Translations under genes and position numbers: made by a program | Notes under the pieces: generated by a model | Seen by the model: only the letters and a program-made list of their open reading frames with translations | Told to the model about the DNA's origin: nothing | The model's database searches: none | Assembly: GCA_008632985.1 (NCBI GenBank) | Contig: QPGO01000020.1 | Location: forward strand, 558,001-622,000 | Reading direction: 5' to 3' | Source: Psammoneis japonica | Taxonomy: Eukaryota | Length of the DNA stretch: 64,000 nucleotides | Shown here: piece after piece, positions 1 through 64,000 of the stretch | Layout: each line of letters begins with the position of its first letter | Position numbering within the stretch: position 1 is the first letter of the stretch

Positions 1-73
1 AGACTGCACAGAGATCCCGAAGGAGCTCATTGCAGCACAGCACAAGGTCACTCTTTGTCTGGACAGCCTCAAG

Positions 74-3000
74 GTGAATGGATTGCCATTCCTCACCACA
101 GTGTCACGAAACATTTTTCATCGCACGGCACAACCGCTCAAGGACTTGACCCAACCAACTCATCAAGAAGCTCTGGAAGATGTGCTGCGAGTCTACAACA
201 AGGCCGATTTGAAGGTCACACGCATTCATTGCGACAACGAATTCAGGCCCATTGGGAATGCACTAGAAGACAAGTTTGATCTCAAGGTGAGCTGCGCAAA
301 TGCTCAGGAGCATGTCCCACAAGCCGAAAGAAACAACCGAGTTATTCAAGAACGTGCCAGGGCAGTCTGTCATCAGCTGCCATTCAAGCATCTGCCAAAA
401 CTCATGGTCGAAGTCATGGTCACCGAAGCTGCTAAGAAGCTCAATTGTTTTCCAGCCAAGCACGGCGTTTCCAAACATTGCAGTCCAAGAATGATTCTCC
501 ATCAAAAGAATCTAGACTGTGACAAGAGCTGCAAGATCACGTTCGGCACTTGTGTGCAAGCTCACAACGACCCGGACCCCAAGAACACCCAAGAGTCACG
601 GACCTTAGATTGCATTTGTTTGCACCCCACTGACAGCAACCAGATTGGACATGAGTTGCTGCACTTGCAAACCGGCAAGAAGATCACTCATCGCAAGGTC
701 ACCCCTGTGCCCATCACTCCCGCCATCATGAAGCAGGTTCATCGTTTGGCTGAAATGAACAAGATGCCCAACGGTCTCAAGATTCAGAGCCGCACTGGAG
801 CTGTTTTGTATGACAGTGCTTGGCTTGCAGGAGTGGATTATGATGAAGATCAATTTGAAGACGAAGGTTGTGATCTAGAAGAAGACATTGAAGGCTGAAG
901 ACGATGAGGAAGAAGAGCTAGACTGGGGAGACTATGACAGAGTTAGTCAAGAAGAGCTGCAAGACACAATTCGGGAACAAGAATTGGATGAAGAAGCCAG
1001 CTGCATCAGTTAACAACAAGACGAGACTCAAGAAGAAACCTCCAATGATGAGCATCTCGGAGACAATGACGAAGTTGGTTCTCAACCATCAGACGGCAGC
1101 GGAATCTCACAAGAAATCGATGACATGATTGACCACATTGATGAACAACAGAGGCTGGAACAAGAGAAGGAACACTCTCCGGAAGTGCAAGAGATCATCG
1201 ACGAAATGAAAGACCTGGAATCTGATGACGAATCTGGAGAGGAGCAGAGTGAAACCAAAGAAAGTGTCCAAGAAGAGCCTGTTGCTACATCCAGGGCAGG
1301 AAGGACTCTCAAACCTCCAGTTAGATTGGGAGACTGCCAATGCCATCTGCAGACTCAAGCCCATTCACAAGAAGAAGCGTGCAGCTTGGAGACGGCCAGA
1401 ATCATGGCCATGACAATGTGCCAGTGGAACGAAAAGGTTAGCATGATTTCCACTGATGAAGAAGCACACCAATTTATTCAGACTTGCAGCTTGGCACGAG
1501 GACTCCAGAAGTTTGGAGAAGAAGGCCACAAGTCGGCAGTGTTAGAGCTGAAGCAAATCCATGACAGAGTGGTTTTCAAACCCATTCACATCAAGGACAT
1601 GACTCCACTGGAGAGGAAGAGAGCCATGGAGAGCCTCATGTTTCTCACAGAGAAGAGAGATGGACGAATCAAGTCAAGGTTGTGTGCAAACGGAAGCACG
1701 CAACGAGAGTGCATGGACCGAGATGAAACCGCCAGTCCGACAGCATCAACAGAATCCATTCTCATTGCAGGAGTGATCAATGCCAAGCAAGGCAGAGACG
1801 TCATGACGGCAGACATTCCAAACGCATTTGTGCAAACGGACATCGAGGTCAAGGATGAAAAGATCATCATGAAGATCCGTGGAAGGATGGTGGACATGTT
1901 GCTGGAATTGGATCCAGACACTTGCCAGGACTGCGTCGTGTGCGAAGGCAAACACAAGGTTCTCTACGTTGAAATGTTGAAGGCACTCTACGGAATGCTG
2001 GTGTCTTCCATTCTTTGTCACAAGAAGTTCCGCAGAGACATCGAAGGAATCGGATTTGAGATTTGATCCTTGTGATCCATGTGTCGCCAACCACATCGTG
2101 AATGGAAAACAACACACGGTGACATGGCATGTGGATGATTTGAAGTCCAGCCACGTTGACAGCAAGGTCAATGATGAATTCAAGATTTGGTTGGACAAAA
2201 CTCATGCGGATGAGATCGGAAAGGTCAAAGTCACGCGTGGAAAGAGGCATGACTGTCTAGCCATGACTCTAGATCACTCCATTCCAGGAGCATTGCAAGT
2301 TGACATGGTGCTTTGTGTGCAAGAAATGGTCAAGGAATTCTTCAAGAAATTCCCAGAAGAATTGTCGGGTGACGTGGATTGCCCGTGGAGCGAGAAGCTC
2401 AACAAGGTGGATGAGACAGCCAAGAAATTAGATCTCAAGCATGCTCAAGCATTTTGCACTTTTGTGATGAAGGGCATGTTTGTGTGCAAGAGAGCCAGAC
2501 AGGACATTCAGCCTGGCATTGCTTTTCTCTCTACCAGGGTCAAGGATCCGAATGAATCGGACTGGCCAAAGCTGGTAAGGCTCATGAATTTCCTCAAGAC
2601 AACCCAGCTTGATGTCGCAGTCATGTCGGCTGGAGACAAAGTTGTCATCGAGTGGCACACGGATGCCGCATTTGCAGTCCATCCGGACCATAAAAGTCAC
2701 ACAGGTTCTGCCATGACCCTTGGAAAAGGTGTCATTACATCAGTCAGCACGAAGCAGAAGATCAACACCAGGAGTTCTACGGAAGCAGAGATCGCCGCAG
2801 GAGACGATGTTTTGGCAAAGGTCCTTTGGACCAAGCGTTTCATTGAAGCTCAAGGTTTTGAAGTCGAGCGTAACATCATGCATCGAGACAATCAAAGTTG
2901 CATGAAACTAGAACAAAATGGAAAGGCCAGCTCGGGCAAACGCACGAGGCATTTCAACATCAAGCATTTTTACATCACCGACCTCATCAAGCGAGGAGAA

Positions 3001-3255
3001 CTTGAGATCAAGTTCTGCCCAACAGACAAGATGATGGCAGATTACATGACCAAACCAGTGGTTGGTAAAAAGTTCATTACTGATCGTCAAGCCATCATGA
3101 ACATCCAAGTGCCTAAGATGGTCAAATTTGGAAATGGCAAGAATCTTGTCATTGGTCAGCAGGAGTGTGTTGGAAATGGTGAATTAAAAGTTCAAACACC
3201 GAAATTAGATAGCGCGAAGAAGACGTATGCGTCAGCGCTCATGTGCTCTACGTGA
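74..3255 (+). pseudogene. pol: copia pol (IN-RT-RNase H), frameshifted near 895 and 2060, many Tyr->Cys/His changes
   Basis: ORFs 74-898, 1125-2066 and 2056-3255 carry successive pol motifs in different frames. Confidence 0.92.
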
Positions 3256-3405
3256 GGCACTGAAACTGCCGATGAAAGCAGTCATTATTCTCTTTTAACT
3301 CTTAGAAAGTATTGTGATAACAAGCTTGTCTATTTTAGCCTCAGGATCAGACCTTAGAGGACTGAGGTGGCTCTGAAATAGTCACCAGAAGGATAAATTA
3401 CAACA
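3168..3405 (+). repeat. 3' LTR of the first copia element
   Basis: Starts TGTTG after CAGCAGGAGTG (polypurine tract, PPT) and ends CAACA, giving a terminal inverted repeat. The partner LTR is outside the window. Confidence 0.7.
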
Positions 3406-4876
3406 CCCCGTGCCGCTCATAAGTCGCCTCTCTAGTCTCTAGCCGACGGTAGCTACAGTGCTGTAGAGCGGGTCTCTCTAGTGACAGAGGAGGTTAGCGC
3501 CACCTCTGATTATTAACATCGAAAGGATCTCGATGCGTCTTGGAAAGCTGACATTTGTCCTTCATTTTAGTCCATCGTAAACTGCTTCAAAATCATTCAA
3601 GAGAACTTTGGTTTTACGTAGCTACGTGTACAGTAGGACCCTGCTATTCTTATGGCTGCCCAACTCGCTTTCATGCACCAACTAACTAGATTGTTAAAGT
3701 GCCGCTAAATGAACCACCAGTGCAGACTACGGGCTCCCTCGAAACGGTATCCCTCGATCGAAGCGAGTCCGGCTCTGACCATTGCTCCCGCAACAAGCCT
3801 TTATGCACTTGCCTTTAGCCTGACGGCACGGAACAAGTCGCCGTCATACAGAATGAACTGTGCATTTCATTTCCACCCCTCTCTCTTTGGGCCACTGGCA
3901 GGAACACACAGTTCGTGGCATCTTCCTCCTTGATTTCGGTTCCCTTCTTATTCGCCTCGCTCGTTCGCTAACTAGATAGGACTCTTATAAGCAAAAACTT
4001 GCGAGTTCTAAATTGAGAAAGCTCTGCTTATAGACTGCCCTGGCCATTCAGAGATGGAGTTCGTGTAAATCTCGTCATCCAGCGGGTGCCCAGAACCTTG
4101 AAACATCCCGGCCAAAAATTGCTGATTTGAACCAGTGCATAGGAATGAGAATTTTGTTTACCAGACTCGTTTGACGTCCCCAATATGCCATTCTCCAGAG
4201 GAAAAACGCAAGCAAGCCGGTCATCTTATCCGTTCGGCTCTCTCAACCAAGTCAGGACCGAGAGTGACACAGTCGGAGTTCAAGTTGTAAGCGCGAAGGA
4301 AAACAACACAGATCTGCCTTGGTATTTTCTTCTGCAGCCACTTTTGGTGATGCCGTTTAAGTCCATGTAGGCTGAGCAAGTCAAAGTCGCATGTCAGCTG
4401 GGAGTTGATGATGCATTGCAGGTTCGCCATGTTTCGTTCGTTCGAGAGAGAGAGAAACGCAATGCATGCCAACGTGAGACAGACTCTCGGCTGACTTTTA
4501 TCAGACATTTCTTCATCATCCTCGCCCTCCGTCTTGCATGGAGAAGGACAACAACAGCGAAAGAAATCCCAAATCGACTTGGGGTAGCACATGGTTGTAA
4601 TTGGCTTATGCATTATTACTTTTGTGTGAATAAGCGCAAACTCCAAAACTCCACGATGCGAGAAGCGCCCCAACAATGCAAATACCGGCACTGCTACTAG
4701 CTACTCTCCAGCTAGCTAGAGAGCTAGATTGTCTAGACCATAGTATTCACTATTTACCGTACAGTGTGGTCCATCTGGAACTTGGCAATTCCCTCTCGAC
4801 TGAGGGCAATTCCCTCGCTACTGATTCAATATCTACAAGTGGTTATGGAAAGCTTTTACCTGCTCTGCAAACTCAT

Positions 4877-5902
4877 TCACAATTCTTCTTTCACTTTCTT
4901 CTCGTCCGAAGCGAAAAAGGGAATACGGCGACCGAGCTGCTTCTTGGTACCCTTTAGGATCTGCGCCCAATCAAGAGTTTTCTCCTTTGGCAAGGACTCC
5001 AAGTAGCTATCCGTATCTGGCTGGCCCAAAAGAAACTTTTCCCCGAGAGAAAGTGGCTTTGGATAAAAGAGATTGTAGAAACGCGTGAGAAGAGCAATAA
5101 CGAACGTTTCTATTGATCAAGCATGCTACTTACAGCAAAATGCGTACACATTCCATGTTGTATGTCGCACGTGGACAAGACCACCGGTGGGTTACCATTC
5201 TCACCGTGTTCCGCCACATACTTTCGCATCTTGGGGACAATCTAATTATCATAAGACCGACGTGACACGTGATTAGAAATCAAGAAAGACCGTGCGCCAA
5301 TAATGGCGTCAGTATCACAACCAGTCCAAGAGAAAAAGCAAAACGCTTACCTTATAGGACGCGACTACAGCAGACATGAAGCCATTGGTAAAAGGAAATT
5401 GTACAATTGCAGCCTTCACTGTGGGAAAAGACGTGGTTTCGTACGGCAAGAGGGGAATGAGATCGTCCACAGCTGTATCCTTCTGCTGTTCAATCGTAAG
5501 AACCACTGGCTTGTTGAGTCCGACAAGCTTCTTTTGCAAATCAGCATCCGGAGAGAGAATACCAGCGGCAAAGCGCTGGCGACTTCCACCCATTCGTGAT
5601 GGATCATCCAAGTAGATGTTGTACAGCTTATCCTGAAAATCCCTGGAATGAATATCGGCATCCTCGGCAATACCTCGCTGAAGGGCCATGGCCGCTGCAG
5701 AATCACGAGAGGTGTACTTGTAGATGAATTTGCCTCCACGAAACTCTCCTTCTTCAATCTCAACACCCTGAAGTACTCCAGAGGTAAACACAGAGTGCAG
5801 AAAAAAGACAGCCATGACGGTACAGATAATGAGGTACTGTTTCCGTCGCTGAGGCGAATCCCGAGGTTCGTTCATGGTCAATTCATGGTAGTTCATCAAC
5901 AT
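4877..5902 (-). CDS. TEX264-like GyrI-domain membrane protein, 3 exons, predicted C-terminal KEEL
   Basis: N-terminal TM helix and motifs YNIYLDDP, RFAAGIL and QFPFTNGFMSAVVASYK. GT donor at ~5350. Downstream exons IVPKMRKY..THFA and PLSLGEKFLLGQPD. One apparent frameshift near 4980 may be an assembly indel. Confidence 0.7.
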
Positions 5903-6229
5903 GATTGAAAAAATGAATTTCTTTGCTCGTGTAAGTCAAAACAAAATATATGCAAGATACTGGAAGAATGGAACAACCGAACACAACTCTCCAAACACAG
6001 GCTACTAATACTGTATCGTTCCTCTCTCGACTTTACTGGAGATGGCTGTCAAGGAAACTACAGCAGCAAACAACAAACTTCCAAACTGAAAACTGGAAAC
6101 GCATCAAATCATCATCCGCCCGACGACAAAACAAAATAATATGCAATTATCGGAGTTGAATGTCTATATTTGAGGGAAAATGCCGGTACCGCTCGCTCGA
6201 TGATGCGATGACTCACTCATCACATCATT

Positions 6230-9200
6230 TACGCACGCAATCATGGGCCATGGTTGGGGATGCAACACAGCGCCTTGTCGTGGAGACGACGAGTGGTTTT
6301 TCAAAGACTTGTTGCCCATGCCTCATGCCTGCGGCCTGGATCACTGCGACAGTCCAGCGCAACTGGCTGGCCTCTTGAGGATCCAAAGACTCTCATCATC
6401 AGAATCATCGCCATCAGAGTTTTCTCGCACACCGGCACTTTCTGGCTGGCTCTCAAGCTTCCTGGTGGTGTCGCTGAAGACCATGTCAAGGCCACAAGCA
6501 GTCATTTGGTGCTGCATGAAAAAGATGCATGGAATGACCATGGCTTCAGAAGCAACAAAGGCTGGCGGTTCTTGAAAAAAAAGGTTGCTGCTGATTTCTG
6601 TTTGGTGACCAAATGAGCCACAGACTGTGCGCTGGCAATGATGGAGCTTGGTCACACTGCAATCTGTTGATTGGATGGCAGCAAGGTCAGTGCAAGAATC
6701 ACAGCAGTGCAGCAGCCAAGAATCACAAGAAAACTGGGGCCACTTCTTCTCAGGCATGGAACTCAACATGGCGCAGCTTGAAGCTGTCAGTGTGTCCAAC
6801 TTGATGCACCGTTGAGAAAACTGTAAAGCTCATGCAATGCTGCTTGTGCACGGGCACAAAGTGCTGCAGCTGCTGGCTGGCTTGAAGTGTTTCTTGCTCT
6901 CAATCTTGGAAAGTGCTGTTGCAGCAAAAGACATGCAAGCTCCAGCTGCTTTCCGACGGTCGTTTGAGCTGACACACCCGCCCAATGTTTCAATGGCACA
7001 GGATTTGGTTGCAAAAGAGGATTGTTTGCATGTCATTGACTGAGCTTTCTTCTGTTGGACTTGCTCTCAACAACTTGCTTGTTCTTTTCTTTGAAGAACT
7101 TCATCAGCTGTTGAAAGGTGTTTTGAAGCAGCAAGAAAGCCTCTGCCCCATGCCCCATGTTCATTTTGATTTGGGTGTTGGGCATGCTTGCACATGTCCA
7201 AGACAAACAAGCTGCAATCAGAGTTGCTTGAGAGACACACTCCAGGCAGCATGCTTGGCATTGGAGCAACAGCGGTCATTTGAGATGGCTGCCAGTGATC
7301 ACAACTGAAGCTTTGAAGATTCCCCATCTGAGCTGGTGGTTTGTCTCACAGTGACACCACTCAATTGGTCTTGATGGCACACATGGCTTGAGGTTGTCAT
7401 TTTCGACTTTGCCTCCAGTTGGCAGCTTTCCTCCACACAACATTGACAAGCTTGGCATGCAGTGCCAGAGGCACAAATCATGTTGGAAGAAGCCAAGTTG
7501 GTCATGTGGCAAATGACTGTCAAGACTCCGCACTCATCACCTCTCTGCAACCGGCCTCACTTGATGCTTGATGGACTGAATGCATGCATCATGCAAGCAC
7601 CAAGTCAGCATGAAATGCAGTGCAATGAAGGGCTGGTGTGGCAATGATCTCATTCATTCGAGAAAGAGCACGAGGTGACTTGACAACGCTTTGCATCAAA
7701 AACAGCAGCTGGCTGCTGATGAAGCCACTGTGAAATGCCCAGTCCCAAGATTTTTGACAGGATTGGAACAGGATTTAGGTGCGCGCAAAATGTCGTGCGC
7801 TGTTCAGTTTACCGTGCACAGTTTTGTGTGCTTCAGTTCCGCGCGTTCGCGCGCTGTGCAGTTTGCTTTCGAGCCACAAGGCTCACAAGAATGACAACAG
7901 CAGCCCGATCACACCGACTCACACGTCTTTCGGCTCCTGCAACGGTCTCTGAGTGGAGACTCATCTGCCATTTAGACAGCAGCAAGGAGTTGTTGTTTGA
8001 ATTCTTGCCATTTGCCTTCAATTTCTGTCAGATTGACAGTCTTGCTCATTGTCAACCCATTGAGCAACCGCCATCGTCGTCGTTGATTTGCCGACGATGC
8101 CGTTTCAATTCTGCGTGGACCTCCGTGTGTGTTCTACGTACATCGGCAAGTCTGCGCGCATTCAATGCCAGGCATCGGCAGGAAGTTAACGTCACCGTCA
8201 AGTCTCCTCACCGCTGGACATCTGGGCTGATCATGCCACCTTTTGTCGCTAAAGACACACATTCAATTTTGGACAATGCTGCTGTTGCCTCCAGCTTGGA
8301 CACATGTCCAACAAGCAGATGCTGCCTCAGCTGCTTCATTCGTCATCAGCTGCATTTGACAAACAGTGGTTGGCTGCGCCAACTGGTTTGTTTGCTCATT
8401 CAAAAGTGAGAGACAGACAGACAGAGACAGCCACAACAACCAGTGTCATGACCAACATCACAGCCAAGCCAACAGCAGGCACACCCACACAAGCATGGCA
8501 CCTTTCTTTCTTGCCACTTGCAATGCACAAAGTCATCTCTCAGAATGGGGGTGGCTGAAGTCTCAAAGAGAAGTGTGAGTCACAAAGCATGACTCTGCAA
8601 GATGGCTGCAATCACAAATGAGTCAAACAGATCTTCAAACACTGTGGGATGTGGAGAAGAACACATCTGGTTGAAATTGGGGCTGATGACCCACAGAGGA
8701 GCATTGAACCCACTGGAGGGTTTTCAAATGTGAGAGACACTCAAAGAGCCACTCAAGTTGTCTGAAAGCACCTTGCAACTTTCATGAAAAAGGCTTTTTC
8801 CATCATGCACATCATCTTGGCCCAATGCTCAGACAACACAAGCACTCAAAAAGTGCGTTAGCTGGCAACTCAACAACTGCTCCATTTGACCTGTGCAAGC
8901 ATTCAATGCACATGCAAAAAGTGAATTTGCTGGCTGTGGCAGTGTGACCCCATCAGAGCCATGGGCCACTTTGAAAGGCAGTGGTTGTTTTTGATGTGTT
9001 CCAACAGCCTCAGGTGGGAGCTTGCAGTGCTGGGGTGTGACACAAACATTTTTTTGCAATGTGCTGCATGTCAAGCATGTGCACTGTGCATTTTTTAGTG
9101 GGCTCTTCCACAGAATTGCTCTGCACTCCCTGCTTTTCAAAGCCTGGTGATCATTGGTGCATTCATCACCTGACAATTTGCTGTGGAGCTTGCACGCAGA

Positions 9201-9734
9201 ATTTTTGCAGGCTCAGCAGCATCACAGCAGGAATTGCCACCCACCAGCACATCTGGGTCACATCATCGCACCTTGAGACAACTTCCAAAGACATGCGCAA
9301 CCAAGTGCACAGAGGAAAACAGGCCCACATGGCAATGGTGTGCCGACATCATTCAACAACTCAGCACTGGCAGAAGATCCAGCTTGCAACGAGAACAAGA
9401 TGATCAACTCACGGTGCCTTCAAAGCAACCATGGCAGCAAAGATGACGATGTGCTTCAAAGAGTCCAGTGGAAATTTTTGTGTCCTCCTTGCAACAAAAT
9501 GAGCGAACTGATTCAAACTTCACTTTTTCCCTGTGAACGGGATGACTTTCATAAAAGGACCTCACAAAAATGAGTGCAAAAATGGTGGTCATGCAGAGAT
9601 GATGCTGCAGTGTGCACAAGTGCCAAAGCCATGTCTCTTGTCTGCACAAAGCAGCAATGGCTCGGAGGCATTGCCCGCACCAGCAACAAGCACTTGCACC
9701 GGCAACAAGTGCGCACACCAGCAAAAAGCAGGCA
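6230..9734. repeat. TpA-depleted hypermutated repeat/TE remnant, family unidentified
   Basis: TA is nearly absent and TG/CA is abundant. Overlapping Cys/His/Gln-rich ORFs occur in all frames. Confidence 0.6.
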
Positions 9735-12493
9735 ATGAACTTGCCCCACCGGCATGTGTTTGATCCTGCTCTCCAGGCTTCTCTCTTTCGGTTTGGCTTC
9801 CCGGGCTGTAGGGTCGAATCGAGAACAGGCTGTGGAGAACACAAAGTACACTCTGAACTACAAAGTGCAACTTTAGCATGACACTGCATGTGCCATTGAT
9901 CCCACTTTATGCTTCTCTCCCTGAATTCGATTCCCTTGGCTACAACTAGGGTCGATTGCTTCCGTGACGCCAATCGGGAACGGGCCACAGCCAAAAACGC
10001 GAGGCTGTGGGCAGCATGCGGATCTAGCCTCTCTAGGCAGCAATGGTTGTGTTTGGCAATAAAAAGATTGTATTGGGATCCATTAATTTGAACGAGACGA
10101 TTGAAAAGCTGCATGAACAACAAAGTTCTGTGTTTGTTCTAGACGCCACAGAATGCTTTCCATCTTTTATTGCCACAGAGAGGAGCCGCCATCCTTCCTG
10201 GCGCATAGACAGAACCATTCCGTGACGCCAACACTCACCTCATTCTTTTCATTCTTCCACAATTCATTCTCCGCGTCCGAAACAAGCAAGGGCTTGGTTC
10301 ATTGACTGCCGCGGGTCTCGAGCAAATGCAGAGTCGTCATGTCGTTGAAGCACCAATCTTGCCTGGTGCACATTTTGTTCCGGAAAACACAAGTCGCGGG
10401 GTGGGACCCACTGTCACTTGAACCTTGGTATTTCAACAAAGACTGACTGCCGCATCGTTCAAGTCGGGTGGTTGAACCGGTGTGAGGGTGCATTTCTATG
10501 TCGACAAAATGAAGGGGAAAAGCAATGTCAGCAAACAAATCTCGAATGAAAAGCAAAATAGACACGAAATCGACTTACATTGGGGGTGCATTCGAATGTA
10601 GCGTAGCACAACGAGCGCACCCCATGGCATTTGAACTGCACGACAAACTCGTGCAATGTTGGCGAGTCTTTGATGCGCACAAAAGCTGCACTGCACCATG
10701 AAATGGAACCAAGAGATGCCCCCATGCATGCTCCATGTCCAAGAGTACAAAACAAGCAGTTAATGAGTCTAGCGGCGACTCATGATCCTTGCGGATCTAC
10801 ACACGACACACCCAGCATTAGACGAAAGAAAGACGCTGCCCGTTGCTCCACCGAGCCCAGGCAAGCGTCTCAAAGAGACAGGACGGGCTGCTTTCTCCTC
10901 GTTTCTCGCAGCAACAACAACAATGCCCACAGGATCGACGTTTTCGTCTGGAAACTCCGCGTTCTCCACGTCTTGATCCTCTCCTTCTGGCATGATGTCA
11001 TGTTGCACTAACCCATCGTCGACAGGATCCTCCGAATCATCCATCGGCATTTCCACGTCTGGTGGATCATTCAAGGCATCATCAGGCTCCTCGTCAGCTG
11101 CTGGAACGACTTCCCCCAAGGGTTCCGCTTCACCCTCTCCTTCTGGAACAATGTCATGTTGCAGCAACCCGACGCCCAAAGGATCCTCCGAATCGTCCAT
11201 CGGCACTTCCACGTCTGGTGGAGCATCCAAAGCATCGTCTGGCTCCTCACGCACTTCAACAACTGCATCCACCGGAACAACTTCCTCCTCGGCAACAGGA
11301 TCATCATCAAAAGCAATGGCAGGATCAGCAATGGGTTCCTCAACCACTGCAACTCCGAAAATGGCCTCGACCGGTTCAATTGCCGCTGGAGTCCGTACCC
11401 ATCCACGCCAGTGATCACATCTTGGGTGCGATTGACATCCATGAATGTACAGGTTTTGTTTCGAGTCAAACTCAAGCAGCGCCGCAGTCAACTGCTGATC
11501 ATTCAGGAGGGGAAGAACCCGAGTGTAACGTGGACGTCGAAGAACAGGTTTAGCAACCACGCCAGTTGGGATTGGAGGAAGGTCACCGACAAAGACATTC
11601 TTGATCAGGTCTTCATCCGGCAGCCATCCTAAAAGCCGCTGATGATGCTGCCGAGCCAGCTTGTCATGCTTCTCGTCGATTCGTCTCAATGCAACGTTCA
11701 ATGTCTGACCCGACAGCACTGGAATCTTGGTCGTGTGCTTTGGATGTCGAAGAACTTTTGGAGCAACCACGCCGGTTGGGACTGGAGGAGAGTCGCCAAC
11801 GACAATGCCTTGAACAAGCATTCGGTCCGGTCTCCATCTGATCCGACCGCTGCCACATGCTTTGCGCTTGGCGTCGTCAACAGCTGCTGCAGAATCGTCC
11901 AATGCTTCAGCCACAGGTTCCTTTACTGCGGCAACAGGAACGCCCACCTCCACATCGACTGGAGCATCGTCAACATCCACAGCAGGCTCGTTCAAGGCAT
12001 CCCAAGGATCAACAGTGTCATCAGCTTCAGGAGCTACATCCTCCACCGCAGTGGGATTGTTGCCCATGGCATCAGCTGGTTCAATGGCCGCTGGAGTCCG
12101 TTCCCATCCACGCCAGTGATCACATCTTAGGTGCGATTGACACTCACGAATGCATTGGTCCTGCTTCCATTCAAACTCACGCAGAGCTGCAGCCAATCGC
12201 TGTTCATCCAATGCGGGTGTTGCACGAGTGCATTGAGGGATCCGAAGTCCTCGCGGAGCAACCACGCCGGTTGGGACTGGAGGAGTGTCACCAACGTCAA
12301 TGCCTTGAACAAGCATTCGGTCCGGTCTCCATCTGATCCGACCGCGACAAAATGGCTCACGCTTCAAGAGCAGCAGCCATGGGGATAAAAATTGCAAGGG
12401 AACATATACGGCATAATGCATGGTCCATACAACCACTGCAACCGCAAGAATGGCCGCAACAGCATCGCACGCTCGATCATAAAGAAGAGTCGT

Positions 12494-12840
12494 TGTGGGA
12501 AAGTAGCCAGAATTCTAAGATTCGTCTGCACTTTCAGTGGTCAAAAGCTGCAATTGCGATACAACAATCAATCAGTAACTTTATTGTACCAAAAGTTGAG
12601 AGGTGATAATCAGTACGTTAGAAAGATTATGAGCAGTTTTTATGAGCAGATGCAGCTGCCATCTAAAGGAAACGCGAAGTTAAACAAGCGCGAAGCTAGG
12701 AACAAATATCGCATTCGTGACTCGGCTTCCGCGGGATTCGAGACTGAGCATCGCACACGGGGTTCGAATCTTGGATCTCTGATTGGAATCGTGGAGGTCC
12801 GATGTTGTTGTAAAAACATGCAAATATGAATATTGTCACA
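12494..12840 (-). repeat. 3' LTR (largely unmutated)
   Basis: Direct repeat of 18655-19001. Preceded on the minus strand by PPT TTGAAGGGAG (12841-12850). Confidence 0.95.
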
Positions 12841-12883
12841 CTCCCTTCAACAATGTCGGGTGGAATGATGACTCGAAAACGTC

Positions 12884-15800
12884 TTACCACTTAAGGAGCG
12901 ATTTCCTGTGTTTAACGAAGAGATTCTGTGGTAGAGGTTTGGTGAAAATGTCTGCAATCTGATCCGCCGTATCAATTGGTAGGATTGATATGAGACCTTT
13001 GCGAACATGGTCTTTAAAGTGGTGGAGAGTGAGGTTGAAGTGTTTTGTCCGAGGACGCATCTTAGGCAATCTCGCGATCTCCAATGCTCCAGAATTGTCT
13101 TCAAAAGCCTTACAATGTACGACTGGTGTCTTGGAAGGGACATTATGACCGTGATCCATAAATTCTTGAATGAGGTTCATAATTGGGATGGTGCTTCGAA
13201 GACTTTCCGAAAGAGCGATAAATTCAGCTTCAGTAGTGCTGAGCGCGATCTGAGTCTGTAGCTTGGACGTCCAGACAATCGGACATCCTGCATAGGTGAT
13301 GACAAACCCAGTTCGAGATTTGGAAGTGCCGACGTCATTGGGTGCAGTCAGCTTATTCCAATTGCCCACAAAGTCCGCGTCGGCGTGAACTTCAAGGGAC
13401 TTGTCCGTTGAGGGCTGTAGTATAATACCTTCAGTTCTGGTTGACCTTAGGTACTTACAGAGCCATAGTACGGCTTCACCGTGAGAAACCTTGGGATCGG
13501 AAGAAAAGCGTGCGACTTGGTGCACCGCGTAAGCGATATCCGGTCGAGTGCTCTTCTCCAGAAAATTGAGCTTGCCGATGATGGATCGGTAATGAAAGCT
13601 CCCTTGGAAAGCAGGCTCACTCATATGCCTGTGGAGGATCTTGGAGGAAGGAGCAGGAGTAGACTTATCTGGTAGTCTCTTTGGAATATTGGCCATCTCC
13701 AGTATCTGATTGATAAGGTGAGGTTGGGTAAGTTTCATTCTGCCGTCTGGTAGTGTCTCGACGTTGACACCGAGATAGTCGTCCAGAGTGCCTTGATCAT
13801 CAATATCAAACTTCTCATCTCTGATATCCTGTATCGCCTTGTCAATAGCAGACTTGTCAGGGGATGCAAAGATACCGTCATCGACATAATGAATGAAAAT
13901 GACATTGCCACGAAAATACAGGCACTCATCAACTGCCGATTGTACGAAACCAATCCTTAACAATCCATCACGTAAGTGTTCTTGCCATACTCTCCCTGCT
14001 TGCTTTTGTCCATATAAGTTCTTGAGCAACTTCAGAACATGAGTCTTACCATTGCCATATCTTGTTTCAATTCCTGCAGGTAACTCCATGTACATATCAT
14101 ATTCGATATCGGCATGCGGATACGCCAGAACGAAGTCGACTTGGCGTGTATGCCACTTCTTAAGAATGGCAATGATCAGTAGGAGCCGGATAGTGAACCA
14201 GAAGACCACGGCAGAGTAGGTCTGGAAGTAGTTGACAGCATACTCTTGCTTTCCACCGTGCACATTAAGTCGGGACTTCCATTTGTAGACGGCTTGGGTC
14301 TTAATATCTCTTTTGCGCTTCATAGACCATACCGAAGGGAGAACATCAACATCGTCAGGTACGTCCTCTCTTGGAATGAGTATCCAATGTTTCCTTTCAA
14401 TATGATCATTGACTTCCTTAACACAGGCCTTGATAAATTCGTCTCTGTCAGGTTCACGCATAGCCTGATCAAAGTACATGGTGTCGGGGTCCGAGCTCGC
14501 CAGAAAAGAGATAGGTGAGTCCATATCGTCCTGCAGTTTGTAATCATCCTCGTGCATCGCATCATAATATGCCTCTGCCTCTGCATTGTAGGAGACAATG
14601 CCTTGAGCCCGTTGTAGTTGGCTCTCGCGCATCCTTTCGGTCGGGCGTCGTTGTCGGCCGGACCTACTGGTATTGGGTTGACCCATAGTGCGCTGTGGCT
14701 CAGATGGTGCGTCTGAATCATCTGGAGGTGTGTATAGCATTTCATCATCCGGTTGGGCATTGTCAAATGAGTCATCAGTGGTAGACGTATCAGTAGGATG
14801 CAGCAGCTGAGACGGGATATCCGAATTCGGCTCAGGTGGTTCCGTTGTGGTAGGGACTGATCCCTCAACCGGTACGTCACTTGATTTCCCAAAGATGTTG
14901 AAAGTACTCCTTGTCTTGAGTTGTCTGAAACCTGTAATGCCTTGCCATTGTGAGAATGTAGGAGGATTCCCAGCAGATGGACGAACAGTCTCAAAGAAGT
15001 CGTCAAATTGTACGTGAAATTGCGGCGATACGAGTCCGGTCTGCAAATTCAAAACCAAGGTAACTGAACCTGCGTGTCTTGTTGATGGTCCCAAATTGAT
15101 TCCTAACCTTGCCCTTGGGTCCCACTTAGGCAGCCTACCTCCTCCCTGCAACCGGTTGTGCAAGGCGTAGACGGGACAGCCGAAGGTATGGTGTTGTTTG
15201 AGATTAGGCTGGACCTTAACGGACGAGAAACGTTCCAGCGGAGAAGAGCCGTCCTCGTGATTCGGTAAGTGATTCTTGATCTCGTTTGAGTTCCTGAGAG
15301 CGCTTGGCCATAAGTTCAACTCAATAGCCGTTGGCCATCTCACTTTTGCATGCAGGAGTTGCTTCCGAGATTGCTCTTGGAGGTCCCTTATTCTTTTCTC
15401 CGCGATGCCGTTTTGGAAGTGGGCGTTGACCCCACAATAGGATATTGTTTGCTGTTGCTTCTTGACGTCTTGTATGAAAGCATTATCAGCGAATCTTCCA
15501 TTGTCGGCGTGGTAGTGTTGAATACGGACGTGCATCCGGCGTGCGAATGCCTCGAAAGCGTGCTTGGCTTCGAGCGTTTCGGCTGAGGTAAGTCCTTTCT
15601 GCAAATATATGTATCCCAATCCGCTGAAATGATCAACAAAAATTGTCGCTGCTCGATACCTTTGCTTCGTAGGTCTCCCTTTGAGCTGTGGGATCAATCC
15701 AGGAGTAGGACTCTCGAGCTGGTCGACGGATACGGCTTCTCCAGGCGAAGTTGCCAAGTGGATTCGTCGGTTCCGCTTGGACTTGGAGCGCCATGGTCGT

Positions 15801-17074
15801 TTCGTCATGGCACCGTATAGGCAGCCGGCACATTTTGGGTTGTGTACCTTTGTAAGGCGTTTCGGTAGAATGCCTAGGGCGGCCAATAGCTTTATCATTT
15901 TGAATGACATGTGGCCCAGGCGGTAATGCCAACGCAATAGTTCACCCTGGTCATCTGTGGCAGCAAGGGCGTCATCATTTGGTGTGATGTTGATGGGTTC
16001 CGGAAAGTCCTGCTGTGCCTCCGGTGTCGTGAAATCCCTTAGGTTTTCCTCGTCTGAGTCTGAACGACTTGCTCCGTCTGTTGGCTCAAATGAGACAGGA
16101 GCATCCTCATCAGCAGTGTTGCGTGCGTCTTGCGTCTCGGAAGGACGTGTCTCGGATGGACTTCTGAAGACGTCTGTATCAATTGCAGCCTCGTCATCAT
16201 TCGCAACACTCTCGTCGTCTGGTGGTATGATGTGAGCTTGACAGGCCACGTGCTCGATAGTTTCGATGTCGGTTTGTTCTTCGACAGCGGCTGCAAAGGT
16301 CCGGCATTTGTTGGAACCGGGTGCGGAGCGCATCTTGGCGACGTTAGAGTTGGCGGACCATGGAATCAGGCGATGGCACTTGCGCTGGTCCCACATCAGC
16401 AACAGTCCGTCGTCCCCAGTCCAAGATGCGGTTCCGTGAGGCTCTGGCGTGTGGTCATTGGCTTGCTGGCTCCATTGCTGCGGGCAGAGAAGACAATGAG
16501 GTAAGTCCGGTACGAGCAGCGCGTCTCGAATTTTGATGCTGTGCACTCGTCCCATGTCGTCCTCAATTGCCCACTGCACTGTTCCTTCTCCCTCAGCACG
16601 CAAGCAGCCCTTGACACCGAGTGCCACTTTGTTGGATTTGCGAAGAGGACCAATGAAGTGTGCCTCGTCGTTGGACATGGTGCAGGAAGAATGTGAGTCG
16701 ACACCGATTGCGAATGAGTCCGAATCGTAAGTGGGCTCCGTTCGCTCGGGACGGCATGGTGTGGTTGAGTTGTGCGCTCTAACCGTCTTGTGTCGCGCAA
16801 TGACACAGCGAGCCTTCTTGGTGGCCACTCTGGAGCGGTGACCTGGCCTCGTCGACGCATGACACCGTGCGCAGCACCTCGTCGTTGGCCGTCGCTGGTG
16901 AGTCTTAACTCGTCTTGTGCACTTTTCTGAAGGAAGGGACAGCATCACGAATGGCAGTGTGATCCAGATCGGTGCTGCACATTTCATGACGCCAGCGACC
17001 GCTGTCAGGAGCACTGACACAGTGACGGCTGTCTGCAAGGACAGCAGCAGTGTCAGAGTGAACCTGCAGAGCAG
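12884..17074 (-). CDS. pol: copia Pol polyprotein (protease, GAG-pre-integrase, integrase, RT, RNase H)
   Basis: Uninterrupted 1384-aa ORF with motifs IGVDSHSS, WHYRLGH..CAGC, SVDQ..ADNG..QNGIAE, LYGQKQAG, HYVDD, ADADF and ADIFTKPL. Confidence 0.95.
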   Translation of the reverse strand: MLCRFTLTLLLSLQTAVTVSVLLTAVAGVMKCAAPIWITLPFVMLSLPSEKCTRRVKTHQRRPTTRCCARCHASTRPGHRSRVATKKARCVIARHKTVRAHNSTTPCRPERTEPTYDSDSFAIGVDSHSSCTMSNDEAHFIGPLRKSNKVALGVKGCLRAEGEGTVQWAIEDDMGRVHSIKIRDALLVPDLPHCLLCPQQWSQQANDHTPEPHGTASWTGDDGLLLMWDQRKCHRLIPWSANSNVAKMRSAPGSNKCRTFAAAVEEQTDIETIEHVACQAHIIPPDDESVANDDEAAIDTDVFRSPSETRPSETQDARNTADEDAPVSFEPTDGASRSDSDEENLRDFTTPEAQQDFPEPINITPNDDALAATDDQGELLRWHYRLGHMSFKMIKLLAALGILPKRLTKVHNPKCAGCLYGAMTKRPWRSKSKRNRRIHLATSPGEAVSVDQLESPTPGLIPQLKGRPTKQRYRAATIFVDHFSGLGYIYLQKGLTSAETLEAKHAFEAFARRMHVRIQHYHADNGRFADNAFIQDVKKQQQTISYCGVNAHFQNGIAEKRIRDLQEQSRKQLLHAKVRWPTAIELNLWPSALRNSNEIKNHLPNHEDGSSPLERFSSVKVQPNLKQHHTFGCPVYALHNRLQGGGRLPKWDPRARLGINLGPSTRHAGSVTLVLNLQTGLVSPQFHVQFDDFFETVRPSAGNPPTFSQWQGITGFRQLKTRSTFNIFGKSSDVPVEGSVPTTTEPPEPNSDIPSQLLHPTDTSTTDDSFDNAQPDDEMLYTPPDDSDAPSEPQRTMGQPNTSRSGRQRRPTERMRESQLQRAQGIVSYNAEAEAYYDAMHEDDYKLQDDMDSPISFLASSDPDTMYFDQAMREPDRDEFIKACVKEVNDHIERKHWILIPREDVPDDVDVLPSVWSMKRKRDIKTQAVYKWKSRLNVHGGKQEYAVNYFQTYSAVVFWFTIRLLLIIAILKKWHTRQVDFVLAYPHADIEYDMYMELPAGIETRYGNGKTHVLKLLKNLYGQKQAGRVWQEHLRDGLLRIGFVQSAVDECLYFRGNVIFIHYVDDGIFASPDKSAIDKAIQDIRDEKFDIDDQGTLDDYLGVNVETLPDGRMKLTQPHLINQILEMANIPKRLPDKSTPAPSSKILHRHMSEPAFQGSFHYRSIIGKLNFLEKSTRPDIAYAVHQVARFSSDPKVSHGEAVLWLCKYLRSTRTEGIILQPSTDKSLEVHADADFVGNWNKLTAPNDVGTSKSRTGFVITYAGCPIVWTSKLQTQIALSTTEAEFIALSESLRSTIPIMNLIQEFMDHGHNVPSKTPVVHCKAFEDNSGALEIARLPKMRPRTKHFNLTLHHFKDHVRKGLISILPIDTADQIADIFTKPLPQNLFVKHRKSLLKW

Positions 17075-18580
17075 TCACTCTTGATCCACTTCGTTTGGGA
17101 TGGCAGAGATGGCACTTGCGAAGGAGACTTTCTTGTCCGACGTGTCTGTGGATGGAGCAGACTGTTGCTTGCGGAGTCTACAGCCTTGGTTGCCCGGATC
17201 ATCAGGCAAGTGCATGACCCAAGCAGTGTGACATGGGCACCAGTGACAGTCGCGATTGTTGACGCGCTTGTGATGGCACTGATGACCGTTCACTGTCTTC
17301 TCAGGAGCGTCCTCCTTGGGCGGGACTTTCTTCCAGGCTTCGTCCGCTTTCTGTCTCTGACGTGGAGTGGTCTTGGTCTTCCTTGACCGTGTGCTTCTTT
17401 CCTTGGTTGAACCAGCCTTGGCCTTCAAAGCTTTAGATGGCTGAAGGTTCTGATCCTTGATGGAGTCTACCTTGGCTGCAAGCGCGACGATTTGCTCTTC
17501 AGCCGGTGATGGTGCTCCCCACTTCTTCTCGCGCTTGAGGTCAGCACATTTGTTCAGTGCCAACGTCATGATTTGCGTCGGCGTGAATTCCTCACCGTCG
17601 TCGCACCTGTCCTTGTGCAACATGATGTGCTTGACGAATGCTTCGTCAGCAGCTGCGGCGCATCCTTTGAACAGATTCATGATGAGGTCGTCGCACTGCT
17701 CTCCTCTAGCTTGGAGTCCGTCAACGTTGAGCTTGGCATGCTTGTTGAACTCTTCGATGTCCGAGTTGACAGCCGCCATGCAGGTGTCCAGGCTTGACAA
17801 GTTCTCGCGGAAGCAGTTGGTGGCAGAGCGTGTGTCAACGATGGCCTTTTGCGCAAGCAGCTTGAAGAATGGTGTGCCGATTTGATTTCCATTGATCGTG
17901 TGGGAATCTGTCTCAGCCAATGTCTTGTCTCTTGCTTCCTCCGCAAGGGATTGAGAGATCGCCTCGGCCATCTGCACATTGTTCTGTGCTTGTCGCGCAG
18001 GCAGATTCGCGAAGGTGTTCGCGTGGGTTCTAACATCCTGCAGAGTGAGCAGTCCGCACTCGGAGATGAGATCTCGTGGAGTTCCATTCACGTCGGGAAT
18101 GGCAAGCATGTCTCCTGCCCCTGTTTTCCATCCTGCCTCGGCAGCTCGTTGACCGAGTGTCTCACAAAACCGTTTGAGACCTTCTGAATCGCCGTTGAAC
18201 TCGTGCGGCAGCGGTGCAGCAGCGGCGTTCCAAAGCTTGAGGCCTTGCGATGTGCCGCAGTCAATGAAGTTGTTGGGACGGTGTTGACCTGGAGTCAACG
18301 CGAAGATCGGCAGTGGCGGCACAGGCGCCAATGGTGGTCCACCTGGCGGGACTCCACCTGGTGGGACTCCACCTCCGCCTCCTCCTCCACCTCCTCCGCC
18401 ACCTCCTCCTGGAGGCACACCGGGAGGAACGACTGGGGGAGGTGCAGGAGCAACTGGAGCGGCTGCAGGAGCAGGTGCTGTTGCCGGAGCAGCAGCAGTG
18501 GCAGGAGCTGCAGCGGGTGCAGCAGCGGGAGCTGCAACAGAGGCAGCTGGAGCAGCCGCGGTTCATGTCTGCGTGACCAC
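17075..18580 (-). pseudogene. gag: copia Gag with Ala/Pro- and Gly-rich N-terminus, start codon lost, no Tyr left
   Basis: Motifs FALTPG, NSDIEEFN, KKWGAPS and zinc-finger-like HWCPCHTAWVMH. The frame extends upstream to GTG GTC ACG CAG ACA TGA at 18580. Confidence 0.85.
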
Positions 18581-18641
18581 AGCAACAGCAGAGTAAAGCA
18601 GAATCGAGAGCTCAAGATCGATTGACTCAACTTGTAGATTT

Positions 18642-18654
18642 CGCAGAGGAAGCG
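18642..18654 (-). promoter_or_regulatory. Putative primer-binding site complementary to the D-arm of initiator tRNA-Met
   Basis: CGCTTCCTCTGCG abuts the 5' LTR. Its complement CGCAGAGGAAGCG resembles the eukaryotic tRNAi D-arm GCGCAGNGGAAGCG. Confidence 0.6.
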
Positions 18655-19001
18655 TGTGGGAAAGTGGCCAGAATTCTAAGATTCGTCTGCACTTTCAGTG
18701 ACCAAAAGCTGCAACTGCGATGCAACAATCAATCAGTGACTTCATTGTGCCAAAAGTTGAGAGGTGACAATCAGTGCGTTAGAAAGATTGTGAGCAGTTT
18801 TTGTGAGCAGATGCAGCTGCCATCTAAAGGAAACGCGAAGTTGAACAAGCGCGAAGCTGGGGACAAATGTCGCACTCGTGACTCGGCTTCCGCGGGATTC
18901 GAGACTGAGCATCGCACACGGGGTTCGAATCTTGGATCTCTGATTGGAATCGTGGAGGTCCGATGTTGTTGTAAAAACATGCAAATGTGAACATTGTCAC
19001 A
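18655..19001 (-). repeat. 5' LTR (hypermutated)
   Basis: Direct repeat of 12494-12840 with 19 transitions. Confidence 0.95.
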
Positions 19002-22000
19002 GTCGTCAGGTCGTCAATGTCCACAATTCGGCGGTGCAAGTGATGGACACAACTGCCAATTGACTTCAACACCAAGCACATGAATGTCACAGCATGCAAA
19101 GAGAGGAGAACTTTACAGACCGCAAGGACAAAGGACACGACAGCGTGAATCGTGCATCGAATCTTGCTTGCAGAAACGCACGAATTCCAAAGGAAACCGC
19201 TGATGATTCGGCCGTGGTTCTGCTTGCCGTGATGTGCACGTAGCAGGAGATTCACAAAGAGCATGATTAGTGCAATGCATGCAATCACAATGGGGGCAAC
19301 AGTGTCAACAAAGATAGAGATTGGTAAGAGTGTTTCAATTCAACAGAAATTGGATTTTTGTGTGGTGAGAGAGGTGAGCGAGACACGGTCGCTCGTTGTT
19401 GCGGCTGACACCATTCGTGAATGCGTAGAAACTCTACTGGAGAAGCCTGTAGAGAAGCCGACAGTCAGTCACGCTTTTCAAGTTTTGACGGGAGACTAAC
19501 TAGAGGCACGTTTGCATTCGGTTCCTCGTAGGCTCTCAACTAGCCAGTAGTGGGGTGAAACAGTCAGAGGCCGAGACTGTGATAATGTTAGATTTATCCA
19601 TTTAAAATGAACAATATCTGCTTTTGAGCTCTTCTACAATGACACTCAGTTTATTGGATTCTCGTGCTTTCTCCCGCGGCAGATTTGTTAAAGCATCTGA
19701 CAATGAAATAAATTCTTGATCGAAAATATCGGTAGGGTAAGACTACTCATTCTCCGCCCCAATGATTGAGGAGTAGCCTCACAGGCTGGTATAATGACGC
19801 ATTCACTTCCGTGCGTACTCGACAGTGCCGGGGGTGCTATGTCTTTGCGTATCTTCGCCAACAACTTGAACAACAGAGCTATCGCTTTACGTTGCTGAAA
19901 GGTAACTTGTTGATCAAACAAACAACCGGCACCAGACTCTTTGGCCGCATTGATGAAAGTACTTTCTCAAACAACTTCGTTTCTTCAGCACTGACGACCA
20001 GAGCATCGTGCTTGTTTTCAAGACATTAGCATGTGACTAGTAAGGCTCCCCTTGCGTACGCAGCAGCAGAGACAAGAACACATCCAGCGCAACTTGGTCA
20101 CACCGGATAGAAGATTCAGATACTATTCCCGTAAGTCCAAGCACGTGATACTTGCCCATAGCCTGACTGGTTGATGTTGTTGCAATGGCAGGTAAAAGTA
20201 TTTCTACCGGGCATGCGACTGAAACGGCAAACAAGTCGATTGACACCAACATTCGGCGTAAATTTAGTGCCGCCAGACTCGAAGTATAGCTGTTTGCTCT
20301 ATTTAGCTTCGTTGCGGGTGGTATCAAGCTAGGGTTGTCTGCTCCGACTGTACCGGTACGGCGAAACTGTACTCTACTGTAGGAATACCCGCAAAACGAA
20401 GAACCTCCAGAAGAAAATACAATAGCGAACATTCCCTCGAATCTTGCAAAGAATTTCAGACTTGTTGGGTTAATCGGGCATGGGTATTTACCATAGGGAA
20501 ATCTGAAGTAATCAGGATGCATCTTGCACATAATTTCAGACTTCTTGGGTCGTTCCGTCAAAAGCACTTACAGTAATCTGAAATACTCACGGTGACTATG
20601 TTGTATCCCGCCTGTCGTGTCACGGTCTGTAAAAGCAAGTGAGGAAAGGTGAATGCCAAAGTTGCGCACGTTTCCCAACCACCAATGTACCATACAATAA
20701 TGATTCTTCTCAAGAAATTTGACTTGACGAGTCGTTAAGGCAGTTGAAAAGTTCATTTTGCGCGGGTGACGAAGCAACAGCAACAGCAACGCGAAAAGGG
20801 AGATCGAACAATCGCGTCTGGCGTCTGACAACTACTTGTTGGTTGCTTATCTTTTTCGTCTGCAGACTGGATTGCAGCTCTCTGCTACAAATGTACCGCA
20901 CTTCACTCTGGGGTTCACCATTCAACTCCAGATCCACCTGTTGCGACATGTGCGTTTCACACGACAGAGGTCTGGATACCTGTGGTGTGCGGCACGAGAG
21001 GGCTCTCTCGAGTGCCATGGACTTGCTACTGCATGGAATTGTTTCGACGTCTTGAAGCGCAGCGGGCTTTTTCCCATGTTGAATGGATGCGTTTGAATTT
21101 GAAGCGTTGGATTTTCTGTCCGCCGTCCCGTCTCCCGTCCGTCGTGCGCAGAGTTTGTCAACACAGCAAAGAAAAAACACCGCACCATGGCGTGTGGAAC
21201 TCGGAGACCTACCACTCTGTAACTTCTGTAAGGATTTGTCAAGCGACACCGCGTCTAAGAATTGTTTCATAACTTCAAGTTTTGCCATGATTTATGGGGT
21301 CGGTGTTTGGATTAAAGGACGGCAGGAGAACGGCAGGAGAATCAGAAGTGCTGAAAAAAAGGCGTCCATCTCGGCATAAAGAGCAAGTACATCATGCGGG
21401 ATACAACTCGATCGGCAAGCTTGTTTGGTCGGTTTGGTGGCTTGTTTGGTGGATGTCATTTTGAAGTTCTATGTGAATGAATCATACTCGTTTGTATTAC
21501 AAACATGCTGATGCGCCTTTCCTCTTATTCAAAATACAATCTGTCTCATTCCATACTATTTTTCTTTGGAATAGCTCAAACATGAATTAAGTATTACGAT
21601 TTACGATGGCCCCGGGCATTGCAGCCGAGATTGGTAGCCAGATTGGCGCCCATGGGAATAATGATGTCTCGGCCGGCGCTTCGCCCATCCTTACCCTACG
21701 GTTGTATGCTCATTACTATGGATGCAGGTAAGTTGTATCCTTCACTAAAAACGTTTGGAGATTCGCAACCCGAAAGCATCCTCTCTTTTTGGTTTCCACC
21801 TGGTACGGAGTTTCATTTCTAATCTCATTCTTTATTCCGTTGCTTGTCATACCCAATCACAGCCAGCATCTTTATGCGAGAAATGGACAAGTAGTGGATT
21901 GTCTCATGTAAATGCCGCAGCTGTTGGTAGGGAAGTTTTCAGTGCATTCACGATATTCATTTCGGGTAATTGCTGTCATGGCTGTTGCTTTCGGTCATCC

Positions 22001-24553
22001 AGGCCCGCTGTTCCGCCCTTCGTCGTTTCATATCCCTTCGCCGCCTAAGACAATGGGGTCATTTCCAAGAATTTTCCTTGTTCTAAGCATCGTGCAAGTT
22101 ACCGTTGTATCAACTTGCTGTCAATACGAATCAGCGCTCATCGGAGCGGTACTTTTCACCTCAACGTAGCAAACGTCGAGGTTCTGAATGGTAAATCAGT
22201 CGATACATTTATCGAACGAGCAGCAAGACTGACTTCATTTTGGCCAGCCTTTGAGCTGTCTTGTTCCATAGAGAGCTATCGATACAAATGAGTTTACTGT
22301 GTGACTTGAAGGAACTGCGCCTTTGGCTGGAATACTTGAAAAGGCATTTGTTCAAGCTGGTTTGGACGGTTTAGCTGTTGTTAACGGCTCGCAGCATGAT
22401 TCGTCTTCCTTGTTTTTCAATAAAATCAATACGTCCGTAAAGCGAGGTGCGTCTCTGGAATAAAAAAATTGCTTGGATCCTGAAACCAATAAGATTGTTA
22501 GTGGAGAAGAAGGGGGGTTACCTGTCCGATGGAGAGAATAGTAGATTACCCATAGAACTCTTACGGCCTGCAAGATGAAGAGCTGCTCTGGAGGCCGTTC
22601 CAGATAACGGTCCGGCAAGCTGCGGTGCATTCCAATTTTGAGTTAGAGGGTTCGGGAGGATCTCCCTAATGTTGAGCCCAGCCTCGTTGAGGTAGAATCG
22701 TTTCTTGATGTGCCGGTAGTCGGCGATCTTAGCTTGTCGCTTGGTTTGGATGAGTTGGTGCCTTTCAACGTCTGGCGAATGCTCTGACGTCAAAAGAGGC
22801 ACCAGCTCACGACGGACGCGGAGCTCAACTTGGAACGAGATCCGCAGAAACGCAAGGCAACCTAGAGAATCGGAATTCAGACACGGAGCTCGACATGACG
22901 CGGTGACACGGTCGAGGAATTGAATTCCAAGACAGAAGCAATACTCGATGATGATGAAGAGCCAGTGGATAAGTCATCTGAGGAGAAAGGATCAGGCGCC
23001 GCGGTTGCGATGTTGAGTCTCAATACAGAGGCAGCAGTAGCCCAACCCATAAGGAGGCTGCCGAGGTGATCGACGATGTTGTTGAAGATAATGCGCCTTT
23101 GTCTCTTTTGAAGGAAAGGATCCCTCGGAAGTCGTCGGGAAGCTGATAGGCAGATTGCTATTCTCTCTTGAACATTCGTTAATGCAGGAAGAAGAGGGGT
23201 ATGTGCGACCATGTGGTTGGTAGCCTGTTGCACTCGAGATTCTGATCCTAGATATAGTGCAAGGATGACGAGTGATAGTAAGCTGATCCCCAACGTGCTT
23301 TAGAAAGAGGAGTTAGAGAATTCTCCACATTTTCCCGGATGCAACGGAGCAGAACCTCCGGCCTACATGTTTTGCGTGGGGCGTGTCGATGACATGAAAA
23401 GAAAAAAATATTTTAGCTCGAAATTTACATCTACAGAGAGTACACCAGCTCAAGATTCGGTTTCATCGTTCCACCCACTAAAAAGGTACACTCTGATAAA
23501 CATGACTACTGACTGAGCCAGTTTCAAGTTGGCAAACCGTCCGAAACAAATTACAACCACACAACTTAATCAACGATGCTGAATTTCGGTTGCAGAATCC
23601 TTGATGGGGGTGAGTCGAGCAGTGTTATTCCGCGCAAGCCGTGGCTGGCGACTTCATACTGTGGAGCGAGGGTATCTCTTCCGAGACAGCAGACAGAAAC
23701 ACCGATAAACATTGATGAAGTATAATGGCGGTATCCGACCCTCCTTCAATTCGTTGCCGACGTTCCCGATTCCCGAAACAATGTGGGAAACTAGTAAGAC
23801 GAGACCGACGACAAGACGAGCTCCAGCAAAGTACCGGTACATCATCGACCGTTTTCGCCGTGAAGAAGCCAACTTTCACCAGGCCCTAAGGTAGAACTTT
23901 TCTTGGTAGCCCGTAGTGCCATGGGGAATGCGTGGCGTCCGAGTACAATACGGTATAGCAAAATGAGAGTTGCATTTGGTACTCTAAAATGCCTTTCGTT
24001 TCTGTTCCACCTTGAGTAGAGACTGGTAGAAGTGCTTGTAAAGGAGATAGGAGTGTCAGCGCTGTGAGACAACTGCTCAGATGAAGTCCTGTCCAAGAGT
24101 CTCCCACAGTTCAGAGACGGCCCCCGACGGACTCAACACGAGCGATCATTCACTTGTCACTGTCTAGAATCCATGGATCGACCAAAGGTTGTTGGACGGC
24201 GAATAGGTACGCCTCATATTTGTTGTTTCTCTTGTCGGTCGAGATGACGTTGTTCACGCTCCGTGTGATCGCAAAATCTTCTCCGTGAAAGTTCAATGCT
24301 TCTTTCATTTCTTTATTGGTTGACGGATGACAAGCTGATATGAATTTACCCATGTGAAATCTACTAGATATCCACTTGAGATCATGCTTCGGCGGAACCT
24401 CCACTACAACATCATATCACATACGCAGCTGTAGATGCATCCGCATTCAATTCATGCCAGCCGCAACGCATTCTAGAAGCGCAGTTTCAAGGAGTGTGTC
24501 GCTCTCTGTCTCGTTCAAAATTCCACAATGTTGAAAGCTGTCTCGCATCCAGC

Positions 24554-25581
24554 TCAATTTTCTACTTTCTTGCGGTAATCTTCGCGCCCACCACAAAGTA
24601 TTTGGCCCCCGACAACCACTGCTCGATGACCTCTCTATTCTCGTCCTTGAGTTTTACCTCCACCTCACGAAATCCCGCATCCACCGAGTATTCTTACACA
24701 GACGCCAATTGTGGCGCCGCGGCAACTCAGCAACAGCCATCGCCTCGGCCGGCTTGAGGCGATGGGGTATCGGGTATGATCTTTTCGGGGCAAATCACGA
24801 CGTCCGACACGGTAATGCGGCCACCCGGTTTGAGAATGCGGTGTGTTGCTTGAAAAACCTGCGGCTTGTCAGGACTGAGATCAATGACGTAGTGGCTCAT
24901 AACACAATCCACCGTGCCGTCGACTACGAGAAGGTGTTCAATCTCACCCAAATGGAATTCGACATTGGTCGTCTTCTTCTTGTTGGCATGAGTTCGTGCC
25001 TTGTGAATCCTATAGGGTGTCATGTCGACACTGCAATGACCGTCTCATTCTCAAGTAGGCTGGCAACCCTCATGGGATTGCCACAACCCAGTCCCAAATT
25101 GGAATCCGTGCCCGCCTTGATGATTTGTTCCGGCGTGTAGCCCATTGATGTACCATTCGTTGCAGATCCGAGGGGTTGGTTGTAGCGGAATTGGGGCCCA
25201 ATGAACCGTCAGGATAGCACACGGAAGGTAAAGTTTCGTGGTGTTGCTGGTACTAAAAGTGTGGGTAATAGGGGGGCAGCAGCCTCCTCCATTACTGGTA
25301 CTGACAGTTCCTGTGGAAATCTCTTGAAGATTGGTGCGAATGAGACACGGTATCTCGTACAAGCCCAATTCGATTGCCAGGTCCTCCAGCTCGTCACAAA
25401 TGCCGGTATGTAAAATCAAAATTTGGGATTTGACGGGGCAGAGCCACAGCAAGTAGAACCATTGTCGTAGTCTTTTTCGAGCAAAGGCAAATCGATAAGG
25501 AGAGACTTGCATCTGGGTCCACCAAAGGATATCACAGCCACCACGAGAGCAAGGTGGCTTCATCGTTAATTGCATCGACAA
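24554..25581 (-). pseudogene. Arsenite methyltransferase (ArsM/AS3MT-like), frameshifted
   Basis: Fragments in different frames: NLGLGCGNP, VEFHLGEIEHL, VDCVMSHYVIDLSPDKPQVFQATHRILKPGGRITVSDVV and AGFREVEV. Confidence 0.85.
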
Positions 25582-27040
25582 AGGGCACAGTCATGCTGCC
25601 ACTTTAGAATGCTGCAGTGTCAGCACTCGAGTTATCTCTCTGTTGGTGTATAGTGTGTTTGCTGTTGGTTCAAATATACCGTATTGCTTCTTCTGCTCTT
25701 GGAAGCGACGGTAGTACATCATTGGTGATTGATGTTGCGTTGCTTTTGTTTCGCGGATCGGAGGGAAGGAAATCTTGGAGTTCGGAGCTCGTCCTAGCAG
25801 TTGTGATGACTTGGGCTGACGTCATCGGGGTTCGCATACAAGATCTTTTTTACACAAAATATGATAGTAAAAGAAGCCGTTGGCTTTCCCGCCACATTTT
25901 CGAAAATTTTGAAACGGCAAGCCCGGACGGACAAGCAGTTCCGAATCACTTTGCTCATTGTTGCACGAAGCACACAAAAAATCTCCATTTGACCTTTTGA
26001 AACACATCACTCTCTTGATCGCCATGGTTGCGTCAGTTCTCTGCTAAAGGTGAGTCGATCGTCTCGTTCTCGTTGCGAATTAGATCTGCTGGAGTTAAGT
26101 CATTGAATGTCGTCCGCACACGATTACCATGTAGACCTGAAGGCTTGGGTCCTTGACGGTTTTCCTCTGTGCGTTTGATTGCGTATATCTTTGGAAGTCG
26201 GTTCGAGGCGAAATGACGATTGCCTGTCAAAGTAGTCCGTGGTTCCGACGGAGATACACCACGATTGCCAGCAAACTCGCTTCTTGCGTGTGCGCTGAAT
26301 GCTTGTAAACGTCCAATACGGCAGTAACCCGGTGCCAACCAACGCACTTTTTAGTGCAACGGTTGTTTAAGCAGGAACCATATGAGGGCCAGCCTCTGCT
26401 TTCTTTTTTTGAACGCACGCTGAACGCCTGTAGACGTCGTGGACTAAGACGGTGTGCTTGATAACCCCGAAGGGCAGCCTTTTTCGTGAAGGTTGTAAGG
26501 TGGTTCAGACCGCTTGAGTTGCTCATTGAGCATCTCATATCTGATCCCCCGTAGGTTTAATACTCCTATGGGTCGCCGGCCCGTTATATCAGCTATATTC
26601 TCCACGTCCCACAGCGTTTGAAGATCTGTTTTGTTGCGTTTGCGATTGTGACCGTCTCGCTGAGTTATACTTTGTAACTCACACTCTTTTTTCAGATTTT
26701 GATTTCTATTTGGACAGACGATACAGTATGAATGGAGATATGCAGCTATTTATTATTTACAAGGTTATCAATTGCTGGTCCATGTTGACGATCGTACGGC
26801 TGCAGTGTTGTCATGGCTCTCTCTAGAGTCCTACCCGTACGAAGAAAGCGTGCTATCTCCGTCTCTCAGCGATTCCTTCCGGAAGCATGAGCAGAACTCA
26901 AAGCTGTCACATGTATCGAGAAGGATATCCAAATATCCTTGTTATAGCAACATGCCGGCTGAAGTGCTCCGTCAAGCGCCATCCGAATATCAATTGTATC
27001 TACCTTCAAGCTTCATATCGAGTCCAACAAGGCGAATCAC

Positions 27041-27465
27041 AAGATGTGTCAAGTCGATATAGTTGAAGAATGATGCTTGCTCTTCTTCGGAAGCACTTCG
27101 TTGAAGGTAGCACTAGTCATGTACTCGATATGGCTACGCTGCTGCTTCCAGCGAGTCTGTCGCAGGTTCATGCCGTGCCTCAAATAAGGATGCATCGTAA
27201 GATGAATAAGGAAAGAAAGAGAGAATCGACGAAAGCTGCACTTCGATGGGATTTACCATTGCTAGGAGCCACTCGGACCGAACCTTTTCTTCCCTTGTCA
27301 TGTTGCGACATCTGTTCTCGCGAGGTATTTTCCAACTACCGTAAGATGTGTCAAGTCGAAAGACTTGGAGAATTACGCTTGCCTGCCTTCTGAAGCATTT
27401 CGTCGAAGAACACAAGTCATTTCCTCGATATGGCTACGCTGCTGCTTTCAGCGAGTCTGTCGCTC
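27041..27465 (+). repeat. Diverged direct repeat (~120 bp, ~300-bp spacing)
   Basis: AAGATGTGTCAAGTCGA and CTCGATATGGCTACGCTGCTGCTT.CAGCGAGTCTGTCGC each occur twice. Confidence 0.75.
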
Positions 27466-29009
27466 TTTCATGTCGTGCTTCAAATATAAGCTATGTGCTC
27501 GACGGTATCATGAATACCCTTCATTTTTGCTTCCAAGGCTTTCTGAGCATACCTGTACTTCTGATGCACTTCATCACAATCCAAGCATGAGACGATGTTC
27601 TTATTATACAGGCGTCTCTGACCCGTGGCAGCAGTTGCGCTCGCTTGTTCCCCGAGAAACATCTCTCTCACGACACTTTTACAAACAAGGCAACTCTCTG
27701 AGCCTTGATAGTTGTTATAGTTGAAGCAGTCCCTCGAGAGTCAAATGCGAATGCCATCCATATGCTCCGTCGCGATTCATGTAACAGTGATTCTACGTTG
27801 TACATAGTCGACCCGAGTGCGCTCTCCAAGACAGAGCATTTGCTTTTATCAGTTTCAAGCGCTCGTATTCTGACCATGTGTGCCCTTCAAGTGATGGAGA
27901 AATGCCAAAGCTAGAGAGGACACTGGGTGCAGTTTGCCTCCTGTACTTTCCTCGTCTGTAGCGGGATCGGTTTGCATTCGTATTAATGCTCGAGTTTGCA
28001 ACAAGAGCCTGCATCGGTCCTACCAGAGTCTATCTGATACACCAGGGTCCAACACACTACGAAGGCGTGACCGTCGTTGCCTCTCAACATGTCATAACTG
28101 TCCACGATTATGTGTTTTGCTTTGGCCGTCAATCTTCAATCTTTATTCATGCGCTCCAAGCAAATGCATCAGCGATGATATCAGTTTAAGAGCCTACCAG
28201 AAACCGGATTCCGATATCTGTAGATGCGACGCTGCTTGTCTCGCCCTCGAGAACCCGAGCAAAGCAGCCGTAGTTTTGCAGCAACAGTAATAACAACACG
28301 AGCCAATCAGAAACTCGAAGACGAGCCCGCAAACGAAGCTCGCCCATTCTCGCAACGGCATTCCCAAGATTCAGAGGCAACCATTTCAAGCCAAGTATAA
28401 TAGCTGTGTATCGTTTCAAGCCCGTACACGAGTCACGTTGGTCGTGCTTCCTCCTGAATTCAGAATGGGACACGCCAAGTTTCCAACTGCACGCTAGGTT
28501 GAGTTATGCAGGGGAAAGTAGCCATTATCTTGCGTCGACCTTGCTGCAAAGCGATCGATAAATTCTATAACGGCCAAGCTCTGTCGTCGGCAACGCATCG
28601 TTGGCGACTCACTCAATCACTGCGTAGACATCAACAATAATACTTTTTCAAGAGCTTCTTTGCAGTCACTTGTAAAGGGCCGAATGTCACCAACTGAATG
28701 TTCTTGTTGAGAGTCGCCGAGTGACTGCTCAGCCCAAACCACGCGGTAGCATAATCACATATCACATTGATTTGCGCCTCATCTCTCCGTCTCGGGAAGA
28801 CGTTTCCCATGCAGTTTCTGAGATGCTGTACCGACTGCCTGTCTGATTTTCAAATTTTTGATTCCTCTTCTTTCTCCTCGCACTTGTATACATAGATGAG
28901 GGATTAATTCTATATATGGATTTTAATATTTTCTTTTGATCTCAACGGATCCGTTTAGGAATGATCGTCAGACGGAAATAAGAGAACATAATTTTAATGA
29001 GGAAATAAT

Positions 29010-32000
29010 GGAGACCACCCAGCCACATGGCAGGCTCTGCCTCTTGTGGACCCTTGGATCTCACCAAGCTTGTGGCTGGCAATGGGATTCTTGACAGAAG
29101 CTCTTGCCTGCACATGCAAACAAACAGCAGAAAGCTCCTCCAAGCATTGCTCAAGTTGCTTGTTCTCTTGGTTGTGCAAGTTGTGCCAACATGTGCTCGT
29201 CATCACAGATTTGCCGAGTTCAACAAAATGAGTGACTCGGACATAAGAGGCAACTTTGAAGATCAGACATCATTTGCTTTTGAAACCCCATGTGCAACAC
29301 CTGATGGCAATTGTGTGTTTTGTTTTGGTGTCAGTTTTTGCAATGATGATGTGCTCCAAGCAAACACAAGAGCAGCGATGAGATGCCAGCTTGAGATCCT
29401 GACAGAAAGTGGGCTCCAACATCTGCCATCCCACGCCCTCAAGAACAGGCACTGTGCCAAAGCCAGATGTGAAGCCTGATGCAAGCCAACCAGAAACTCA
29501 AAGATGGGATGCAGCCAAAGCTGGCCAATTGCACGCTTGCAGTGCCAATTTCAAAGATGCAGAGACAGACATTCCAAGCCATGCAAGAGCTGCACATTTT
29601 TTCAAGTCCGTGCACAAGTCATGGGTGCACTTCACAAGCTTCTAAATAAGCTGGGCAGCCCAAGAAGAGATTCCACTGCCATGAAAGCTGAGCCAATCTT
29701 GCTGCAATCAGTTTGGCAAACTGCATCATGCAGCCTCCAAGCACCCCTTTTGTCAAAGAAGTCAAGCTGGCAACCCCCATCCAGGCACCCCCTCTTTTAA
29801 TGCACAACTCAGCAACAGGTCCAGCTTTGTGGTCACTTTTCCAGAACCAAAGATGCTTTGTTGACTCCCAGGAGCAGCAGACAGCAAGCAATTGTTTTGC
29901 TTCCAGTGTGGCTGTTCTGCGCCCTTGTTGTGATCATGTCAAGCAAAAATTGCTGTGTTTTCAACTCCTGCCTGTGCTGTCACATTGATGATTGGGCAAG
30001 TTTGCACACACAGCAATCTGGACACAGATGAAAAAACAACTGGTTTTAAATTCTGCTGCACCTTTGCTCAGCATTGCCAGCACCGGCTGACCCACCACAC
30101 TTCCAGTGCAGCACCAAGTGTGTGTCAGAAAAAAGGGTCTGGCCAGAAGAGGTGCCACCCTGAGATGGCACCCAATGAGTGCAGCTGGCAATGGTGCAGG
30201 CACCCCAAAGCATGAGCACGTTGCCACTTTTGGGCTCTCATTCAATCATGGACAAACTGCTGCAACCCATTTCTTGATTTGGGTTGTTGAGTGTGTCTTG
30301 CACTGCCTCCTCTGCCCAATCCAAAACAGTGAGCCCAGCCAGCTGGTCTTTGGTCAGGCACTCCTGGCATTTGTTGCGTGTGGACTTGCAATGAACTCTG
30401 CCTTGGCCAGGCAATGTTGAGCTGACTTGCACAGCTCCACATTGCACCTGTGTTGCGTGGTTGTTGTGAGCTTCCACAATTCCTGCCAGCAAGGAGGTCT
30501 CTCTTGTTTTCAGACTGGCGATGTCTCAGCAAGGCCAAGTCACACAACAGTTGAGCCAAGAATTGGGGTGACAAGCTGTTGCCAGCTAACCTCAGTGGGC
30601 ACATTCCAAAGGGCCCAATGGTGACACTCTGTCTCATCCAAAAAACTTCATCAGCCCTCTGTTTGAGCCAAGTGTGTGCGTGAGTGCCCCAACATTCCAA
30701 CATCCAAGTTGCCAAGCAATCATTGAGGATCCAGACCAGCAAGCAGCGCCGTCTGCAACATGTTTCCATTCTTGACAAGAATGTAACTTGTCAATGATTG
30801 AAATTTGTCACATGCATGCTGATTGCATCAACAGATGTTCAACACACACAATTGTTAATTTTGCTTCTTGGCAGTTGTTGAGTCACAAACAAACAAATCT
30901 TTTTTGCTCATTTTAAGCCACCAGTGTGGCTCATTCTGTTCACATTTTAAACACTTGTTGAGAACAGTTTCATTTGTTTTTTCCCTTCCACATTTGTCAG
31001 ATCTCTGCCTTTCTTTAAGTTGCCTGTGTGGCTCACACAAGTGTTTTCTCTGTGTGCTGCAGTTTGCTGGTTAAATCTGTTGTGGCAAAGGGAAGTGAGC
31101 TTGGCAACATGTTTCTGAAAGGCATTTGAGTGATGTGTTCCCCATCACAAAAACATCAAACCAACCATGAAGATTGCAGAGGCTGCAACACTTCTCATCA
31201 CTTCCGGCTGGCTTGCAAGGTGTGTGGATGATCCTCACCTCACACACAAGGTGCTGCAGCATGGTGGCTTTTCTGGGACTTCACAAGTCCAGAATCTCAT
31301 CTGGCCTCTGAGGTGCCTCCAATTGGGAAAAAAATGTTTCAGCCCCACATGCAGACAACTGCTGCAAGGGACATGGGAAGTGCTGCTGCGCTGTTGCTTG
31401 GTCGGGTGAAGAAATCCAGCACAGCTGCTGTGAAGCACAGGGGTCCAAAGTGTTTGCTTTTGAGGATGCAATGATTTCCAGAACATTTCCATTTGATGAA
31501 GATCAGAAAGAGCCAATCTGAGAAAATGCAGCGCGATGGGCATGTTGCCACACAGGAGTTGCTCAAGCAGCAACAACCTCAAAACATCATTGCAATGCTC
31601 CTGACAGAGCATTTCTTTTAAAAGGAAGCTGGAGTCAAGAGCTGCAGAACAAAAACCCAGAGATCATTCCAGAGCTGTGGCAAATGCTCTGTCATGCCAC
31701 CAAAAACAGCAGGGCTTCTGGTTGCAGCACAGTTGTCCCAGCTCTGGTCATTTTTGTGCTGCTCCTTGCCTTGCTGTTCTCTGGTGGGCAGGCATTGCAA
31801 ATGTCTCAAAAGGATTCTTTGGTTTCTGTCACCTCTGACAATGCATGTGCGGCATTTGTTTGACACCACCAGTCCACAAAAGACGCCGTTTGTGGTTTTT
31901 TTTTTCATCCAAAACTTCTCTGTTGGCAAAGGGACAGCCAAGGGCGTTCCACGTCTCCTGCTTGCACCTCTTTCTCCATTTCTTTCATCATTCAGGTGTC

Positions 32001-35000
32001 CTTGGTGGAGGTGTTTGTTGCATTGTTGCCAAGCAATGGCAACATTTGAGACACACAATTCTTGTCACAACAAAAAATCCTTCTGCTGTTGATCCTTGTT
32101 TTGATCAAACCTCACCCACAGAATCGAAACAAATGACTCACAGGAAAGGATTGACAACAGGACAGCTGCAATGACCAAACAAATGATGTTTGTGAGATGA
32201 GAGATGTTGATGCAACATGACAAAGAACACTGATGTTTTGCAACTTGCTGGTGCTGAAACTCTGGTTTTCTTCCATGCCAGCACCGCACGTTGTGTGGTG
32301 CCAGAATTGCGCACTTCTTTTTGTTGACTTTTTCTTTGATTTGGCTGGGCTTGGACAAGTTTTGTGCATTGTTGCCTGGTGATGGTGACATTGCAACACA
32401 CAGTCATTGTCACAAAAATGCTTTCTGCTGGCAATCACTTTGACCAAACCTCACGAAGGGGAGTGGAGTGAACAATTTGTTGAAGACAATTGCCAGCAGG
32501 ACAGCCACAACAAGGTTGGCATGCAACAGACTGAAACAGAAATTGTCATGGTGACAACATGAGAAGGGTTGCATGTCACTTGCAAAAAATGCTCCATCAG
32601 ATGGTCTCATGCAGACTTGTGGGGGGTCCCCGTTGAGTCACCTGTGTGGCTCATTTTGTCCCCATTTTGAGCTGTTGTTGAGAACAGTGTCACTTGGTTT
32701 TTTTTTTCCATTTTTTAGATCTCTGCTTTTGTTTTTGCTCATTTTAAACCTCTCAAGAACAGCTTCACTCATTTCCTTTTCCTTCCATTTTGTTGGCTGT
32801 CTGCCTTTGCTTTGTGCTCTGTCTCTGCTGCACCTGTCCTTTTTTCCTGCTGGACACTGCACAGCTCATCCTTGGATCTGACATTCACCAACAACAATGG
32901 CACACCCCTGTCACAATCCACTTTGTTGTTCTGGCTGGATGTGTGACAATGACAAAAACAACAAGCGTGCACTCCAGAGACATTTTCAAAGACATCTCCA
33001 GTGTTCTTCTTTTTTCATTTTAGCCTTGACCCTGATCATGACTTTGGGAAGCACACCCCCAGCTGCCAAATCCAAAAATTTGTGACACTGCAAAATTTGC
33101 AACAAACTCCAAATTCCCGCACAGTTGCCATGCAGCAAGTTGAGAAATGACCCTTGTCACACCCTCCAAGATTGTCTTTGCAATGCGGGCAACATCCTCT
33201 GGTGCAATTTAAGGTGCAGGTGTTCTTTCTGCTTTGATTGAGAAAAGACATGATGCACAAGAAATGACAAGAAATCCTCATTTTCAAAGGAAATTGCCTT
33301 CTTGTGCAGCAACTCATGCCCGCGCATTGAAAGATTTCAACAAAAATGACCTTTTTGGACAACTGCACCACCTTTCCTCACAAATGAAATGTCACACAGC
33401 TCTTCACAATGACAACAATCCAACTTGTTTGTTGTTTCATGTCACTTGCAGACCTGCCATTGTTGAAACAGCAGCATTTGCTCATTTGAAGCAAAAGATG
33501 AAGCACACAGTGACCTTGCATGTGCTTTCATTGTCAAAAATTTTGAGCCATTTGTCTTTGCAAATTAATTTGCGACTCACAAATTGTGCATTTCAGCAGC
33601 CAGTGCTGCAGCAGGAAAAGAAGCACTGGGAACAGCAGGAAGAGCAGCTTAGATTTAAACTTGCCAAGGCATGGTCTTTGCATCTCATGAAGTGAGCAAT
33701 GGCTCCACTGCTTGGAAAGCCACTGCCAGATGACTGAGACTGGGAAAATTGTCTCATCTTCTTCCCTGTCACCATCACTGCAAATGAAGACAATGGCCAG
33801 AGTTTGTCAGCCACATGTCCTCAGTTCCAAGGGGTTCATTCTGGTGCTGAGTTTGATGACATGTCTTGGTGTCTCCAATTGCAACACTTGAAAAAACAAA
33901 ATGGAGCATGTGGTGGTGTCTTCATGTCCCAGCACATGTGTTCCAAACACCAAGCCATGTCATCATCATCACCACAAATGCACATTGGTTTGAGTTCCTG
34001 ATGCTTGCAAGACATGCACCCCAGCTGCACTCAGTCTGCATTTGTTGAGTGGGTTGGCCCAATTGTGGTGTCTTTGCACTCTTGATTTGAGAAGCTGCAA
34101 GCCTTGTCTTGGGCAACAGCAGCCCCTTGTGTGATTCCTCCACAAACAAAAAGATGCCCAGCTGCACAAGGTGTGGAAGCACGAGGCTCACAGATGTGGC
34201 AAAAGAGGCGTGCAGTTGTCTTGGGATGGCATTGGAGGACTCCAGTGGTGGGTTGCCAGGGACATGCTGACAACCATGGTTGGGAAGCAAATGCTTTGTC
34301 TTGTGTCAATGCAGCACCTTGTCTCTCTGACATGGCTGGCTTTGGCCCAGTCTGCCAACCTGCAGAGACAAGAAAACAATCTGTGTGACAGCGCAAGTGC
34401 TCTGTTGTCTTGAGATGGCATTGGATGAGTGGACTCCATTGGGTCCCAGAGGATGCAATGACAACAAAGGTTGGGAAGCAAAGGCCATGTCTTGTGTCAA
34501 CACAGCACCCTGTCTCTTTGACATGACTGGGTTCTTTGGCCCAGCCACCCCACCTGCAAGGACAAGAAAGCCATCTGTGTGACAGTGCAAATGCTTTGTT
34601 TTGTCTTCTTGGGATGGCTTTTGGCAACTCCATTGGATCCCAGAGGAGCCAACAACAACCATGGTTGGGGAGCAAATGCCTGCTTGTCTTGTGTCAATGC
34701 AGCACCTTGTGTCTCTGACATGACTGGCTTTGAACCAGCTGCCCCACCCCGAGACAAGAAAACCATCTGTGCAACAGTGCAAGTGCTCAGTTGTCTTGGG
34801 ATGGCTTTTGGTGACTCCATTGGATCCCAGAGGAGCCAACAACAACCATGGTTGGGGAGCAAATGCCTGCTTGTCTTGTGTCAATGCAGCACCATGTGTC
34901 TCTGACATGACTGGCTCTGGCCCAGCTGCCCCATCCACAGAGAAAGAAAACCACCTGTGCAACAGTGCAAGAGCTCTGTTGTCTTGGCATGGATTTTGGC

Positions 35001-36600
35001 AACTCTGATGGATCCTGGAGGAGCCAACAACAACCATGGTTGGGGAGCAAATGCCTTGTCTTTTGTCAATGCAGCACCTTGTGTCTCTGACATGACTGGC
35101 TTTGGCCCAGCCACCCCACCCACAGAGACAAGAAAACCATCTTTGCAACAGCACAAGTGCCCAGTTGTCTTGGGATGGCTTTTGAAGCCTTGTGTCAATG
35201 CAGCACCTTGTGTCTCTGACATGTGACCAGCTTTGGCCCCCAGCCACCCCACCCACAGAGACAAGAAAACCATCTGTGCAGCAGCGCAAGTGTCCAGTTG
35301 TCTTGGGATGGCTTTTGGTGACTCCACTCCATCCCAGAGGAGCCAACAACAATGGCAGTTGGGGAGCAACTGCCTTGTCTTGTGTCAATGCAGCACCTTG
35401 TCTCTCTGACATGACTGGGTTTGGCCCAGCCACCACCAACAAATTTGCAAGCAAGAAAGACAAGGGAGCCATCTGTGTTGCAGTGCAAGCACATAGTTGT
35501 CTTGGGGTGGGCACAAGAGACTTCATTGGGTCCCTGAGGAGGCAAGAACAACAATGGTTGGGAAGGAAAAGCCTGGTCTTGGGCCAATGCGGCCTCTTTT
35601 CTATCTGATGTGATTGGCCTCTTGCTTTGGCCCAGCCACCTTGCCTGCAGAGGCAAGGAAGCTTTCTGTGCCGTGTGACAGCGCAAGTGCACAGTTGTCT
35701 TTGGATGGCCTTGGGTGCCTCCATTGTGTCCCAGGGGAGCAAACAACAGCCAGGGGCAGGGAGTCAGTGAGTGAAAATTCATGGGGTTCCCTGTCTCTTT
35801 TTGGACAGAAAACCAAAAGAGAGCAGAAGAGCAAGACCCACCTTCAAGTTGCCCACTTTCTTTACAAGGTGGGTCTCCAAAGTTGTCATCTGCATCCTCT
35901 GACCAGCAACTCCTGGAGTTCTCTTCTTGTCAATGAAGCCCACCCCACAAGTTGACAACACATGTCTCTCTCCTTTGAACCACATGTGAGACAGACCCCC
36001 CAGCCTTTTCCTCATGCCTCAAGGCAGCGAACTCAACTTGTGAAACACATGCTGACCTCACCCGACAGAGTCCAGTGTTGCCATGAGAGTCAGTTTCAAC
36101 ACTGGTGGTTGTCCAAATGTGAGAATGTCTGTGTCTCATCAGGGCTTGTCCAATCACAGTGGTGAAAACACTGCCCAGTCATGTCTTCAACTTTGTCAGC
36201 TCATCATAAATTGGTCAGATGACAAAGCACAAAGAAAACACATGCAGGACAGAACATCATGTCGCTGCTGATGAATTGTGTGACATTGTGCATTCTCCGC
36301 CTGTTGTGCTGGACCATTTATGGGCTGCCAGTGCTGCTGCCAAGTTGATCGGAGAGAGGCGCTTGATGTTGACAACACTGACAAAACATTTTGCCGCACT
36401 TGTGCCCATGTCGCTGAGCCCTCGTTTGCCATTTATGAACATCCAAGGAAGAAGCCCAAGAACATCATGGACATCCTTCTCTCCATAAGAATGACAAACA
36501 CAATGATGTTCATCGTTGAAAATTCAAAAGACACAGCCGTCCAGCGAAGCGTCATGTCGTGTTGCGCTCTCCACTGTGGTTGTGGTTTTTGCTCGAGTCA
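29010..36600. repeat. Large TpA- and CpG-depleted hypermutated TE-like block, family unidentified
   Basis: Residual TA is mostly TTAA/TTAG/CTAA and CpG is rare. Internal duplication (~30920-31020 vs ~32640-32730) and a tandem array. Confidence 0.7.
34060..35760. repeat. Tandem array, ~190-bp unit, ~9 diverged copies
   Basis: Recurring GACAAGAAAACCATCTGTG..GTTGTCTTGGGATGGC..CCATGGTTGGGGAGCAAATG..TTGTGTCAATGCAGCACC at ~34367, 34561, 34754, 34940, 35127 and 35260. Confidence 0.9.
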
Positions 36601-36786
36601 CTAATGCGTATCCTTGCAGAGCAAAAAACAATGTAAAAAAGGAATAGCCGAAGCATTCTTGTCACATGATTATTTCAATCCGCTAAGGGGGTGATGTAAG
36701 CTACTGGTACAAAAGGTGGTCCTTATTACGTTGAACTATTTCTATTTTCATTGCTACTCTGTGGCTGTTCTAAAAAGAGAGGCAGA

Positions 36787-38041
36787 CTAAACAATTCCAT
36801 ACTTGACCATTCTGGAGCTGACAGCTTCATAAGTCATGAAAGTGATTGCCTGTCCTGGCATGATTCGCATAAGACGCGGCGTAATGCCCTTCCAGAGAGC
36901 CAGGTATCCCTCTTCCTTGGCAATCACGGCACAAGATTGAAACAATCCCGTATACTTTGGCGTTTTACCCGGCACAACCACTTGCTTTTGCATACGAGTC
37001 TTGACCACATCCAAGGGGTTGTTCACCATGGGTCCCATGCCTCCAGAGATACCTCCCATGATTAACGATTGCCAGTGTTGCAATTCAGTAGTGCCCTGGT
37101 ATTCCAAGAGCTTTTTCTTGAACGTTTGGTAGGCTGTAAAGTTGACTGCCTGATTGCATCCCTGCCTCATCATGGTGGGCACGACGCCCTTGTAGAGAGC
37201 TCCCAGTCCCTCCTCGCGGACAATCGTAAAGGCCGTTTGCAATACATTGGTGTATTTGCGATGCTGCGCCTGAGAAGGATCCAACAACGAATGGTACTGC
37301 GATTGCATGCGAATCTTACAGACTTCTGCCGGCTGTAACAAGAAAGTTCAGAGACAGACACAGTATTAGTGTTACAAAGTAATTTCATACGAAACATCAT
37401 CACTTCAGGCACGACATCACACTTACAGTAACAACCATGACGGCTTCTGTCAAGCCCGAGGCCAATCCCGCTAAAAACACGGCATAACTCGTCGTCCCGA
37501 GAGGCGTCTTTGCCAACAAGACCTTATATTCTTCAAAAGACAAGAATCGAATCGCCATTTTGGGCACGATACCCGTCCACACCGCCGTAAGGCCCTTGTA
37601 CAGACTCATAAAGCCTTCTCGCTGCACAATACGACGTGCGGTACCAAAGGGACCCAACGGAGCCGTCACCACGGTCGCAGGTGCCGATGCCGGGCGCGGC
37701 GGAGGAGTATGAAAGGTCAGAGTGGCGCTGGGTTCATGTATATGGGACGTTTTCAACACATGACCGTGTCCAGAAACAGTCGCCAAGGGTTCAGCCAAAG
37801 AATGCTTGAGTCGTAAAGCTGGCTCCGCAAGAGAATGCCGCAAACGTTGAAGAGACTCGGGTTCGCTCAGACTGCTTCGAGCCCTGACGGCTTGAATCGA
37901 TTGATTCTGACGACGCAACTGCATACGAGTCTTGATCGTATCGAGAGGATGGCATACGGAACTCTCCACAAACCCGGCACAGCCACCGGCAATCAAATGC
38001 AACAGCGGGTTCTTCTTTTTGTTTTGTTCCTTCGACGACAT
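36787..38041 (-). CDS. SFC1: Mitochondrial carrier, succinate/fumarate transporter-like; exons 38041-37427 and 37332-36787
   Basis: Three carrier signatures (PLDTIKTRMQ, PAEVCKIRMQ, PLDVVKTRMQ), plus IVPKMAIRF and RQGCNQAVNFT. A GT..AG intron at 37333-37426 keeps the frame. Confidence 0.9.
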
Positions 38042-38439
38042 GGTCCCGAGGTATGTTGCGAAGAAAAAAAATTGTGACAACTTTCATCTGGGTGTCAATG
38101 ATGAGTCGAATTTTGGTACTGATGTCACGTAGAATTTACGCGTGGCGTCGGAGGGAGTTTCTGGTGCGGCGCGTCACGAGTCGCGTGACGTCACGAACAC
38201 ACGACTGAATGACGAACCGCCAATCAATCACGAGTGATTGGGAACGACCGCAAGACGACAACACCAAAAATGGCACGCACGCCTATTGCCACAAAGTGAA
38301 GATGCTCGAGAAGTGGTTTGTTTCAGGATTCAAAAGTAAAGAGGCGATGATCGGGGAGACCTACCATGATCGAGAGTAGCTCAACCATTCTCTTATCTCT
38401 AATGTTCATTATTCTTCTAACATTTCTCTAAATAAGGGC

Positions 38440-41400
38440 TCACACGCCAGCACATTTTGTGGAGCTGCGTTTTACAAAGAACCAATCAATGTTGAGGCCG
38501 CCAGTGGATTCCATGACCAACCGCAAATCATGCTTGCCTTCTTGTAGCTTGACTTCGCCCAAATGAACTAGCTGATAATGGTCAAGACCACCAGTAAATG
38601 GTAACTCTACGCTTGGTAAGTCACCAAGGTCCAGCCGGAGTTTCTTGCCAATGGCCTTGGTTGCTAAACGCGCCGTGAAACGATACGTCCCGCATCCAAG
38701 TTGAACATTCTTGTACTCTAACCACTCTCCCTTAGTCGTCCAGCCAACATACCATCCACTGTTATCGCTAAGCTTGCCCACATCCAGTCCACGATCCGCG
38801 TAGTGACCACCGAGATTGGCGGGAGTGGAATCAAGAAATGAATCCGCACCCTCGGCTTGGAACTTCAACGTTTCAGGAAACGGGTCGGCATACTCCCGTA
38901 CAATGTTGATATACTGGGTTGGATACTCCCAGTCCGAGCTACGGTAGAAACCAGCACTCTCGGCCATGTTTGTCCAACCTTCCAGAAGAATAAAGTTGGC
39001 ATCCTTGCCCGCCTCGAGCGCCTGTGACAGGGTCTTTCCGTTGCGCCTTGTCACCTCACGACACTCCGTGCCGCATCCTGGGTTAAAGTTGCCGCCAGTG
39101 CGAAAGGAGGGTGCAACGCATCCCCACTTGGCTCCGTTGTAGTCAATGTATGAGTAAATGCTCGACATGTTGTCATGGACGGGCTTGAACCAATCATGCC
39201 TTCCACCGCGAGGCTCGAGTCAATGTGGAGTCTTGTTCGAACCAATCGTCTTGAAGAATCAATGCGGGTTCCCTCCCATACCGTGTCTGAAACTCGGCAA
39301 TGATGAATTTTAGCATTTTTGAAGCATTACCCTCCTGATTGGAAAAATACCGGTCACGCAAGTTCCAAAACGCAATAACTGGCTTGCCGTCCATCAAGAA
39401 CCACATATCTTCGGGCAACGTGTCGAACCAAATCTTGATGTTGAGATCCCAAAAATACCTCCAGTTGTTCCGATTCGAGAGATCCAAGGTGGTTCCGGCT
39501 TCAAGACCCTCCAGACGTTGCCTTGCCTTGTTGTAGACGGCCGTGTCATCCCACATGCCAACCTTGAGCGCGTGACGTGCCCCGGCACGGTCCACCGCAG
39601 AGACAAACTTTTCCAAATTACGAGGACACAAGTCGCCTTGGCCGCGTAAACCCGATGACTCATCAAAACATCCTCGGCCATGAAACATAACCACATCCAC
39701 TCTCGACAAGAGCAACTCGTCGACCAGATAATTCCAATATTCGTCGTCATCTCGGTTGAGAGTTTTGTAGATTGGGAGCTCATACCGACTATCAGGCCAG
39801 TCACGCGCGTCCCTCCAGGTATATGCTGTGATGGGAGCAATAATGGGTCCCTTGCCTTCTGGTCTCACCAAGATTGTGTCCAAGGCACGGACGTTGTCGT
39901 CGACGCCAGAGCAGGGGTTGCGCTCTATGTTGCCACAGCCACACTTTCCTGGTTCCGATTTACCAGGATCGGTGGGACAAAGATCCACGCATGGGTCTTG
40001 TTCCGGGTTGCCGCAGCCACATTTCCCCGGGAGAGTCTTGTTCGGATCGTCGGACACAAATCAACAACGCCGCAATTAGGCTCCTCGGTCATACCACAGC
40101 CACACACACCAGGGTCAAGCTTGTCTGGATCATCAGGGCACAAATCAATCGTTACCGTAACGGAGGAGGTGGCGGTTTGTCCGTTTCCGTCAATGACCTT
40201 GGCTCGAAGCTCATGGACACCGGAAGACAAGTTGAGAAGCTCTAGATCCTTTTCCCTCCGGTTCGCTAGTCCCCACTGATAAGGAGCTTCTCCTTCTCGA
40301 CGCACCATGGTGTCATTCATGTAGAGTTCTACCGACTTGACAGAATCATCGAGATCGGTCGTCTCGACTGCAATACCAAGATTTGTCGAGACAAGGCTGA
40401 AACGGACGCCAAGAGGTCCCTCGGTTTGTTTTGGAGTGGGTGGAGGAGTAGGACCTGGTATAGGCGGCGGAGTCGGAAGGGTGGGAGAAGCTGGTTCGGG
40501 TGTTAGACTACGTGGTCCATCAGGTCCGCTCCACGTGTTTTGCACAACCCTCGGGCAAGGACCAGGATACTTTCCACCCCTGCGATCAATATCAAAGATG
40601 TGAGTACCATCCTCCGGATTGCGCAGAATAGAGAAAACCGTTGCTGGGGCCTCTTCTACCGCTTCGAGTTCCACTTCTACCAAATTGGGATTCCTATCGT
40701 CAAGGTAGTTCACACAGTAGTCGTGACCTAGATGGGCAAAGCAAGCAGCAAAGCGGGGATCAGTACAGGGACACTAACGACGGCGTTCGGAGCAAGAAAG
40801 CATTGAAAAAAGAAGCACGCACCATCTCCATGCAGGTAGAGAACGGGAAGCTCCTTGAATTCCTCCCGAAGCAAACTTTGGAAGGGCAAACCAAAGTCCC
40901 TCCTCCGTTCTCCGCCCATGCGTGCGTGGCCAAATATCACCGCCGAAACAATCTCATCCTTGTGCTCACGAAGATTCTTTCTCACCCATTGAAAGTTCTG
41001 TGCAACACGAACACTGCAAATGAAAAGGAGTATGCGTGAGTGACATGTATTAGCGCAAAGGCATATGCGTACGGGAACGTATCAATTTCTAGAACTCACC
41101 TTTCGTCTCCTATAGTTTCAGTAGAAATGGCGACGGACGGAGAGACAAATAGTGAGTAACAGAGGGAGGGAGTGCAAGGAACGCATAAAAGGACAAGGAC
41201 CACCACTCACCAACGGTACCGCCTCCTGGTTGAGCAGAACGAATAGGGAAAACGTGAGAAAACGACTCACATGCCCGGAAAGGGCCTATAGCAGTCATTG
41301 CGAGACTTACCAACCATGTGAAGCCCAACAAACAATACATTGTTTTTAACAAAGGCAAAGTTTTCTCCTCGGTCAACACCGGGACGTCTCTCTACGCCAA

Positions 41401-42040
41401 ACTGCCTTTTGACTTTGCTGTCCTTTGAGGATAGGGTGCCAAACCCGAACTGATTTCCAGGACCAAAGTAGTTTTTCCAATGCTCCCACGCTTCCTCACG
41501 ATCGGCGCAATCATTCCACTCATTGTCACCCACAACCCAAAACACGTCCTTGGGATTATAGCGCACGGCGTTATCCGGATGAGCAAAGATCCTGGCAACA
41601 TCCCGAAAGACAGACTCGCTGCATTTGCCCCCGCCGGGTTTGATGTCACCGAGGTGGATCAAGAAGGATGGCGAATCAGGAGACTCAAAGTCGAGCTCGC
41701 GCAGCTGATGGTTGAGACAGTACCTATAATGAAAACATGGATGAGAGTTGACGCGTGAGTGCTGAATGTAAAGGAAGAAAGAACTAGTCTGGACAGTTGC
41801 TGATGCAGTGCGGCGTACACACCTTTCCGACAAGGCATACGGCCCATCAGCAAGAGCCGCAAAGCTTACAACCTTCTCCGCCTTGACAGAGGGACCAAAC
41901 ACAGGCATCGGATCATCACCGCAGGTGAAGAGCTCACGTTGGCCATGGTCAAGAAGAGGGATATCAGAGGAACGCAACTGACCCGTGACCAAGGGCAAAA
42001 CGGAGACAAGCACTGTAGCAAACCTTGGAAGCGACTTCAT
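38440..42040 (-). CDS. Secreted multidomain protein: calcineurin-like metallophosphoesterase, Pro linker, Ig-like domain, DLCP..CGCG repeats, DUF5010-like domain, CBM6; multi-exon with two apparent frameshifts
   Basis: Signal peptide MKSLPRFATVLVSVLPLVTG. Phosphoesterase motifs ADGPY, HLGDIK, GDNEWND and YLHGD. Repeats DLCPDDPDKLDPGVCGCG x3. CBM6-like WYVGWTTKGEWLEY..NIDWF. Frame breaks at ~40050 and ~39200. Confidence 0.7.
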
Positions 42041-44621
42041 TTCAATCTCGTCCTCAAGATATTGTGAGAAACTTTTGTTTTCGTCGCAACTCTGCCCTCG
42101 GTGCATGACTTTGTGAGTTCAAGACTCAAAATTTTGAAATTTGACCTTGCGCCTGTCCTCAAACTTGGGCTTCTCGCACATGCCGGTACTTACTTTACGG
42201 GTATCAACGACAAGTTGCGCTTTGGAGTGAAGTAGCACATGCTGGATTGACGCGACACACATTGCCAAAAAGAGGCGTTGGACTATAAGTGACACCGAGC
42301 ATGACTTTTTTCAATTTTTGAAATGGCCGAGAGTATGCAGATGAAGCAGGATACAAACAATGCCCACGCGTCGGCGCATCGGTCACACATGAATGTATCA
42401 TTGAAGTATAACTGTCAACGGCATAATCTTCATAGGTATGTTTGTACATACATATAGACTGACTCTCGTTGTTTCAATACTCTAGTGGAGAGGGGTCAAA
42501 ATAAAAGGTGCAGGATTTCTGGGGAACAGACGTTTCCATAATTTCTGCGGTATTTTCCTCAAACGCTCTTGTTTTCGTCTTTATGACGCTGTTACGGACT
42601 GGAGAAATTAAGCCATCAATCAGCACGGATCCGGGTATCATCTTTAATGTCCTTTTCGTCCTAAACATCGGGAAACTCCCTGCGTGGTTAGACGCATGGC
42701 AGAATGGATGAAGCATGCGGTGGTAGACAGAAATCTTACACTTCCAGTTCGACTCAAAAAGACCAGGAACGAGAACGACGGCATAGAGATGATATTGTCG
42801 TTGTTACGATATGTAGATAGAGAATTGCTGCATGTTGGCAAGAGACTGCTGGGCGTTCGTTGCGTTCTCTTTTGCCGTCGTCACCGCTTTGACATGGTGA
42901 ATGGTCCGGCCATGGTGGATGGTGGAGCGTGGTCTCGATGCATATCCATCAACACTTCGCGCGAAATCAAACGCGCATGAACAACGCACACTGACAACGT
43001 TGAAGAACAGCAGTGTTTCCCGAATGTGCATTTTGGTCGGACCAAATTGCCATTTCACACACGAGCGAACCCTCCACATGGGTCTGTCAAGGACACATTG
43101 CCTTTTTTGTATTGAGGAGGAGTCATGCCACACCACCACAATGGCAGGAGCAAGTGCTTGTTGCAGTGGGTGGCTCTGCTTTCAAGAAGCTTCCCCCCCC
43201 CAGCTCAAAGGAGTGGCTCGATCCTCTTGCAGTGCCCAGGAAATGAACGGTGAGTCCTTGGATCCAAGTTGACTCTTCATGAGAATGATTTGATTCATGT
43301 TTCAGAACATGTCAGCCAATGCCAACAAGATCCCTGCTGATCCGCCACTCTGCCGCTGATTTGGGTGCGCTTGGTTGTTCAAAACGACCCAGGCCCGCCA
43401 TGGTGCATTTGGGTTTTTGTCACTTTCTGCTGCTGGCTGATTGTGTGATTGATTGATGTGCAATGCATCACCTTCTTCTTTCAATGGCACAACCTTGTTT
43501 TCCCAACGGCATTCTTTTGACGCTTTGTGAGGCTGCACCGCAAAAGAGCAAACAACGCGCACACCAACAAGAACAACAACCAGCAAAATTTGACTCGCAA
43601 ACAGTTGTTTTGTTCAAGTGAAATCAAGAAAGATTCATCAGAGGCCCATTTCCATGAGTTGTCTCATGGTTGGACCAACGGGCAATGTTGCAGGCAGCAT
43701 GTGTGAGTGTCAGCACATGAACTTGTTTGCGGCGAATCATTGCCATTTGACATGAGTCGCGCCTGTTTGCTGCAAACAGGCACAACAAACAGTCATCGAT
43801 CCCAACAAGTGAGCTGCAACTCAATCAGTTTACAACTCCAAACAAGTTGCTGCAAGGGATTTCACTTGGCTTGTTGTGGCCGACTGGGTGATGACCGAAT
43901 GCAGCGCTGGGGCTCATTTTTTCAATCTTTGCTGTCAAAGTCAATCTGTTGACTTGCGTGTTCAAACAATCATTTCCATTGTCCCACCCATTTGTTGCAT
44001 GTTGCTGATGCAATTGACAGCCAACAAGTGTGGGTGCAAGTCATTGCTGCCAAGTTCATCTCAACCAAACTGCCGCTGACTCCAGTTTGCAAATTTTGGC
44101 GCAGTTGACCTGGTGGTCATCTTCATCATCCGAGCCGTCTTTTGTGCTTCTTCTGCTGCCCGTTGATCTCGCTTGGTTGCAACGGCTCTGCAGAGCTCTT
44201 CCCACCAGCCAAGGTGTCCACTTGCAACACCTTGCTTGATCTCCATGACCATGTTGACAAAGAACTTGCAAGCCTTTGGCGACCACCCTCTTTGCTCTTC
44301 CTTGGTGTCTTGCGCTTCCTCTGCCGCTGTGAAATGCTTGAGTGTCCTGACAACCTTTCTCTTCTCACTGGATGCACCCACATCATTTTGGATGTCAACA
44401 AGCACTTTTGCAACATCAATCAGAGCTGTGACTTGCGCTGCAGTCTTTGGCTTGTCTCTGATCTTCTTGACCATCACATCCCATTTTGCAATGGACTCTT
44501 CCCTTGTGTCCTCAAAGCAACTGCTGCTTCAGTTCTTGTGCAAACACATCTTCCTCTGATGGCTCTTGTTGTGGATCTTTCTGGAGCAGTGCAAACATGC
44601 TCTTGTCCTGGTTGTCCCTCA

Positions 44622-45391
44622 GGCCTGTTCCAGCTCCAGGTGCTCCGCGCGGGTTCGATTCCCATCATTTGGAAATTTGTGCATTTAGCGCAATTGCTGT
44701 GGCCCTTCAACCACCGGGCTTGAGCAAATCTATCTCCACGGGTGGAGATTTGCTCGCTTACGTCACAAATGCAGCAAATGAAGTAATTTCAGATGCGCGC
44801 GACATTTTGTTCGCGCGATTTTGTTCTGGAGCGCGCATTCGCCGAAAATCTGGAGGCACCCTTTTTGTAATTTAGAAAGTTCAATGTCGACTTTCAACAC
44901 CGGGTTTTTTGCAAGCTTAATCTGTGAACAGAGAGGAACTAAATCTCAACCTTTGACAATGGAGGTCATCATGAATTGCTGTCACAAACAGAGCAACAAC
45001 ACCACACCCTGGGAGCAAATCTCCACTGGCGGAGATTTGCTCCCAACAAGCAAATGCACATGGCACACTTTACGTAGATTGCAGATGACATGACATTTTT
45101 TACCATGTTCATCACTTTATTGTAAAAGTGCATGACACATCACACATCCTCAAGCAGAGCAAATCTCCACCCGTGGAGATTTGCTCCCCTGGTGGTTGAA
45201 GGGTTGACTTTTTCCAAATCCGTTTTTTGCCAAATCGAAGGGCAAGTGTGCACTTTACATGCATTTTCGGGTGTGCACTCACCTTTCGATTTTCGAAACG
45301 ATCAAAATTGAAGGAGTTGGTTGCACCAAACTGCACAGAAAATCGGCCTCTCGTGTGATGAAAAGCAGAGCACCTGGAGCTGGAACAGGCC
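44622..45391. mobile_element. Outer MITE-like element with 24-bp terminal inverted repeats (TIRs) and CTCA direct repeats
   Basis: GGCCTGTTCCAGCTCCAGGTGCTC at 44622 and its exact reverse complement at 45368-45391. CTCA at 44618-44621 and 45392-45395. Confidence 0.85.
44703..45203. mobile_element. Inner MITE-like element (CCCTT ends, piggyBac-like) with palindromic subterminal hairpins
   Basis: TIR CCCTTCAACCACC / GGTGGTTGAAGGG. GAGCAAATCTCCAC-nn-GTGGAGATTTGCTC palindromes at 44722, 45013 and 45157. Right flank is TTGA. Confidence 0.8.
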
Positions 45392-46779
45392 CTCAACTTG
45401 GCTGTTGCGAGGTCTGGCATGATGGTCTTGCACAAGTCTTTGCTTCCCTCTTGGCCCATCAGGCCTCCATCATCAAGCAACTCCACATCACAATCCGACA
45501 TCAAAGTCCTGTCCTTGTTTTGGCTCTTGCAGTTGGCACACCACACGCTGCAGTTGTTCTTGAAGAGCATGTGGGCAAATGCCTCAGCACACACTGTGCT
45601 CATCCTCTTGTCCTTGGAAATGCACTCTTTCTGGTGTGTGTCTCCAACAATCGGGTGCAGCATGCAATCGCAGAACACTGGTGTCCACAAAACTGGGTTT
45701 CCCAAGCGATCTTGGAATCTTTCTGCGGATGGCAACATGCAGTTGTCGTCATTGCAGCAAGCACAAAGAGCTTCATTTGTGGCAGGGGAAGCAAGCGACA
45801 ACACTGCTGGCAATTGCAACGGCTGCTCTCTTTGCACCCTCTGTTGGCACTCACTGCAGAACTTGCCCTGCTGTGTGCTTGGCATGCATTGGGCCTCTCA
45901 ATTGCCAGCCACTCCTGATGCATCTTTTTTTGTTTCATTGCAAGCCACAGGAAGTGCAGGTGCATTTTTTGCTCCAGCTTGGGCAGTTCCTGCAGCATCC
46001 TGTCCATCATCTTGGGGCTGCAATTCTGTTCACAATCCCTGCAGAGCATCCCCGTTTCCTCCGTTTCCTTGTTGTTGAACATGAATGTGACGCTGAGGAA
46101 CAACGTTTCCTTGTCATGTTCTCTCACCTTTGCTGTGTCCTGCATGACCTTGGCATGATCCACCATCCATTCGGCAGAGCTTGTCTGCTGCTCCACAATG
46201 ACCAGCATCCTCCACTGCTGTTGTGGCAATTTTTCCGGTGTGTGCTGAAGTGCACTGAAGTGGGGTGAGGGATGTGATTGAGTCTTGCGGATGATGTGCA
46301 TGTGATGGTTGTCTTTTTCCCTTCTTTGCATTTTTTTGCTTTCCTGAAAAGGGCACTTCCTCCCTGCATTTTTTCATTTGGCTGTGCATCTGCACTTGAT
46401 TTTAAACAGATCCTCCACCCACTCAATGATTTGATTCAAAAATCAACCAGACATTTGCTTTCCAACAACTTTTTGTGAACAAGCATCAAATTGCTTCATC
46501 CCACTTCCACAGCCTGCCTTTTCCAATTGGACTTTTTGCTTGGCATGCCTTTTTGCTGCTGTTGCCACCAACAAGGAAAAATGCAGCCCGCCCCAGTGCG
46601 TCTGCCACAACTCAATTGAGCCAGTCATTGCAAGCCGCCATTTTTGTTTTCCAAAAACAGCAAATTGCTCATCAGTTGTCCATTGCTGCCTCTGAGAAAG
46701 ACAAATCAGCAAATCCCAGCACAGACTTCAATGGAGATGATGACCCACCCAGCATCCCACCGGACAAATGCTCAGAGCA

Positions 46780-46845
46780 CCCCCCCCCCCCCACACACAC
46801 ACACACACACACACACAGCAGAGGAAGAAGAGGAGGAGGAGGATG
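46780..46845 (+). repeat. poly-C, (CA)n and (GAG)n microsatellite
   Basis: Directly visible simple repeats. Confidence 0.9.
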
Positions 46846-47106
46846 AACGTGATGACAATCCCTCTTCTTGCAAAATGTTCCCTGGCACTCTTGTCACTTC
46901 TTTGTCCTCTGATCCGGACAAGTCTTCTGAAGAACTCACCCCACCCCCAGATCCACCCACTGTCCCTCCCACCACTGCCGACTCAGGTCCCTTGGACATG
47001 GAGGCACCTGATCCACCAACCTTTTCACTCATGGAGGAAGCTTGGTTGGAGCTGACAATGCTCTGCAACAACTCCAGCACCACTGGTCAATTTTGCGGGC
47101 AGCTGC

Positions 47107-48243
47107 TTGCCCTGTTGTGACAAATTTCACAAGAAGCGGAAATTCGATTGGTCTCAGTGTCTTGGGCAAGATTTGCTGGCAAAGAATCTCCACAAGAAGG
47201 TTTTCCTGCTCCAGCCCAACACTCACATCATTGGCGGACGGGAAGTGCGGGAAGTGACTTGCTTCTGCATGCAGGACATGTTGAGAGATTTGCTTGCCCG
47301 CTCAATGTTTGACGACGAGCACAATCTCAACGCGAACAAGTCCTTGCAGGCAAGTTTCAACAAAAGTTTGTTCCTGTTGACAAGCACAATCTTGGTGAGA
47401 TCATGGCCAACAAGCGGTGCTCCAACACATGCAATGCCCTCCTCAAGGACTTAGATTGTGAGAAAGACCTGCTCTTGCCAACCGGCTTGCACGCTGATCA
47501 GACAGGGACCAATGCTCATCAAAGGTGTCACCTCAAACCCTGGTTGTTTTGCACTTTTCTTGCCAAGAGGCATGCGCGGGAGCGTGGCTGTGCTTGGCAT
47601 CACCCGGGGTTCATGCCAAGCATTGACAAGGGTGGGGCAAGTGGCACACTTGATGAGAACGGCAATGTGAATGAAGACAATTCACAATGACAAGCGGGCA
47701 AGTCTTCTTCATCAAACACACAGGCTTGCCATGACATGTTGTCTTTTCTCTTGGAAGATTTGAAGGCCTTGCAGGCTGAGCCTCCCCTCATTGTGGTAAA
47801 TTTGGGTGGTGTGTGCCAGCTCATGCACATCCTCCTTGTGCAAGGGCCAACATTTGGGGACCAGAAGTCACAAGACTTCATCTACAGTCAGAAAGCAACC
47901 AATGGGGGTGGTGCCAGTTGAGAGTGCATGGCTTCTGCATGTCGTGTTCTGTGCCAATGATGTTGCAAACACTTCCCGCCCAACCAATGAGCTGGGCCTT
48001 TTCTGCTCTCTAATCAATGTGAAGATTGTGTCCCATCTTGACAAGCTGGCACTTGATGCACCGTCTCTTTCAAGGAGCACTTCTTGCGATCACAGCATCA
48101 GAATTGCTGCAATGACAAATGTCCAAGATTGCCAATCTTTGTGTCAATTCATGCCATCAAAACACAACAATCAGCAACAACAAGCACATGACATGTCAAC
48201 ATGCATCAAATGCAAGATGACACTTGTCAAAGGGTTGTTGTGA
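47107..48243 (+). pseudogene. Plavaka-type transposase remnant
   Basis: LLLPTGLHADQTG..HLKPWLF..RERGCAWHHPGFMPS and ACHDMLSFLLEDL..NLGGV..TFGDQKSQD match the Plavaka motif order as I recall it, once Y->H/C changes are allowed. Confidence 0.7.
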
Positions 48244-48409
48244 ATGTGATGGGTCACTGTCGCATCCCATGTTTGTGGCTAATTTGTGGATCTCAAGATT
48301 CAAATTTGGTGCAAGTGAGTGCATTGCACACATGCAAAGCAAGGTGTTGTGGGCACTGCAATGGCTTTGTTGTCATTGCAGACACTGCAGCCAACCAAAC
48401 AAACCACAC

Positions 48410-49270
48410 TGAGGATTGAGGGCATTGAGGGTCTCACTTGGAACCAAAGGAACACTTTGAGAACAGTGGTTTGGCATTGCAAAGCTCATCTGGTGCGTTT
48501 GAAGCCACCAGTCACTTGATGCATGCCAGAGTGAGAGCTGAAACTCCTGGCTCCAGAGTCAAAAGACATGCTGATGCAACCAAACTGCCAGACAACTGCA
48601 GGCTGAGGGGATTGAAGAAGGTCGCCGGCAGACCCCAGGGAACACTTTAAGAATGGTGGTGGAGTGTCACTCACAATCCATGCCAGAGTGAGAGACAAAA
48701 CTCCCAACAACTCCAGAGTTGAAGGACACACTGATGCAACCAAACAACAGAACAGCTGCACGCTGAGGGCATTGAAGGTCTTCATGGGACCCCAGCAGGT
48801 GACACTTTGAAAATGGCAGTGGAGTGTTGCAAGGCTCATCTGGTGTGGTTGCTGCCACCACCAGTCACTTGCAATCCATGCCACAAGAGCGAGGAGAGCT
48901 GCAAAACTCCCAAGACTCCAGAGTGAAAGGACACACTGATGCAGCAAACCAACCCAACAACTGAGATCTAAGGACATTGAAGGTCTCCAGTGGAGCCAAG
49001 GAAACACTTTAAAAATGTTGCTGGAGTGTCAAAGAGCTCATCTGGTGCAGTTGCGGCCACCAGTCATTCAATCCATTCCAGAGTGAGGCCTGAAACTGCT
49101 GAACCCAAAGTGAAAGAGGACCCTGGTGCAACCATCCAGCCCAACAACTGCAGGATGAGGGCATTGACAGTCTCCAGCAGAACTCATGGAACAGTTTGAG
49201 AAATGTGGTGGATTGTTGCAAGGCTTGACAACAACCAACCCAACAACTGCGTGCTGAGGGCATCAAAGAT
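48410..49270. repeat. Diverged tandem array, ~160-200-bp unit, ~5 copies
   Basis: Recurring GAGGGCATTGA..GAACACTTT..GCTCATCTGGTG..GCCACCAGTCA..CAGAGTGAG..CTGATGCAACC. Confidence 0.8.
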
Positions 49271-50724
49271 GAGTGCAGTGCCCTGCAGAAAGCAGCAGAT
49301 TTGAATGTTGTTCCTCTTCAAAGTTCGAAGCACACTTGTGGATGATGATTTGCAGCAGAGCAAACGTTCTCTTTTGCAAACCAGCCAGCAGAGCATTTTT
49401 TTAACACACGTGATGACACCCCAGCATGCCATGTGAACCAATCATTTTTGCCTTGCATGAACCTGTTGCCATTGTGCTGTGTGCATGCATGCAGCCCACA
49501 TTCATTCTCTGTGCTGCAACATGGCAATGAGACTGGTTTTGGTGCATTTTGCAGAATTGGCCATTTGTTGAAACCGCCAGCACCGGGGACAAAATGTTGC
49601 CCTCATCATGGCCAGATGACCTGACTTTCCTGCAGCTTCCTTTTGCTGTGATTTGTTGAGTGTTTAAAAAAACAGAAGCTTTCCGATGTCAATGCCCACA
49701 AAAACATTCACAATGCCCACAATTGGCCAACCACCACCCAAGCTCAATGCATTCTTCCTCCAATTGGGCAGAAACTCAATGTTGGCTTTCGTGCAATCAT
49801 GGGATTTGGCTTGCATGGTGAGACTTTTTCCCAAGAGATGGATCTTGGATTTTGGAACAGAGATCAAGATGATGCAGCGCCTGCCCATGCACATTGCTTG
49901 GCCTTGTTTGAGCCATTCTTCTTCACATTTGTTCATTGAAGACATGGGTGTCACTTTGAGGGGGTTGACTGGCCAGGTGAGGCCCTTCTTGGTTTGGCAA
50001 GAAATGGCACTGTGGTTTTGTGGCAACCAAGGGTCTTTTTGCTGGTGCCCTCCATTTCTGAGTGGAAAAACCCACGCTCTGATGTTCATTTGTCCCTGTT
50101 GCCTCTTCTGATGATGCCCAATGCTGTCATTGACTGACCACAGTTACAAAAAGTTTCCCCTGTCTTGGCCATGCTGTCCTTTGTCGGAAGCAATGTGTTC
50201 GCCGATGTTTCAGCATGTCATTGCTGTTCAGCACTGACAATCCCGCCAATCCAGTCAAGGTCTTCTGTGCAGCAGCATCCAAAGCAAAGGACAAGAGAGC
50301 AGCCAGCCGCCTCCTCAGAGATGCAAACATTGCATCCAGCATTTCTTCTTGTTGCGCCTCTCCACAGTGTGGACCACTCCCTCATGTTGTTTTCAGTGTG
50401 TTCTCTCGGTGAGTCAAAAGGCAAAAGTGTTTGTTGCGCTTTCTCTTCGACTCATTTCATTGCTTCCAAATGGCTCACACATTCCTTTAGACTGTGTGCG
50501 AATCATCCAGGGTGTTGAGAAGAAAGTGGTCAGCACGAGTGTGAGTGAGTTGACTGCCGCAAATCAAGTTGGCTGCTTTTGCTTTCTTTGTGTGTGCTTC
50601 AGTTGCAGCACGTCATTCCCTTTGCTTTCTTTGCCAATTGGCTGTGGCATTTGCTGTGAATGACATGTCAATTGTCTTTGCAGTTAAAACCATGTTGCGC
50701 TGGGTTTGGGAGCTCTCAGACAGT

Positions 50725-51580
50725 GGGAGCGACCTGCCACCTCTGACAACAAAGACCAAGTGCACACAGTGCACCCAAAAAAGTGGTGTTCCAGCCTCTC
50801 ATGCTGTGCCTCCAAGGCCGCAAATTGCAGTGGATTGGATGTGTGTTGCATCATAACAACCCAAAGCAATGATGCACACCCCATTTTGACATTCTGTGTC
50901 GTTTCCAGCCCCGCGAGCGACCTGCCACCCCCTTGCCTTGACGACCAAGTGCACCCAAAAAAGCCAAGTTCTGGCCTCTCCTTGTGCCACCAAGGATGCA
51001 AATTGCAATGGGTCAAACATGCATCATGTCATGACAATCCAAAGCAATGTTGGATGCACTGTCAAAATGTTCTGTGCCGTTTCTGGCCCCACAAGCGCCC
51101 GGCAACTGCCGACCGAGAACCAAAGAGCAAAAAAAAGTTGTGTTCTGGCCTCTCACTGCACCACCAAACTGCATGTTGCAATGGCCAAAGCATGTGTCTC
51201 GTCACAACCACCCAAAAAAGCACTGGATGCCTTGTTTTGCAGTTTTCTGCATCGTTTCCAGCCCCACAAGCAACCGGCAACCCCAACGACCAGAGAAAAC
51301 AAAAAACCACCATGTCGATCTAAATGCCAAAGAAACACAAAACCTTTAGAAGATGCCAACAAAACAACTGCACCACTCGAATTGCCTTGTGCCAATGTCA
51401 TGGACGCCAAAATGCCGTCCCGCTGATGGCCGGTTGATGACTGGAGTCAAGTTTCGGAGAAAACAACAACCACCCTGCCCACACAAATGCAAAAGAAACT
51501 CAAAAGCTTTTGAAGATACCAACAAAAACAAAACACCATCATACTCGCCACATTTGAATTGCCTCATGCCAATGATCTTA
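50725..51580. repeat. Diverged tandem repeats (two unit types)
   Basis: GCGACCTGCCACC..GACCAAGTGCAC..CAAATTGCA occurs 2-3 times. AAATGC.AAAGAAAC.CAAAA..GAATTGCCT..TGCCAATG occurs twice. Confidence 0.7.
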
Positions 51581-51680
51581 CCGCTGTGACAGTGTCCCAG
51601 TTACTGCGCACCGGTGCGGCATTCATGAACGCGTAATTTTTTAGGTTATGGGCCAAACGCGTAAAAAAAAGCGTCGTTAT

Positions 51681-52150
51681 TCAACGCCTCCCCTTAAATA
51701 AATATATGTCCAACGCTTTTACTGTGATTCATAGTATAGCTAAACAAATCAAAATAGCTTTCAGACGTCAATGCCCACAAAAACATGCACAATGCCAACA
51801 ATTCCGAATCACTGCCCAAGCTCAACGCATTTTTCCTTTAATTGGGCAGGAACTCAACGCCTCCGCATAAATAAATATATGTCCAACGCTTTTACTCCCA
51901 TTTATTGAATGACTAAAAAAATAGCTTTCCGACGTCAATGCCCACAAAAACATGCACAATGCCCACAATTCCGAATCACTGCCCAAGCTCAACGCATTTT
52001 TCCTTTAATTGGGCAGGAACTCAACGCCTCCGCATAAATAAATATATGTCCAACGCTTTTACTCCCATTTATTGAATGACTAAAAAAATAGCTTTCCGAC
52101 GTCAAAACATGCACAATGCCCACAATTCGCGAATCGCTGCCCAAGCTCAA
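51681..52150. repeat. Near-perfect 167-bp tandem repeat (~2.8 copies), TpA retained
   Basis: TCAACGCCTCC..TAAATAAATATATGTCCAACGCTTTTACT starts at ~51682, 51854 and 52021. Confidence 0.92.
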
Positions 52151-52239
52151 CCAATATGTGCTCGCGTCGGGGTTGCAATTTGAAATTTATCGATCCACCA
52201 GCTTTTCGAGTACTGTACACGCAACAAATTCACAATGCT

Positions 52240-53010
52240 TCTTAATTGTGCTTCAACGAGATGCCAGTGACGGACGTGTCCGTGCTGTAGAAGACGTAAT
52301 TGCTCCACTGGTTGACTGTTGTCTACTCAATCAATGACACCGACAAGAAAAGCACAGTGGTGGCGCTCAAGGGTGCCGTCAAGACGCTGAATGATTATTG
52401 ACAAGTCACTCTCAAGATGCCGGTTTTCTTCGTCCCGAATCACTCAACAACAACAACAAGTCCTCGTCTCGATCCGACCTTGACGAGAATGAGGAGGTGC
52501 AGGGTGCAGGAGTATTTTCGTGAACTTGATCAAGGAGGCTTTCGTGACCATGAAATGTCAGTCTTGCTGCGCATCAGATGAGTGTGCTTGTTCTTTTTGT
52601 ATTGGTGTAAATGGTTGAGTATTCGAGCGACTTACTTGCATGTGTTGAAACATGTTACATTTGCTGTCGGTAGGAACTTGTCAACTTGTCGCATGATCGC
52701 AGAACCACACGAGGGTGTCTTGGACGAGAATGGCGAAACGTGGGAGGTGGACGATTTGTTTGTCTTTGAGACAAGTACCTTTCCAACCGCCTCGGGAGCA
52801 AATCTCATAATGACGGTGCTGTCCATGTCTCTTATGCTGAGTACGAGATTGGCGTTGCGCCTCTTGCACAAGATGAAAAGCACCGAACCCGACGTTGTGG
52901 ATCCCAAAGTCCAGCAAGCCATGGGCGTGTTGAGGCTAAGGCGACTCCGTGTGCCACAAACGAGTCGATCTCTTGGACAAGCATTGCATTGTTTGGTTCT
53001 TCTTGTCTAA
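52240..53010 (+). pseudogene. GMC oxidoreductase (long-chain alcohol oxidase-like) C-terminal fragment
   Basis: STCRM..GVLDENGETWEVDDLFVFETSTFPTASGANLIMT. The 5' part is missing. Confidence 0.8.
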
Positions 53011-53557
53011 TCATTGGCACATTCGTCTGCTTCGTCTGGAAGCCCGGGTTTCTTCCAATGATGGACGCTCTAGAGATGACGAGCTTTAGTTTTGAGCATT
53101 TGTCGATGATGAGTCTACATCAGTTCAGCAGGGCGCAGTGGACGACGCAATGTGCTGTGATCATCCAGCCATCAATTGTGCACTACGTTGACCCGTCTGG
53201 ACTCTGCATGGGCTAGCCGGCAACGACTACTATGACGTATTGTAGAGCTCTCTAAGTTCTCGTCGCAGTTTTGATAGTGGTTCGTTTCGAAGACAGGGTC
53301 TATTGTGAGCTTCCGTTCTTTGCTACACATTGTGTTAGAAGTAGCTGGGATGGCTATATATGAGCTCTACTACTTAGCACTACTCATAAGAAGGCATTGA
53401 CACGCTACCCCGATTTCTTGGAGAGCGTCTTCTCTTCGTCACGAGCTACGTACTGTAGCGTAGGGGAGATTCTTGCAAGTGAGAGTGCCGCCAAACAAGC
53501 GCAGCCGTAGCTTAACAATACCATTAGTATATTATGCACTACCTCATACAGTAGTCT

Positions 53558-54919
53558 CTACATGTTGGCAATGTGTTCCAAACTGACACCACCCTTGTTT
53601 CGTGCAGGAGATTGCTGATCTCCACCAGTAGAACCATCATTGCCGTCCTCATCCTTTCCACCGATTGCCTTAAAAATGGCAGACTGCGCCGCATGATCCA
53701 AACTCTTAGTAGCTCGCAACCGCCCGGGTCGTTTTGGTAATGGAATGCTCAAAATTGGACGACACTTGTTCCAATTTCTTGGCACCCTCCACATCGAGTG
53801 GAGCCATGGATGCCAAATCATCTCCACTACCCAATCCACTCTTGATAATCATGATCCTTGTCAAAAAGTAGTACTTGGCATAGTCACTAGATTTCACCTT
53901 GACATTGTATTTCAAAGATTGCAAGAACGCAATTTCCCATTGATGGATTCGTGCCGGTGTAAAAATCTTATTAATAATGCCCGCCGGACACGTTTGCGAA
54001 AAGTCGTCATTCCACATGCTCGAATCATTCCACAGTTTGGAGGAGAGTATCATGCAAGAAAACAATATGGATCTCGACTAATTGGATACCCTCGGTCGTA
54101 GTGCCCCACACGTGTCCTTAATGAGTCGTTCGACGTAAAGCAAGGAGCGATATGATGACGCAAGCCGTTTCCATTTGGGATCGACGAAAGACGTCACGGT
54201 AATAGCCAGTAATTTCGTCCAGGGTGGGAATCGATTGTTCGACATGTGAAAGACTGAGTCGTTTCATAGCAAGTGACGACGCTGTTTTTGTTTGTTCTTG
54301 CCGTTCCTTGACAAAGCCATTAAACACCGAGTACGATTGCGACTCGTCGTTGTCCTCATCAAGTGGACCCATAAAGTTGTCAGCCAAATGTCGCACGATA
54401 CACACCACAAGTGCACTGTAAAATAATACAGATGGAATGATAGTGTAAGAATGGAAATGTCATGAAAAATATGAATCGTCTTGTGAATCATACCAGCATA
54501 CGACGGTTTAGTACGCATACTATCAGTATTGCATACCTTTATGGTCCATAAAGGTATGCAATTTATGGTGGCATCCTTTTATCGGGAGCTTGTTCCGACA
54601 ACAAGGTTCCACACGTGTTGCGCTTCATCATGAGGGGTCTCGGCAGTGCTGTTTTCGGGGGAGAAGTATCGTTATGAGTACTAACGCTTGTCCTTTCGTC
54701 TAGAGAGTGTAGCAATCCCGTCGGCATGGACTGAGCCAAGGTGGGATCAACTTTTGAATTTTCACTATCGGCTTGCTTCATTTCTTCTTCCGCCTTTTAA
54801 ACGGAATCAAGAGCTTGCATTTCTTCAAAGGTAAGTGATTCTTGATGAGTAAATTCTTCTCCCAACAAATCGCCACTACTATCGTCGTCGTCATCTGCTA
54901 ACAAATCAAAATTTCTCAT
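53558..54919 (-). pseudogene. Cyclin-Y-like cyclin, frameshifted
   Basis: PTLDEITGYYRDVFRRSQME, MILSSKLWNDSSMWNDDFSQ and LKYNVKVKSSDYAKYYF in broken frames. Confidence 0.85.
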
Positions 54920-55430
54920 GGATACTTCAGGTTTCTTTCGCAGTAGCAGCGGTATCTGACGAGAGAAAGGAGACGACTCTCCAGCTACATCGTTGAACAC
55001 ATGTTGTAGTAGGTGACACAACAACAAACGCTGATGCCGTTCGCTGGCTGAAGCACTGCGCATAAAATAACACGAGCAGCAAATAGAAGCTATGCAGCAA
55101 ACGCATATTGAAGTATCAGTCCACAGGGTTGGCCTTTTGCGATATCACGGTCCCTTTAGCCTTCTTCAGCGGTCGCCGGTCGCCCACCATGATGGTATGG
55201 CTGCCCGCGTTTTTGCGCAACAACTTCGTGCGCGCGTCTTCCGTCCGTCTTGGTCGGGTCGGAGGGAGAACTTCGATTTCAAAAAATTTTGCAAAACAGC
55301 GGTGAGTTCTGAACGAACAAATAACAGCTCCGACGACAACGACACCTATCCATACCAGTGCTAGAGTATTTGTACCCTGTGATAGTTTGTGTATCATAGG
55401 ATTCTTCATAAGATGAACTGTCAGGTGACG

Positions 55431-56716
55431 GAGTCTTCGTCAAATTTCGGTGGCAGAAATTCAAGAAAATCCCCGCAACGGGTTGCTCTCTTACGTTCCA
55501 ACGAGCCCACGAGTACACCAGAGTCTTGCGGAGTACCATGCAGGATATTTCATATTTGTCAAGACCGCGTCTTATTGTTAGCTGGATTGCTGGATTATTG
55601 CGGCTTTCTTCGTGAAACACCCAAATTCCTAAAGATTGCAAAGCCCAAAAAAGCAACGAGACAACATCTCGTCGAGAGATTTCATCACGAGCATTATCTG
55701 AATGTCCTGGAACCACCCAAACTAGAAAACGTATCCAGTTTCTTTTCACCCGAGTTGTTGATCTCGCTGGGTCTTACTGAGGATTGCGTTTTACCCTCGA
55801 GCGTACAGGCACGCAAGACTCTGTGGGAGCATTGTCGACACGTAGTTGGTGCATCCCTGCAGGCGGTCAACTTGCTGGCAACCAATCAGGCTAATGTCGC
55901 AATCAGTGTTGGGGTGGGGATCGTCACCACGCCCATGCGGATCAGGCGGGTGGTTTTTGCTTTGTAATGACCATTCGACAATTGCAAAAGACATTTCAGA
56001 GAGTCCTTTACATGGATATTGATATTCAACACTACGACGGAGTCCAACGTGCCTTTTATGATACGGATCGAGTATTGACTGTATCGTTTCATCGACATGC
56101 GCCAGGTTTCTTTCCGTCAACATCGGGGTTCTGTGAAAGAAAAGGGTAAACACGGCACACCGGGAGTGGGGACACAATCTCACCATTCCACTGGCGAAAT
56201 CGACAAGAGACTTGGAGTTCTGTCATTTGTTTCGATACAAATTGGACAGAGTCTATGCAGTTCGTACTGTCCTGATGCACTGGTTCTCACTGTGGGTGCT
56301 GATGGACTGAAAGCTGATCCGCTTGTTGGAGAAACAGATGGTTGGAGCCTCACCTCCGAAGGACTTGCCGAATGTGTCCGCGTTGCCTGCGAGTTTTGCC
56401 TCACCCCCGAAGGACTTGCCGCGAAGCAGCACGACCGGGAATGATGTGGAAGGAGCTACCAGACGACATTCCCCGACACAACTACTTTCCCCGATATGGT
56501 CCAGAGCTCATTTTGATCAATCGAGAATCATCCTTGTAAACTCTGAGGGTACTGCAACAGACGAGGAATTCATTTCGGAAGCCAAAAAGCAGGTGGATTT
56601 CTCAACCACGTATCTACGAGCACCACGCAAGAAGTTGGTTTCTGCACCAACTTTTAGTTTCATGGACGAGTGTGGCCCAGTCGTCGGAATGTCAGGCAAA
56701 TCTACGGGGAATTAAG
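55431..56716 (+). pseudogene. Class I histone deacetylase (HDAC8-like), frameshifted, catalytic motif degraded
   Basis: RFHHEHYL, GLTEDC, RHHAHADQAGGFCFV, RVLYMDIDIQHYDGVQRAFY, LTVSFH and GADGLKADP. Confidence 0.88.
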
Positions 56717-57187
56717 AGCGCTCGAAGAAAGAAGCCGCTTATGTCGTCTGCTGGCAGCGAAGAATGAGCCCCGGGTTTGGTCATTTACTAATCTCTGCTG
56801 CTTGGGCGCTCCCCCCCCCCAGCAACAGCTAGTGAAGAGTAAAGAGTACTGTAGTTAGAGCCTATGTCTTTGAGGAGCTCACACCAATTTGTCGATACGA
56901 TATGACAGTACTCTCTACTAGAGTCGAGTCAGCATTAGGTATGTCCTGTACCAACTTCTTGTGGAACGACAACAAAGTTTCTTCTGAGACGGTTCGAGTT
57001 CATCCCGTGGCGGTGACGGACACGAGCGAATGATCTTGTTAGAACTACCGGTAGTCTACGTACCATATCATCTCTATCTCATAGTGGATGAGGATCTTAG
57101 CGGTACAATAAATATTAAGCATTGGCAACCTAGAGGAATTATTAGGTCTGTTCGATTTCAATTCCTTTCGTTTCCTCATCCGCCGCA

Positions 57188-58327
57188 TCAGTATCTTCGC
57201 CAACGCGTTTTCCGATTCTTTGACCCCTTTTGTTCTAGCTGTTGGTCATACTCCTCTTGAGCTGCAAGGGCGGCATTTCTCACCAGTTCGCAACGGTTGA
57301 CTACATCCAGAGCCGCCGCCGAGGCTTGAGAATCACCAGCCACAACGTTAGTAGTCGATGCATGCTCGATTGCAAGAAGAACCCTGGATCCAAACCAGCC
57401 GCGGCACAAGCTTGGTGTGCAATCAAACAATCGTTTAAAGATAGTGCTCCATTTTCTCGCCCATTGGAAGATGCAACTCGACGCGCCGCAGTCACCAGTC
57501 GCTGTGCATATGCTTTCGCCAGTGTGGATACAACAACAGTAATAATCTCTTCAGATTCTCCAGGCGTAACCATATCTTCAAGGGAGCGCTTTGGTCGACC
57601 ACCGTTTCTTCGTCCATTCTCACCATTAGACACTGAACTAGGGCTAGTGTCGCTACTGTTGTGACCATTAGACTACTGCCAGTCCCATCGCGGATGTACG
57701 GACATCGCCGTACGTAGCAAAGCGTTGTTGGAATTCTGGGCTTCACCTCCAATTCCCAGGTAGAGGAGCCCAGGAACTCTGTCGAGTCTTTTCTCCACCA
57801 GCACAAGTTCTTTCATGTGATACAGCAACGCAGTGCACAACACAAGATGACACAGCATCGCCGCGAAAGGTGTACCGTTTGAAAGCTTCAAAACGAACCC
57901 GTTCCATGCGATTGAACGTACTCAGCACTAGAGCCATTGCTTGCCCTTCGGTTGTTGCCTAGCTGAATACCGATACCAGGTGTAGAGAGGAGATGCAGCA
58001 TCAGTACAACCAAAGAGTAAAGTTTTAGGCATGGCATGATTCCCTCTCGATACTAACGATACCTGCGGTGAGACGTTTTCTTCGTTGCTGTTCTTGTTTG
58101 TCTTTGCCGATTTCGACTTCTTCTGCTTCTTTTTTGGTTTTTGTGGGATTGGTGGCTTAGCTCCCTTTTCCCCCGGTTCTATAGATTGAAGCGACAGATA
58201 TTAAGGACGTAAGAGAAAGTGAAGCGACGTGTAATCACATTCAACAACGTTGGGAGTGGGAAAATACTTGCTCACCAGCTGTCGTGGCCGCCTCTGACCT
58301 TGTCCTTTTGATTGAGCGATTGTCCAT
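57188..58327 (-). pseudogene. TAF11-like histone-fold protein, apparently disrupted
   Basis: LSTFNRMERVRFEAFKRYTF and IITVVVSTLAKAYAQRLVTAARRV lie in different frames. Confidence 0.65.
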
Positions 58328-59385
58328 CTCGAGGCTTCAAACAAAATACCCGTCTAATGCATTCCTTTCAACTCACACTTTACAGTTGTTGTAGAGTACC
58401 GTATCTCTAGCCAGAAACAGCACCAACAAGCAACATAGCAAGAGCAGCAACGATACCTCGGCTCTGCTACCGGTACAGCAACAGCGAGCTTGGAGTCGGC
58501 GTGAGCTCTCTCTACCGGTACGACTAGGGCCCTAGAGAGTAGGCGAGGTCCGGTTCGGTCCTCGAGCTATACTCTCCATCGTTTTGCTTTGAATTTTTTT
58601 GGACACCTGTGGACAAACGGGACACTGTGTAGACCAGGGTGTAATTGAGTACTTAGCCATCCGTGGACAAGTGTAACAAGGTGTAACAAGCTGTAACAAG
58701 TGTTTCCTGAACGATGGGGAGTGATATTCTTGCGCGAAAACGCGCGAGCAGTAGGTTCTGAGCCGCATGCGAACCCAAGCCGCTTTCCGCTTTCGCACCG
58801 CGAACGCGAGGTGCGAGGCGGAGGCGGATTGTGTTGTTGTTGTTCATGTTGTTGTTGATGTTGTTGGCCCCATCATCAGTTTCTTCGTGTTGCAGTATAG
58901 ACTAGAGTACATATGTGGTCATGATCTGAACCTGGTATAAATCATAGAAGAGCTTCAGCCAATCCTCTTGTCCACAGCGTTGTTTCTAACAACGTCCCTT
59001 CGTTTGTTCTGTTAGAAAGGTTAGGTACCGATCGTGACAAGCACTGGACCAAGTATTCAGTATGCGACGCCGAATTGGAAAAAGAAGAGAGAAACCTTGT
59101 CGTCGTTAAAGCGACTTAGCAAAGAAAACGTGTCTGCCCTCCGATCCAGGTACAGTACCCTTCGAAGGTTGTGAGTGTGTCCTGCTCAAATTCAGGAGCG
59201 CTGATGATTGTTAAGGTAGTATGTAGCTATGTCATGAAACCGCAAAGACTTTGTGAGAACTAAAGTGGCTGTTCACTTCTTCGATTCGTCCAGGGTAAAG
59301 GCTCCATGCTTGGGGCTGGTGCTGACTATGCTGAATATTTAAAGAAGGGACACCGGCATTACAGACAGAATTTGTTGAGGGTGGC

Positions 59386-60163
59386 ATGAGTGTCGACGGA
59401 GTCATTCTTCCGCCAACAGGATATCTGCAGGCGAGTGTTGGAGCTGTGTGGGAGGCGGGAGGAGTATATATTGCTGATGAAGTGCTAACAGGGTTTGGGC
59501 GTCTAGGGGAATGTTATCGGGCATTTCAGCATTCCTTTGATGAGAGCATGAAGTCTTCTGTAGTGCCTGACATTGTAGCGGTAGGCAAGACTTTCGGAAA
59601 CGGTATGCCACTGGCGGCGGTTATCACAACACACGAAATATCCGATGCTTTTGAATCCATGGGTGTACCGTAGAGTACTTCAATACCTTTGGGTGGAATC
59701 TCGTTTGTTCAGCTGCAGGCCTAGCTATGCTTGATTCCATGGATTCGGAGAATCTCCTGCAGAATGTGGCCAAGGTAGGGAAGTACCTCACGAGACGGTT
59801 TCTCATTTTGAGGGCCACTACATTGGATATCATTGGCGACGTCAGAGGATCGGGACTGTTCTTTGACATTGAACTCGTTTGGAATAAAACGACGTTTGAG
59901 ACTTCCTTCCTTCGCACCGTCCTAAGGAGAAATACACAATTCTAACGATCATCGATGGACCATGCAATAATGTGCTGGTTGTAAAACCGCCATTGGTGTT
60001 TAGCATGAGTGACGCTGATTTCTTCATCGAAAGCTTCGAGAATGCCGTTCTTAACGACTTGGCACTCTTCGGGGACGTGCCGCGGGAGCAAGCACTCGGA
60101 GTAGAATCCAATAAACTGAGTGTCATTGTAGAAGAGCTCAAAAGCAGATACTATTCATTTTAA
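59386..60163 (+). pseudogene. Class III aminotransferase (ETNPPL/PHYKPL-like phospho-lyase), disrupted
   Basis: GGVYIADEVLTGFGRLG, PDIVAVGKTFGNGMPLAAVITT, EYFNTF, IGDVRGSGLF and NVLVVKPPLVF, with stops and frameshifts. Confidence 0.88.
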
Positions 60164-63100
60164 ATGGATAAATCTAACATTATCACAGTCTCGGCCTCTG
60201 ACTGTTTCACCCTACTACTGGCTAGTAGTTGAGAGCCTACGAGGAACCGAATGCAAAAGTGCCAGCCTCCCGTCAAAACTTGAAAAGCGTGACTGACTGT
60301 CGGCTTCTCTACAGGCTTCTCCAGTACAGTTTCTACGCATTCACGAATGGGCCAGACGCAACAACGAGCGACCTTGTCTCGCTCACCACTCACCACACAA
60401 AAATCCAACTTCTGTTGAATTGAAACACTCTTACCAAAATCTCTATCTTTATTGATACTATTACCCCCATTATGATTGCATACATTGCACTAATCATACT
60501 CTTTATGAATCTCCTGCTACGTGTATATCACGGTAAGCAGAACCACGGCCGAATCATCAGCGGTTTCCTTTGGAATTCGTGCGTTTCTGTAAGCAAGATT
60601 CGATGCACGATTCACGCTGTCGTGTCCTTTGTCCTTGCGGTCTGTAAAGTTCTCCTCTCTTTATATGCTGTGACATTCATATACTTGGTGTTGAAGTCAA
60701 TTGGCAGTTATGTCTATTACTTGTACCTCCGAATTATGGACATTGACGACCTGACGACTCTTCTTTATGATCGAGCGTGCGATGCTGTTGCGGCTATTCT
60801 TGCGGTTGCAGTGGTTGTATGGACCATGTATTATGCCGTATATGTTCCCTTGCGATTTGTGTCCCCATGGCTGCTGCTCTTGAAGCGCAAGCTATTTTGT
60901 CGCGGTCGGATCAGATGGAGACCGGACCGAATGCTTGTTCAAGGCATTGACGTTGGTGACACTCCTCCAGTCCCAACCGGTGTGGTTGCTCCACGAGGAC
61001 TTCGGATCCCTCGATACACTCGTGTAATACCCGTATTGGATGAACAGCGATTCGCTGCAGCTCTGCGTGAGTTTGAATGGAAGCAGGACCAATGCATTCG
61101 TGAATGTCAATCGCACCCAAGATATGATCACTGGCGTGGATGGGTACGGACTCCAGCGGCCATTGAACCAGCTGATGCCATGGGCAACAATCCTACTGCG
61201 GTGGAGGATGTAGCTCCTGAAGCTGATGATACTGTTGATCCTTGGGATGCCTTGAACGAGCCTACTGTGGATGTTGACGATGCTCCAGTCGATGTGGAGG
61301 TGGGCGTTCCTGTTGCCGTAGTAAAGGAACCTGTGGCTGAAGCATTAGACGATTCTGCAGTAGCTCTTGACGAAGCCAAGCGCAAAGTATGTGGTCGCGG
61401 TCGGATCAGATGGAGACCGGACCGAATGCTTGTTCAAGGCATTGACGTTGGTGACTCTCCTCCAGTCCCAACCGGCGTGGTTGCTCCAAAAGTTCTTCGA
61501 CATCCAAAGTATACGACCAAGATTCCAGTGCTATCGGGTCAGACGTTGAACTTTGCATTGAGACGAATCGACGAGAAGGATGACAAGCTGGCTCGGCAGT
61601 ATCGTCAGCGGCATTTAGAGTGGCTGCCGGATGAAGACCTGATCAAGAATATCTTTGTCGGTGACCTTCCTCCAATCCCAACTGGCGTGGTTGCTAAACC
61701 TGTTCTTCGACGTCCACGTTACACTCGGGTTATTCCCCTCCTGAATGATCAGCAGTTGACTGCGGCGCTGCTTGAGTTTGACTCGAAACAAAACCTGTAC
61801 ATTCATGGATGTCAATCGCACCCAAGATATGATCACTGGCGTGGATGGGTACGGACTCCAGCGGCAATTGAACCGGTCGAGGCCATTTTTACTCCGCCAG
61901 ATGCAGTGGTTGAGGAACCCATTGCTGATCCTGCTATTGCTGTTGATGATGATCCTGTCACCGAGGAGGAAGTTGTTCCGGTGGATGTAGTCGTTGAAGG
62001 GCGTGAGGAGCCAGACGATGCTTTGGATGCTCCACCAGACGAGGAAGTACCGATGGACGATTCAGAGGATCCTGTAGGCGTCGGGTTACTGCAACACGAC
62101 CTTGTTCCAGAAGGAGAGGGTGAAGAGGAACCCTTGGGGGAAGTCGTTCCGGCAGCTGACGAGGAGCCTGATGATGCCTTGAATGATCCACCAGATGTGG
62201 AACAACCGATGGACGATTCGGAGGAACCTGTGGACGATGGGTTAGTGCAACATGACATTATGCCAGAAGGAGAGGATCAAGACGTGGAGAACGCGGAGTT
62301 GCCAGACGAAAACGTCGATCCGGTAGGCATTGTTGTTGTTGCAAGAAACGAGGAGAAAGTAGCCCGTCCTGTCTCTTTGAGACGCTCGCCTAGGCTCGGT
62401 GGAGCAACGGGCAGCGTCTTTCTTTCGTCTAATACTGGGTGTGTCGTGCGTAGATCCGCAAGGATCATGAGTCGCCGCTAGACTCATTAACTGCTTGTTT
62501 TGTACTCTTGGACATGGAGCATGCATGGGGGCATCTCTTGGTTCCATTTCACGGTACAATGCAGCTTTTGTGCGCATCAAAGACTCGCCAACATTGCACG
62601 AGTTTGTCGTGCAATTCAAATACCATGGGGTGCGCTCGTTGTGCTACGCTACATTCGAATGCACCCCCAATGTAAGTCGATTTCGTGTCTATTTTGCTCT
62701 TCATTCGAGATTTGTTTACTGACATTGCTTTTCATCTTCATTTTGTCGATATAGAAATACACCCTCACACCGGTTCAACCACCCAACTTGAAACGATGCG
62801 GCAGTCAGTCTTTGTTGAAATACCAAGGTTCAAGTAACAGTGGGTCCCGCCCCGCGACTTATGTTTTCCGGAACAAAATGTGTACCAGGCAAGATTGGTG
62901 CTTCAACGATATGACGACTCTGCATTTGCTCGAGACCAGCGGTAGTCAATGAACCAACTCCTTACTTATTTCGGACGCGGAGAATGAATTGTGGAAGAAT
63001 GAAAAGAATGAGGTAAGTATTGGCGTCACGGAATGGTTCTGTCTATGCGCCAGGAAGGATAGCGGCTCCTCTCTATGGTAATAAAAGATGGAAAGCATTC

Positions 63101-63516
63101 TGTGGCGTCTAGAATAAATATAGAACTTTGTTATTCATGTAGCTTTTCAATCGTCTCGTTCAAATTAATGGATCCCAATACAATCTTTTTATTGCCAAAC
63201 ATAACCATTGCTACCTAGAGAGGCTAGATCCGCATACTGCCTATAGCCTCGCGTTTTTGGCTATGGCCCGTTCCCGATTGGCGTCACGGAAGCAATCGAC
63301 CCTAGTTGTAGCCAAGGGAATCGAATTCAGGGAGAGAAGCATAAAGTAGGATCAATAGTACATGCAGTGTCATGCTAAAGTTGTATTTTGTAGTTCAGAA
63401 TATACTTTGTGTTCTCCACAGCCTGTTCTCGATTCGACCCTATAGCCCGGGAAGCCAAACCGAAAGAGAGAAGCCTAGAGAGTAGGATCAAATACATACC
63501 GGTGGGGCAAGTTCAT
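60079..63516 (+). repeat. Intact (TpA-retaining) copy of the ~3.4-kb inverted duplication
   Basis: Aligns to the reverse complement of 9735-12493 plus 19007-19680. Confidence 0.93.
60472..62481 (+). CDS. 669-aa orphan protein: hydrophobic N-terminus, internal repeats, acidic tract, basic C-terminal RRSPRL/RRSARI motifs
   Basis: Intronless ATG-TAG ORF. VGDxPPxPTGVVA x3, CQSHPRYDHWRGWVRTPAAIEP x2 and EEPDDALxxPPD x2. Confidence 0.65.
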   Translation: MIAYIALIILFMNLLLRVYHGKQNHGRIISGFLWNSCVSVSKIRCTIHAVVSFVLAVCKVLLSLYAVTFIYLVLKSIGSYVYYLYLRIMDIDDLTTLLYDRACDAVAAILAVAVVVWTMYYAVYVPLRFVSPWLLLLKRKLFCRGRIRWRPDRMLVQGIDVGDTPPVPTGVVAPRGLRIPRYTRVIPVLDEQRFAAALREFEWKQDQCIRECQSHPRYDHWRGWVRTPAAIEPADAMGNNPTAVEDVAPEADDTVDPWDALNEPTVDVDDAPVDVEVGVPVAVVKEPVAEALDDSAVALDEAKRKVCGRGRIRWRPDRMLVQGIDVGDSPPVPTGVVAPKVLRHPKYTTKIPVLSGQTLNFALRRIDEKDDKLARQYRQRHLEWLPDEDLIKNIFVGDLPPIPTGVVAKPVLRRPRYTRVIPLLNDQQLTAALLEFDSKQNLYIHGCQSHPRYDHWRGWVRTPAAIEPVEAIFTPPDAVVEEPIADPAIAVDDDPVTEEEVVPVDVVVEGREEPDDALDAPPDEEVPMDDSEDPVGVGLLQHDLVPEGEGEEEPLGEVVPAADEEPDDALNDPPDVEQPMDDSEEPVDDGLVQHDIMPEGEDQDVENAELPDENVDPVGIVVVARNEEKVARPVSLRRSPRLGGATGSVFLSSNTGCVVRRSARIMSRR

Positions 63517-64000
63517 GCAGTGTAATGCTGGTAATAGCCCAGGATACACTCTTTGAGCTCTATCCCAATCGTTTGTTTTACTGCTTGGCTTCGGGCATTG
63601 ATCTCTGAACGCTGGTGATGCGATCTCCCAAACTCAGATCAATGCTTTGTGTCTTGGAACGAATCCCTATGTACCCAGCCAACATGCCGTCGTTGTCATC
63701 CTTCTTGTCTTCACCAAAATCACTACAAAAACAACAAAAGACGCTCGTGTTAGTTGACGGTTTCACCATTGCGCTAAAGTACGCGTGAGGATTGATCCCT
63801 CACGGGTACGCACCCGTGCTTGCAATATAGGGCGGCATACGTCGCAAGGTACCTTGTCGGTGCCAACAGTTTCGCGAGAAGTTTCTTTCTCCCGGTATTA
63901 AAAGTCACTGCTCGTGAAAAAGCGTGTTACAGTACGCAGTATTCAACACGGAACCGCACCGGGAAACAATCGGAAAGCGCACATCGAGAACAAGCACTAT

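Follow-up and report, generated by a model that had tools for sequence, protein, structure and literature searches.

A degenerate Ty1/copia-type element of Psammoneis japonica has probably lost conserved tyrosine codons through TpA-specific mutation of chromosomal DNA

Permanent mutation of genome invaders is known as repeat-induced point mutation (RIP) among fungi and, among animals, as editing by APOBEC or ADAR. RIP, in ascomycetes, changes C to T mainly at CpA, thereby creating TpA and stop codons; it mutates both copies of a duplicate, and its changes are strand-clustered per event. ADAR and APOBEC3 edit RNA or a single cDNA strand ahead of integration, which leaves a strand-asymmetric pattern. 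APOBEC changes C to T, while ADAR prefers a 5′ U and favours a 3′ G.

The closest known case to the one described here comes from Bigelowiella natans, whose integrated viruses are hypermutated at TpA; it was first reported in 2026, and its targets, in the available text of the preprint, are NCLDV and virophage DNA integrated in the genome (Mettrop et al., bioRxiv 10.64898/2026.01.13.699255). According to that text, 230 of the 231 mutations found in two integrated viral regions of mutation-accumulation lines were A to G or T to C, all GC-biased mutations were placed on TpA, and ADAT2 was named as a candidate (bioRxiv 10.64898/2026.01.13.699255). TpA-depleted, CpA- and TpG-enriched clusters are described elsewhere in that genome, with an excess of reverse-transcriptase and DDE domains. 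In amphioxus, ADAT2 is reported to deaminate adenine in DNA (PMC10354150, which the B. natans preprint also cites). In the literature searched, the B. natans preprint was the only report of TpA to TpG/CpA hypermutation, and term searches of the available text of Maumus et al. (2009, PMC2806351) and of a 2025 preprint on diatom transposable elements returned no mention of it.

The window analysed here is a 64-kb stretch of Psammoneis japonica DNA (assembly GCA_008632985.1, contig QPGO01000020.1, positions 558,001 to 622,000). Its left end very probably carries the interior of a dead Ty1/copia element, in which a chromosomal, dinucleotide-specific process turned most 5′-TA-3′ into TG or CA. The element and its surroundings comprise:

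1..3110, plus strand: internal part of a degenerate Ty1/copia-type element, the left end of which runs beyond the window
2-898, plus strand: integrase-like part
893..898, plus strand: frame break, with one more base than in other copies, followed by TGA
1011..1013, plus strand: TAA, in frame, in the acidic stretch that links integrase to reverse transcriptase (RT), from the translation
1014-2063, plus strand: RT
2062..2066, plus strand: second frame break, with one extra base relative to other copies
2065-3110, plus strand: RT C-terminus and RNase H
3168..3405, plus strand: putative 3′ LTR with TGTTG...CAACA ends, the purine-rich AGCAGGAG standing just before it
3688..4104, no strand: flank in which some TpA is lost, as judged against another contig from the sample

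Relatives of the element found by tblastn and phmmer align from 2 to 3105-3126; in one of them, P0123, residues 138-424, 501-791 and 792-1137 align with it in succession. Its Pfam RVT_2 score of 30 bits (E = 5e-7) just misses the cut-off of 31.6; 37-59 bits are reached by full-length relatives, which share 47-60% identity with it in the C-terminal part. The integrase lies upstream of the RT, as 2-898 aligns with the pre-RT part of the relatives' polyproteins. Pfam rve gave no match in 2-898, where motifs picked out by eye are presumably the D..E motifs of an integrase. Integrase placed before RT and the motifs NPYD.CV, H.YLGM and FG.YVQ in relatives are shared with Ty1/copia elements, including the diatom CoDi elements as described in the available text of Maumus et al. 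(2009, PMC2806351); an RVT_2-type RT and a short LTR with TG..CA ends, both candidates here, would be further points of agreement. Within Ty1/copia the lineage is divergent, and the element is 24% identical to a second copia of the window.

The reading frame is broken in two places. One nucleotide at 893 or 894 is absent from some contigs of the same sample (X1), and ORF 2-898 stops there; another, at 2062, is absent from three X1 contigs, and the frame switches there from ORF 1014-2066 to ORF 1981-3255. These data support a dead copy, with a class assignment that extends to Ty1/copia type only. Many copies of the family are at least 90% similar, and their summed contig depth of 1500-3300, with a maximum in the bin 2669-3335, compares with ~58 for single-copy sequence, which suggests ~25-55 similar copies. 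Contigs of a spliced-looking set (X2) leave 1-3335 almost uncovered. Searches for Rfam families and tRNAs found none in the 64-kb window.

In 1-3110 the observed/expected ratio of TpA is 0.17 (34 sites), while TG and CA stand at 1.47 and 1.54. The same ratio for TpA is 0.65 in the flank 3411-6000, 0.40 in the whole window and ~0.65 in its unedited parts. The three codon phases are equally depleted, and about three quarters of the element's TpA have been lost, to TG or CA. Among 80 metagenomic relatives, the same pol segment has a median ratio of 0.63 and a minimum of 0.35, compared with 0.21 for 2065-3120 of the window. Only one of the 34 surviving TpA has TAY on both strands, against 409/1233 in the background (p = 3e-6).

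As TAY is the tyrosine codon, TpA loss replaces Tyr by Cys when A becomes G on the sense strand and by His when the other strand is changed. The ATA codon of Ile would likewise become Met, and stop codons would be erased (TAA and TAG) with none created. A sequence-only reading of this DNA had listed seven pol motif strings in which Cys or His stands for a normal Tyr, all of which occur in translations of 2-898, 1014-2066 and 1981-3255. Comparison with 46 full-length relatives upholds four of these sites. The FGTC site is Tyr in 41/45 relatives and the DPC(DPCV) site in 38/46, with no Cys or His at either; the RHDC site is Tyr in 35/46 and Phe in 10/46; and in ILCH it is the His that occupies the Tyr column (36/46), the Cys falling on a Trp/Phe column. 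The remainder of the list fares less well. The QREC site (Tyr in 13/46) and the first Cys of LDCDKSC (15/44) are weak, NIMH is ambiguous (Tyr 19/46, His 13/46), and the last Cys of LDCDKSC is native (Cys in 18/45), as is the His of HVDD to the lineage (26/46). At the four strong sites, then, the relatives do not naturally carry Cys or His; at the NIMH site they do have His.

Tyr is found in at least 60% of the 46 relatives at 13 columns, where the copy has Cys five times, His twice, Phe three times and Tyr three times. When each relative was left out in turn, Cys or His filled 15/596 cells and Tyr 479/596, with a maximum of 2/13 Cys or His in any relative. The excess in the copy has a Fisher p of 4e-8, computed over relatives that are not independent. 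Conserved columns other than Tyr are kept in 192/267 cases, against 3/13 for Tyr (p = 5e-4). In the unedited part of the second copia, used as a control, 22 of 29 Tyr columns are kept, one is His and none is Cys. Composition follows the same direction, with Tyr, Cys and His at 0.7%, 3.3% and 4.2% in the element and 2.9%, 0.9% and 4.1% in the control pol. Nine of the element's 30 Cys in covered columns lie where Tyr is commonest in relatives, and Tyr content is 2.4-4.7% in the 30 relatives listed, except for three low outliers (P0135, P0142, P0147). The Tyr to Cys/His signature also occurs in five of the database relatives of the pol family that were checked for it, a hint from sequence that it may be common in environmental protists.

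Substitutions unrelated to TpA, if equally frequent, would by the earlier reading have counted against it. Measured against the family consensus, 11/85 differences can be TpA loss and 74/85 are not of that type, a comparison dominated by old lineage divergence because identity to the relatives does not exceed 60%. Per mismatch, the excess of TpA-type changes over the control (11/85 vs 4/84) is not significant (p = 0.10); per conserved column, it is (11/280 vs 4/603, p = 0.001).

The 3′ LTR had been said to keep its TpA, with editing fading at the element edge. The former is borne out, as the putative LTR, a candidate whose 5′ partner would lie outside the window, has TpA at a normal density (observed/expected 0.77, 16 sites). 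The latter needs amending: TpA does return, but it does so abruptly, between 3114 and 3185 at the border of internal part and LTR, and weaker editing continues past the LTR, since 13 of the 17 displayed differences from the other contig at 3688-4104 are TG or CA in the window against TA, one is the reverse and three are of other kinds. These contig differences may reflect paralogues or alleles.

The signature of 1-3110 is repeated in five further blocks, and depleted domains together occupy ~45% of the window; for comparison, the available B. natans text gives 124 clusters in ~95 Mb. Features relevant to these blocks are:

6231..12386, no strand: TpA-depleted domain, formed by a repeat (6231-9734) and the left part of duplicate copy A; TpA observed/expected 0.09 and 0.21
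9735..12493, minus strand: duplicate copy A, left part, edited; it continues at 19007-19681, split by the second copia
12494..19001, minus strand: second copia, nearly intact, matching RVT_2 (E = 9e-37) as well as gag_pre-integrs, SH3_retrovirus and Pol_BBD
12494-12843 and 18655-19004 as aligned, minus strand: LTRs of the second copia, with target-site duplication GTCGT
~15940..19420, no strand: TpA-depleted domain that takes in one LTR of the second copia, its gag/protease half and the flank next to it
29007..36601, no strand: most heavily depleted domain; TpA 0.05, CpG 0.14, TG 1.84, CA 1.80
34270-35184, no strand: 187-bp tandem repeats within 29007..36601
42819..51516, no strand: TpA-depleted domain; TpA 0.07, CpG 0.37
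60078..63516, plus strand: duplicate copy B, unedited, with a 685-aa ORF without Pfam family

Domain ends are sharp (within ~100 bp) and may fall inside an element. A Pfam family was found for none of 11 ORFs scanned in 6000-10000 and for none of 28 in 29007..36601; among 34 scanned in 42819..51516 none comes near the Pfam cut-off, the best reaching E 0.007 and 16 bits against 25. A tblastn search of the window with 10 copia relatives matched the two copia elements only, and no other depleted block.

Two pairs within the window record the direction of change. The LTRs of the second copia, whose empty-site joint (12487 to 19001) is seen, differ at 20 positions. Eighteen of these are A-to-G or T-to-C differences and 14 are TA to TG/CA, all in the same direction, with TpA counts of 18 and 4 in the two LTRs; TpA depletion in this element is limited to ~15940 through its right end. 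In the 3.4-kb duplicate pair, 9735-12493 is 94.8% identical to 63516-60754. Its 169 substitutions include 92 with TA in copy B and TG or CA in copy A, two of the reverse, and 57 other non-CpG substitutions that run in both directions; copy B has 154 TpA and copy A 61. Out of 151 copy-B TpA tallied, the 92 were converted in copy A, none of them doubly. A further pair (8558-9514 vs 25943-26699), 73% identical and too diverged for a clean reading, has 19 TpA-type and 31 CpG-type directional differences of 194. The claim that TA is the ancestral state and is lost to TG or CA thus stands on one-way changes of 14:0 in the LTRs and 92:2 in the duplicates, and on relatives that have Tyr and normal TpA. 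Since an LTR pair diverged in one direction and a single duplicate was affected, the process takes place after integration, on DNA of the chromosome. It works in sharply bounded domains of 3-9 kb, which are tied neither to whole elements nor to all homologous copies.

The spectrum is equally narrow. TpA was converted at 45/152 and 47/152 in the duplicate pair, against 1/247, 3/291, 3/225, 1/268, 5/211 and 5/214 for A to G or T to C outside TpA. The TG and CA outcomes (47 and 45) are randomly intermixed, forming 45 runs where 47 are expected. The process is therefore A:T to G:C only, confined to TpA, and affects both strands equally and independently. Conversion per target adenine varies with the +1 base (C 0.43, T 0.41, G 0.22, A 0.11), and the TpA that survive in edited blocks are enriched 4.6-fold for TTAA and 3.4-fold for CTAA. 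An adenine followed by a 3′ pyrimidine (5′-TAY) is preferred, and TAA is largely spared.

Such changes would arise if adenine in DNA were deaminated to hypoxanthine, which the following round of replication reads as G. TadA naturally acts on U33-A34-C35 of tRNA-Arg, and YAC is preferred by early base editors derived from it. The TAY motif fits both, with T or U before the target adenine as in TadA/ADAT2 and C after it in tRNA-Arg(ACG), and so points to a TadA/ADAT-like enzyme as a candidate, a link suggested by the motif. By analogy with the B. natans model, the deaminase may serve genome defence by being recruited to silenced chromatin of repeats or foreign DNA. Other processes were considered and rejected: GC-biased gene conversion lacks dinucleotide specificity, 5mC deamination on its own accounts for CpG loss but not TpA loss, and 6mA-linked mutation does not agree with AT, the site of eukaryotic 6mA (ApT), which is not depleted.

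For 1-3110 itself, it is unlikely that the element was hypermutated before integration, as RNA or cDNA, or descends from a mutated master copy, with nothing having happened at the locus. The abrupt return of TpA at the internal/LTR border and the many family copies at least 90% similar are what such an origin would predict. Editing of one RNA or cDNA strand is nevertheless disfavoured because it gives only TG or only CA, whereas here both are in excess and Tyr has become both Cys and His. An active master is improbable since seven of the 13 conserved Tyr are lost and the copy has two frame breaks and one stop. Copy number does not decide the matter, because independently edited copies would remain more than 90% alike. 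The signature arose after integration in the LTR pair and the duplicates of the same window, and the flank past the LTR is itself partly edited. Judged from these neighbours and from the symmetric excess of TG and CA, the element was probably edited in place.

It is far less probable that codon usage or selection against TpA made low TpA and rare Tyr native to this copia lineage, with no damage involved. TpA is indeed under-represented window-wide, even in unedited parts, and the NIMH and HVDD sites carry His naturally in many relatives. Yet none of the 80 relatives' DNA falls below 0.35, the relatives retain Tyr in most conserved-column cells, depletion is equal across codon phases, and the copy is broken. 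Least credible is that sequencing, base-calling or assembly produced the pattern artificially, for instance by misreading modified adenines of repeat chromatin as G. The only run with the sequence may itself be the source of the assembly, and the single-base indels at 893 and 2062 vary between contigs. Against this, 1103 X1 contigs lie on 1-20000 at at least 99% identity, with a single-copy depth of ~58, and the TG and CA states form sharp-ended blocks of several kb together with CpG decay. The same spectrum was also obtained on Illumina NovaSeq from the B. natans mutation-accumulation lines, according to the available text (bioRxiv 10.64898/2026.01.13.699255).

This chromosomal TpA process differs from the better-known systems in several ways. 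Like RIP, it is a dinucleotide-specific, transition-only and irreversible mutation of repeats with fairly sharp limits, but it destroys the TpA and stop codons that RIP creates, with CpA and TpG gained; it changed one duplicate (92 changes in copy A vs 2 in copy B) where RIP changes both, and its strands are intermixed. Like ADAR and APOBEC3, it disables retroelements by deaminase-type transitions. However, its TG and CA outcomes are equal and its LTRs diverged after integration, unlike one-strand editing before integration; the +1 preference for C and T over G over A is unlike that of ADAR, and TpA loss is unlike the C to T of APOBEC. With B. natans, as described in the available preprint text, it shares TpA to TpG/CpA changes only, chromosomal DNA as substrate, confinement to domains, and depleted ORFs that mostly lack recognisable annotation. 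The proven targets here are LTR retrotransposons and a 3.4-kb duplicate, in contrast to viruses. To that text the present locus adds the preference for TAY with TAA refractory, ends that are sharp to ~100 bp and cut elements, a 95%-identical second copy that was spared, and CpG decay alongside. Ongoing activity was measured in the B. natans lines, whereas the process here is known from the sequence of one sample.

A broader reading, offered tentatively as somewhat short of probable, is that in a non-Bigelowiella lineage a TAY-preferring, TadA-like DNA adenine deaminase serves as a routine defence targeted to chromatin domains, and has rewritten nearly half of this region. If true, eukaryotes would widely defend themselves against transposons by A-to-G 'anti-RIP', which would then be more than the curiosity of one alga. 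New here are the sequence-internal proof that LTR retrotransposons are mutated after insertion, the 3′ neighbour rule TAY, and targeting by place, not by homology. Identity-based dating of LTR elements will overestimate age in edited DNA. Such DNA is also open in all six frames, because TpA occurs in TAA and TAG and in the complement of each, and gene finders will therefore call spurious family-less proteins there; in ~21 kb of edited DNA the window has 73 stretches of 100 codons or more that no stop interrupts.

The degenerate copia element that extends past the window's left end (1-3110 inside it, plus strand) is strongly depleted in TpA, with an observed/expected ratio of 0.17 (34 sites), and enriched in TG (1.47) and CA (1.54). 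All codon phases are affected, with 7, 10 and 14 TpA sites (control pol: 29, 43 and 66), and ATA and GTA codons number 0 and 1 against 10 and 11. Low TpA is not native to this pol family. In 80 metagenomic loci encoding relatives (41-63% identical), the homologous segment has a median ratio of 0.63 (sd 0.13, minimum 0.35), against 0.21 in the window. Tyrosine content lies between 2.4 and 4.7% in 27 of the first 30 relatives listed, the low outliers being P0135, P0142 and P0147 (0.2-1.6%).

The sequence-only reading had claimed that conserved copia tyrosines are replaced by Cys or His at seven motifs. All seven strings are found in the translations, confirming the observation, and four motifs are solid: at FGTC, DPC, HDC and the His of ILCH, 35-41 of 45-46 relatives carry Tyr and none Cys or His. 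Others are less secure. Tyr is the commonest residue at QREC, yet in only 13/46 relatives, and likewise at the first Cys of LDCDKSC (15/44), the last Cys of which is native; NIMH is ambiguous, with Tyr in 19 relatives but His in 13. The His of HVDD is also the native state by comparison with relatives. Additional Tyr to Cys/His sites, absent from the sequence-only reading, lie at nt 1923, 2314 and 2965. The three fragments of the copy were aligned with 46 relatives, each 1100-2000 residues long and not itself Tyr-poor. In 13 columns 60% or more of these relatives have Tyr; here the copy has Tyr at 3, Cys at 5, His at 2 and Phe at 3, whereas conserved non-Tyr residues are retained in 192 of the 267 columns that have them (p = 5e-4). 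Leaving out each relative in turn, Cys or His fills 15 of 596 Tyr-column cells, with a maximum of 2/13 per relative. As a control, the TpA-normal part of a second, nearly intact copia in the window keeps 22 of 29 conserved Tyr columns (1 His, 0 Cys) against 40 relatives of its own. Among 119 evaluated entries of the pol family, five proteins have Cys or His in no fewer than half of their conserved Tyr columns (P0135, P0164, P0197, P0215 and P0142; 6-9 of 8-13 columns, Tyr 0-1.6%), so the same signature recurs in public data.

Translated in three frames, 1-3110 yields a polyprotein with integrase-like, RT and RNase H regions. A single-base frame break lies at each of the two junctions between frames, and the reading is also cut by one TAA. 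Its sole Pfam signal is a below-threshold RVT_2 match of 30 bits; full-length relatives score 37-59 bits. A HMMER scan of 1.84 billion representatives returned 31,981 relatives of the pol, the best full-length ones being 47-60% identical over the C-terminal 350 residues and one of them containing a Gag zinc knuckle. Since tblastn places 2-898 ahead of RT in the relatives' polyproteins, the gene order is that of Ty1/copia. The pol ends at ~3105-3126 (tblastn), followed by:

3168-3405: candidate LTR of 238 bp, with TGTTG...CAACA ends and a purine-rich tract before it

In the contigs of one run, summed depth on this element is 1500-3300 against ~58 for single-copy sequence, which suggests some 25-55 copies with a similarity of 90% or more. 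The extra bases at 893/894 and 2062 are absent from some copies in one run's contigs, and the frame breaks are thus not common to all.

Six TpA-poor blocks cover ~29 of the 64 kb, and two provide an internal ancestor. The first is:

12494-19001, minus strand: second copia; RVT_2 E = 9e-37, target-site duplication GTCGT

Both LTRs of a retrotransposon are identical at insertion. Here 20 of 350 sites differ, and at 14 of them TA in the LTR at 12494 faces TG (11) or CA (3) in that at 18655, with no reverse case; TpA counts are 18 and 4. Four of the remaining six differences are also A->G or T->C in the same direction, outside TpA, and may represent low-level off-target activity. Depletion in this element is confined to the half from ~15940 onward. 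Between 13971 and 18211, contigs of run X2 on the plus strand show skips of 70-113 nt, mostly bounded by GT..AG; they look like multiply spliced RNA antisense to the element's ORF, and sense-antisense RNA could exist across it.

The second ancestor is the sequence that received this copia (9735-12493 plus 19007-19681), which is present a second time at 60078-63516 with 95% identity. The duplicated unit of 3.4 kb carries:

60424-62481 (plus) and 10769-12514 (minus): 685-aa ORF with internal 122-bp and 230-bp repeats, matching no Pfam family

Among 169 substitutions, 92 have TA in the copy at 60078-63516 and TG (45) or CA (47) in the edited one, with 2 in reverse. Of the 151 TpA sites tallied in the unedited copy, 92 are thus converted, never at both bases, and A->G or T->C changes outside TpA affect at most 5 of 211 sites in any context. 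The process acts on DNA already integrated in the chromosome, hitting either strand and each site once. The two outcomes are randomly intermixed (45 runs, 47 expected), indicating many independent hits instead of one processive single-strand event, and since the twin is untouched, the process follows location, not homology. The LTR pair (14 vs 0) and the duplicates (92 vs 2) support the earlier proposal that TA is ancestral. Depth of X2 reaches ~600 at the edited copy's coordinates, where contigs from the unedited copy, being nearly identical, would map as well.

Conversion per target adenine depends on the next base (C 0.43, T 0.41, G 0.22, A 0.11). Surviving TpA in edited blocks is enriched in TTAA (4.6-fold) and CTAA/TTAG (3.4-fold), and ATAT, ATAC and GTAC are almost absent. 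The 34 survivors in the copy at 1-3110 obey the same rule, TAY being on neither strand at 15 and on both at 1, against 196 and 409 of 1233 in the background (p = 3e-6), which ties its depletion to the same process. This preference makes tyrosine codons prime targets, with Cys more numerous than His. By the genetic code, protein damage arises at the codons for Tyr, Ile (ATA), Val (GTA) and Leu (CTA/TTA). As TAA and TAG are erased and no stop can be created, every frame of the edited DNA is open, with 73 stop-free stretches of at least 100 codons.

Domain ends, at 3114/3185, 6230, 12386, 15938, ~19420, 29006, 36602, 42818 and 51517, are sharp within ~100 bp. The suggestion that the LTR keeps TpA and that editing fades at the element edge holds for the candidate LTR, which is normal (0.77), but the end at 3114/3185 is sharp and the flank at 3688-4104 partly edited: among the differences listed (40 of 469), 13 of 17 there have TG/CA in the window and TA in same-sample contigs, with 1 reverse. 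The edit state therefore varies between copies or alleles of the sample. CpG observed/expected is 0.14-0.41 in the most TpA-depleted blocks, as expected of long-methylated repeats. CpG is near normal in blocks that have lost less TpA and the duplicates differ by CpG-type changes 12 vs 6, which makes TpA loss the faster process.

Mutation spectrum, context rule, strand symmetry, post-integration timing and limitation to domains are demonstrated in the window; the chemistry would be DNA adenine deamination, yielding hypoxanthine. A preference for T-A-Y is similar to that of TadA, whose target is U33-A34-C35, and of early adenine base editors, which prefer YAC. It does not fit ADAR, which prefers a 3' G. 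The models of RIP, APOBEC and ADAR are each at odds with the data in one or more of their defining features.

A literature search for the TpA -> TpG/CpA spectrum retrieved one report (Mettrop et al., bioRxiv 2026). In mutation-accumulation lines of B. natans, two integrated viral regions gained 231 mutations, of which 230 are A->G or T->C, the GC-biased ones all on TpA, at rates ~1000-fold over background; reverse-transcriptase and DDE domains are enriched in TpA-poor CDS, and ADAT2 is the proposed enzyme (bioRxiv 10.64898/2026.01.13.699255). The window agrees with that account in every testable feature, and the depleted element is a real, striking instance of a probable mutational genome defence, first described only recently. 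Differences hint weakly at a different, more heavily affected genome: B. natans has 124 TpA-poor clusters in 95 Mb and a background TpA of 6.0% (bioRxiv 10.64898/2026.01.13.699255), whereas 45% of the window is depleted, background TpA is ~4.8% here, and host ORFs in the window apparently have few introns. To that account the window adds proof from an LTR pair, the preference for TAY, sharp boundaries that can fall within an element, and a homologous copy that is spared.

Other blocks have no recognisable family. Those at 29007-36601 and 42819-51516 (7.6 and 8.7 kb) have TpA of 0.05-0.07, little CpG and six open frames; they may derive from a TE, a virus or a satellite. At 7338-8671, matching no Pfam, Rfam or tandem-repeat entry, a summed contig depth of 50,000-130,000 (single-copy ~58) points to a very high-copy repeat within a TpA-depleted block, as does the mapping of run X3's only contigs, short ones, to 7755-7968. 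Annotated features in and between the two large blocks are:

34270-35184: 187-bp tandem repeats, inside block 29007-36601
37400-38083: mitochondrial carrier gene, adjoining the next
38440-40773, minus strand: host-like gene with Big_7/PKD, DUF5010 and CBM35/CBM6 domains, split over three overlapping frames
41267-42118: metallophosphoesterase-like ORF, adjoining the host-like gene

The frame split of the host-like gene reflects short introns or indels, and all three genes lie in TpA-normal DNA between the two edited blocks.

Follow-up and report, generated by a model that had tools for sequence, protein, structure and literature searches.

In a 64-kb stretch of DNA (64,000 nucleotides; the window), a hypermutation that acts at the DNA level and only on TpA dinucleotides has probably rewritten the left copy of a gene present in duplicate, the 5′ half of the Copia retrotransposon inserted in that copy and several older stretches. 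Sequence comparison establishes the signature of this change, its polarity, its timing after insertion (from an LTR pair) and the geometry of the tracts affected. TpA rewriting of one gene copy and half a retrotransposon would point to a DNA-editing process that is little known. A single matching description was found in the literature, a 2026 preprint on the unrelated alga Bigelowiella natans (bioRxiv 10.64898/2026.01.13.699255; below, the B. natans preprint); this alga appears to be the only organism in which the process has been reported so far.

A duplicated segment changed in one copy

The duplicated segment is present as a right copy, R, and as an inverted second copy, L, whose 5′ and 3′ portions (L1 and L2) are separated by the Copia element (Table 1). 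In self-BLAST, 60754-63516 matched 12493-9735 with 94.8% identity over 2,766 columns, and 60078-60759 matched 19681-19001 with 92.1% identity over 692 columns; the inverted repeat has a greater extent and more structure than an earlier note on this DNA had described. The open frame of R encodes a protein for which we found no Pfam family and, in database searches, no relative; the duplicated gene is an orphan, probably a cellular gene. L retains the non-coding flanks on both sides, upstream and downstream, and neither self-BLAST nor the comparison of L with R revealed retrocopy features in it.

Table 1. Position, strand and basis of the features discussed (positions in the window; o/e, observed/expected)
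Feature	Position	Strand	Basis or remarks
R, duplicated segment without hypermutation	60078..63516	+	self-BLAST; 3,439 bp
Open frame of 669 codons in R; encodes an internally repetitive orphan protein	60472..62481	+	translation
L2, 3′ portion of left copy, TpA-hypermutated	9735..12493	-	self-BLAST, TpA counts
L1, 5′ portion of left copy	19002..19681	-	hypermutated 19002-19312, nearly untouched 19313-19681
Copia-type LTR retrotransposon splitting L	12494..19001	-	Pfam domains, LTRs, target duplication; ~6.5 kb
3′ LTR, unmutated reference	12494..12840	-	18 TpA, o/e 0.63
5′ LTR, hypermutated post-insertion	18655..19001	-	TpA o/e 0.17
Tract B, young, TpA-depleted: N-terminal part of pol, gag, 5′ LTR, first 0.3 kb of L gene	15943..19312	.	
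Spared island between two mutated tracts: 3′ LTR and RT/RNase H half of pol	12386..15938	.	TpA o/e 0.67
Old saturated TpA-free tract adjoining L2	6190..9807	.	12 TpA vs 232 expected
TpA-depleted relic of second, distant Copia pol	5..3038	+	TpA o/e 0.16
Old TpA-free tract including 187-bp tandem array	29009..36599	.	27 TpA vs 515 expected, CpG o/e 0.14
Old TpA-free tract	42826..51511	.	34 TpA vs 568 expected, CpG o/e 0.36

The full alignment of L and R contains 169 mismatches, among them 133 transitions, of which 111 pair A/T in R with G/C in L and 22 run the opposite way. At 96 of the 111 sites the L base lies in a CpA or TpG context; 15 lie outside it. The 154 TpA of R that were read in L appear there as CA (45), TG (47), TA (57) or other dinucleotides (5) and never as CG, and only 2 of the 61 TpA of L are CA or TG in R. 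This asymmetry of converted TpA, 92:2 for L:R (binomial p = 4.5e-25), bears out the asymmetric divergence that the earlier note had read from 100 bases: the 11 differences it counted between R 60441-60540 and the reverse complement of L 19220-19319, all TA in R and TG or CA in L, are exact, and the peptides it quoted for the two copies proved correct on re-translation. By comparative estimate, the per-base rate of TpA-specific change in L was ~43-fold that of the background. In L2, 66 TpA were converted and 34 kept between 9735 and 12350, with a TpA o/e of 0.17 within 10210-12380; in L1, 21 were converted and 3 kept up to 19312, and 2 were converted beyond it.

Both letters are found in the reads. 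At several converted sites (e.g., 10390, 11165, 11189 and 11204), X1 k-mer contigs contain the L and the R letter, and 33 of 35 variant places in L2, among those listed, carry the R letter; contigs of the X2 run show R letters across the 669-codon frame. These contigs were built from exact 31-letter words with depths of tens to thousands, from runs (X1-X3) of the same sample as the likely assembly source and hence not independent of the assembly. The signature is not an assembly-only effect.

A retrotransposon within L provides a second pair

The Copia element is flanked by a 5-bp target duplication, GTCGT (12489-12493 and 19002-19006), and its empty site is present in the reads, X1 and X2 contigs connecting 12487 to 19001. 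The pol frame (12884-17038) contains the Pfam domains RVT_2, gag_pre-integrs and SH3_retrovirus, and is accompanied by a gag frame (17075-18418). The earlier note had overlooked this element in L, the further before/after comparison that its LTRs offer and the spread of the signature over 45% of the window.

At integration, an element has two identical LTRs. Here, the two 347-bp LTRs were 94.5% alike in self-BLAST; the 3′ LTR has 18 TpA, 14 of which are altered in the 5′ LTR (TG 11, CA 3), and all 4 TpA of the 5′ LTR are TA in the 3′ LTR, a direction of 14:0. The pair shows 14 TA-type and 5 other differences, and in 18 of the 19 an A/T of the 3′ LTR has become G/C in the 5′ LTR. Since these LTRs belong to a single insertion and yet differ, the change occurred in integrated DNA.

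The encoded proteins bear the same mark. Tyrosine is absent from the 448 residues of Gag, occurs once in the 365 residues of the N-terminal part of Pol and makes up 2.9% of the residues in the spared part of Pol. From 18 Copia homologues, 8.6 Tyr were predicted for the part of Pol within the tract, where 1 was found (Poisson P = 0.0018), and 18.8 for the spared part, where 22 were found. Of 14 columns with conserved Tyr in the spared part, 12 kept it; within the tract this test covered only 2 columns, at which the element has Leu, not His or Cys. X2 contigs also contain GT..AG skips in antisense orientation to the element, and antisense RNA of this Copia family probably exists.

L is the derived copy

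Composition, stop-prone codons, internal repeats, the LTR pair and Tyr content relative to Copia homologues provide five concordant indications that L is the derived copy, as judged from sequence and, for L and R themselves, by indirect tests. They uphold the view of the earlier note that only the left, TE-embedded copy was hypermutated. TpA o/e is 0.58-0.77 in R and 0.58-0.72 in gene-bearing segments of the window, compared with 0.17-0.34 in L, which resembles the TpA-poor tracts. The 669-codon frame of R is free of stops and, as the earlier note had pointed out for its Trp and Gln codons, retains all 12 TGG; of the 19 Gln codons (CAA or CAG) of L, 17 are likewise CAA or CAG in R. Had R been the target of C-to-T change, the probability that its 31 stop-prone codons all escaped would be 0.005-0.009. 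The ATG start of R is GTG in L. Where TA-type sites fall in the gene's internal repeats, the paralogous unit has the R state 6 times and the L state 0 times (p = 0.03, from small numbers), and at 5 further TA-type sites both repeat units are split alike.

With L derived, the change is from TpA to CpA or TpG (A:T to G:C), the reverse of the chemistry of repeat-induced point mutation (RIP). The RIP framing of the earlier note was not borne out, given that RIP yields TpA by C-to-T change, and RIP was rejected as the process. Its other proposal, that R is simply the younger copy, also fails, as a copy made from mutated L would bear L letters, which R lacks.

Sequence context of the change

The share of mutated A depended on the 3′ neighbor: 48% before C, 42% before T, 25% before G and 13% before A (chi-square p = 4e-5). 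In TpA whose two A residues have differing 3′ neighbors, the A on the pyrimidine side was changed in 36 cases and the other in 16 (p = 0.008). Independently of this, the TpA surviving in depleted tracts are enriched in YTAR, with 73 of 150 compared with 249 of the 1,540 TpA of normal DNA (p = 4e-18), and poor in RTAY (11 of 150 vs 500 of 1,540). Both strands are affected equally, strand runs are absent and conversion is all-or-none at each site. The T-A-pyrimidine preference is new here, as are the near-complete TpA loss and the later CpG decay in older tracts.

Hypermutated tracts across the window

Seven TpA-depleted segments make up 28.9 kb of the 64 kb (45%), with edges that are sharp at the 250-bp scale; the mutated tracts take in unique flanks and end inside repeats. 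Tract B extends from the start codon of L across the TE/host junction at 19001 into pol and includes one LTR only; its last converted sites lie at 19310, the model segment running to 19424. It is young, as indicated by its CpG o/e of 0.85. The earlier note had suggested that location and not pairing determines the targets, which fits the data: L and not R, and the 5′ and not the 3′ LTR, are changed, and tracts cross repeat boundaries.

Young tracts have lost ~80% of their TpA with CpG o/e still at 0.85-0.87. The old tracts have a TpA o/e of 0.05 across 7-8 kb and a CpG o/e of 0.14-0.39 with CpA/TpG excess (for 6190..9807, CA+TG o/e 1.80 and CpG o/e 0.39); TpA/ApT is 0.15-0.37 in L and 0.00-0.12 in the old tracts. 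None of 139 frames from the three old tracts reached a Pfam cut-off; besides their CpG loss, these tracts carry other change in an amount sufficient to erase protein similarity. The relic at the left end matches RVT_2 with E = 5e-7, below the curated cut-off (30.0 vs 31.6 bits), and is 24% identical to the intact pol at its RNase H end (E = 2e-12). No viral genes were recognized in the window with Pfam. When the window was scored by the indices of the B. natans preprint, 20 of 64 1-kb windows passed both thresholds, in runs at 6001-10000, 29001-37000 and 43001-51000, and the two indices correlated at r = -0.92.

Alternative explanations

Taken alone, the differences between L and R are symmetric in information, and the signature by which RIP is known is CpA to TpA. 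A RIP-like process of opposite polarity, in which R and the 3′ LTR received C-to-T changes at CpA and L and the 5′ LTR stayed unmutated, would moreover employ the commoner chemistry, cytosine deamination. We nevertheless hold it to be extremely improbable: the abnormal TpA levels are those of L and the 5′ LTR, with R and the 3′ LTR at the level of the window's housekeeping genes, not one of 31 stop-prone codons would have been hit (P < 0.01), the ATG of R would have to have been made out of GTG, and the internal repeats favor the R state 6:0. The tract half of the Copia element is also short of Tyr and the other half has no Tyr surplus, the best matches are to diatoms and not Pezizomycotina, and the 7-kb tracts at TpA o/e 0.05 would be left unaccounted for. 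Most genomes are mildly TpA-poor, and GC rises here as under biased conversion, but an origin without hypermutation, by slow compositional drift, GC-biased gene conversion or selection against TpA, is hardly credible in view of the ~43-fold TpA-specific rate in L, the restriction to one dinucleotide with a 3′-neighbor rule, the 14 TA-type vs 5 other differences in the young LTR pair, the sharp tract edges and the 15 of 111 A/T-to-G/C changes outside a CpA/TpG context.

The tracts coincide with probable heterochromatin, and the assembly and runs X1-X3 derive from one sample, with the platform not on record; a base modification of silent chromatin might thus have been miscalled, TpA being read as TpG or CpA in unchanged DNA. 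Such a sequencing or consensus artefact is very improbable, considering that contigs of exact 31-letter words contain L-type and R-type letters, which is not expected from noisy reads, that conversion is all-or-none per site, that CG is never produced, as sequential real mutation predicts, and that old tracts show CpG loss and further divergence as well. The same signature also arose de novo in B. natans lines sequenced with Illumina, according to the B. natans preprint. Also very improbable, if slightly less so, is A-to-I editing of double-stranded RNA (sense/antisense TE RNA or L/R hybrids) that was returned to DNA by reverse transcription and cDNA-mediated conversion. It would fit a U before the edited A, described as typical of ADAR-type editing (B. 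natans preprint), the equal effect on both strands and the probable antisense RNA indicated by the X2 GT..AG skips. Yet it was integrated DNA that changed, tract B passes unbroken from the TE into host sequence, L has non-coding flanks and no visible retrocopy features, and a conversion tract would have to match these odd limits exactly; in addition, no ADAR is known outside animals.

A model for TpA-specific hypermutation

Based on these comparisons, we suggest that hypermutation restricted to TpA changes the A after T to G, which would give TpG or, via the other strand, CpA. The preferred substrate would be an A followed by a pyrimidine (T-A-Y), with action site by site and equally on both strands, and 60-100% of the TpA in a tract could be removed, with other substitutions at ~1% per lineage. 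Such a process never creates stop codons, so frames remain open while Tyr codons disappear. Its targets would be tracts defined by position, namely silent, TE-rich intergenic intervals with sharp edges; recognition of repeats by pairing is rejected, since each repeat pair has a single affected member. CpG decay, which is slower, would come afterwards in old tracts. The enzyme is probably an adenine deaminase acting on DNA, and adenine deamination by an ADAT/TadA-like or other deaminase would produce the change. Targeting may be set by chromatin state, and the process may serve as a defense against mobile DNA.

Comparison with known systems

In mutation-accumulation lines of B. natans, de novo A-to-G/T-to-C changes at TpA only were reported, together with clusters of 1-kb windows depleted of TpA and enriched in CpA+TpG; integrated viral DNA is hypermutated there, at about 1000 times the background rate in cultured lines, TpA-poor genes are enriched in reverse-transcriptase domains and an ADAT2-like deaminase is the candidate (B. 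natans preprint). The window agrees in that changes are almost all A-to-G/T-to-C at TpA (111 of 133 transitions; 18 of 19 LTR differences) and in being affected locally, in clustered TpA-poor, CpA+TpG-rich 1-kb windows, rather than genome-wide. It differs in host, its conserved genes being closest to diatoms (72-80%; another gene had a best database match of 73%), and in its targets, which are Copia elements, a duplicated orphan gene and relics; where the B. natans preprint has foreign DNA as the target, we found two Copia elements and one orphan gene. Depletion here reaches o/e 0.05 over 7-8 kb, compared with 0.45 in the NCLDV region of B. natans, and the evidence is comparative instead of coming from mutation-accumulation lines. 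The 3′-pyrimidine preference and later CpG decay likewise set the window apart; the words 'trinucleotide', 'downstream' and 'CpG' do not occur in the main text of the preprint.

RIP of filamentous ascomycetes shares with the window burst-like, dinucleotide-specific transitions in mobile DNA and duplicated genes, involving CpA/TpG and TpA. It recognizes duplicates by homology, as a rule mutates both copies, raises TpA/ApT by turning CpA into TpA, and depends on a RID-type methyltransferase and a sexual cycle of Pezizomycotina. In the window, however, TpA is consumed and TpA/ApT falls, the derived copy has 111 gains of G/C against 22 of A/T, no stop codons are made, a single member of each repeat pair is changed (92:2 for L/R, 14:0 for the LTRs) with unique flanks included, and the nearest named relatives for a housekeeping gene are diatoms.

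ADAR hyper-editing and the APOBEC/AID deaminases of animals likewise produce clustered deaminase-type transitions in mobile elements, and ADAR shares the 5′ U/T ahead of the edited A; a tract starting near a gene start resembles AID-driven somatic hypermutation. ADAR, however, acts on double-stranded RNA and leaves DNA unchanged, whereas the change in the window became fixed once the element had inserted, in the integrated DNA; the substrate of APOBEC/AID is C and not A, and the window lacks strand bias and strand runs, unlike the products of these animal enzymes. CpG decay of 5mC-methylated transposons has been reported for diatoms (PMC9998398), and the CpG o/e of 0.14-0.39 and CpA/TpG excess of the old tracts fit such methylated, silent TEs. 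CpG decay is unable to remove TpA and represents a separate, slower overlay, as young tracts have lost 80% of their TpA at CpG o/e 0.85-0.87 and the dinucleotide counts of L and R give 12 vs 7 CpG losses.

The left gene copy carries a Copia retrotransposon

Comparison of the window against itself showed that the right gene copy (R) has an inverted counterpart on the left (L) in two pieces: 60078-60759 matches 19681-19001 with 92.1% identity over 692 columns (piece L1), and 60754-63516 matches 12493-9735 with 94.8% identity over 2,766 columns (piece L2). The 6.5 kb that separate the two pieces are bounded on both sides by 347-bp direct repeats, which start with TGTGGG, finish with GTCACA and are 94.5% alike (19 mismatches, no gaps), and a 5-bp target duplication adjoins them. 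On its minus strand, the insert bears a gag-like frame of 447 residues and a pol frame of 1,384 residues with Pfam matches to gag_pre-integrs, SH3_retrovirus and RVT_2, the integrase-associated domains lying 5' of RVT_2. The insert is a Copia-type LTR retrotransposon. In addition, contigs from two public sequencing runs link 12487 straight to 19001, as in R, and represent the empty site. L is therefore a gene copy with a retrotransposon inside, and the window holds two natural pairs, L versus R and 5' LTR versus 3' LTR (see table).

We also asked whether the duplicated 3.4-kb unit might itself be mobile and rejected this idea, as neither terminal inverted repeats (the best local score was 15) nor a target duplication was seen. 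At 10245 and 10249, contig letters of two runs, X1 and X2, differ from both L and R, indicating at least one additional copy of the 3.4-kb segment in the genome. In the vicinity of 11152-11265, the word depth of R-type letters in X1 is about three times that of L-type letters. On the plus strand between 13971 and 17948, antisense to the retrotransposon frames, X2 contigs omit pieces of 70-113 bases that start with GTAAGT, GTAACT or GTGAG and end with AG. Judged from their sequence, these skips look like spliced antisense RNA of this Copia family; the run carries no RNA label on record.

Coordinates of the duplicated gene, the inserted element, the depleted segments and the repeats, with observed/expected (o/e) TpA ratios
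Feature	Coordinates	TpA o/e	Remark
Right gene copy (R)	60078-63516 (+)	0.58-0.77	3,439 bp
Left gene copy (L), pieces L1 and L2	19002-19681 and 9735-12493	0.17-0.34	inverted
Copia retrotransposon	12494-19001 (-)		within L
5' LTR	18655-19001	0.17	347 bp
3' LTR	12494-12840	0.63	347 bp
Target duplication	12489-12493 and 19002-19006		GTCGT
Depleted segment	5-3038	0.16	second, distant Copia pol relic
Depleted segment	6190-9807	0.05	
Depleted segment	10210-12380	0.17	covers most of L2
Depleted segment	15943-19424	0.15	
Depleted segment	20897-21202	0.12	
Depleted segment	29009-36599	0.05	
Depleted segment	42826-51511	0.06	
187-bp tandem array	34270-35317		4.8 copies, 83% matches
167-bp tandem repeat	51681-52105		2.5 copies, 93% matches
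Relatives of the 167-bp repeat	49651-49779		within depleted tract
Internal repeat of R	60883-60993 and 61378-61488		94.6% alike
Internal unit of R, ~218 bases	60952 and 61657		within 60883-62282
Internal unit of R, ~122 bases	62005 and 62161		within 60883-62282

TpA is lost from one member of each pair

The earlier note had reported that a 100-base comparison of the two copies contains 11 differences, each of them TA in R and TG or CA in L, and this count is exact. Over the whole alignment we found 169 mismatches, 111 of which are A or T in R and G or C in L, while 22 are the opposite transition and 36 are transversions; 96 of the 111 lie in a CpA or TpG context in L. The 154 TpA steps of R read CA at 45 places and TG at 47 places in L, are unchanged at 57 and never read CG. 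Conversely, only two of the 61 TpA steps of L are CA or TG in R, giving a conversion asymmetry of 92:2 (p=4.5e-25). In the LTR pair, the 5' LTR shows TG at 11 and CA at three of the 18 TpA steps of the 3' LTR, and all four TpA steps of the 5' LTR are also TpA in the 3' LTR.

These differences could reflect loss of TpA in L and the 5' LTR or, alternatively, C-to-T changes at CpA in their partners. By several concordant lines of evidence, it is L and the 5' LTR that are derived. TpA o/e of R and the 3' LTR is close to the 0.58-0.72 seen in segments with the recognisable genes of the window (a mitochondrial carrier, a DUF5010/CBM35 protein, a GMC oxidoreductase and a histone-deacetylase fragment). 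L contains 31 CAA, CAG or TGG codons, each of which would have been prone to become a stop codon had R undergone C-to-T change at CpA; the probability that all 31 escaped at the observed rate is 0.005-0.009, and TpA-to-CpA/TpG change is incapable of making stop codons. The start codon is ATG in R (60472) and GTG in L. At TA-type differences within internal repeats, the paralogous unit has the R state in both copies at six sites and the L state at none; five further sites show an identical split in both units, which is consistent with 60-70% saturation in L and inconsistent with a 15% rate in R.

The retrotransposon has also lost tyrosine, which makes up none of 448 residues in gag, one of 365 in the pol portion that the depleted tract covers and 2.9% of 1,020 in the rest of pol. 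As conserved-Tyr columns in the tract part of pol number just two (the element has Leu at both), we used a summed expectation from 18 aligned Copia homologues, picked from 150 listed for matches that span both parts of pol. It predicted 8.6 Tyr for the tract part, against one observed (Poisson P=0.0018), and 18.8 for the remainder, against 22 observed. Finally, the two LTRs of an element are copied from a single template and are identical at integration, so that the 14:0 difference between them arose in place, after insertion. The earlier note was thus right that the left copy is derived and that only one copy is hypermutated.

Conversion depends on the 3' neighbor and leaves frames open

Both strands were affected equally (47 TG, 45 CA), and the 92 conversions do not cluster by strand (45 runs versus 47.0 expected), so strand-wise processive events are not indicated. 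Conversion of A varied with the 3' base, from 48% before C and 42% before T to 25% before G and 13% before A. Where the two A's of a TpA step differ in their 3' neighbor class, the A preceding a pyrimidine was converted 36 times, the other 16 times. TpA steps that survive in depleted tracts are skewed accordingly: YTAR accounts for 73 of 150, versus 249 of 1,540 in normal DNA, and RTAY for 11 of 150, versus 500 of 1,540; in the four old tracts alone, the counts are 55 and 4 of 104, respectively. Per base, TpA steps in L changed about 43 times as fast as the background divergence per lineage.

The process can form neither TAA nor TAG and removes those already present, which keeps frames open: gag and pol still read through without a break, and long frames overlap one another in large numbers on both strands of the old tracts. 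At 44000-47500 and 10600-12400, for instance, many overlapping frames of 110-260 residues occupy both strands of TpA-free DNA. Such frames probably result from the loss of stop codons and could be called by gene finders; those in the old tracts should not be taken as genes.

Almost half of the window is depleted of TpA

At 1-kb resolution, the composition of the window is bimodal, with a normal class (TpA o/e 0.4-0.9, CpA+TpG about 1.0-1.3, CpG about 0.8-1.2) and a depleted class (TpA o/e 0.00-0.22, CpA+TpG 1.5-1.9). Seven depleted segments emerged from a two-state model of pyrimidine-purine steps; they sum to 28.9 kb and make up 45% of the window (see table). The TpA and CpA+TpG indices are strongly anticorrelated (r=-0.92). 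CpG o/e is 0.14-0.39 in the old tracts and 0.85-0.87 in two young tracts, and the comparison of L with R gives 12 versus seven CpG losses. Hence, TpA loss is fast and comes first, with CpG decay as a slower overlay.

None of the stop-to-stop frames examined in the old tracts (75 residues or longer) reached a curated Pfam cut-off (139 of 147 frames, the set excluding eight frames in 34331-35605, at and beside the 187-bp array; an earlier pass had covered 52 of the 136 frames with 110 residues or more), and Rfam gave no match across the window. The Copia pol relic (1-3252) is 24% identical to the intact pol across the RNase H end, and three long open frames persist in it at TpA o/e 0.13-0.19, because TAA and TAG cannot form. 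A 472-residue frame spans the 187-bp array, and the kilobase that holds this array (34001-35000) has no TpA at all. The 167-bp repeat lies just beyond the tract edge at 51511. A 500-bp island within an old TpA-free tract (7751-8250) has a CpG o/e of 1.0-1.1 and few TpA, and may be a younger insertion into that tract.

Tract geometry points to positional targeting

Tract edges are sharp at the 250-bp scale. The young tract that crosses the left copy sets in at about 19312, 24 bases upstream of the L start codon (19288), runs through the 5' end of the gene, the junction at 19001, the 5' LTR and gag, and stops in pol near 15943. The 3' half of the element with its 3' LTR (12386-15938) is untouched, and beyond it L2 is 66% converted. 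Conversion of L1 (21 of 24) exceeds that of L2 (66 of 100) at p=0.047, which is too weak to order mutation and insertion. The process thus struck a single LTR, a single gene copy and a portion of a multi-copy element, in each case along with adjoining sequence. Positional targeting predicts such a pattern, and recognition of repeats via pairing or sequence would not yield it; the earlier note's proposal of positional targeting is supported by the tract geometry. The depleted tracts occupy intergenic intervals and end close to recognisable genes, at a distance of a few hundred bases: one ends at 36599, ahead of the carrier gene, which lies from 36790 onward, and another begins at 42826, after a phosphoesterase-like frame (a weak match, under the cut-off) that ends at 42106.

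Read artefact and RIP are unlikely to account for the pattern

To assess a possible artefact, we compared X1 contigs, built from exact 31-letter words, with 9735-19681; no X3 contig matched there, and the comparison covered 40 of 449 variant places. At least 99% identity to this region was found for 363 of the 1,440 X1 contigs placed on it; L and R letters coexist at several converted sites (for example, 10390, 11165, 11189 and 11204), and the R letter was seen at 33 of the 35 variant places listed in L2. Noisy reads would hardly produce word depths of tens to thousands. X1-X3 stem from one sample of one study with no platform on record, and this sample may be the assembly's own source, so the contigs are not independent proof. 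The lack of any TA-to-CG pair, the 3'-neighbor rule and the real decay in old tracts also argue for true mutation.

The label RIP, which the earlier note had applied, is wrong: the process in the window shares with RIP only the dinucleotide pair and a burst-like character, and all testable defining features of RIP fail here. The best reading is TpA-specific A:T-to-G:C hypermutation of silent, TE-rich DNA, with a putative enzyme and a putative targeting signal. In the available part of a study of diatom DNA methyltransferases, diatom TEs are described as methylated and the RID-related DNMT4 as having an unknown role in these algae, with no mention of TpA loss (PMC9998398).

A second lineage with the TpA signature

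By similarity, the window DNA appears to be that of a diatom-like stramenopile. The best named matches of the mitochondrial carrier piece are diatoms (Ditylum 80%, Odontella 76%, Thalassiosira 72%), followed by other ochrophytes (Triparma, Ectocarpus, Tribonema and Nannochloropsis), with no Bigelowiella protein among the 120 carrier matches listed; an Atlas search with the carrier protein yielded no taxonomic signal. The DUF5010 gene has its best match at 73%.

Hardly any natural case of programmed A:T-to-G:C editing in nuclear DNA is known, and our literature search returned a single description of such a process, a 2026 preprint on one alga (bioRxiv 10.64898/2026.01.13.699255). According to this preprint, 231 of 302 new single-nucleotide mutations in Bigelowiella natans mutation-accumulation lines fell in two integrated viral regions, those in the viral regions were A-to-G or T-to-C except one, all of these at TpA, the genome contains 124 clusters of TpA-poor, CpA+TpG-rich windows, and the authors propose an ADAT2-like adenine deaminase. 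Its joint thresholds are passed by 20 of 64 windows here. Compared with its main text, the signature is the same; what differs is the lineage, the depth of depletion, the targets (here Copia elements, a duplicated orphan gene and unidentified relics), the T-A-Y preference and the later CpG decay. The window is the second lineage to show this signature, with two built-in controls at one locus.

We tentatively propose, at slightly less than even confidence, a "reverse RIP" in diatom-like stramenopiles, that is, an in-cis, pairing-free DNA adenine-editing defence that erases TpA in silent TE-rich chromatin. TadA/ADAT enzymes act in a U-A-C anticodon-loop context, which the T-A-C/T preference resembles and, under this proposal, would mirror; we regard this analogy as a lead. 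Such a process would disable elements by wholesale missense (Tyr to His or Cys) with frames left open, and would create long stop-free frames, possible feedstock for new genes and misleading to gene finders. It would be common to these stramenopiles and the rhizarian Bigelowiella, and hence either old within SAR groups or spread among algae. If true, the near-saturation signature in a diatom-like genome would make this a lineage-spanning genome defence and no mere curiosity.

The gene duplicate and the LTR pair of a single insertion are internally controlled before/after pairs; together, they fix polarity, reveal action after integration, supply a T-A-Y preference that any enzyme candidate must match and indicate that targeting tracks position, not sequence identity. 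In practical terms, TpA-free tracts carry long spurious open frames in all six frames, conceal transposons from homology searches and skew insertion dating by LTR divergence.

The duplicated gene encodes an orphan protein

The open frame of R comprises 669 codons. We found no family for its product: no relatives were detected in the protein collection (length classes 367-1171 residues), none of 120 pattern matches in metagenome contigs was confirmed, and an Atlas search gave no usable match. The protein has internal repeats (see table), a hydrophobic N-terminus and an acidic tail.

Follow-up and report, generated by a model that had tools for sequence, protein, structure and literature searches.

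The closest described system is that of Bigelowiella natans, in which integrated viral DNA undergoes TpA → TpG/CpA hypermutation (Mettrop et al., bioRxiv 10.64898/2026.01.13.699255). According to the text of this preprint, two viral insertions in Illumina-sequenced mutation-accumulation lines carried 231 mutations, of which 230 were A>G or T>C, all of these on TpA, and the long-term footprint consists of TpA-poor, CpA- and TpG-rich clusters in which reverse transcriptase and DDE domains are overrepresented. Its authors propose an adenosine deaminase and cite DNA editing by the ADAT2 of amphioxus and Trypanosoma (10.64898/2026.01.13.699255). As far as that text goes, an A:T-to-G:C mutator acting against selfish DNA is known solely from this one 2026 preprint on viral insertions, and our literature search found no other description of TpA-directed transposon hypermutation. 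The first-pass annotation of the DNA studied here knew of no such system, a view that the preprint overturns.

Several better known systems share some of its features. Fungal RIP likewise produces dense transitions under a dinucleotide rule in chromosomal tracts and inactivates selfish DNA. However, RIP makes TpA from CpA, creates stops, and mutates every duplicate copy, whereas the process described below destroys TpA, removes TAA and TAG with frames staying open, and struck one LTR and one repeat copy while sparing their twins. Neither the C:G → T:A direction of RIP nor its mutation of all copies is found here, the left LTR and copy B of a host repeat being untouched, and RIP was rejected. 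APOBEC enzymes also leave deaminase-type hypermutation in integrated LTR elements of vertebrates, but they convert C to U on minus-strand cDNA before integration, which yields G to A on one strand and LTRs that are alike (PMC4866542). Such cDNA editing was rejected on three counts: the base is wrong, both strands are affected here (46:48), and the LTRs differ. TadA and ADAT2 share the adenine target and an obligatory 5' U/T; wild-type TadA depends on UACG, a natural site that fits the T-A-Y context found here, and TadA-8e prefers UA (PMC12296453). The natural substrates known for these enzymes are loops of tRNA or DNA in single-stranded form, whereas here chromosomal DNA is changed evenly on both strands and without strand runs. 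ADAR hyperediting of double-stranded RNA derived from repeats resembles the present pattern in converting A to G, favoring a 5' U, and targeting repeats, but it acts on RNA and cannot make two LTRs differ, as they do here. To our knowledge, ADAR hyperediting is confined to animals.

The stretch of DNA that we analyzed (64 kb, hereafter the window) contains a copia element within a host repeat (Table 1). As in Ty1/copia, both LTRs have TG...CA termini, a 5-bp target-site duplication is present, and protease and integrase precede RVT_2, so that the pol domain order is that of Ty1/copia. Both gag (18418–17078) and pol (17074–12884) lie on the minus strand; therefore, the right LTR is the 5' LTR, as the annotation had it. 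The paralogous empty site in copy B of the host repeat (60078–63516) has GTCGT once. Together with the target-site duplication, this identifies the element as one insertion and rules out a recombinant of two insertions. The pol product has 1004 homologues at E ≤ 0.001, the closest public one at 61% identity, and no second copia copy was found within the 64-kb window. The gag and pol frames are uninterrupted over 5.5 kb. The element appears to be transcribed in both the sense and the antisense direction, with no long reading frame in the spliced antisense transcript.

Table 1. Features of the window, with TpA and CpG observed/expected ratios (o/e) where calculated
Feature	Position	Strand	Properties
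TpA-depleted tract	1–2900		TpA o/e 0.16, CpG 0.58; old copia relic: RVT_2 1014–2063, RNase H region 2206–3105
TpA-depleted tract	6201–9800		TpA o/e 0.05, CpG 0.38
Host repeat copy A, left of insertion	9735–12493	-	Hypermutated; 48–72% of copy B TpA converted
Target-site duplication GTCGT, left copy	12489–12493		Adjoins 3' LTR
3' LTR (left in window)	12494–12840	-	Repeat search and MAFFT; 347 bp; unmutated; 18 TpA; TpA o/e 0.63
Unaffected copia part	12494–15989		TpA o/e 0.67, equal to 76 environmental relatives; 24/31 conserved Tyr kept
pol reading frame	12884–17074	-	1396 aa
pol domains			Residues: Pol_BBD 125–201; gag_pre-integrs 370–421; SH3_retrovirus 622–692; RVT_2 904–1131
copia tract, 3.3 kb	about 15990–19320		gag, first ~360 pol codons, 5' LTR, ~320 bp of right flank; TpA o/e 0.14, CpG normal (0.86)
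gag reading frame	17075–18418	-	447 aa plus TGA stop 17075–17077, in frame with pol
5' LTR (right in window)	18655–19001	-	Repeat search and MAFFT; 347 bp; hypermutated; 4 TpA left
Target-site duplication GTCGT, right copy	19002–19006		Adjoins 5' LTR
Host repeat copy A, right of insertion	19002–19681	-	TpA converted: 84% up to 19320, 12% beyond
Deep tract	29001–36600		TpA o/e 0.05, CpG 0.14, CpA/TpG 1.8; sharp left edge at 29000
Deep tracts	42901–44700 and 45201–51500		TpA o/e 0.03–0.04, CpG 0.29–0.49
Host repeat copy B	60078–63516	+	Normal TpA; empty site; 685-aa orphan reading frame 60424–62478; internal outgroup

The two LTRs provide a built-in before/after control that shows action on integrated DNA. 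Their ungapped comparison gave 19 differences, all transitions, with 12 sites A on the left and G on the right, 6 sites T and C, and 1 site G and A (18:1 in direction, binomial p = 8e-5). The left LTR has 18 TpA; at these sites the right LTR kept 4 and reads TG at 11 and CA at 3, whereas no TpA is present in the right LTR alone. A/T positions differed at 14 of 36 inside TpA compared with 4 of 164 elsewhere (Fisher p = 6e-9), and G/C positions at 1 of 147. The four surviving TpA stand in the contexts CTAA, TTAG, CTAA, and GTAA. Realignment thus reproduced the 19 transitions of the first-pass annotation, 18 of them with A/T on the left against G/C on the right and 14 at TpA; its placement of most of the remaining sites at ApT did not hold, since only 2 of 5 lie there (12554 and 12714). 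Its view that chromosomal DNA was mutated once the element had integrated is upheld by the target-site duplication, the empty site, and the mutation of just one LTR. None of the 19 differences is at CpG and the CpG o/e of the copia tract is 0.86, and CpG methylation decay was rejected for this tract.

The one site of opposite direction, 12540, reads A in seven of seven covering contigs of one sequencing run; the simplest reading is that A became G here in the left LTR only. It is the sole LTR site that could be polarized from contigs (among the best 40 of 2018 differences); with it, the A/T → G/C changes rise from 18 to 19 of 19.

The host repeat pair supplies a clean spectrum of 94 events. 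Copies A and B show 171 mismatches in 3426 aligned bases: 113 are A/T>G/C, 22 are G/C>A/T, and 36 are transversions. TpA became TG (46) or CA (48) in 94 cases, that is, in 94 of the 113 A/T>G/C changes, versus 2 in the reverse direction. In copy A, 92 of 135 TpA were converted, none to CG. Conversion per strand depended on the 3' base (T, 34/86; C, 38/80; G, 14/60; A, 4/44), giving the rule T-A-T ~ T-A-C > T-A-G > T-A-A. A minority of A/T>G/C changes, 12 of 113 in the paralogue pair and 4 of 18 in the LTRs, fell outside both TpA and CpG-creating contexts. The pair contains 45 strand runs where 47 are expected, and strand-coordinated clusters of the type left by APOBEC on single-stranded DNA were not found in it. 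The earlier claim that both strands are targeted agrees with these data, namely 11 TG and 3 CA in the LTRs and, without strand runs, 46 TG and 48 CA between the repeat copies. No homologue was found for the 685-aa frame of the repeat.

The polarity of the changes was read from protein outgroups as well. The gag product has no tyrosine, compared with 6–19 in 14 homologues, and the 12 gag columns with consensus tyrosine in these homologues read C7 H3 F1 A1, so that 10 of 12 are cysteine or histidine. Such replacements correspond to TAY → TGY/CAY and hence to TpA lost in the right half. The pol product has 1 tyrosine in residues 1–378 and 30 in residues 379–1396. Based on 70 of 120 listed homologues, pol retains tyrosine in 24 of 31 consensus-tyrosine columns, and 24 of 26 tyrosines present in the window's pol are ancestral. 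In the 76 environmental relatives, no 1-kb window has a TpA o/e below 0.23, and a TpA-depleted tract is absent in all of them. Four public homologues from other records (P0039, P0006, P0050, and P0133) have the Tyr → Cys/His pattern in common. Judged by these comparisons, TpA was lost on the right rather than gained in a RIP-like manner on the left; the protein outgroups and the in-window paralogue thus polarize the direction as the annotation had proposed, toward TpA loss. In a comparison with contigs of one sample, TpA absent from the window was seen in other genomic copies, among the best 40 of 2018 differences, at 12213, 12219, 12222, 12231, 12354, and 12358 and, further, at 12418, 16959, 17910, 19612, and 31372.

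Depletion extends beyond the copia element. Seven TpA-depleted tracts add up to 27.3 of 64 kb (about 43%); they contain copia, the copia relic, and orphan repeats, and their edges, one of which lies within the copia element, are sharp. The host genes recognized by Pfam all lie in regions of normal TpA. The genes of the window have long exons and few short introns, which, like the much larger share of depleted DNA, speak somewhat against B. natans as the host; the long exons and the copia lineage would fit a diatom, as the annotation assumed. Among 66 deep-tract reading frames of at least 110 aa, Pfam matched the copia relic alone. No recognizable protein was found in tract 29001–36600, and a 485-aa frame (34309–35763) had one weak match among 1.84 billion representatives. 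Survival of k-mers across the window ranges from 0.011 for ATAT up to 0.46 for TTAA. In the dinucleotide mass balance, TA and CG together are down 6.74 points, and CA and TG are up 6.62. CpG methylation decay may have acted in the older tracts (CpG o/e 0.14–0.49), its direction being inferred from mass balance alone.

Together, these data make it likely that a real, locus-limited process converts TpA to TpG/CpA (A:T → G:C) in chromosomal DNA, over kilobase-scale domains of transposons and repeats, and spares recognizable genes. The two LTRs and the two repeat copies are identical sequences with differing fates, which indicates that targeting follows the locus and not homology or element identity. 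The name "Reverse-RIP" chosen in the first-pass annotation implies repeat dependence and is for the same reason unsuitable: place rather than sequence identity appears to decide the target.

On this reading, the sequence that received copia was already repeated; after the insertion, the gag-proximal 3 kb and the 5' LTR lost about 78% of their TpA, whereas the remaining 3.5 kb and the 3' LTR lost none. The tracts are near saturation; changes presumably accumulated site by site and not in a single burst, and the survivors would be poor-context sites. The chemistry may be deamination of adenine to hypoxanthine in a T-A context, the hypoxanthine then being copied as G, and a candidate enzyme would be a TadA/ADAT-like protein recruited to a chromatin state. 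In the older tracts, a second and slower process, probably decay of 5-methylcytosine, would in addition have turned CpG into TpG/CpA. The spared left half of copia lies between two mutated segments, and a single-domain model in its simple form leaves this unexplained.

The asymmetry of the LTRs, although not the mutational process itself, could alternatively stem from ectopic gene conversion or recombination between copia copies, which we regard as unlikely. In one version, the entire domain 9735–19320 was hypermutated once the element was in place, and an unmutated copy later replaced the left 3.5 kb; in the other, a hypermutated copy served as the template for the right 3 kb. Such an exchange would account for the spared segment beginning exactly at the left end of copia, where homology to other copies starts; changes in the flank end at 12452, and the intact TpA of the LTR begin at 12504. 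It is also consistent with conversion levels of 65 and 84% in the flanks compared with 78% in the right part of copia. Donors probably exist, given a summed contig depth over copia that is several-fold that of neighboring genes, although depth is not copy number. However, a flank mutated before the insertion predicts the same edge equally, no donor copy is in hand, and in-place mutation of defined regions is documented in the text on B. natans (10.64898/2026.01.13.699255).

The chemistry could also be centered on thymine. A modified thymine (5-hydroxymethyluracil-like) in R-T-A would mispair with G and change T to C with no adenine deamination, a reading that we consider distinctly improbable. 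Because TpA is palindromic, an A-to-G change equals T to C on the partner strand, T-A-Y reads R-T-A, and lesions centered on adenine and on thymine look the same in sequence. In dinoflagellates, 5-hydroxymethyluracil preferentially replaces thymine in TpA. The 5'-T preference agrees with TadA-type adenine deaminases (PMC12296453), which argues against the thymine lesion, as does the deaminase reading favored by the B. natans authors in their text (10.64898/2026.01.13.699255).

An assembly or base-calling artefact is very unlikely. It would require modified bases of silenced DNA, in TpA and, in the deep tracts, also in CpG, to be misread on each strand of long reads so that a path-based consensus writes TG or CA. 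Such misreading would account for TpA and CpG alike being turned into TG/CA. The absence of N from 64 kb rich in repeats suggests long reads, only 0.57 of the sampled 31-mers from 11000–20999 are present in the best run, and at 16959 and 17910 the window's letter occurs in no contig, so that the contigs of one sample confirm the tract bases indirectly. Nevertheless, an artefact predicts well over 100 all-contig differences in the low-depth deep-tract stretch 28008–31371, and the best 40 of 2018 differences include none from there, although they do include less well supported ones from other places; this argument is indirect. Open gag and pol frames over 5.5 kb imply an accurate consensus, and the four public homologues named above carry the same tyrosine replacements. 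The deep tracts are without detectable homologues, whereas the younger gag is still matched at E = 3e-142. The same signature also arose de novo in the Illumina data that the preprint describes for B. natans (10.64898/2026.01.13.699255).

ADAR-like hyperediting of the element's RNA followed by reverse transcription, for which an A-to-G change with a 5' U preference and the apparent sense and antisense transcripts would speak, is scarcely credible. Reverse transcription uses one template for both LTRs, so edits would be expected in both, and the LTR asymmetry contradicts RNA editing. The changes are equal on both strands of the paralogue pair, the tract extends 320 bp into the flanking repeat with the opposite flank mutated too, and the 3' pyrimidine preference differs from that of ADAR, whose preferred 3' neighbor is G. 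Weakest of all, with next to no chance of being right, is a RIP-like or methylation-driven C-to-T change (CpA → TpA, the Neurospora preference) in the left LTR and left copia half: the LTR pair alone gives no direction without an outgroup and 14 of 18 sites would be CpA → TpA, but the outgroups refute it through the ancestral left-half tyrosines and the Cys/His replacements on the right, the left-half TpA level matches the 76 relatives, the pol frame is free of stops, whereas CpA → TpA would create TAA and TAG, the paralogue pair runs 94:2 toward TpA loss, and 0 of 19 LTR sites are at CpG. The annotation had likewise judged RNA editing, RIP-like C-to-T change, and CpG decay unfit, and the LTR asymmetry, the outgroup direction, and the absence of CpG sites justify that judgment. 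Neither biased gene conversion nor selection against TpA is TpA-specific at such intensity or can separate the LTRs of one insertion, and both were rejected.

The locus-limited conversion of TpA that we favor resembles the B. natans system in that nearly all changes are A>G/T>C, that they affect TpA and yield TpG or CpA according to the strand, and that they lie in confined regions with a normal genome around; an A>G/T>C excess in TpA context is found here in delimited regions of selfish DNA with normal genes around. Judging by this signature, the process may be the same as the live hypermutation of B. natans. The differences lie in target and degree. The B. natans targets are one giant-virus and one virophage insertion, whereas those in the window are a dated LTR retrotransposon and orphan repeats; a term search of the preprint text gave no hit for the words LTR, copia, retrotransposon, or CpG. 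Windows below a TpA of 0.43 form a 5% tail in B. natans, compared with near-saturated tracts over 43% of the window here, and the B. natans hypermutations described are all at TpA, whereas a minority here are outside it (10.64898/2026.01.13.699255). Beyond the text of the preprint, whose supplementary tables may bear on the 3' neighbor rule, our data add that rule, the proof from the LTR pair, and the co-depletion of CpG in older tracts. A wider reading is tentative and, on balance, doubtful: the source could be a diatom-compatible protist outside the chlorarachniophytes, and TpA hypermutation could be a widespread chromatin-domain defense of marine and freshwater protists, in which a TadA/ADAT-like adenine deaminase specific for T-A-Y would reach silenced DNA on either strand and outpace methyl-CpG decay while operating next to it.

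The order T-A-Y > T-A-G > T-A-A is one that any enzyme put forward has to match. The process erases TAA, TAG, and tyrosine codons without new stops; inactivated elements therefore retain long open frames, which misleads gene callers. Dating by LTR divergence is inflated about fourfold, with 19 differences compared with 5 outside TpA.

The copia element that carries the two LTRs is complete, belongs to the Ty1/copia retrotransposons, and lies on the minus strand; its pol encodes Pol_BBD, gag_pre-integrs, SH3_retrovirus, and RVT_2 domains in that order. In the same window, a second copy of its target sequence shows an empty site with a single GTCGT, indicating that both LTRs belong to one insertion. 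An ungapped comparison of the left with the right LTR returned 19 differences, transitions throughout (left/right A/G, n = 12; T/C, n = 6; G/A, n = 1), and none at a CpG site. The left LTR has 18 TpA; at these positions the right LTR retains 4, with TG at 11 and CA at 3, and no TpA is private to it. A/T positions differed in 14 of 36 cases inside TpA versus 4 of 164 elsewhere (Fisher p = 6e-9), and G/C positions in 1 of 147. The alignment bears out the first-pass annotation's observation of 19 transitions, 14 at TpA, but of the five remaining sites, which it placed mostly at ApT, only two lie there. The lone "reverse" site, 12540, is most simply explained by an A-to-G mutation of the left LTR, as all seven contigs (read evidence here means contigs from runs of one sample) read A. 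At 12542 and 18703, both LTRs have C where seven of seven contigs of other copies have T, which would make TpA; this C may have arisen by TpA-to-CpA mutation in the progenitor copy, before this insertion.

Features of the window (positions are those of the window)
Feature	Position	Strand	Remarks
Left (3′) LTR	12494-12840	-	347 bp, TG...CA; repeat search and MAFFT alignment
Right (5′) LTR	18655-19001	-	347 bp, TG...CA; repeat search and MAFFT alignment
Target duplication GTCGT	12489-12493 and 19002-19006		
gag	18418-17078	-	stop TGA
pol	17074-12884	-	frame shared with gag
Host repeat, copy A	9735-12493 and 19002-19681		copia target
Host repeat, copy B	63516-60078		region with normal TpA
TpA-depleted tract	1-2900		two-state segmentation
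TpA-depleted tract	6201-9800		two-state segmentation
TpA-depleted tract	10801-12400		two-state segmentation
TpA-depleted tract	16001-19200		two-state segmentation
TpA-depleted tract	29001-36600		two-state segmentation
TpA-depleted tract	42901-44700		two-state segmentation
TpA-depleted tract	45201-51500		two-state segmentation
Pfam-recognized host genes (1)			normal TpA; mitochondrial carrier, histone deacetylase, class-III aminotransferase, GMC oxidoreductase
Pfam-recognized host genes (2)			normal TpA; cyclin, methyltransferase, DUF5010/CBM, metallophosphatase

TpA depletion is a property of tracts, not of LTRs. Within pol, the observed/expected ratio (o/e) of TpA falls from 0.55-0.82 to 0.04-0.22 between 15938 and 16040. 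It remains depressed across gag, the 5′ LTR, and 320 bp of flanking sequence, with recovery beyond ~19320. Segmentation assigned 27.3 of the 64 kb to seven such tracts, whose edges are sharp (at 29000, TA-rich sequence becomes TA-free within a few bases). They contain the copia, an old copia relic, and sequence without recognizable protein; the Pfam-recognized host genes all lie outside. From outside to inside the tracts, the share of dinucleotides falls from 4.40% to 0.46% for TpA and from 5.43% to 2.63% for CpG and rises from 7.24% to 10.55% for CpA and TpG each, a balance of 6.74 points lost against 6.62 gained. CpG o/e is normal (0.86) in the young copia tract and low (0.14-0.49) in the deep tracts (29001-36600, 42901-51500, and 6201-9800), indicating that TpA is lost first and CpG later. 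This suggests that the CpG loss of older tracts, returning as CpA/TpG, reflects a slower second process in the same domains, probably methyl-CpG decay.

No second copy of the copia occurs in the window, and its LTR pair alone gives no polarity; proteins were used as outgroups. At the codon level, TAY to TGY or CAY is TpA to TpG or CpA. The gag gene, which adjoins the G/C-rich LTR, encodes no tyrosine in 447 residues, versus 6 to 19 in 14 homologues (14 of 20 matches aligned), and its 12 consensus-Tyr columns (Tyr in at least 60% of these homologues) hold Cys (7), His (3), Phe (1), and Ala (1). The pol product has 1 Tyr in residues 1-378 and 30 in residues 379-1396. In an alignment of pol with 70 homologues out of 120 listed, the latter part keeps Tyr at 24 of 31 consensus-Tyr columns. 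Of the 26 tyrosines that the window has at conserved columns, 24 are ancestral, so that the left half did not gain its TpA from CpA. TpA o/e is 0.67 in the left half of the copia and 0.14 in the right, and among 76 environmental relatives it is mostly 0.4-0.8, with no 1-kb window below 0.23. Among the best 40 of 2018 contig difference rows, tract sites at which every other genomic copy differs mostly have TpA against the window's TG/CA (11 places). The outgroups support the direction first proposed, loss of TpA, and now back its chromosomal origin.

Copies A and B of the host repeat differ at 171 of 3426 aligned bases. TpA in B became TG (46) or CA (48) in A at 94 sites, versus 2 in the opposite direction; the other mismatches comprise 36 transversions, 12 other A/T>G/C, 8 other G/C>A/T, and 19 involving CpG. 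In the tract part, 92 of 135 TpA were converted and none became CG, presumably because the first strand event leaves the dinucleotide non-TpA on both strands. Per strand, the 3′ neighbour of the adenine influenced conversion (T, 34/86; C, 38/80; G, 14/60; A, 4/44), and this order recurs independently in k-mer survival across all tracts (ATAT 0.011, ATAC 0.02, GTAC 0.04, CTAG 0.14, CTAA 0.39, TTAA 0.46) and in the four TpA left in the right LTR (CTAA, TTAG, CTAA, and GTAA). The preference makes Tyr-to-Cys commoner than Tyr-to-His. TG and CA outcomes are randomly ordered along the tract (45 runs versus 47 +/- 4.7 expected), and the runs analysis showed no long single-strand episodes. The converted fraction in copy A is 0.48-0.72 on the left of the insertion; on the right it reaches 0.84 at 19002-19320 and 0.12 past this interval. 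Opposite fates of identical LTRs 6 kb apart and of repeat copies 41 kb apart indicate that targeting depends on location rather than on homology, copy number, or element type. The process is not repeat-induced, and the name "reverse RIP" is misleading. Contigs joining 12487 to 19001 are explained by uninterrupted copies of the host repeat. A 685-aa frame in copy B (60424-62478) carries ~230-bp internal repeats; we found no Pfam family for it and no homologue in a large protein collection.

These data show a chromosomal, post-integration, TpA-specific A:T>G:C process on both strands, with a T-A-Y preference, domain limits, and blindness to sequence identity. Events would accumulate singly until poor-context sites alone remain, in a domain presumably defined by chromatin state. 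The lesion may be hypoxanthine, produced from adenine by a TadA/ADAT-type deaminase; a lesion centered on thymine is an alternative. PMC12296453 describes a dependence on U-A-C-G for wild-type TadA and on U-A for the evolved form TadA-8e; this matches the 5′ T requirement seen here and is consistent with the preference for a 3′ pyrimidine. On the left, 3.5 kb of the copia are unaltered, with a mutated segment on either side. The flank may have been hit ahead of the insertion, with a second round confined to 15990-19320; conversion is slightly higher in the right flank (84%) than in the left (65%), in line with this reading, although the difference is not significant. Alternatively, mutation could start near gag, at a nucleation point with limited reach, or the left half could later have been restored by conversion from another copy.

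We consider it very unlikely that a modified base was misread on each strand, with the consensus path then writing TG or CA, even though the window resembles a long-read assembly. Such an artefact would predict well over a hundred all-contig disagreements in 28008-31371, where depth is partly single-copy; none of the best 40 of 2018 difference rows falls there, although rows supported by a single contig of depth 55 do appear elsewhere among them. In 16001-19200, about 100 all-contig rows would be expected, and 3 are among the best 40. Both comparisons are indirect, as they cover 40 of the 2018 rows. Furthermore, the gag and pol frames remain open across 5.5 kb, homology no longer allows recognition of the deep tracts, as expected of old decayed DNA, and Tyr-to-Cys/His replacement also occurs in four public homologues from other records, possibly not independent of this assembly (scored columns 17/25 in P0039, 16/29 in P0006, and 11/29 in P0050 for pol; 6/12 in P0133 for gag). 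In P0006 and P0050 the replacements form blocks within the protein. Illumina-sequenced lines of a different protist acquire this signature de novo, as bioRxiv 10.64898/2026.01.13.699255 describes. A RIP-like reading, with the opposite polarity, is refuted by the protein outgroups, the TpA levels of relatives, and the contig alleles.

That preprint (Mettrop et al.), the one relevant text in our literature search, is a precedent for what the first-pass annotation took to be a system without description. It assigns 231 of the 302 mutations in the nuclear genomes of 15 Bigelowiella natans mutation-accumulation lines to one integrated giant-virus region and one virophage region; 230 of the 231 were A>G or T>C, every one on TpA, at ~6e-7 per site per generation (1000x background) and limited to some lines. 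The genome has 124 clusters of TpA-poor, CpA+TpG-rich 1-kb windows, TpA-poor genes are enriched in reverse-transcriptase and DDE domains, and the proposed agent is an ADAT2-like adenosine deaminase. The terms LTR, copia, retrotransposon, and CpG are absent from its main text. From its figures (211 mutations, 6169 TpA, 3132 generations), we calculate a rate of perhaps ~1e-5 per TpA per generation, at which a 78% TpA loss, as in the right LTR, would take ~1.4e5 generations. This is far too short for background substitutions and fits an LTR pair differing almost only at TpA. The window is a further example of a process described only very recently, adding a new class of target and new quantitative detail. 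The long exons and few short introns, together with a share of TpA-depleted DNA far above that in B. natans, tentatively point away from B. natans as the host.

Frame changes occur between adjacent Pfam-matching pieces of the histone deacetylase, aminotransferase, and DUF5010 genes (55386-56441, 59335-59942, and 38443-40773), one of them adjoining a conserved HHA..GFC motif directly after CAG; short introns seem likelier than assembly indels. On both strands, the tracts hold 181 TAA and TAG triplets versus 1263 TGA. Because TAA and TAG are almost absent, long overlapping chance frames arise, a hazard for gene prediction; five of 234-261 aa lie within 1.3 kb (45112-46373), without a Pfam match. 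In the deep tract, 34210-35763 has tandem-like internal repeats (self-match offset ~189 bp, 72-86% identity), and its 485-aa frame is probably their by-product.

Contigs of run X2, whose kind we guessed, skip 13 segments of 70-113 bp in 13971-18211 on the plus strand, antisense to gag-pol. Nine of the 13 have GT..AG ends, and six combine a strong donor start (e.g. GTAAGT, GTACGT, or GTGAGT) with a YAG end. The pattern looks like a spliced antisense transcript from this element family, whose spliced form contains no long reading frame. The tract part of this copia has GCAAG in place of the expected GTAAG donor.

Follow-up and report, generated by a model that had tools for sequence, protein, structure and literature searches.

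A Ty1/copia retrotransposon edited in one half: probable TpA mutation in situ, after integration, in a bounded and position-defined tract

We describe a complete Ty1/copia retrotransposon in a 64-kb window (the whole stretch of DNA that was analysed) whose gag, protease (PR) region and 5' LTR are nearly devoid of TpA, whereas its integrase, reverse transcriptase and RNase H regions (IN-RT-RNase H) and its 3' LTR have kept it. The depleted tract runs on into the host DNA beside the 5' LTR. The best explanation, which we consider probable, is that TpA was mutated in situ after integration, within a bounded tract defined by its position.

Results

The element (Table 1) has LTRs with the ends TG...CA, a 5-bp target-site duplication and the domain order PR-IN-RT-RNase H, as in Ty1/copia. 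Its 1,384-aa pol ORF matches Pfam RVT_2, gag_pre-integrs, SH3_retrovirus and Pol_BBD, and a purine run (AAGGGAG) stands immediately upstream of the 3' LTR. The gag-like ORF gave no family in a Pfam search, and it owes its name to its position between the 5' LTR and the PR region and to 26 homologues. With an intact GTCGT duplication, LTRs that align without indels and a pol ORF open over the editing edge, the element is a single insertion event. No further copy of it was found within the 64-kb window.

Table 1. Features of the copia locus and of its uninterrupted paralogue, in window coordinates
Feature	Position	Strand	Remarks
Complete Ty1/copia LTR retrotransposon	12494..19001	-	6,508 bp; LTR pair and Pfam domains in pol
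Target-site duplication GTCGT, left copy	12489..12493	.	same 5-mer at right copy
Target-site duplication GTCGT, right copy	19002..19006	.	same 5-mer at left copy
3' LTR	12494..12840	-	347 bp, unedited; 18 TA, 18 CG
5' LTR	18655..19001	-	347 bp, edited; 4 TA, 18 CG
pol ORF (PR-IN-RT-RNase H)	12884..17038	-	open across editing edge; YVDD at residue 1051
gag-like ORF, 447 aa	17075..18418	-	0 Tyr; in frame with pol, one TGA between
Inner editing edge	15938..15943	.	maximum-likelihood change point; 2-lnL support interval 15893-15976, delta lnL 57.7
Edited tract	15943..19309	.	about 3.37 kb: PR region, gag, 5' LTR, about 310 bp host DNA; HMM and change points
Unedited island	12386..15938	.	3.55 kb: 108 bp host DNA, 3' LTR, RNase H-RT-IN; TA ratio 165/678 = 0.243
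Edited tract in copy A (host-gene copy interrupted by copia)	10210..12380	.	about 68% of ancestral TpA sites converted
Copy B, inverted paralogue of 9735-12493 plus 19002-19681	60078..63516	.	no copia, TA-normal; self-blastn and alignment
669-aa ORF in copy B	60472..62481	+	spans insertion-site position

Within the element, TA accounts for 159 of the 653 TA, CA and TG sites on the unedited side and for 21 of 563 on the edited side (Fisher p=1.8e-26). The edge falls in the linker between PR and IN, where the gag_pre-integrase domain begins (residue 358, about 15967). This is the lower end of the interval 15900-16400 in which the original prediction had placed it. An additional step within the edited tract was not significant (delta lnL 1.7). 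The predicted shortage of TpA in gag, PR, 5' LTR and flank was borne out, the count of about six TA given for 17041-18600 being exactly 6, and the gag is indeed free of Tyr. IN-RT-RNase H (12841-15939), for which normal TpA and intact Tyr motifs had been claimed, has a TA o/e of 0.68, on a par with the unedited DNA of the window, and retains YVDD. At the conserved-Tyr columns of pol, Tyr is kept in 24/31 at or below 15925 and in 0/3 at or above 16306; the three such columns of the PR region have Cys twice and no Tyr. Homologous gags contain 1.5-4.6% Tyr, and in the 12 columns where they have it the copia gag carries Cys (7), His (3), Phe (1) or Ala (1), never Tyr. As a control, 11 copia relatives from metagenome contigs (38-61% identity) were inspected: nine have no TA-poor segment, two have short ones only (201 and 290 bp) and none is edited. 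Thus, the TA-free gag/PR half is not a family trait. Two relatives, P0008 and P0011, are poor in Tyr.

An alignment of the LTRs shows 19 differing sites and no indels. At 14 of these, TA in the 3' LTR corresponds to CA or TG in the 5' LTR, and the opposite direction was never seen; 18 of the 19 have A/T in the 3' LTR and G/C in the 5' LTR, 14 of the 18 lying at TpA. The 5' LTR thus suffered 14 TpA edits against no CpG loss, in keeping with the earlier claim of a mutator faster than CpG decay. CpG retention in the edited part, also claimed, extends to the copia interior (o/e 0.83 edited, 0.89 unedited) and to the equal counts of the LTRs. By strand, the edits of the 5' LTR divide into 11 sense T>C and 3 sense A>G (binomial about 0.06).

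Host DNA could be polarised by means of copy B, which served as ancestor proxy. Self-blastn aligns it to copy A at 94.8% over 2,766 bp and at 91.9% over 692 bp, and the insertion site is uninterrupted in it, at 60754-60759; an atlas search with its 669-aa ORF gave no usable match. TpA in copy B is CA or TG in copy A at 94 sites, the reverse being found at 2, and outside TpA the A/T>G/C changes of tract 10210-12380 (17) are about as many as G/C>A/T (15). Next to the 5' LTR, 21 of 24 polarised sites are edited in 19024-19309 and then 2 of 17 in 19315-19652, so the comparison with an unedited paralogue upholds the predicted crossing of the LTR/host junction. Next to the 3' LTR (12405-12480), 2 of 7 paralogue-TpA sites are edited. 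The two flanks, contiguous before the insertion, hence differ in their edited share (2/7 beside the 3' LTR against 13/14; Fisher p=0.006), and all six TA retained in host DNA 12386-12480 are in editable contexts. Judging from 7 polarised sites, 2 of them edited, the unedited island appears to continue into host DNA that was largely spared. As the LTRs differ and host DNA is edited as well, the mutation took place on DNA and after integration.

Six edited tracts of 2.2-8.7 kb make up 28.7 kb of the 64 kb (45% of the window). Their TA ratio is 0.014-0.056, against 0.19-0.265 elsewhere, and each of the window's 10 tract edges is sharp, its support interval spanning about 30-200 bp. A second copia-like pol, at 1125-3255 (+), is edited to about 3180 and unedited past that point, near the pol end. 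CpG o/e ranges from 0.14 to 0.87 in the six edited tracts and from 0.71 to 1.00 in six normal segments; CpG has decayed only in edited tracts. Tract 15943-19309 itself has lost almost no CpG. A Pfam search with 37 ORFs of at least 150 aa left the old tracts empty except for a weak RVT_2 match at 1125-2066, and no terminal repeats were found to bound three other tracts or the whole 6.2-19.4 kb block.

Edits occur on both strands, with 12 T>C to 9 A>G in the right host flank and 24 to 21 in tract 10210-12380. Runs tests on strand gave z = -0.12 and z = -1.45, respectively, and strand-coordinated (kataegis-like) clusters of edits were not found. Both RCA (+22.5/kb) and TGY (+9.8/kb) rise on the edited side of the copia interior. 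Both bases of the dinucleotide were hit at just 1 of 146 polarised sites in edited zones. Editing depends on context, reaching 42/48 in RTAY, 55/74 in one-sided sites and 5/21 in YTAR (p=4e-7); at one-sided sites the edit lies on the TAY strand in 38 of 55 (p=0.006). Residual TA is YTAR at 74/154 sites in edited tracts, compared with 254/1559 in normal DNA (p=8e-18). The mutator prefers a 3' pyrimidine (T-A-Y).

Discussion

We hypothesize that, after copia had integrated, TpA was converted on DNA to CpA or TpG (A:T to G:C), near saturation, inside 15943 to about 19309, and that the adjoining 3.55 kb (IN-RT-RNase H, 3' LTR and 108 bp of host DNA) stayed untouched. Either strand of the TpA would be attacked, preferably at an A before a pyrimidine, and the process would end once TpA is gone. 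The chemistry may be adenine deamination on DNA, as a preprint on Bigelowiella natans proposes (Mettrop et al., bioRxiv 10.64898/2026.01.13.699255), and an ADAT2-like protein named there is a candidate deaminase; the same pattern would be expected if the T in R-T-A were oxidised or otherwise modified. Whether a stretch is edited would be set by where the DNA lies and not by what it is. Two identical pairs, the LTRs and copies A and B, are in opposite states, which argues for positional targeting. Neither sequence nor repetitiveness nor freely diffusing homology guides would then suffice to determine the target, and the pairs point to a cis-inherited positional mark. The tracts could correspond to inherited domains of chromatin or methylation that draw in the mutator or give it access, with one such domain ending at the inner edge, 15940; this suggestion is drawn solely from the CpG decay, of which tract 15943-19309 itself shows almost none.

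The kb-scale tracts of the original prediction therefore stand, as tracts made on DNA after integration and ignoring element borders, and the bounded chromatin domain that it offered is compatible with all observations. Centring on the promoter does not hold, since the 5' LTR is 308 bp away from one tract edge but 2.7 kb away from the opposite one.

Several other explanations have to be weighed. The locus could be a mosaic of two versions, the unedited 12386-15938 having been put into a background edited over about 9.7-19.3 kb by a gene-conversion patch, a double crossover or a haplotype switch of the assembler. Both island edges are very sharp, the island combines host with element DNA, as expected of an allelic patch, edited tracts flank it on either side, and such regions diverge fast between cultures of one strain, according to the preprint (10.64898/2026.01.13.699255). 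However, all ten tract edges of the window share this sharpness, which therefore does not need recombination; 2 of the 7 host sites within the island are edited; and two long-separated haplotypes would be required, about 4% apart locally and otherwise structurally identical. We regard the mosaic as a minority possibility. Replacement of the 3' half would likewise make the internal junction perfectly sharp and leave the 3' LTR unedited, in agreement with an intact IN-RT-RNase H ORF: cDNA-mediated or ectopic gene conversion, known for yeast Ty1, could have copied in that half from an unedited active element after the whole insertion had been edited. This is very unlikely, since the unedited state runs 108 bp into unique host DNA, with its six editable TA, which is present in neither a cDNA nor another copy of the element, and the donor has no counterpart in the window. 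The preference of ADAR for a 5' U could suggest ADAR-like editing of RNA or cDNA before integration, and RIP, which turns CpA into TpA, could suggest a reverse polarity in which C to T changes created the TA of the 3' half. Both are hardly credible. Reverse transcription yields identical LTRs, yet 14 TpA sites differ, and host DNA is edited too; as to polarity, it is the TA-containing half that has the TA o/e of host DNA and the conserved Tyr of the family, and the TA-free half has Cys or His where relatives have Tyr. The LTR pair, the host flank and the gag Tyr columns refute these readings as far as sequence can show.

It had also been proposed that a processive enzyme works on transcription-exposed ssDNA or R-loops, and an ssDNA-specific deaminase acting near the 5' LTR promoter would explain why the promoter-proximal half is the edited one. 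The second copia-like pol is likewise spared at its 3' end, and the Tyr-poor relative P0011 is most heavily struck in its N-terminal part. Nevertheless, edits are interleaved over both strands with no strand-coordinated runs, which neither the displaced strand of an R-loop nor a single processive passage along ssDNA would produce, and the excess in the 5' LTR is on the template strand and not on the displaced sense strand. Moreover, the heavily edited host DNA of about 310 bp lies upstream and is not transcribed by the LTR promoter, full-length transcription would expose the unedited half equally, and the largest hypermutable region in the preprint is transcriptionally silent (10.64898/2026.01.13.699255). 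We therefore think this mechanism quite unlikely, and return to mutation in situ in a position-defined tract.

A process of this kind, in which integrated foreign DNA is hypermutated from A:T to G:C specifically at TpA, has been described in B. natans by Mettrop et al. (10.64898/2026.01.13.699255). Of the 231 mutations found for two regions in its mutation-accumulation lines, 230 were A>G/T>C, all on TpA and at >1000-fold background, and the roughly 95-Mb genome is reported to have only 124 clusters of 3 kb or more. According to that preprint, the two cases share a near-exclusive change of TpA to TpG or CpA, regional action over kb, tracts reaching past the annotated foreign insert, and TpA-depleted, CpA+TpG-enriched clusters that are enriched for reverse-transcriptase genes; here too the changes are almost only A>G/T>C, at TpA, and confined to kb-scale regions. 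They differ in target, an LTR retrotransposon and a duplicated host-like gene here and a giant-virus or virophage insert there, and in that our tract ends within the element. Depletion is near saturation here, compared with a TpA rho of 0.45 in the NCLDV region of B. natans, and tracts fill nearly half of our window, against the 124 clusters there, which could reflect an unusual region or a different organism. The kinship suggested between the two systems is by mutational signature only. In the main text of the preprint, nothing was found on boundary, LTR, CpG, trinucleotide or context, though its supplements may hold more.

Beyond the preprint, a literature search for TpA-loss hypermutation gave only papers on fungal RIP and animal deaminases. 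RIP resembles our case in producing DNA-level, dinucleotide-specific transitions that ruin transposons in discrete tracts and may leak into neighbours. However, RIP changes C to T at CpA and thereby makes TpA, the dinucleotide destroyed here, and it strikes both copies of a repeat, whereas one LTR and one paralogue are edited here and their twins are not. APOBEC3 and ADAR are also deaminase-type mutators that leave edited retroelement copies in genomes, ADAR with a preference for 5' U/T. They differ in acting on cDNA or RNA before integration, so that LTRs are edited alike and host flanks spared, and APOBEC changes G to A; in our element the LTRs carry different edits and a flank is edited.

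It is tempting to ask whether the expression of the element itself sets the inner edge. A short gag-PR transcription unit, ending at the integrase start, would mark in cis that stretch, with a little upstream DNA, for the mutator. In plants, short gag RNAs of Ty1/Copia end at the integrase start (Oberlin et al. 2017, PMC5580714), and the edge described here lies likewise at the start of the integrase region, a positional coincidence only with the shGAG RNA and siRNAs that the article describes in Arabidopsis. Editing here nevertheless takes in U3 and adjoining host DNA, both of which would lie upstream of a transcript of this kind, and the other copia-like element of the window has its edge near the pol end, not at the integrase start. 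We consider this origin of the edge rather unlikely. If true, DNA would be mutated under the direction of RNA or transcription, in a mutational parallel to RNA-directed DNA methylation, and the mutation footprint would be a record of the transposon's subgenomic transcript.

In summary, the copia locus provides a natural experiment on how the mutator, reported only in 2026, chooses its target, in which two once-identical pairs met opposite fates and the state switches within about 85 bp. Positions 12383, 15940 and 19310 are exact places at which to seek an edge of chromatin, methylation or transcript, and the T-A-Y context is a requirement for any candidate enzyme. If the rates of the preprint apply here, near-saturation would take about 2e5 generations, the LTRs' 5 non-TpA differences would imply about 2e7, and the spared half would have been protected at least 1000-fold over a long time.

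Results

An abrupt edge divides one Ty1/copia retrotransposon into a half with normal TpA and a half in which TpA has been converted to CpA or TpG. We place the change point at 15938-15943 (support 15893-15976; delta lnL 57.7), and TA accounts for 159/653 of the TA+CA+TG sites on the unedited side vs 21/563 on the edited side (Fisher p=1.8e-26). The sharp boundary within a single element that had been proposed is therefore real and highly significant. The exact TA count in 17041-18600 is 6, as estimated; the 447 aa of gag contain no Tyr, and CpG is indeed retained in the edited part (18 vs 18 in the LTRs; interior observed/expected 0.83 edited vs 0.89 unedited). All except one of the 31 Tyr of pol lie at residue 372 or beyond. 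Among 11 copia relatives from metagenome contigs, used as control, 9 have no TA-poor segment and 2 have short ones only (201 and 290 bp). The LTRs end in TG...CA, a purine run precedes the 3' LTR, and the YVDD motif is at pol residue 1051. The 447-aa ORF, called gag by position, has 26 homologues; a Pfam search gave no family.

An element inserts with two identical LTRs; in this pair, 19 sites now differ. Read on the sense strand, 14 of them have TA in the 3' LTR where the 5' LTR has CA (11) or TG (3), and none shows the reverse. Of the other five, four are A/G or T/C differences that lie outside TpA and one is C/T. At 12 columns with Tyr in the relatives, gag shows Cys at 7, His at 3, Phe at 1 and Ala at 1; at 3 such columns the protease region has Cys (2) or Leu (1), while the unedited part of pol keeps Tyr at 24/31. 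LTR polarity and Cys/His at Tyr columns thus indicate that it is the TA-free half that has mutated.

By self-comparison, the host DNA flanking copia (copy A, 9735-12493 and 19002-19681) has an inverted, copia-free duplicate about 41 kb away in TA-normal DNA (copy B, 60078-63516; 94.8% over 2,766 bp and 91.9% over 692 bp). Copy B carries a 669-aa ORF (60472-62481) that is intact and contains internal repeats, without Pfam family or Atlas match; copia lies within the reading frame of copy A, the sole edited copy. We mapped 152 TpA sites of copy B onto copy A and tallied them by interval from the site list (Table). The pair totals 94 changes from TA to CA/TG and 2 in reverse, and non-TpA changes in 10210-12380 are balanced (17 A/T>G/C, 15 G/C>A/T). 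As first observed, the edited tract crosses the LTR/host junction, with 21/24 host sites edited in 19024-19309.

Across the window TA observed/expected is 0.40, with a bimodal distribution. A two-state HMM on the TA share among TA+CA+TG sites called six TA-poor tracts (28.7 kb; TA ratios 0.014-0.056) interleaved with six normal segments (0.19-0.265). Each of the ten tract edges is sharp (2-lnL support interval about 30-200 bp). CpG observed/expected is reduced (0.14-0.57) in 29009-36599, 42826-51511, 6201-9807 and 5-3180, remains 0.85-0.87 in the two tracts flanking or covering copia, and is in the poor state in no TA-normal segment of the window. In the four CpG-poor tracts a Pfam search gave weak RVT_2 only, and no terminal repeats were found when looked for. 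Degenerate tandem repeats (67-92% identity) occur within old edited tracts at 34215-35763, 48386-49225 and 50768-51281. Numerous overlapping ORFs of 100-160 aa fill several frames of 16000-19000 and 10769-12436 because TAA and TAG have been lost; open frames in edited tracts are thus no proof of genes.

Features of the window and edited sites of copy A
Feature	Position	Strand	Evidence or value
TA-poor tract	5-3180		HMM
TA-poor tract	6201-9807		HMM
TA-poor tract	10210-12380		HMM
TA-poor tract	15943-19422		HMM
TA-poor tract	29009-36599		HMM
TA-poor tract	42826-51511		HMM
Ty1/copia retrotransposon, 6,508 bp	12494-19001	-	LTR pair, TSD, Pfam domains
3' LTR, 347 bp	12494-12840	-	
5' LTR, 347 bp	18655-19001	-	
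Target duplication GTCGT, 5 bp	12489-12493 and 19002-19006		
pol ORF, 1,384 aa	12884-17038	-	Pol_BBD, gag_pre-integrs, SH3_retrovirus, RVT_2 (Pfam)
gag ORF, 447 aa	17075-18418	-	upstream of pol, same frame, single TGA between
Second, older copia-like pol	1125-3255	+	weak RVT_2; tblastn to RNase H
Host genes, TA-normal, between tracts	36787-42106	-	
Mitochondrial carrier exons	within 36787-42106	-	
DUF5010/CBM35 protein	within 36787-42106	-	
Metallophosphoesterase-like ORF	within 36787-42106	-	
Edited sites	9753-9807		5/5
Edited sites	9809-10206		19/34
Edited sites	10232-12353		44/65
Edited sites	12405-12480		2/7
Edited sites	19024-19309		21/24
Edited sites	19315-19652		2/17

Discussion

In both the LTR pair and the paralogue pair, one member is edited and the other is not. 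Targeting is positional, and neither sequence nor copy number nor a homology guide acting freely is sufficient to explain it. The mutator favours T-A-Y: at polarised sites of 9735-12380 and 18655-19309, RTAY was edited in 42/48, one-sided contexts in 55/74 and YTAR in 5/21 (p=4e-7); of the 55 edits at one-sided sites, 38 are on the T-A-Y strand (p=0.006), and YTAR makes up 74/154 of the TA left in all six edited tracts vs 254/1559 elsewhere in the window (p=8e-18). This preference explains why Tyr (TAY) mostly became Cys. As CpG decay is found in only four of the six edited tracts, TpA loss precedes it; this suggests that those four are older, and it is reasonable to infer that cytosines in the same domains are methylated.

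The host flanks, contiguous before insertion, are now in opposite editing states. The 300 bp adjoining the 5' LTR are edited; the 108 bp adjoining the 3' LTR are mostly unedited, with all six retained TA in editable contexts (2/7 sites edited vs 13/14, Fisher p=0.006; vs the tract to the left, p=0.04). In the simplest reading, an edited tract at 15943-19309 and, beside it, an unedited island at 12386-15938 were both imposed on element and flanks after insertion. This overlay rules out editing at the RNA or cDNA stage, and makes it unlikely that part of the element was converted from another copia copy. An allelic mosaic, or a haplotype switch by the assembler, has a low but appreciable probability. 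The original prediction of a DNA-level mutator working in tracts, faster than CpG decay, stands; its centring on the promoter and its processive enzyme on ssDNA or R-loops do not. Both strands are edited (T>C : A>G of 12:9, 24:21 and 11:13 in three flank regions), runs tests give no sign of edits clustering by strand (z = -0.12 and -1.45), and in the element interior RCA and TGY are both raised, about in proportion to substrate. Such symmetry argues against R-loops and against one strand being edited in a single processive pass.

The inner edge falls where the integrase region begins (gag_pre-integrs from residue 358, ~15967). In Arabidopsis Ty1/Copia elements, a short gag RNA with a sharp termination peak at the integrase beginning is reported to attract 95% of EVD siRNAs (PMC5580714); the likeness to our edge is one of position only. 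That a comparable transcript would set the edge seems quite improbable, at least in simple form: such a transcript would not include U3 or the host DNA upstream, both of which are edited, the 3' LTR is unedited, and the second copia-like element has its edge near the pol end. This pol, whose 5' part extends beyond the window, is TA-poor to ~3180 and TA-normal past it, its 3' end being spared again. Two of 120 pol relatives, the public-database proteins P0011 (1,481 aa) and P0008 (919 aa), contain about 1% Tyr vs a median of 3.4%; at 34 columns of conserved Tyr, P0011 has Cys in 15, His in 3 and Tyr in 12. This signature is therefore also present on other public contigs.

TpA-loss hypermutation is already known, and the present locus adds another example of a mutator described only recently, in 2026. 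In Bigelowiella natans, TpA-only A>G/T>C mutations are reported in two integrated viral regions at >1000x background, together with 124 clusters depleted of TpA, an over-representation of reverse-transcriptase domains in TpA-depleted CDS, and an ADAT2-like candidate enzyme (10.64898/2026.01.13.699255). We found no further report in the literature beyond that preprint, and in its main text nothing on boundary, LTR, retrotransposon, CpG, trinucleotide or context, T-A-Y included. What our locus newly adds is an edge inside an element, twin sequences in opposite states, symmetry between strands, the preference for T-A-Y and a link with CpG decay. Tracts cover 45% of our window, far above the preprint's genome-wide description. 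If its rates hold here, 231 mutations over 3,132 generations and 8,469 TpA (10.64898/2026.01.13.699255) give ~9e-6 per TpA per generation, and 85% TpA loss would take ~2e5 generations; the 5 non-TpA LTR differences in 347 bp, at 3.5e-10 per site per generation, would correspond to ~2e7. On the same proviso, the spared half would have been protected by a factor of at least 1000, with an edge no wider than ~85 bp. The locus is chiefly valuable as a sharply delimited test site for the mutator.
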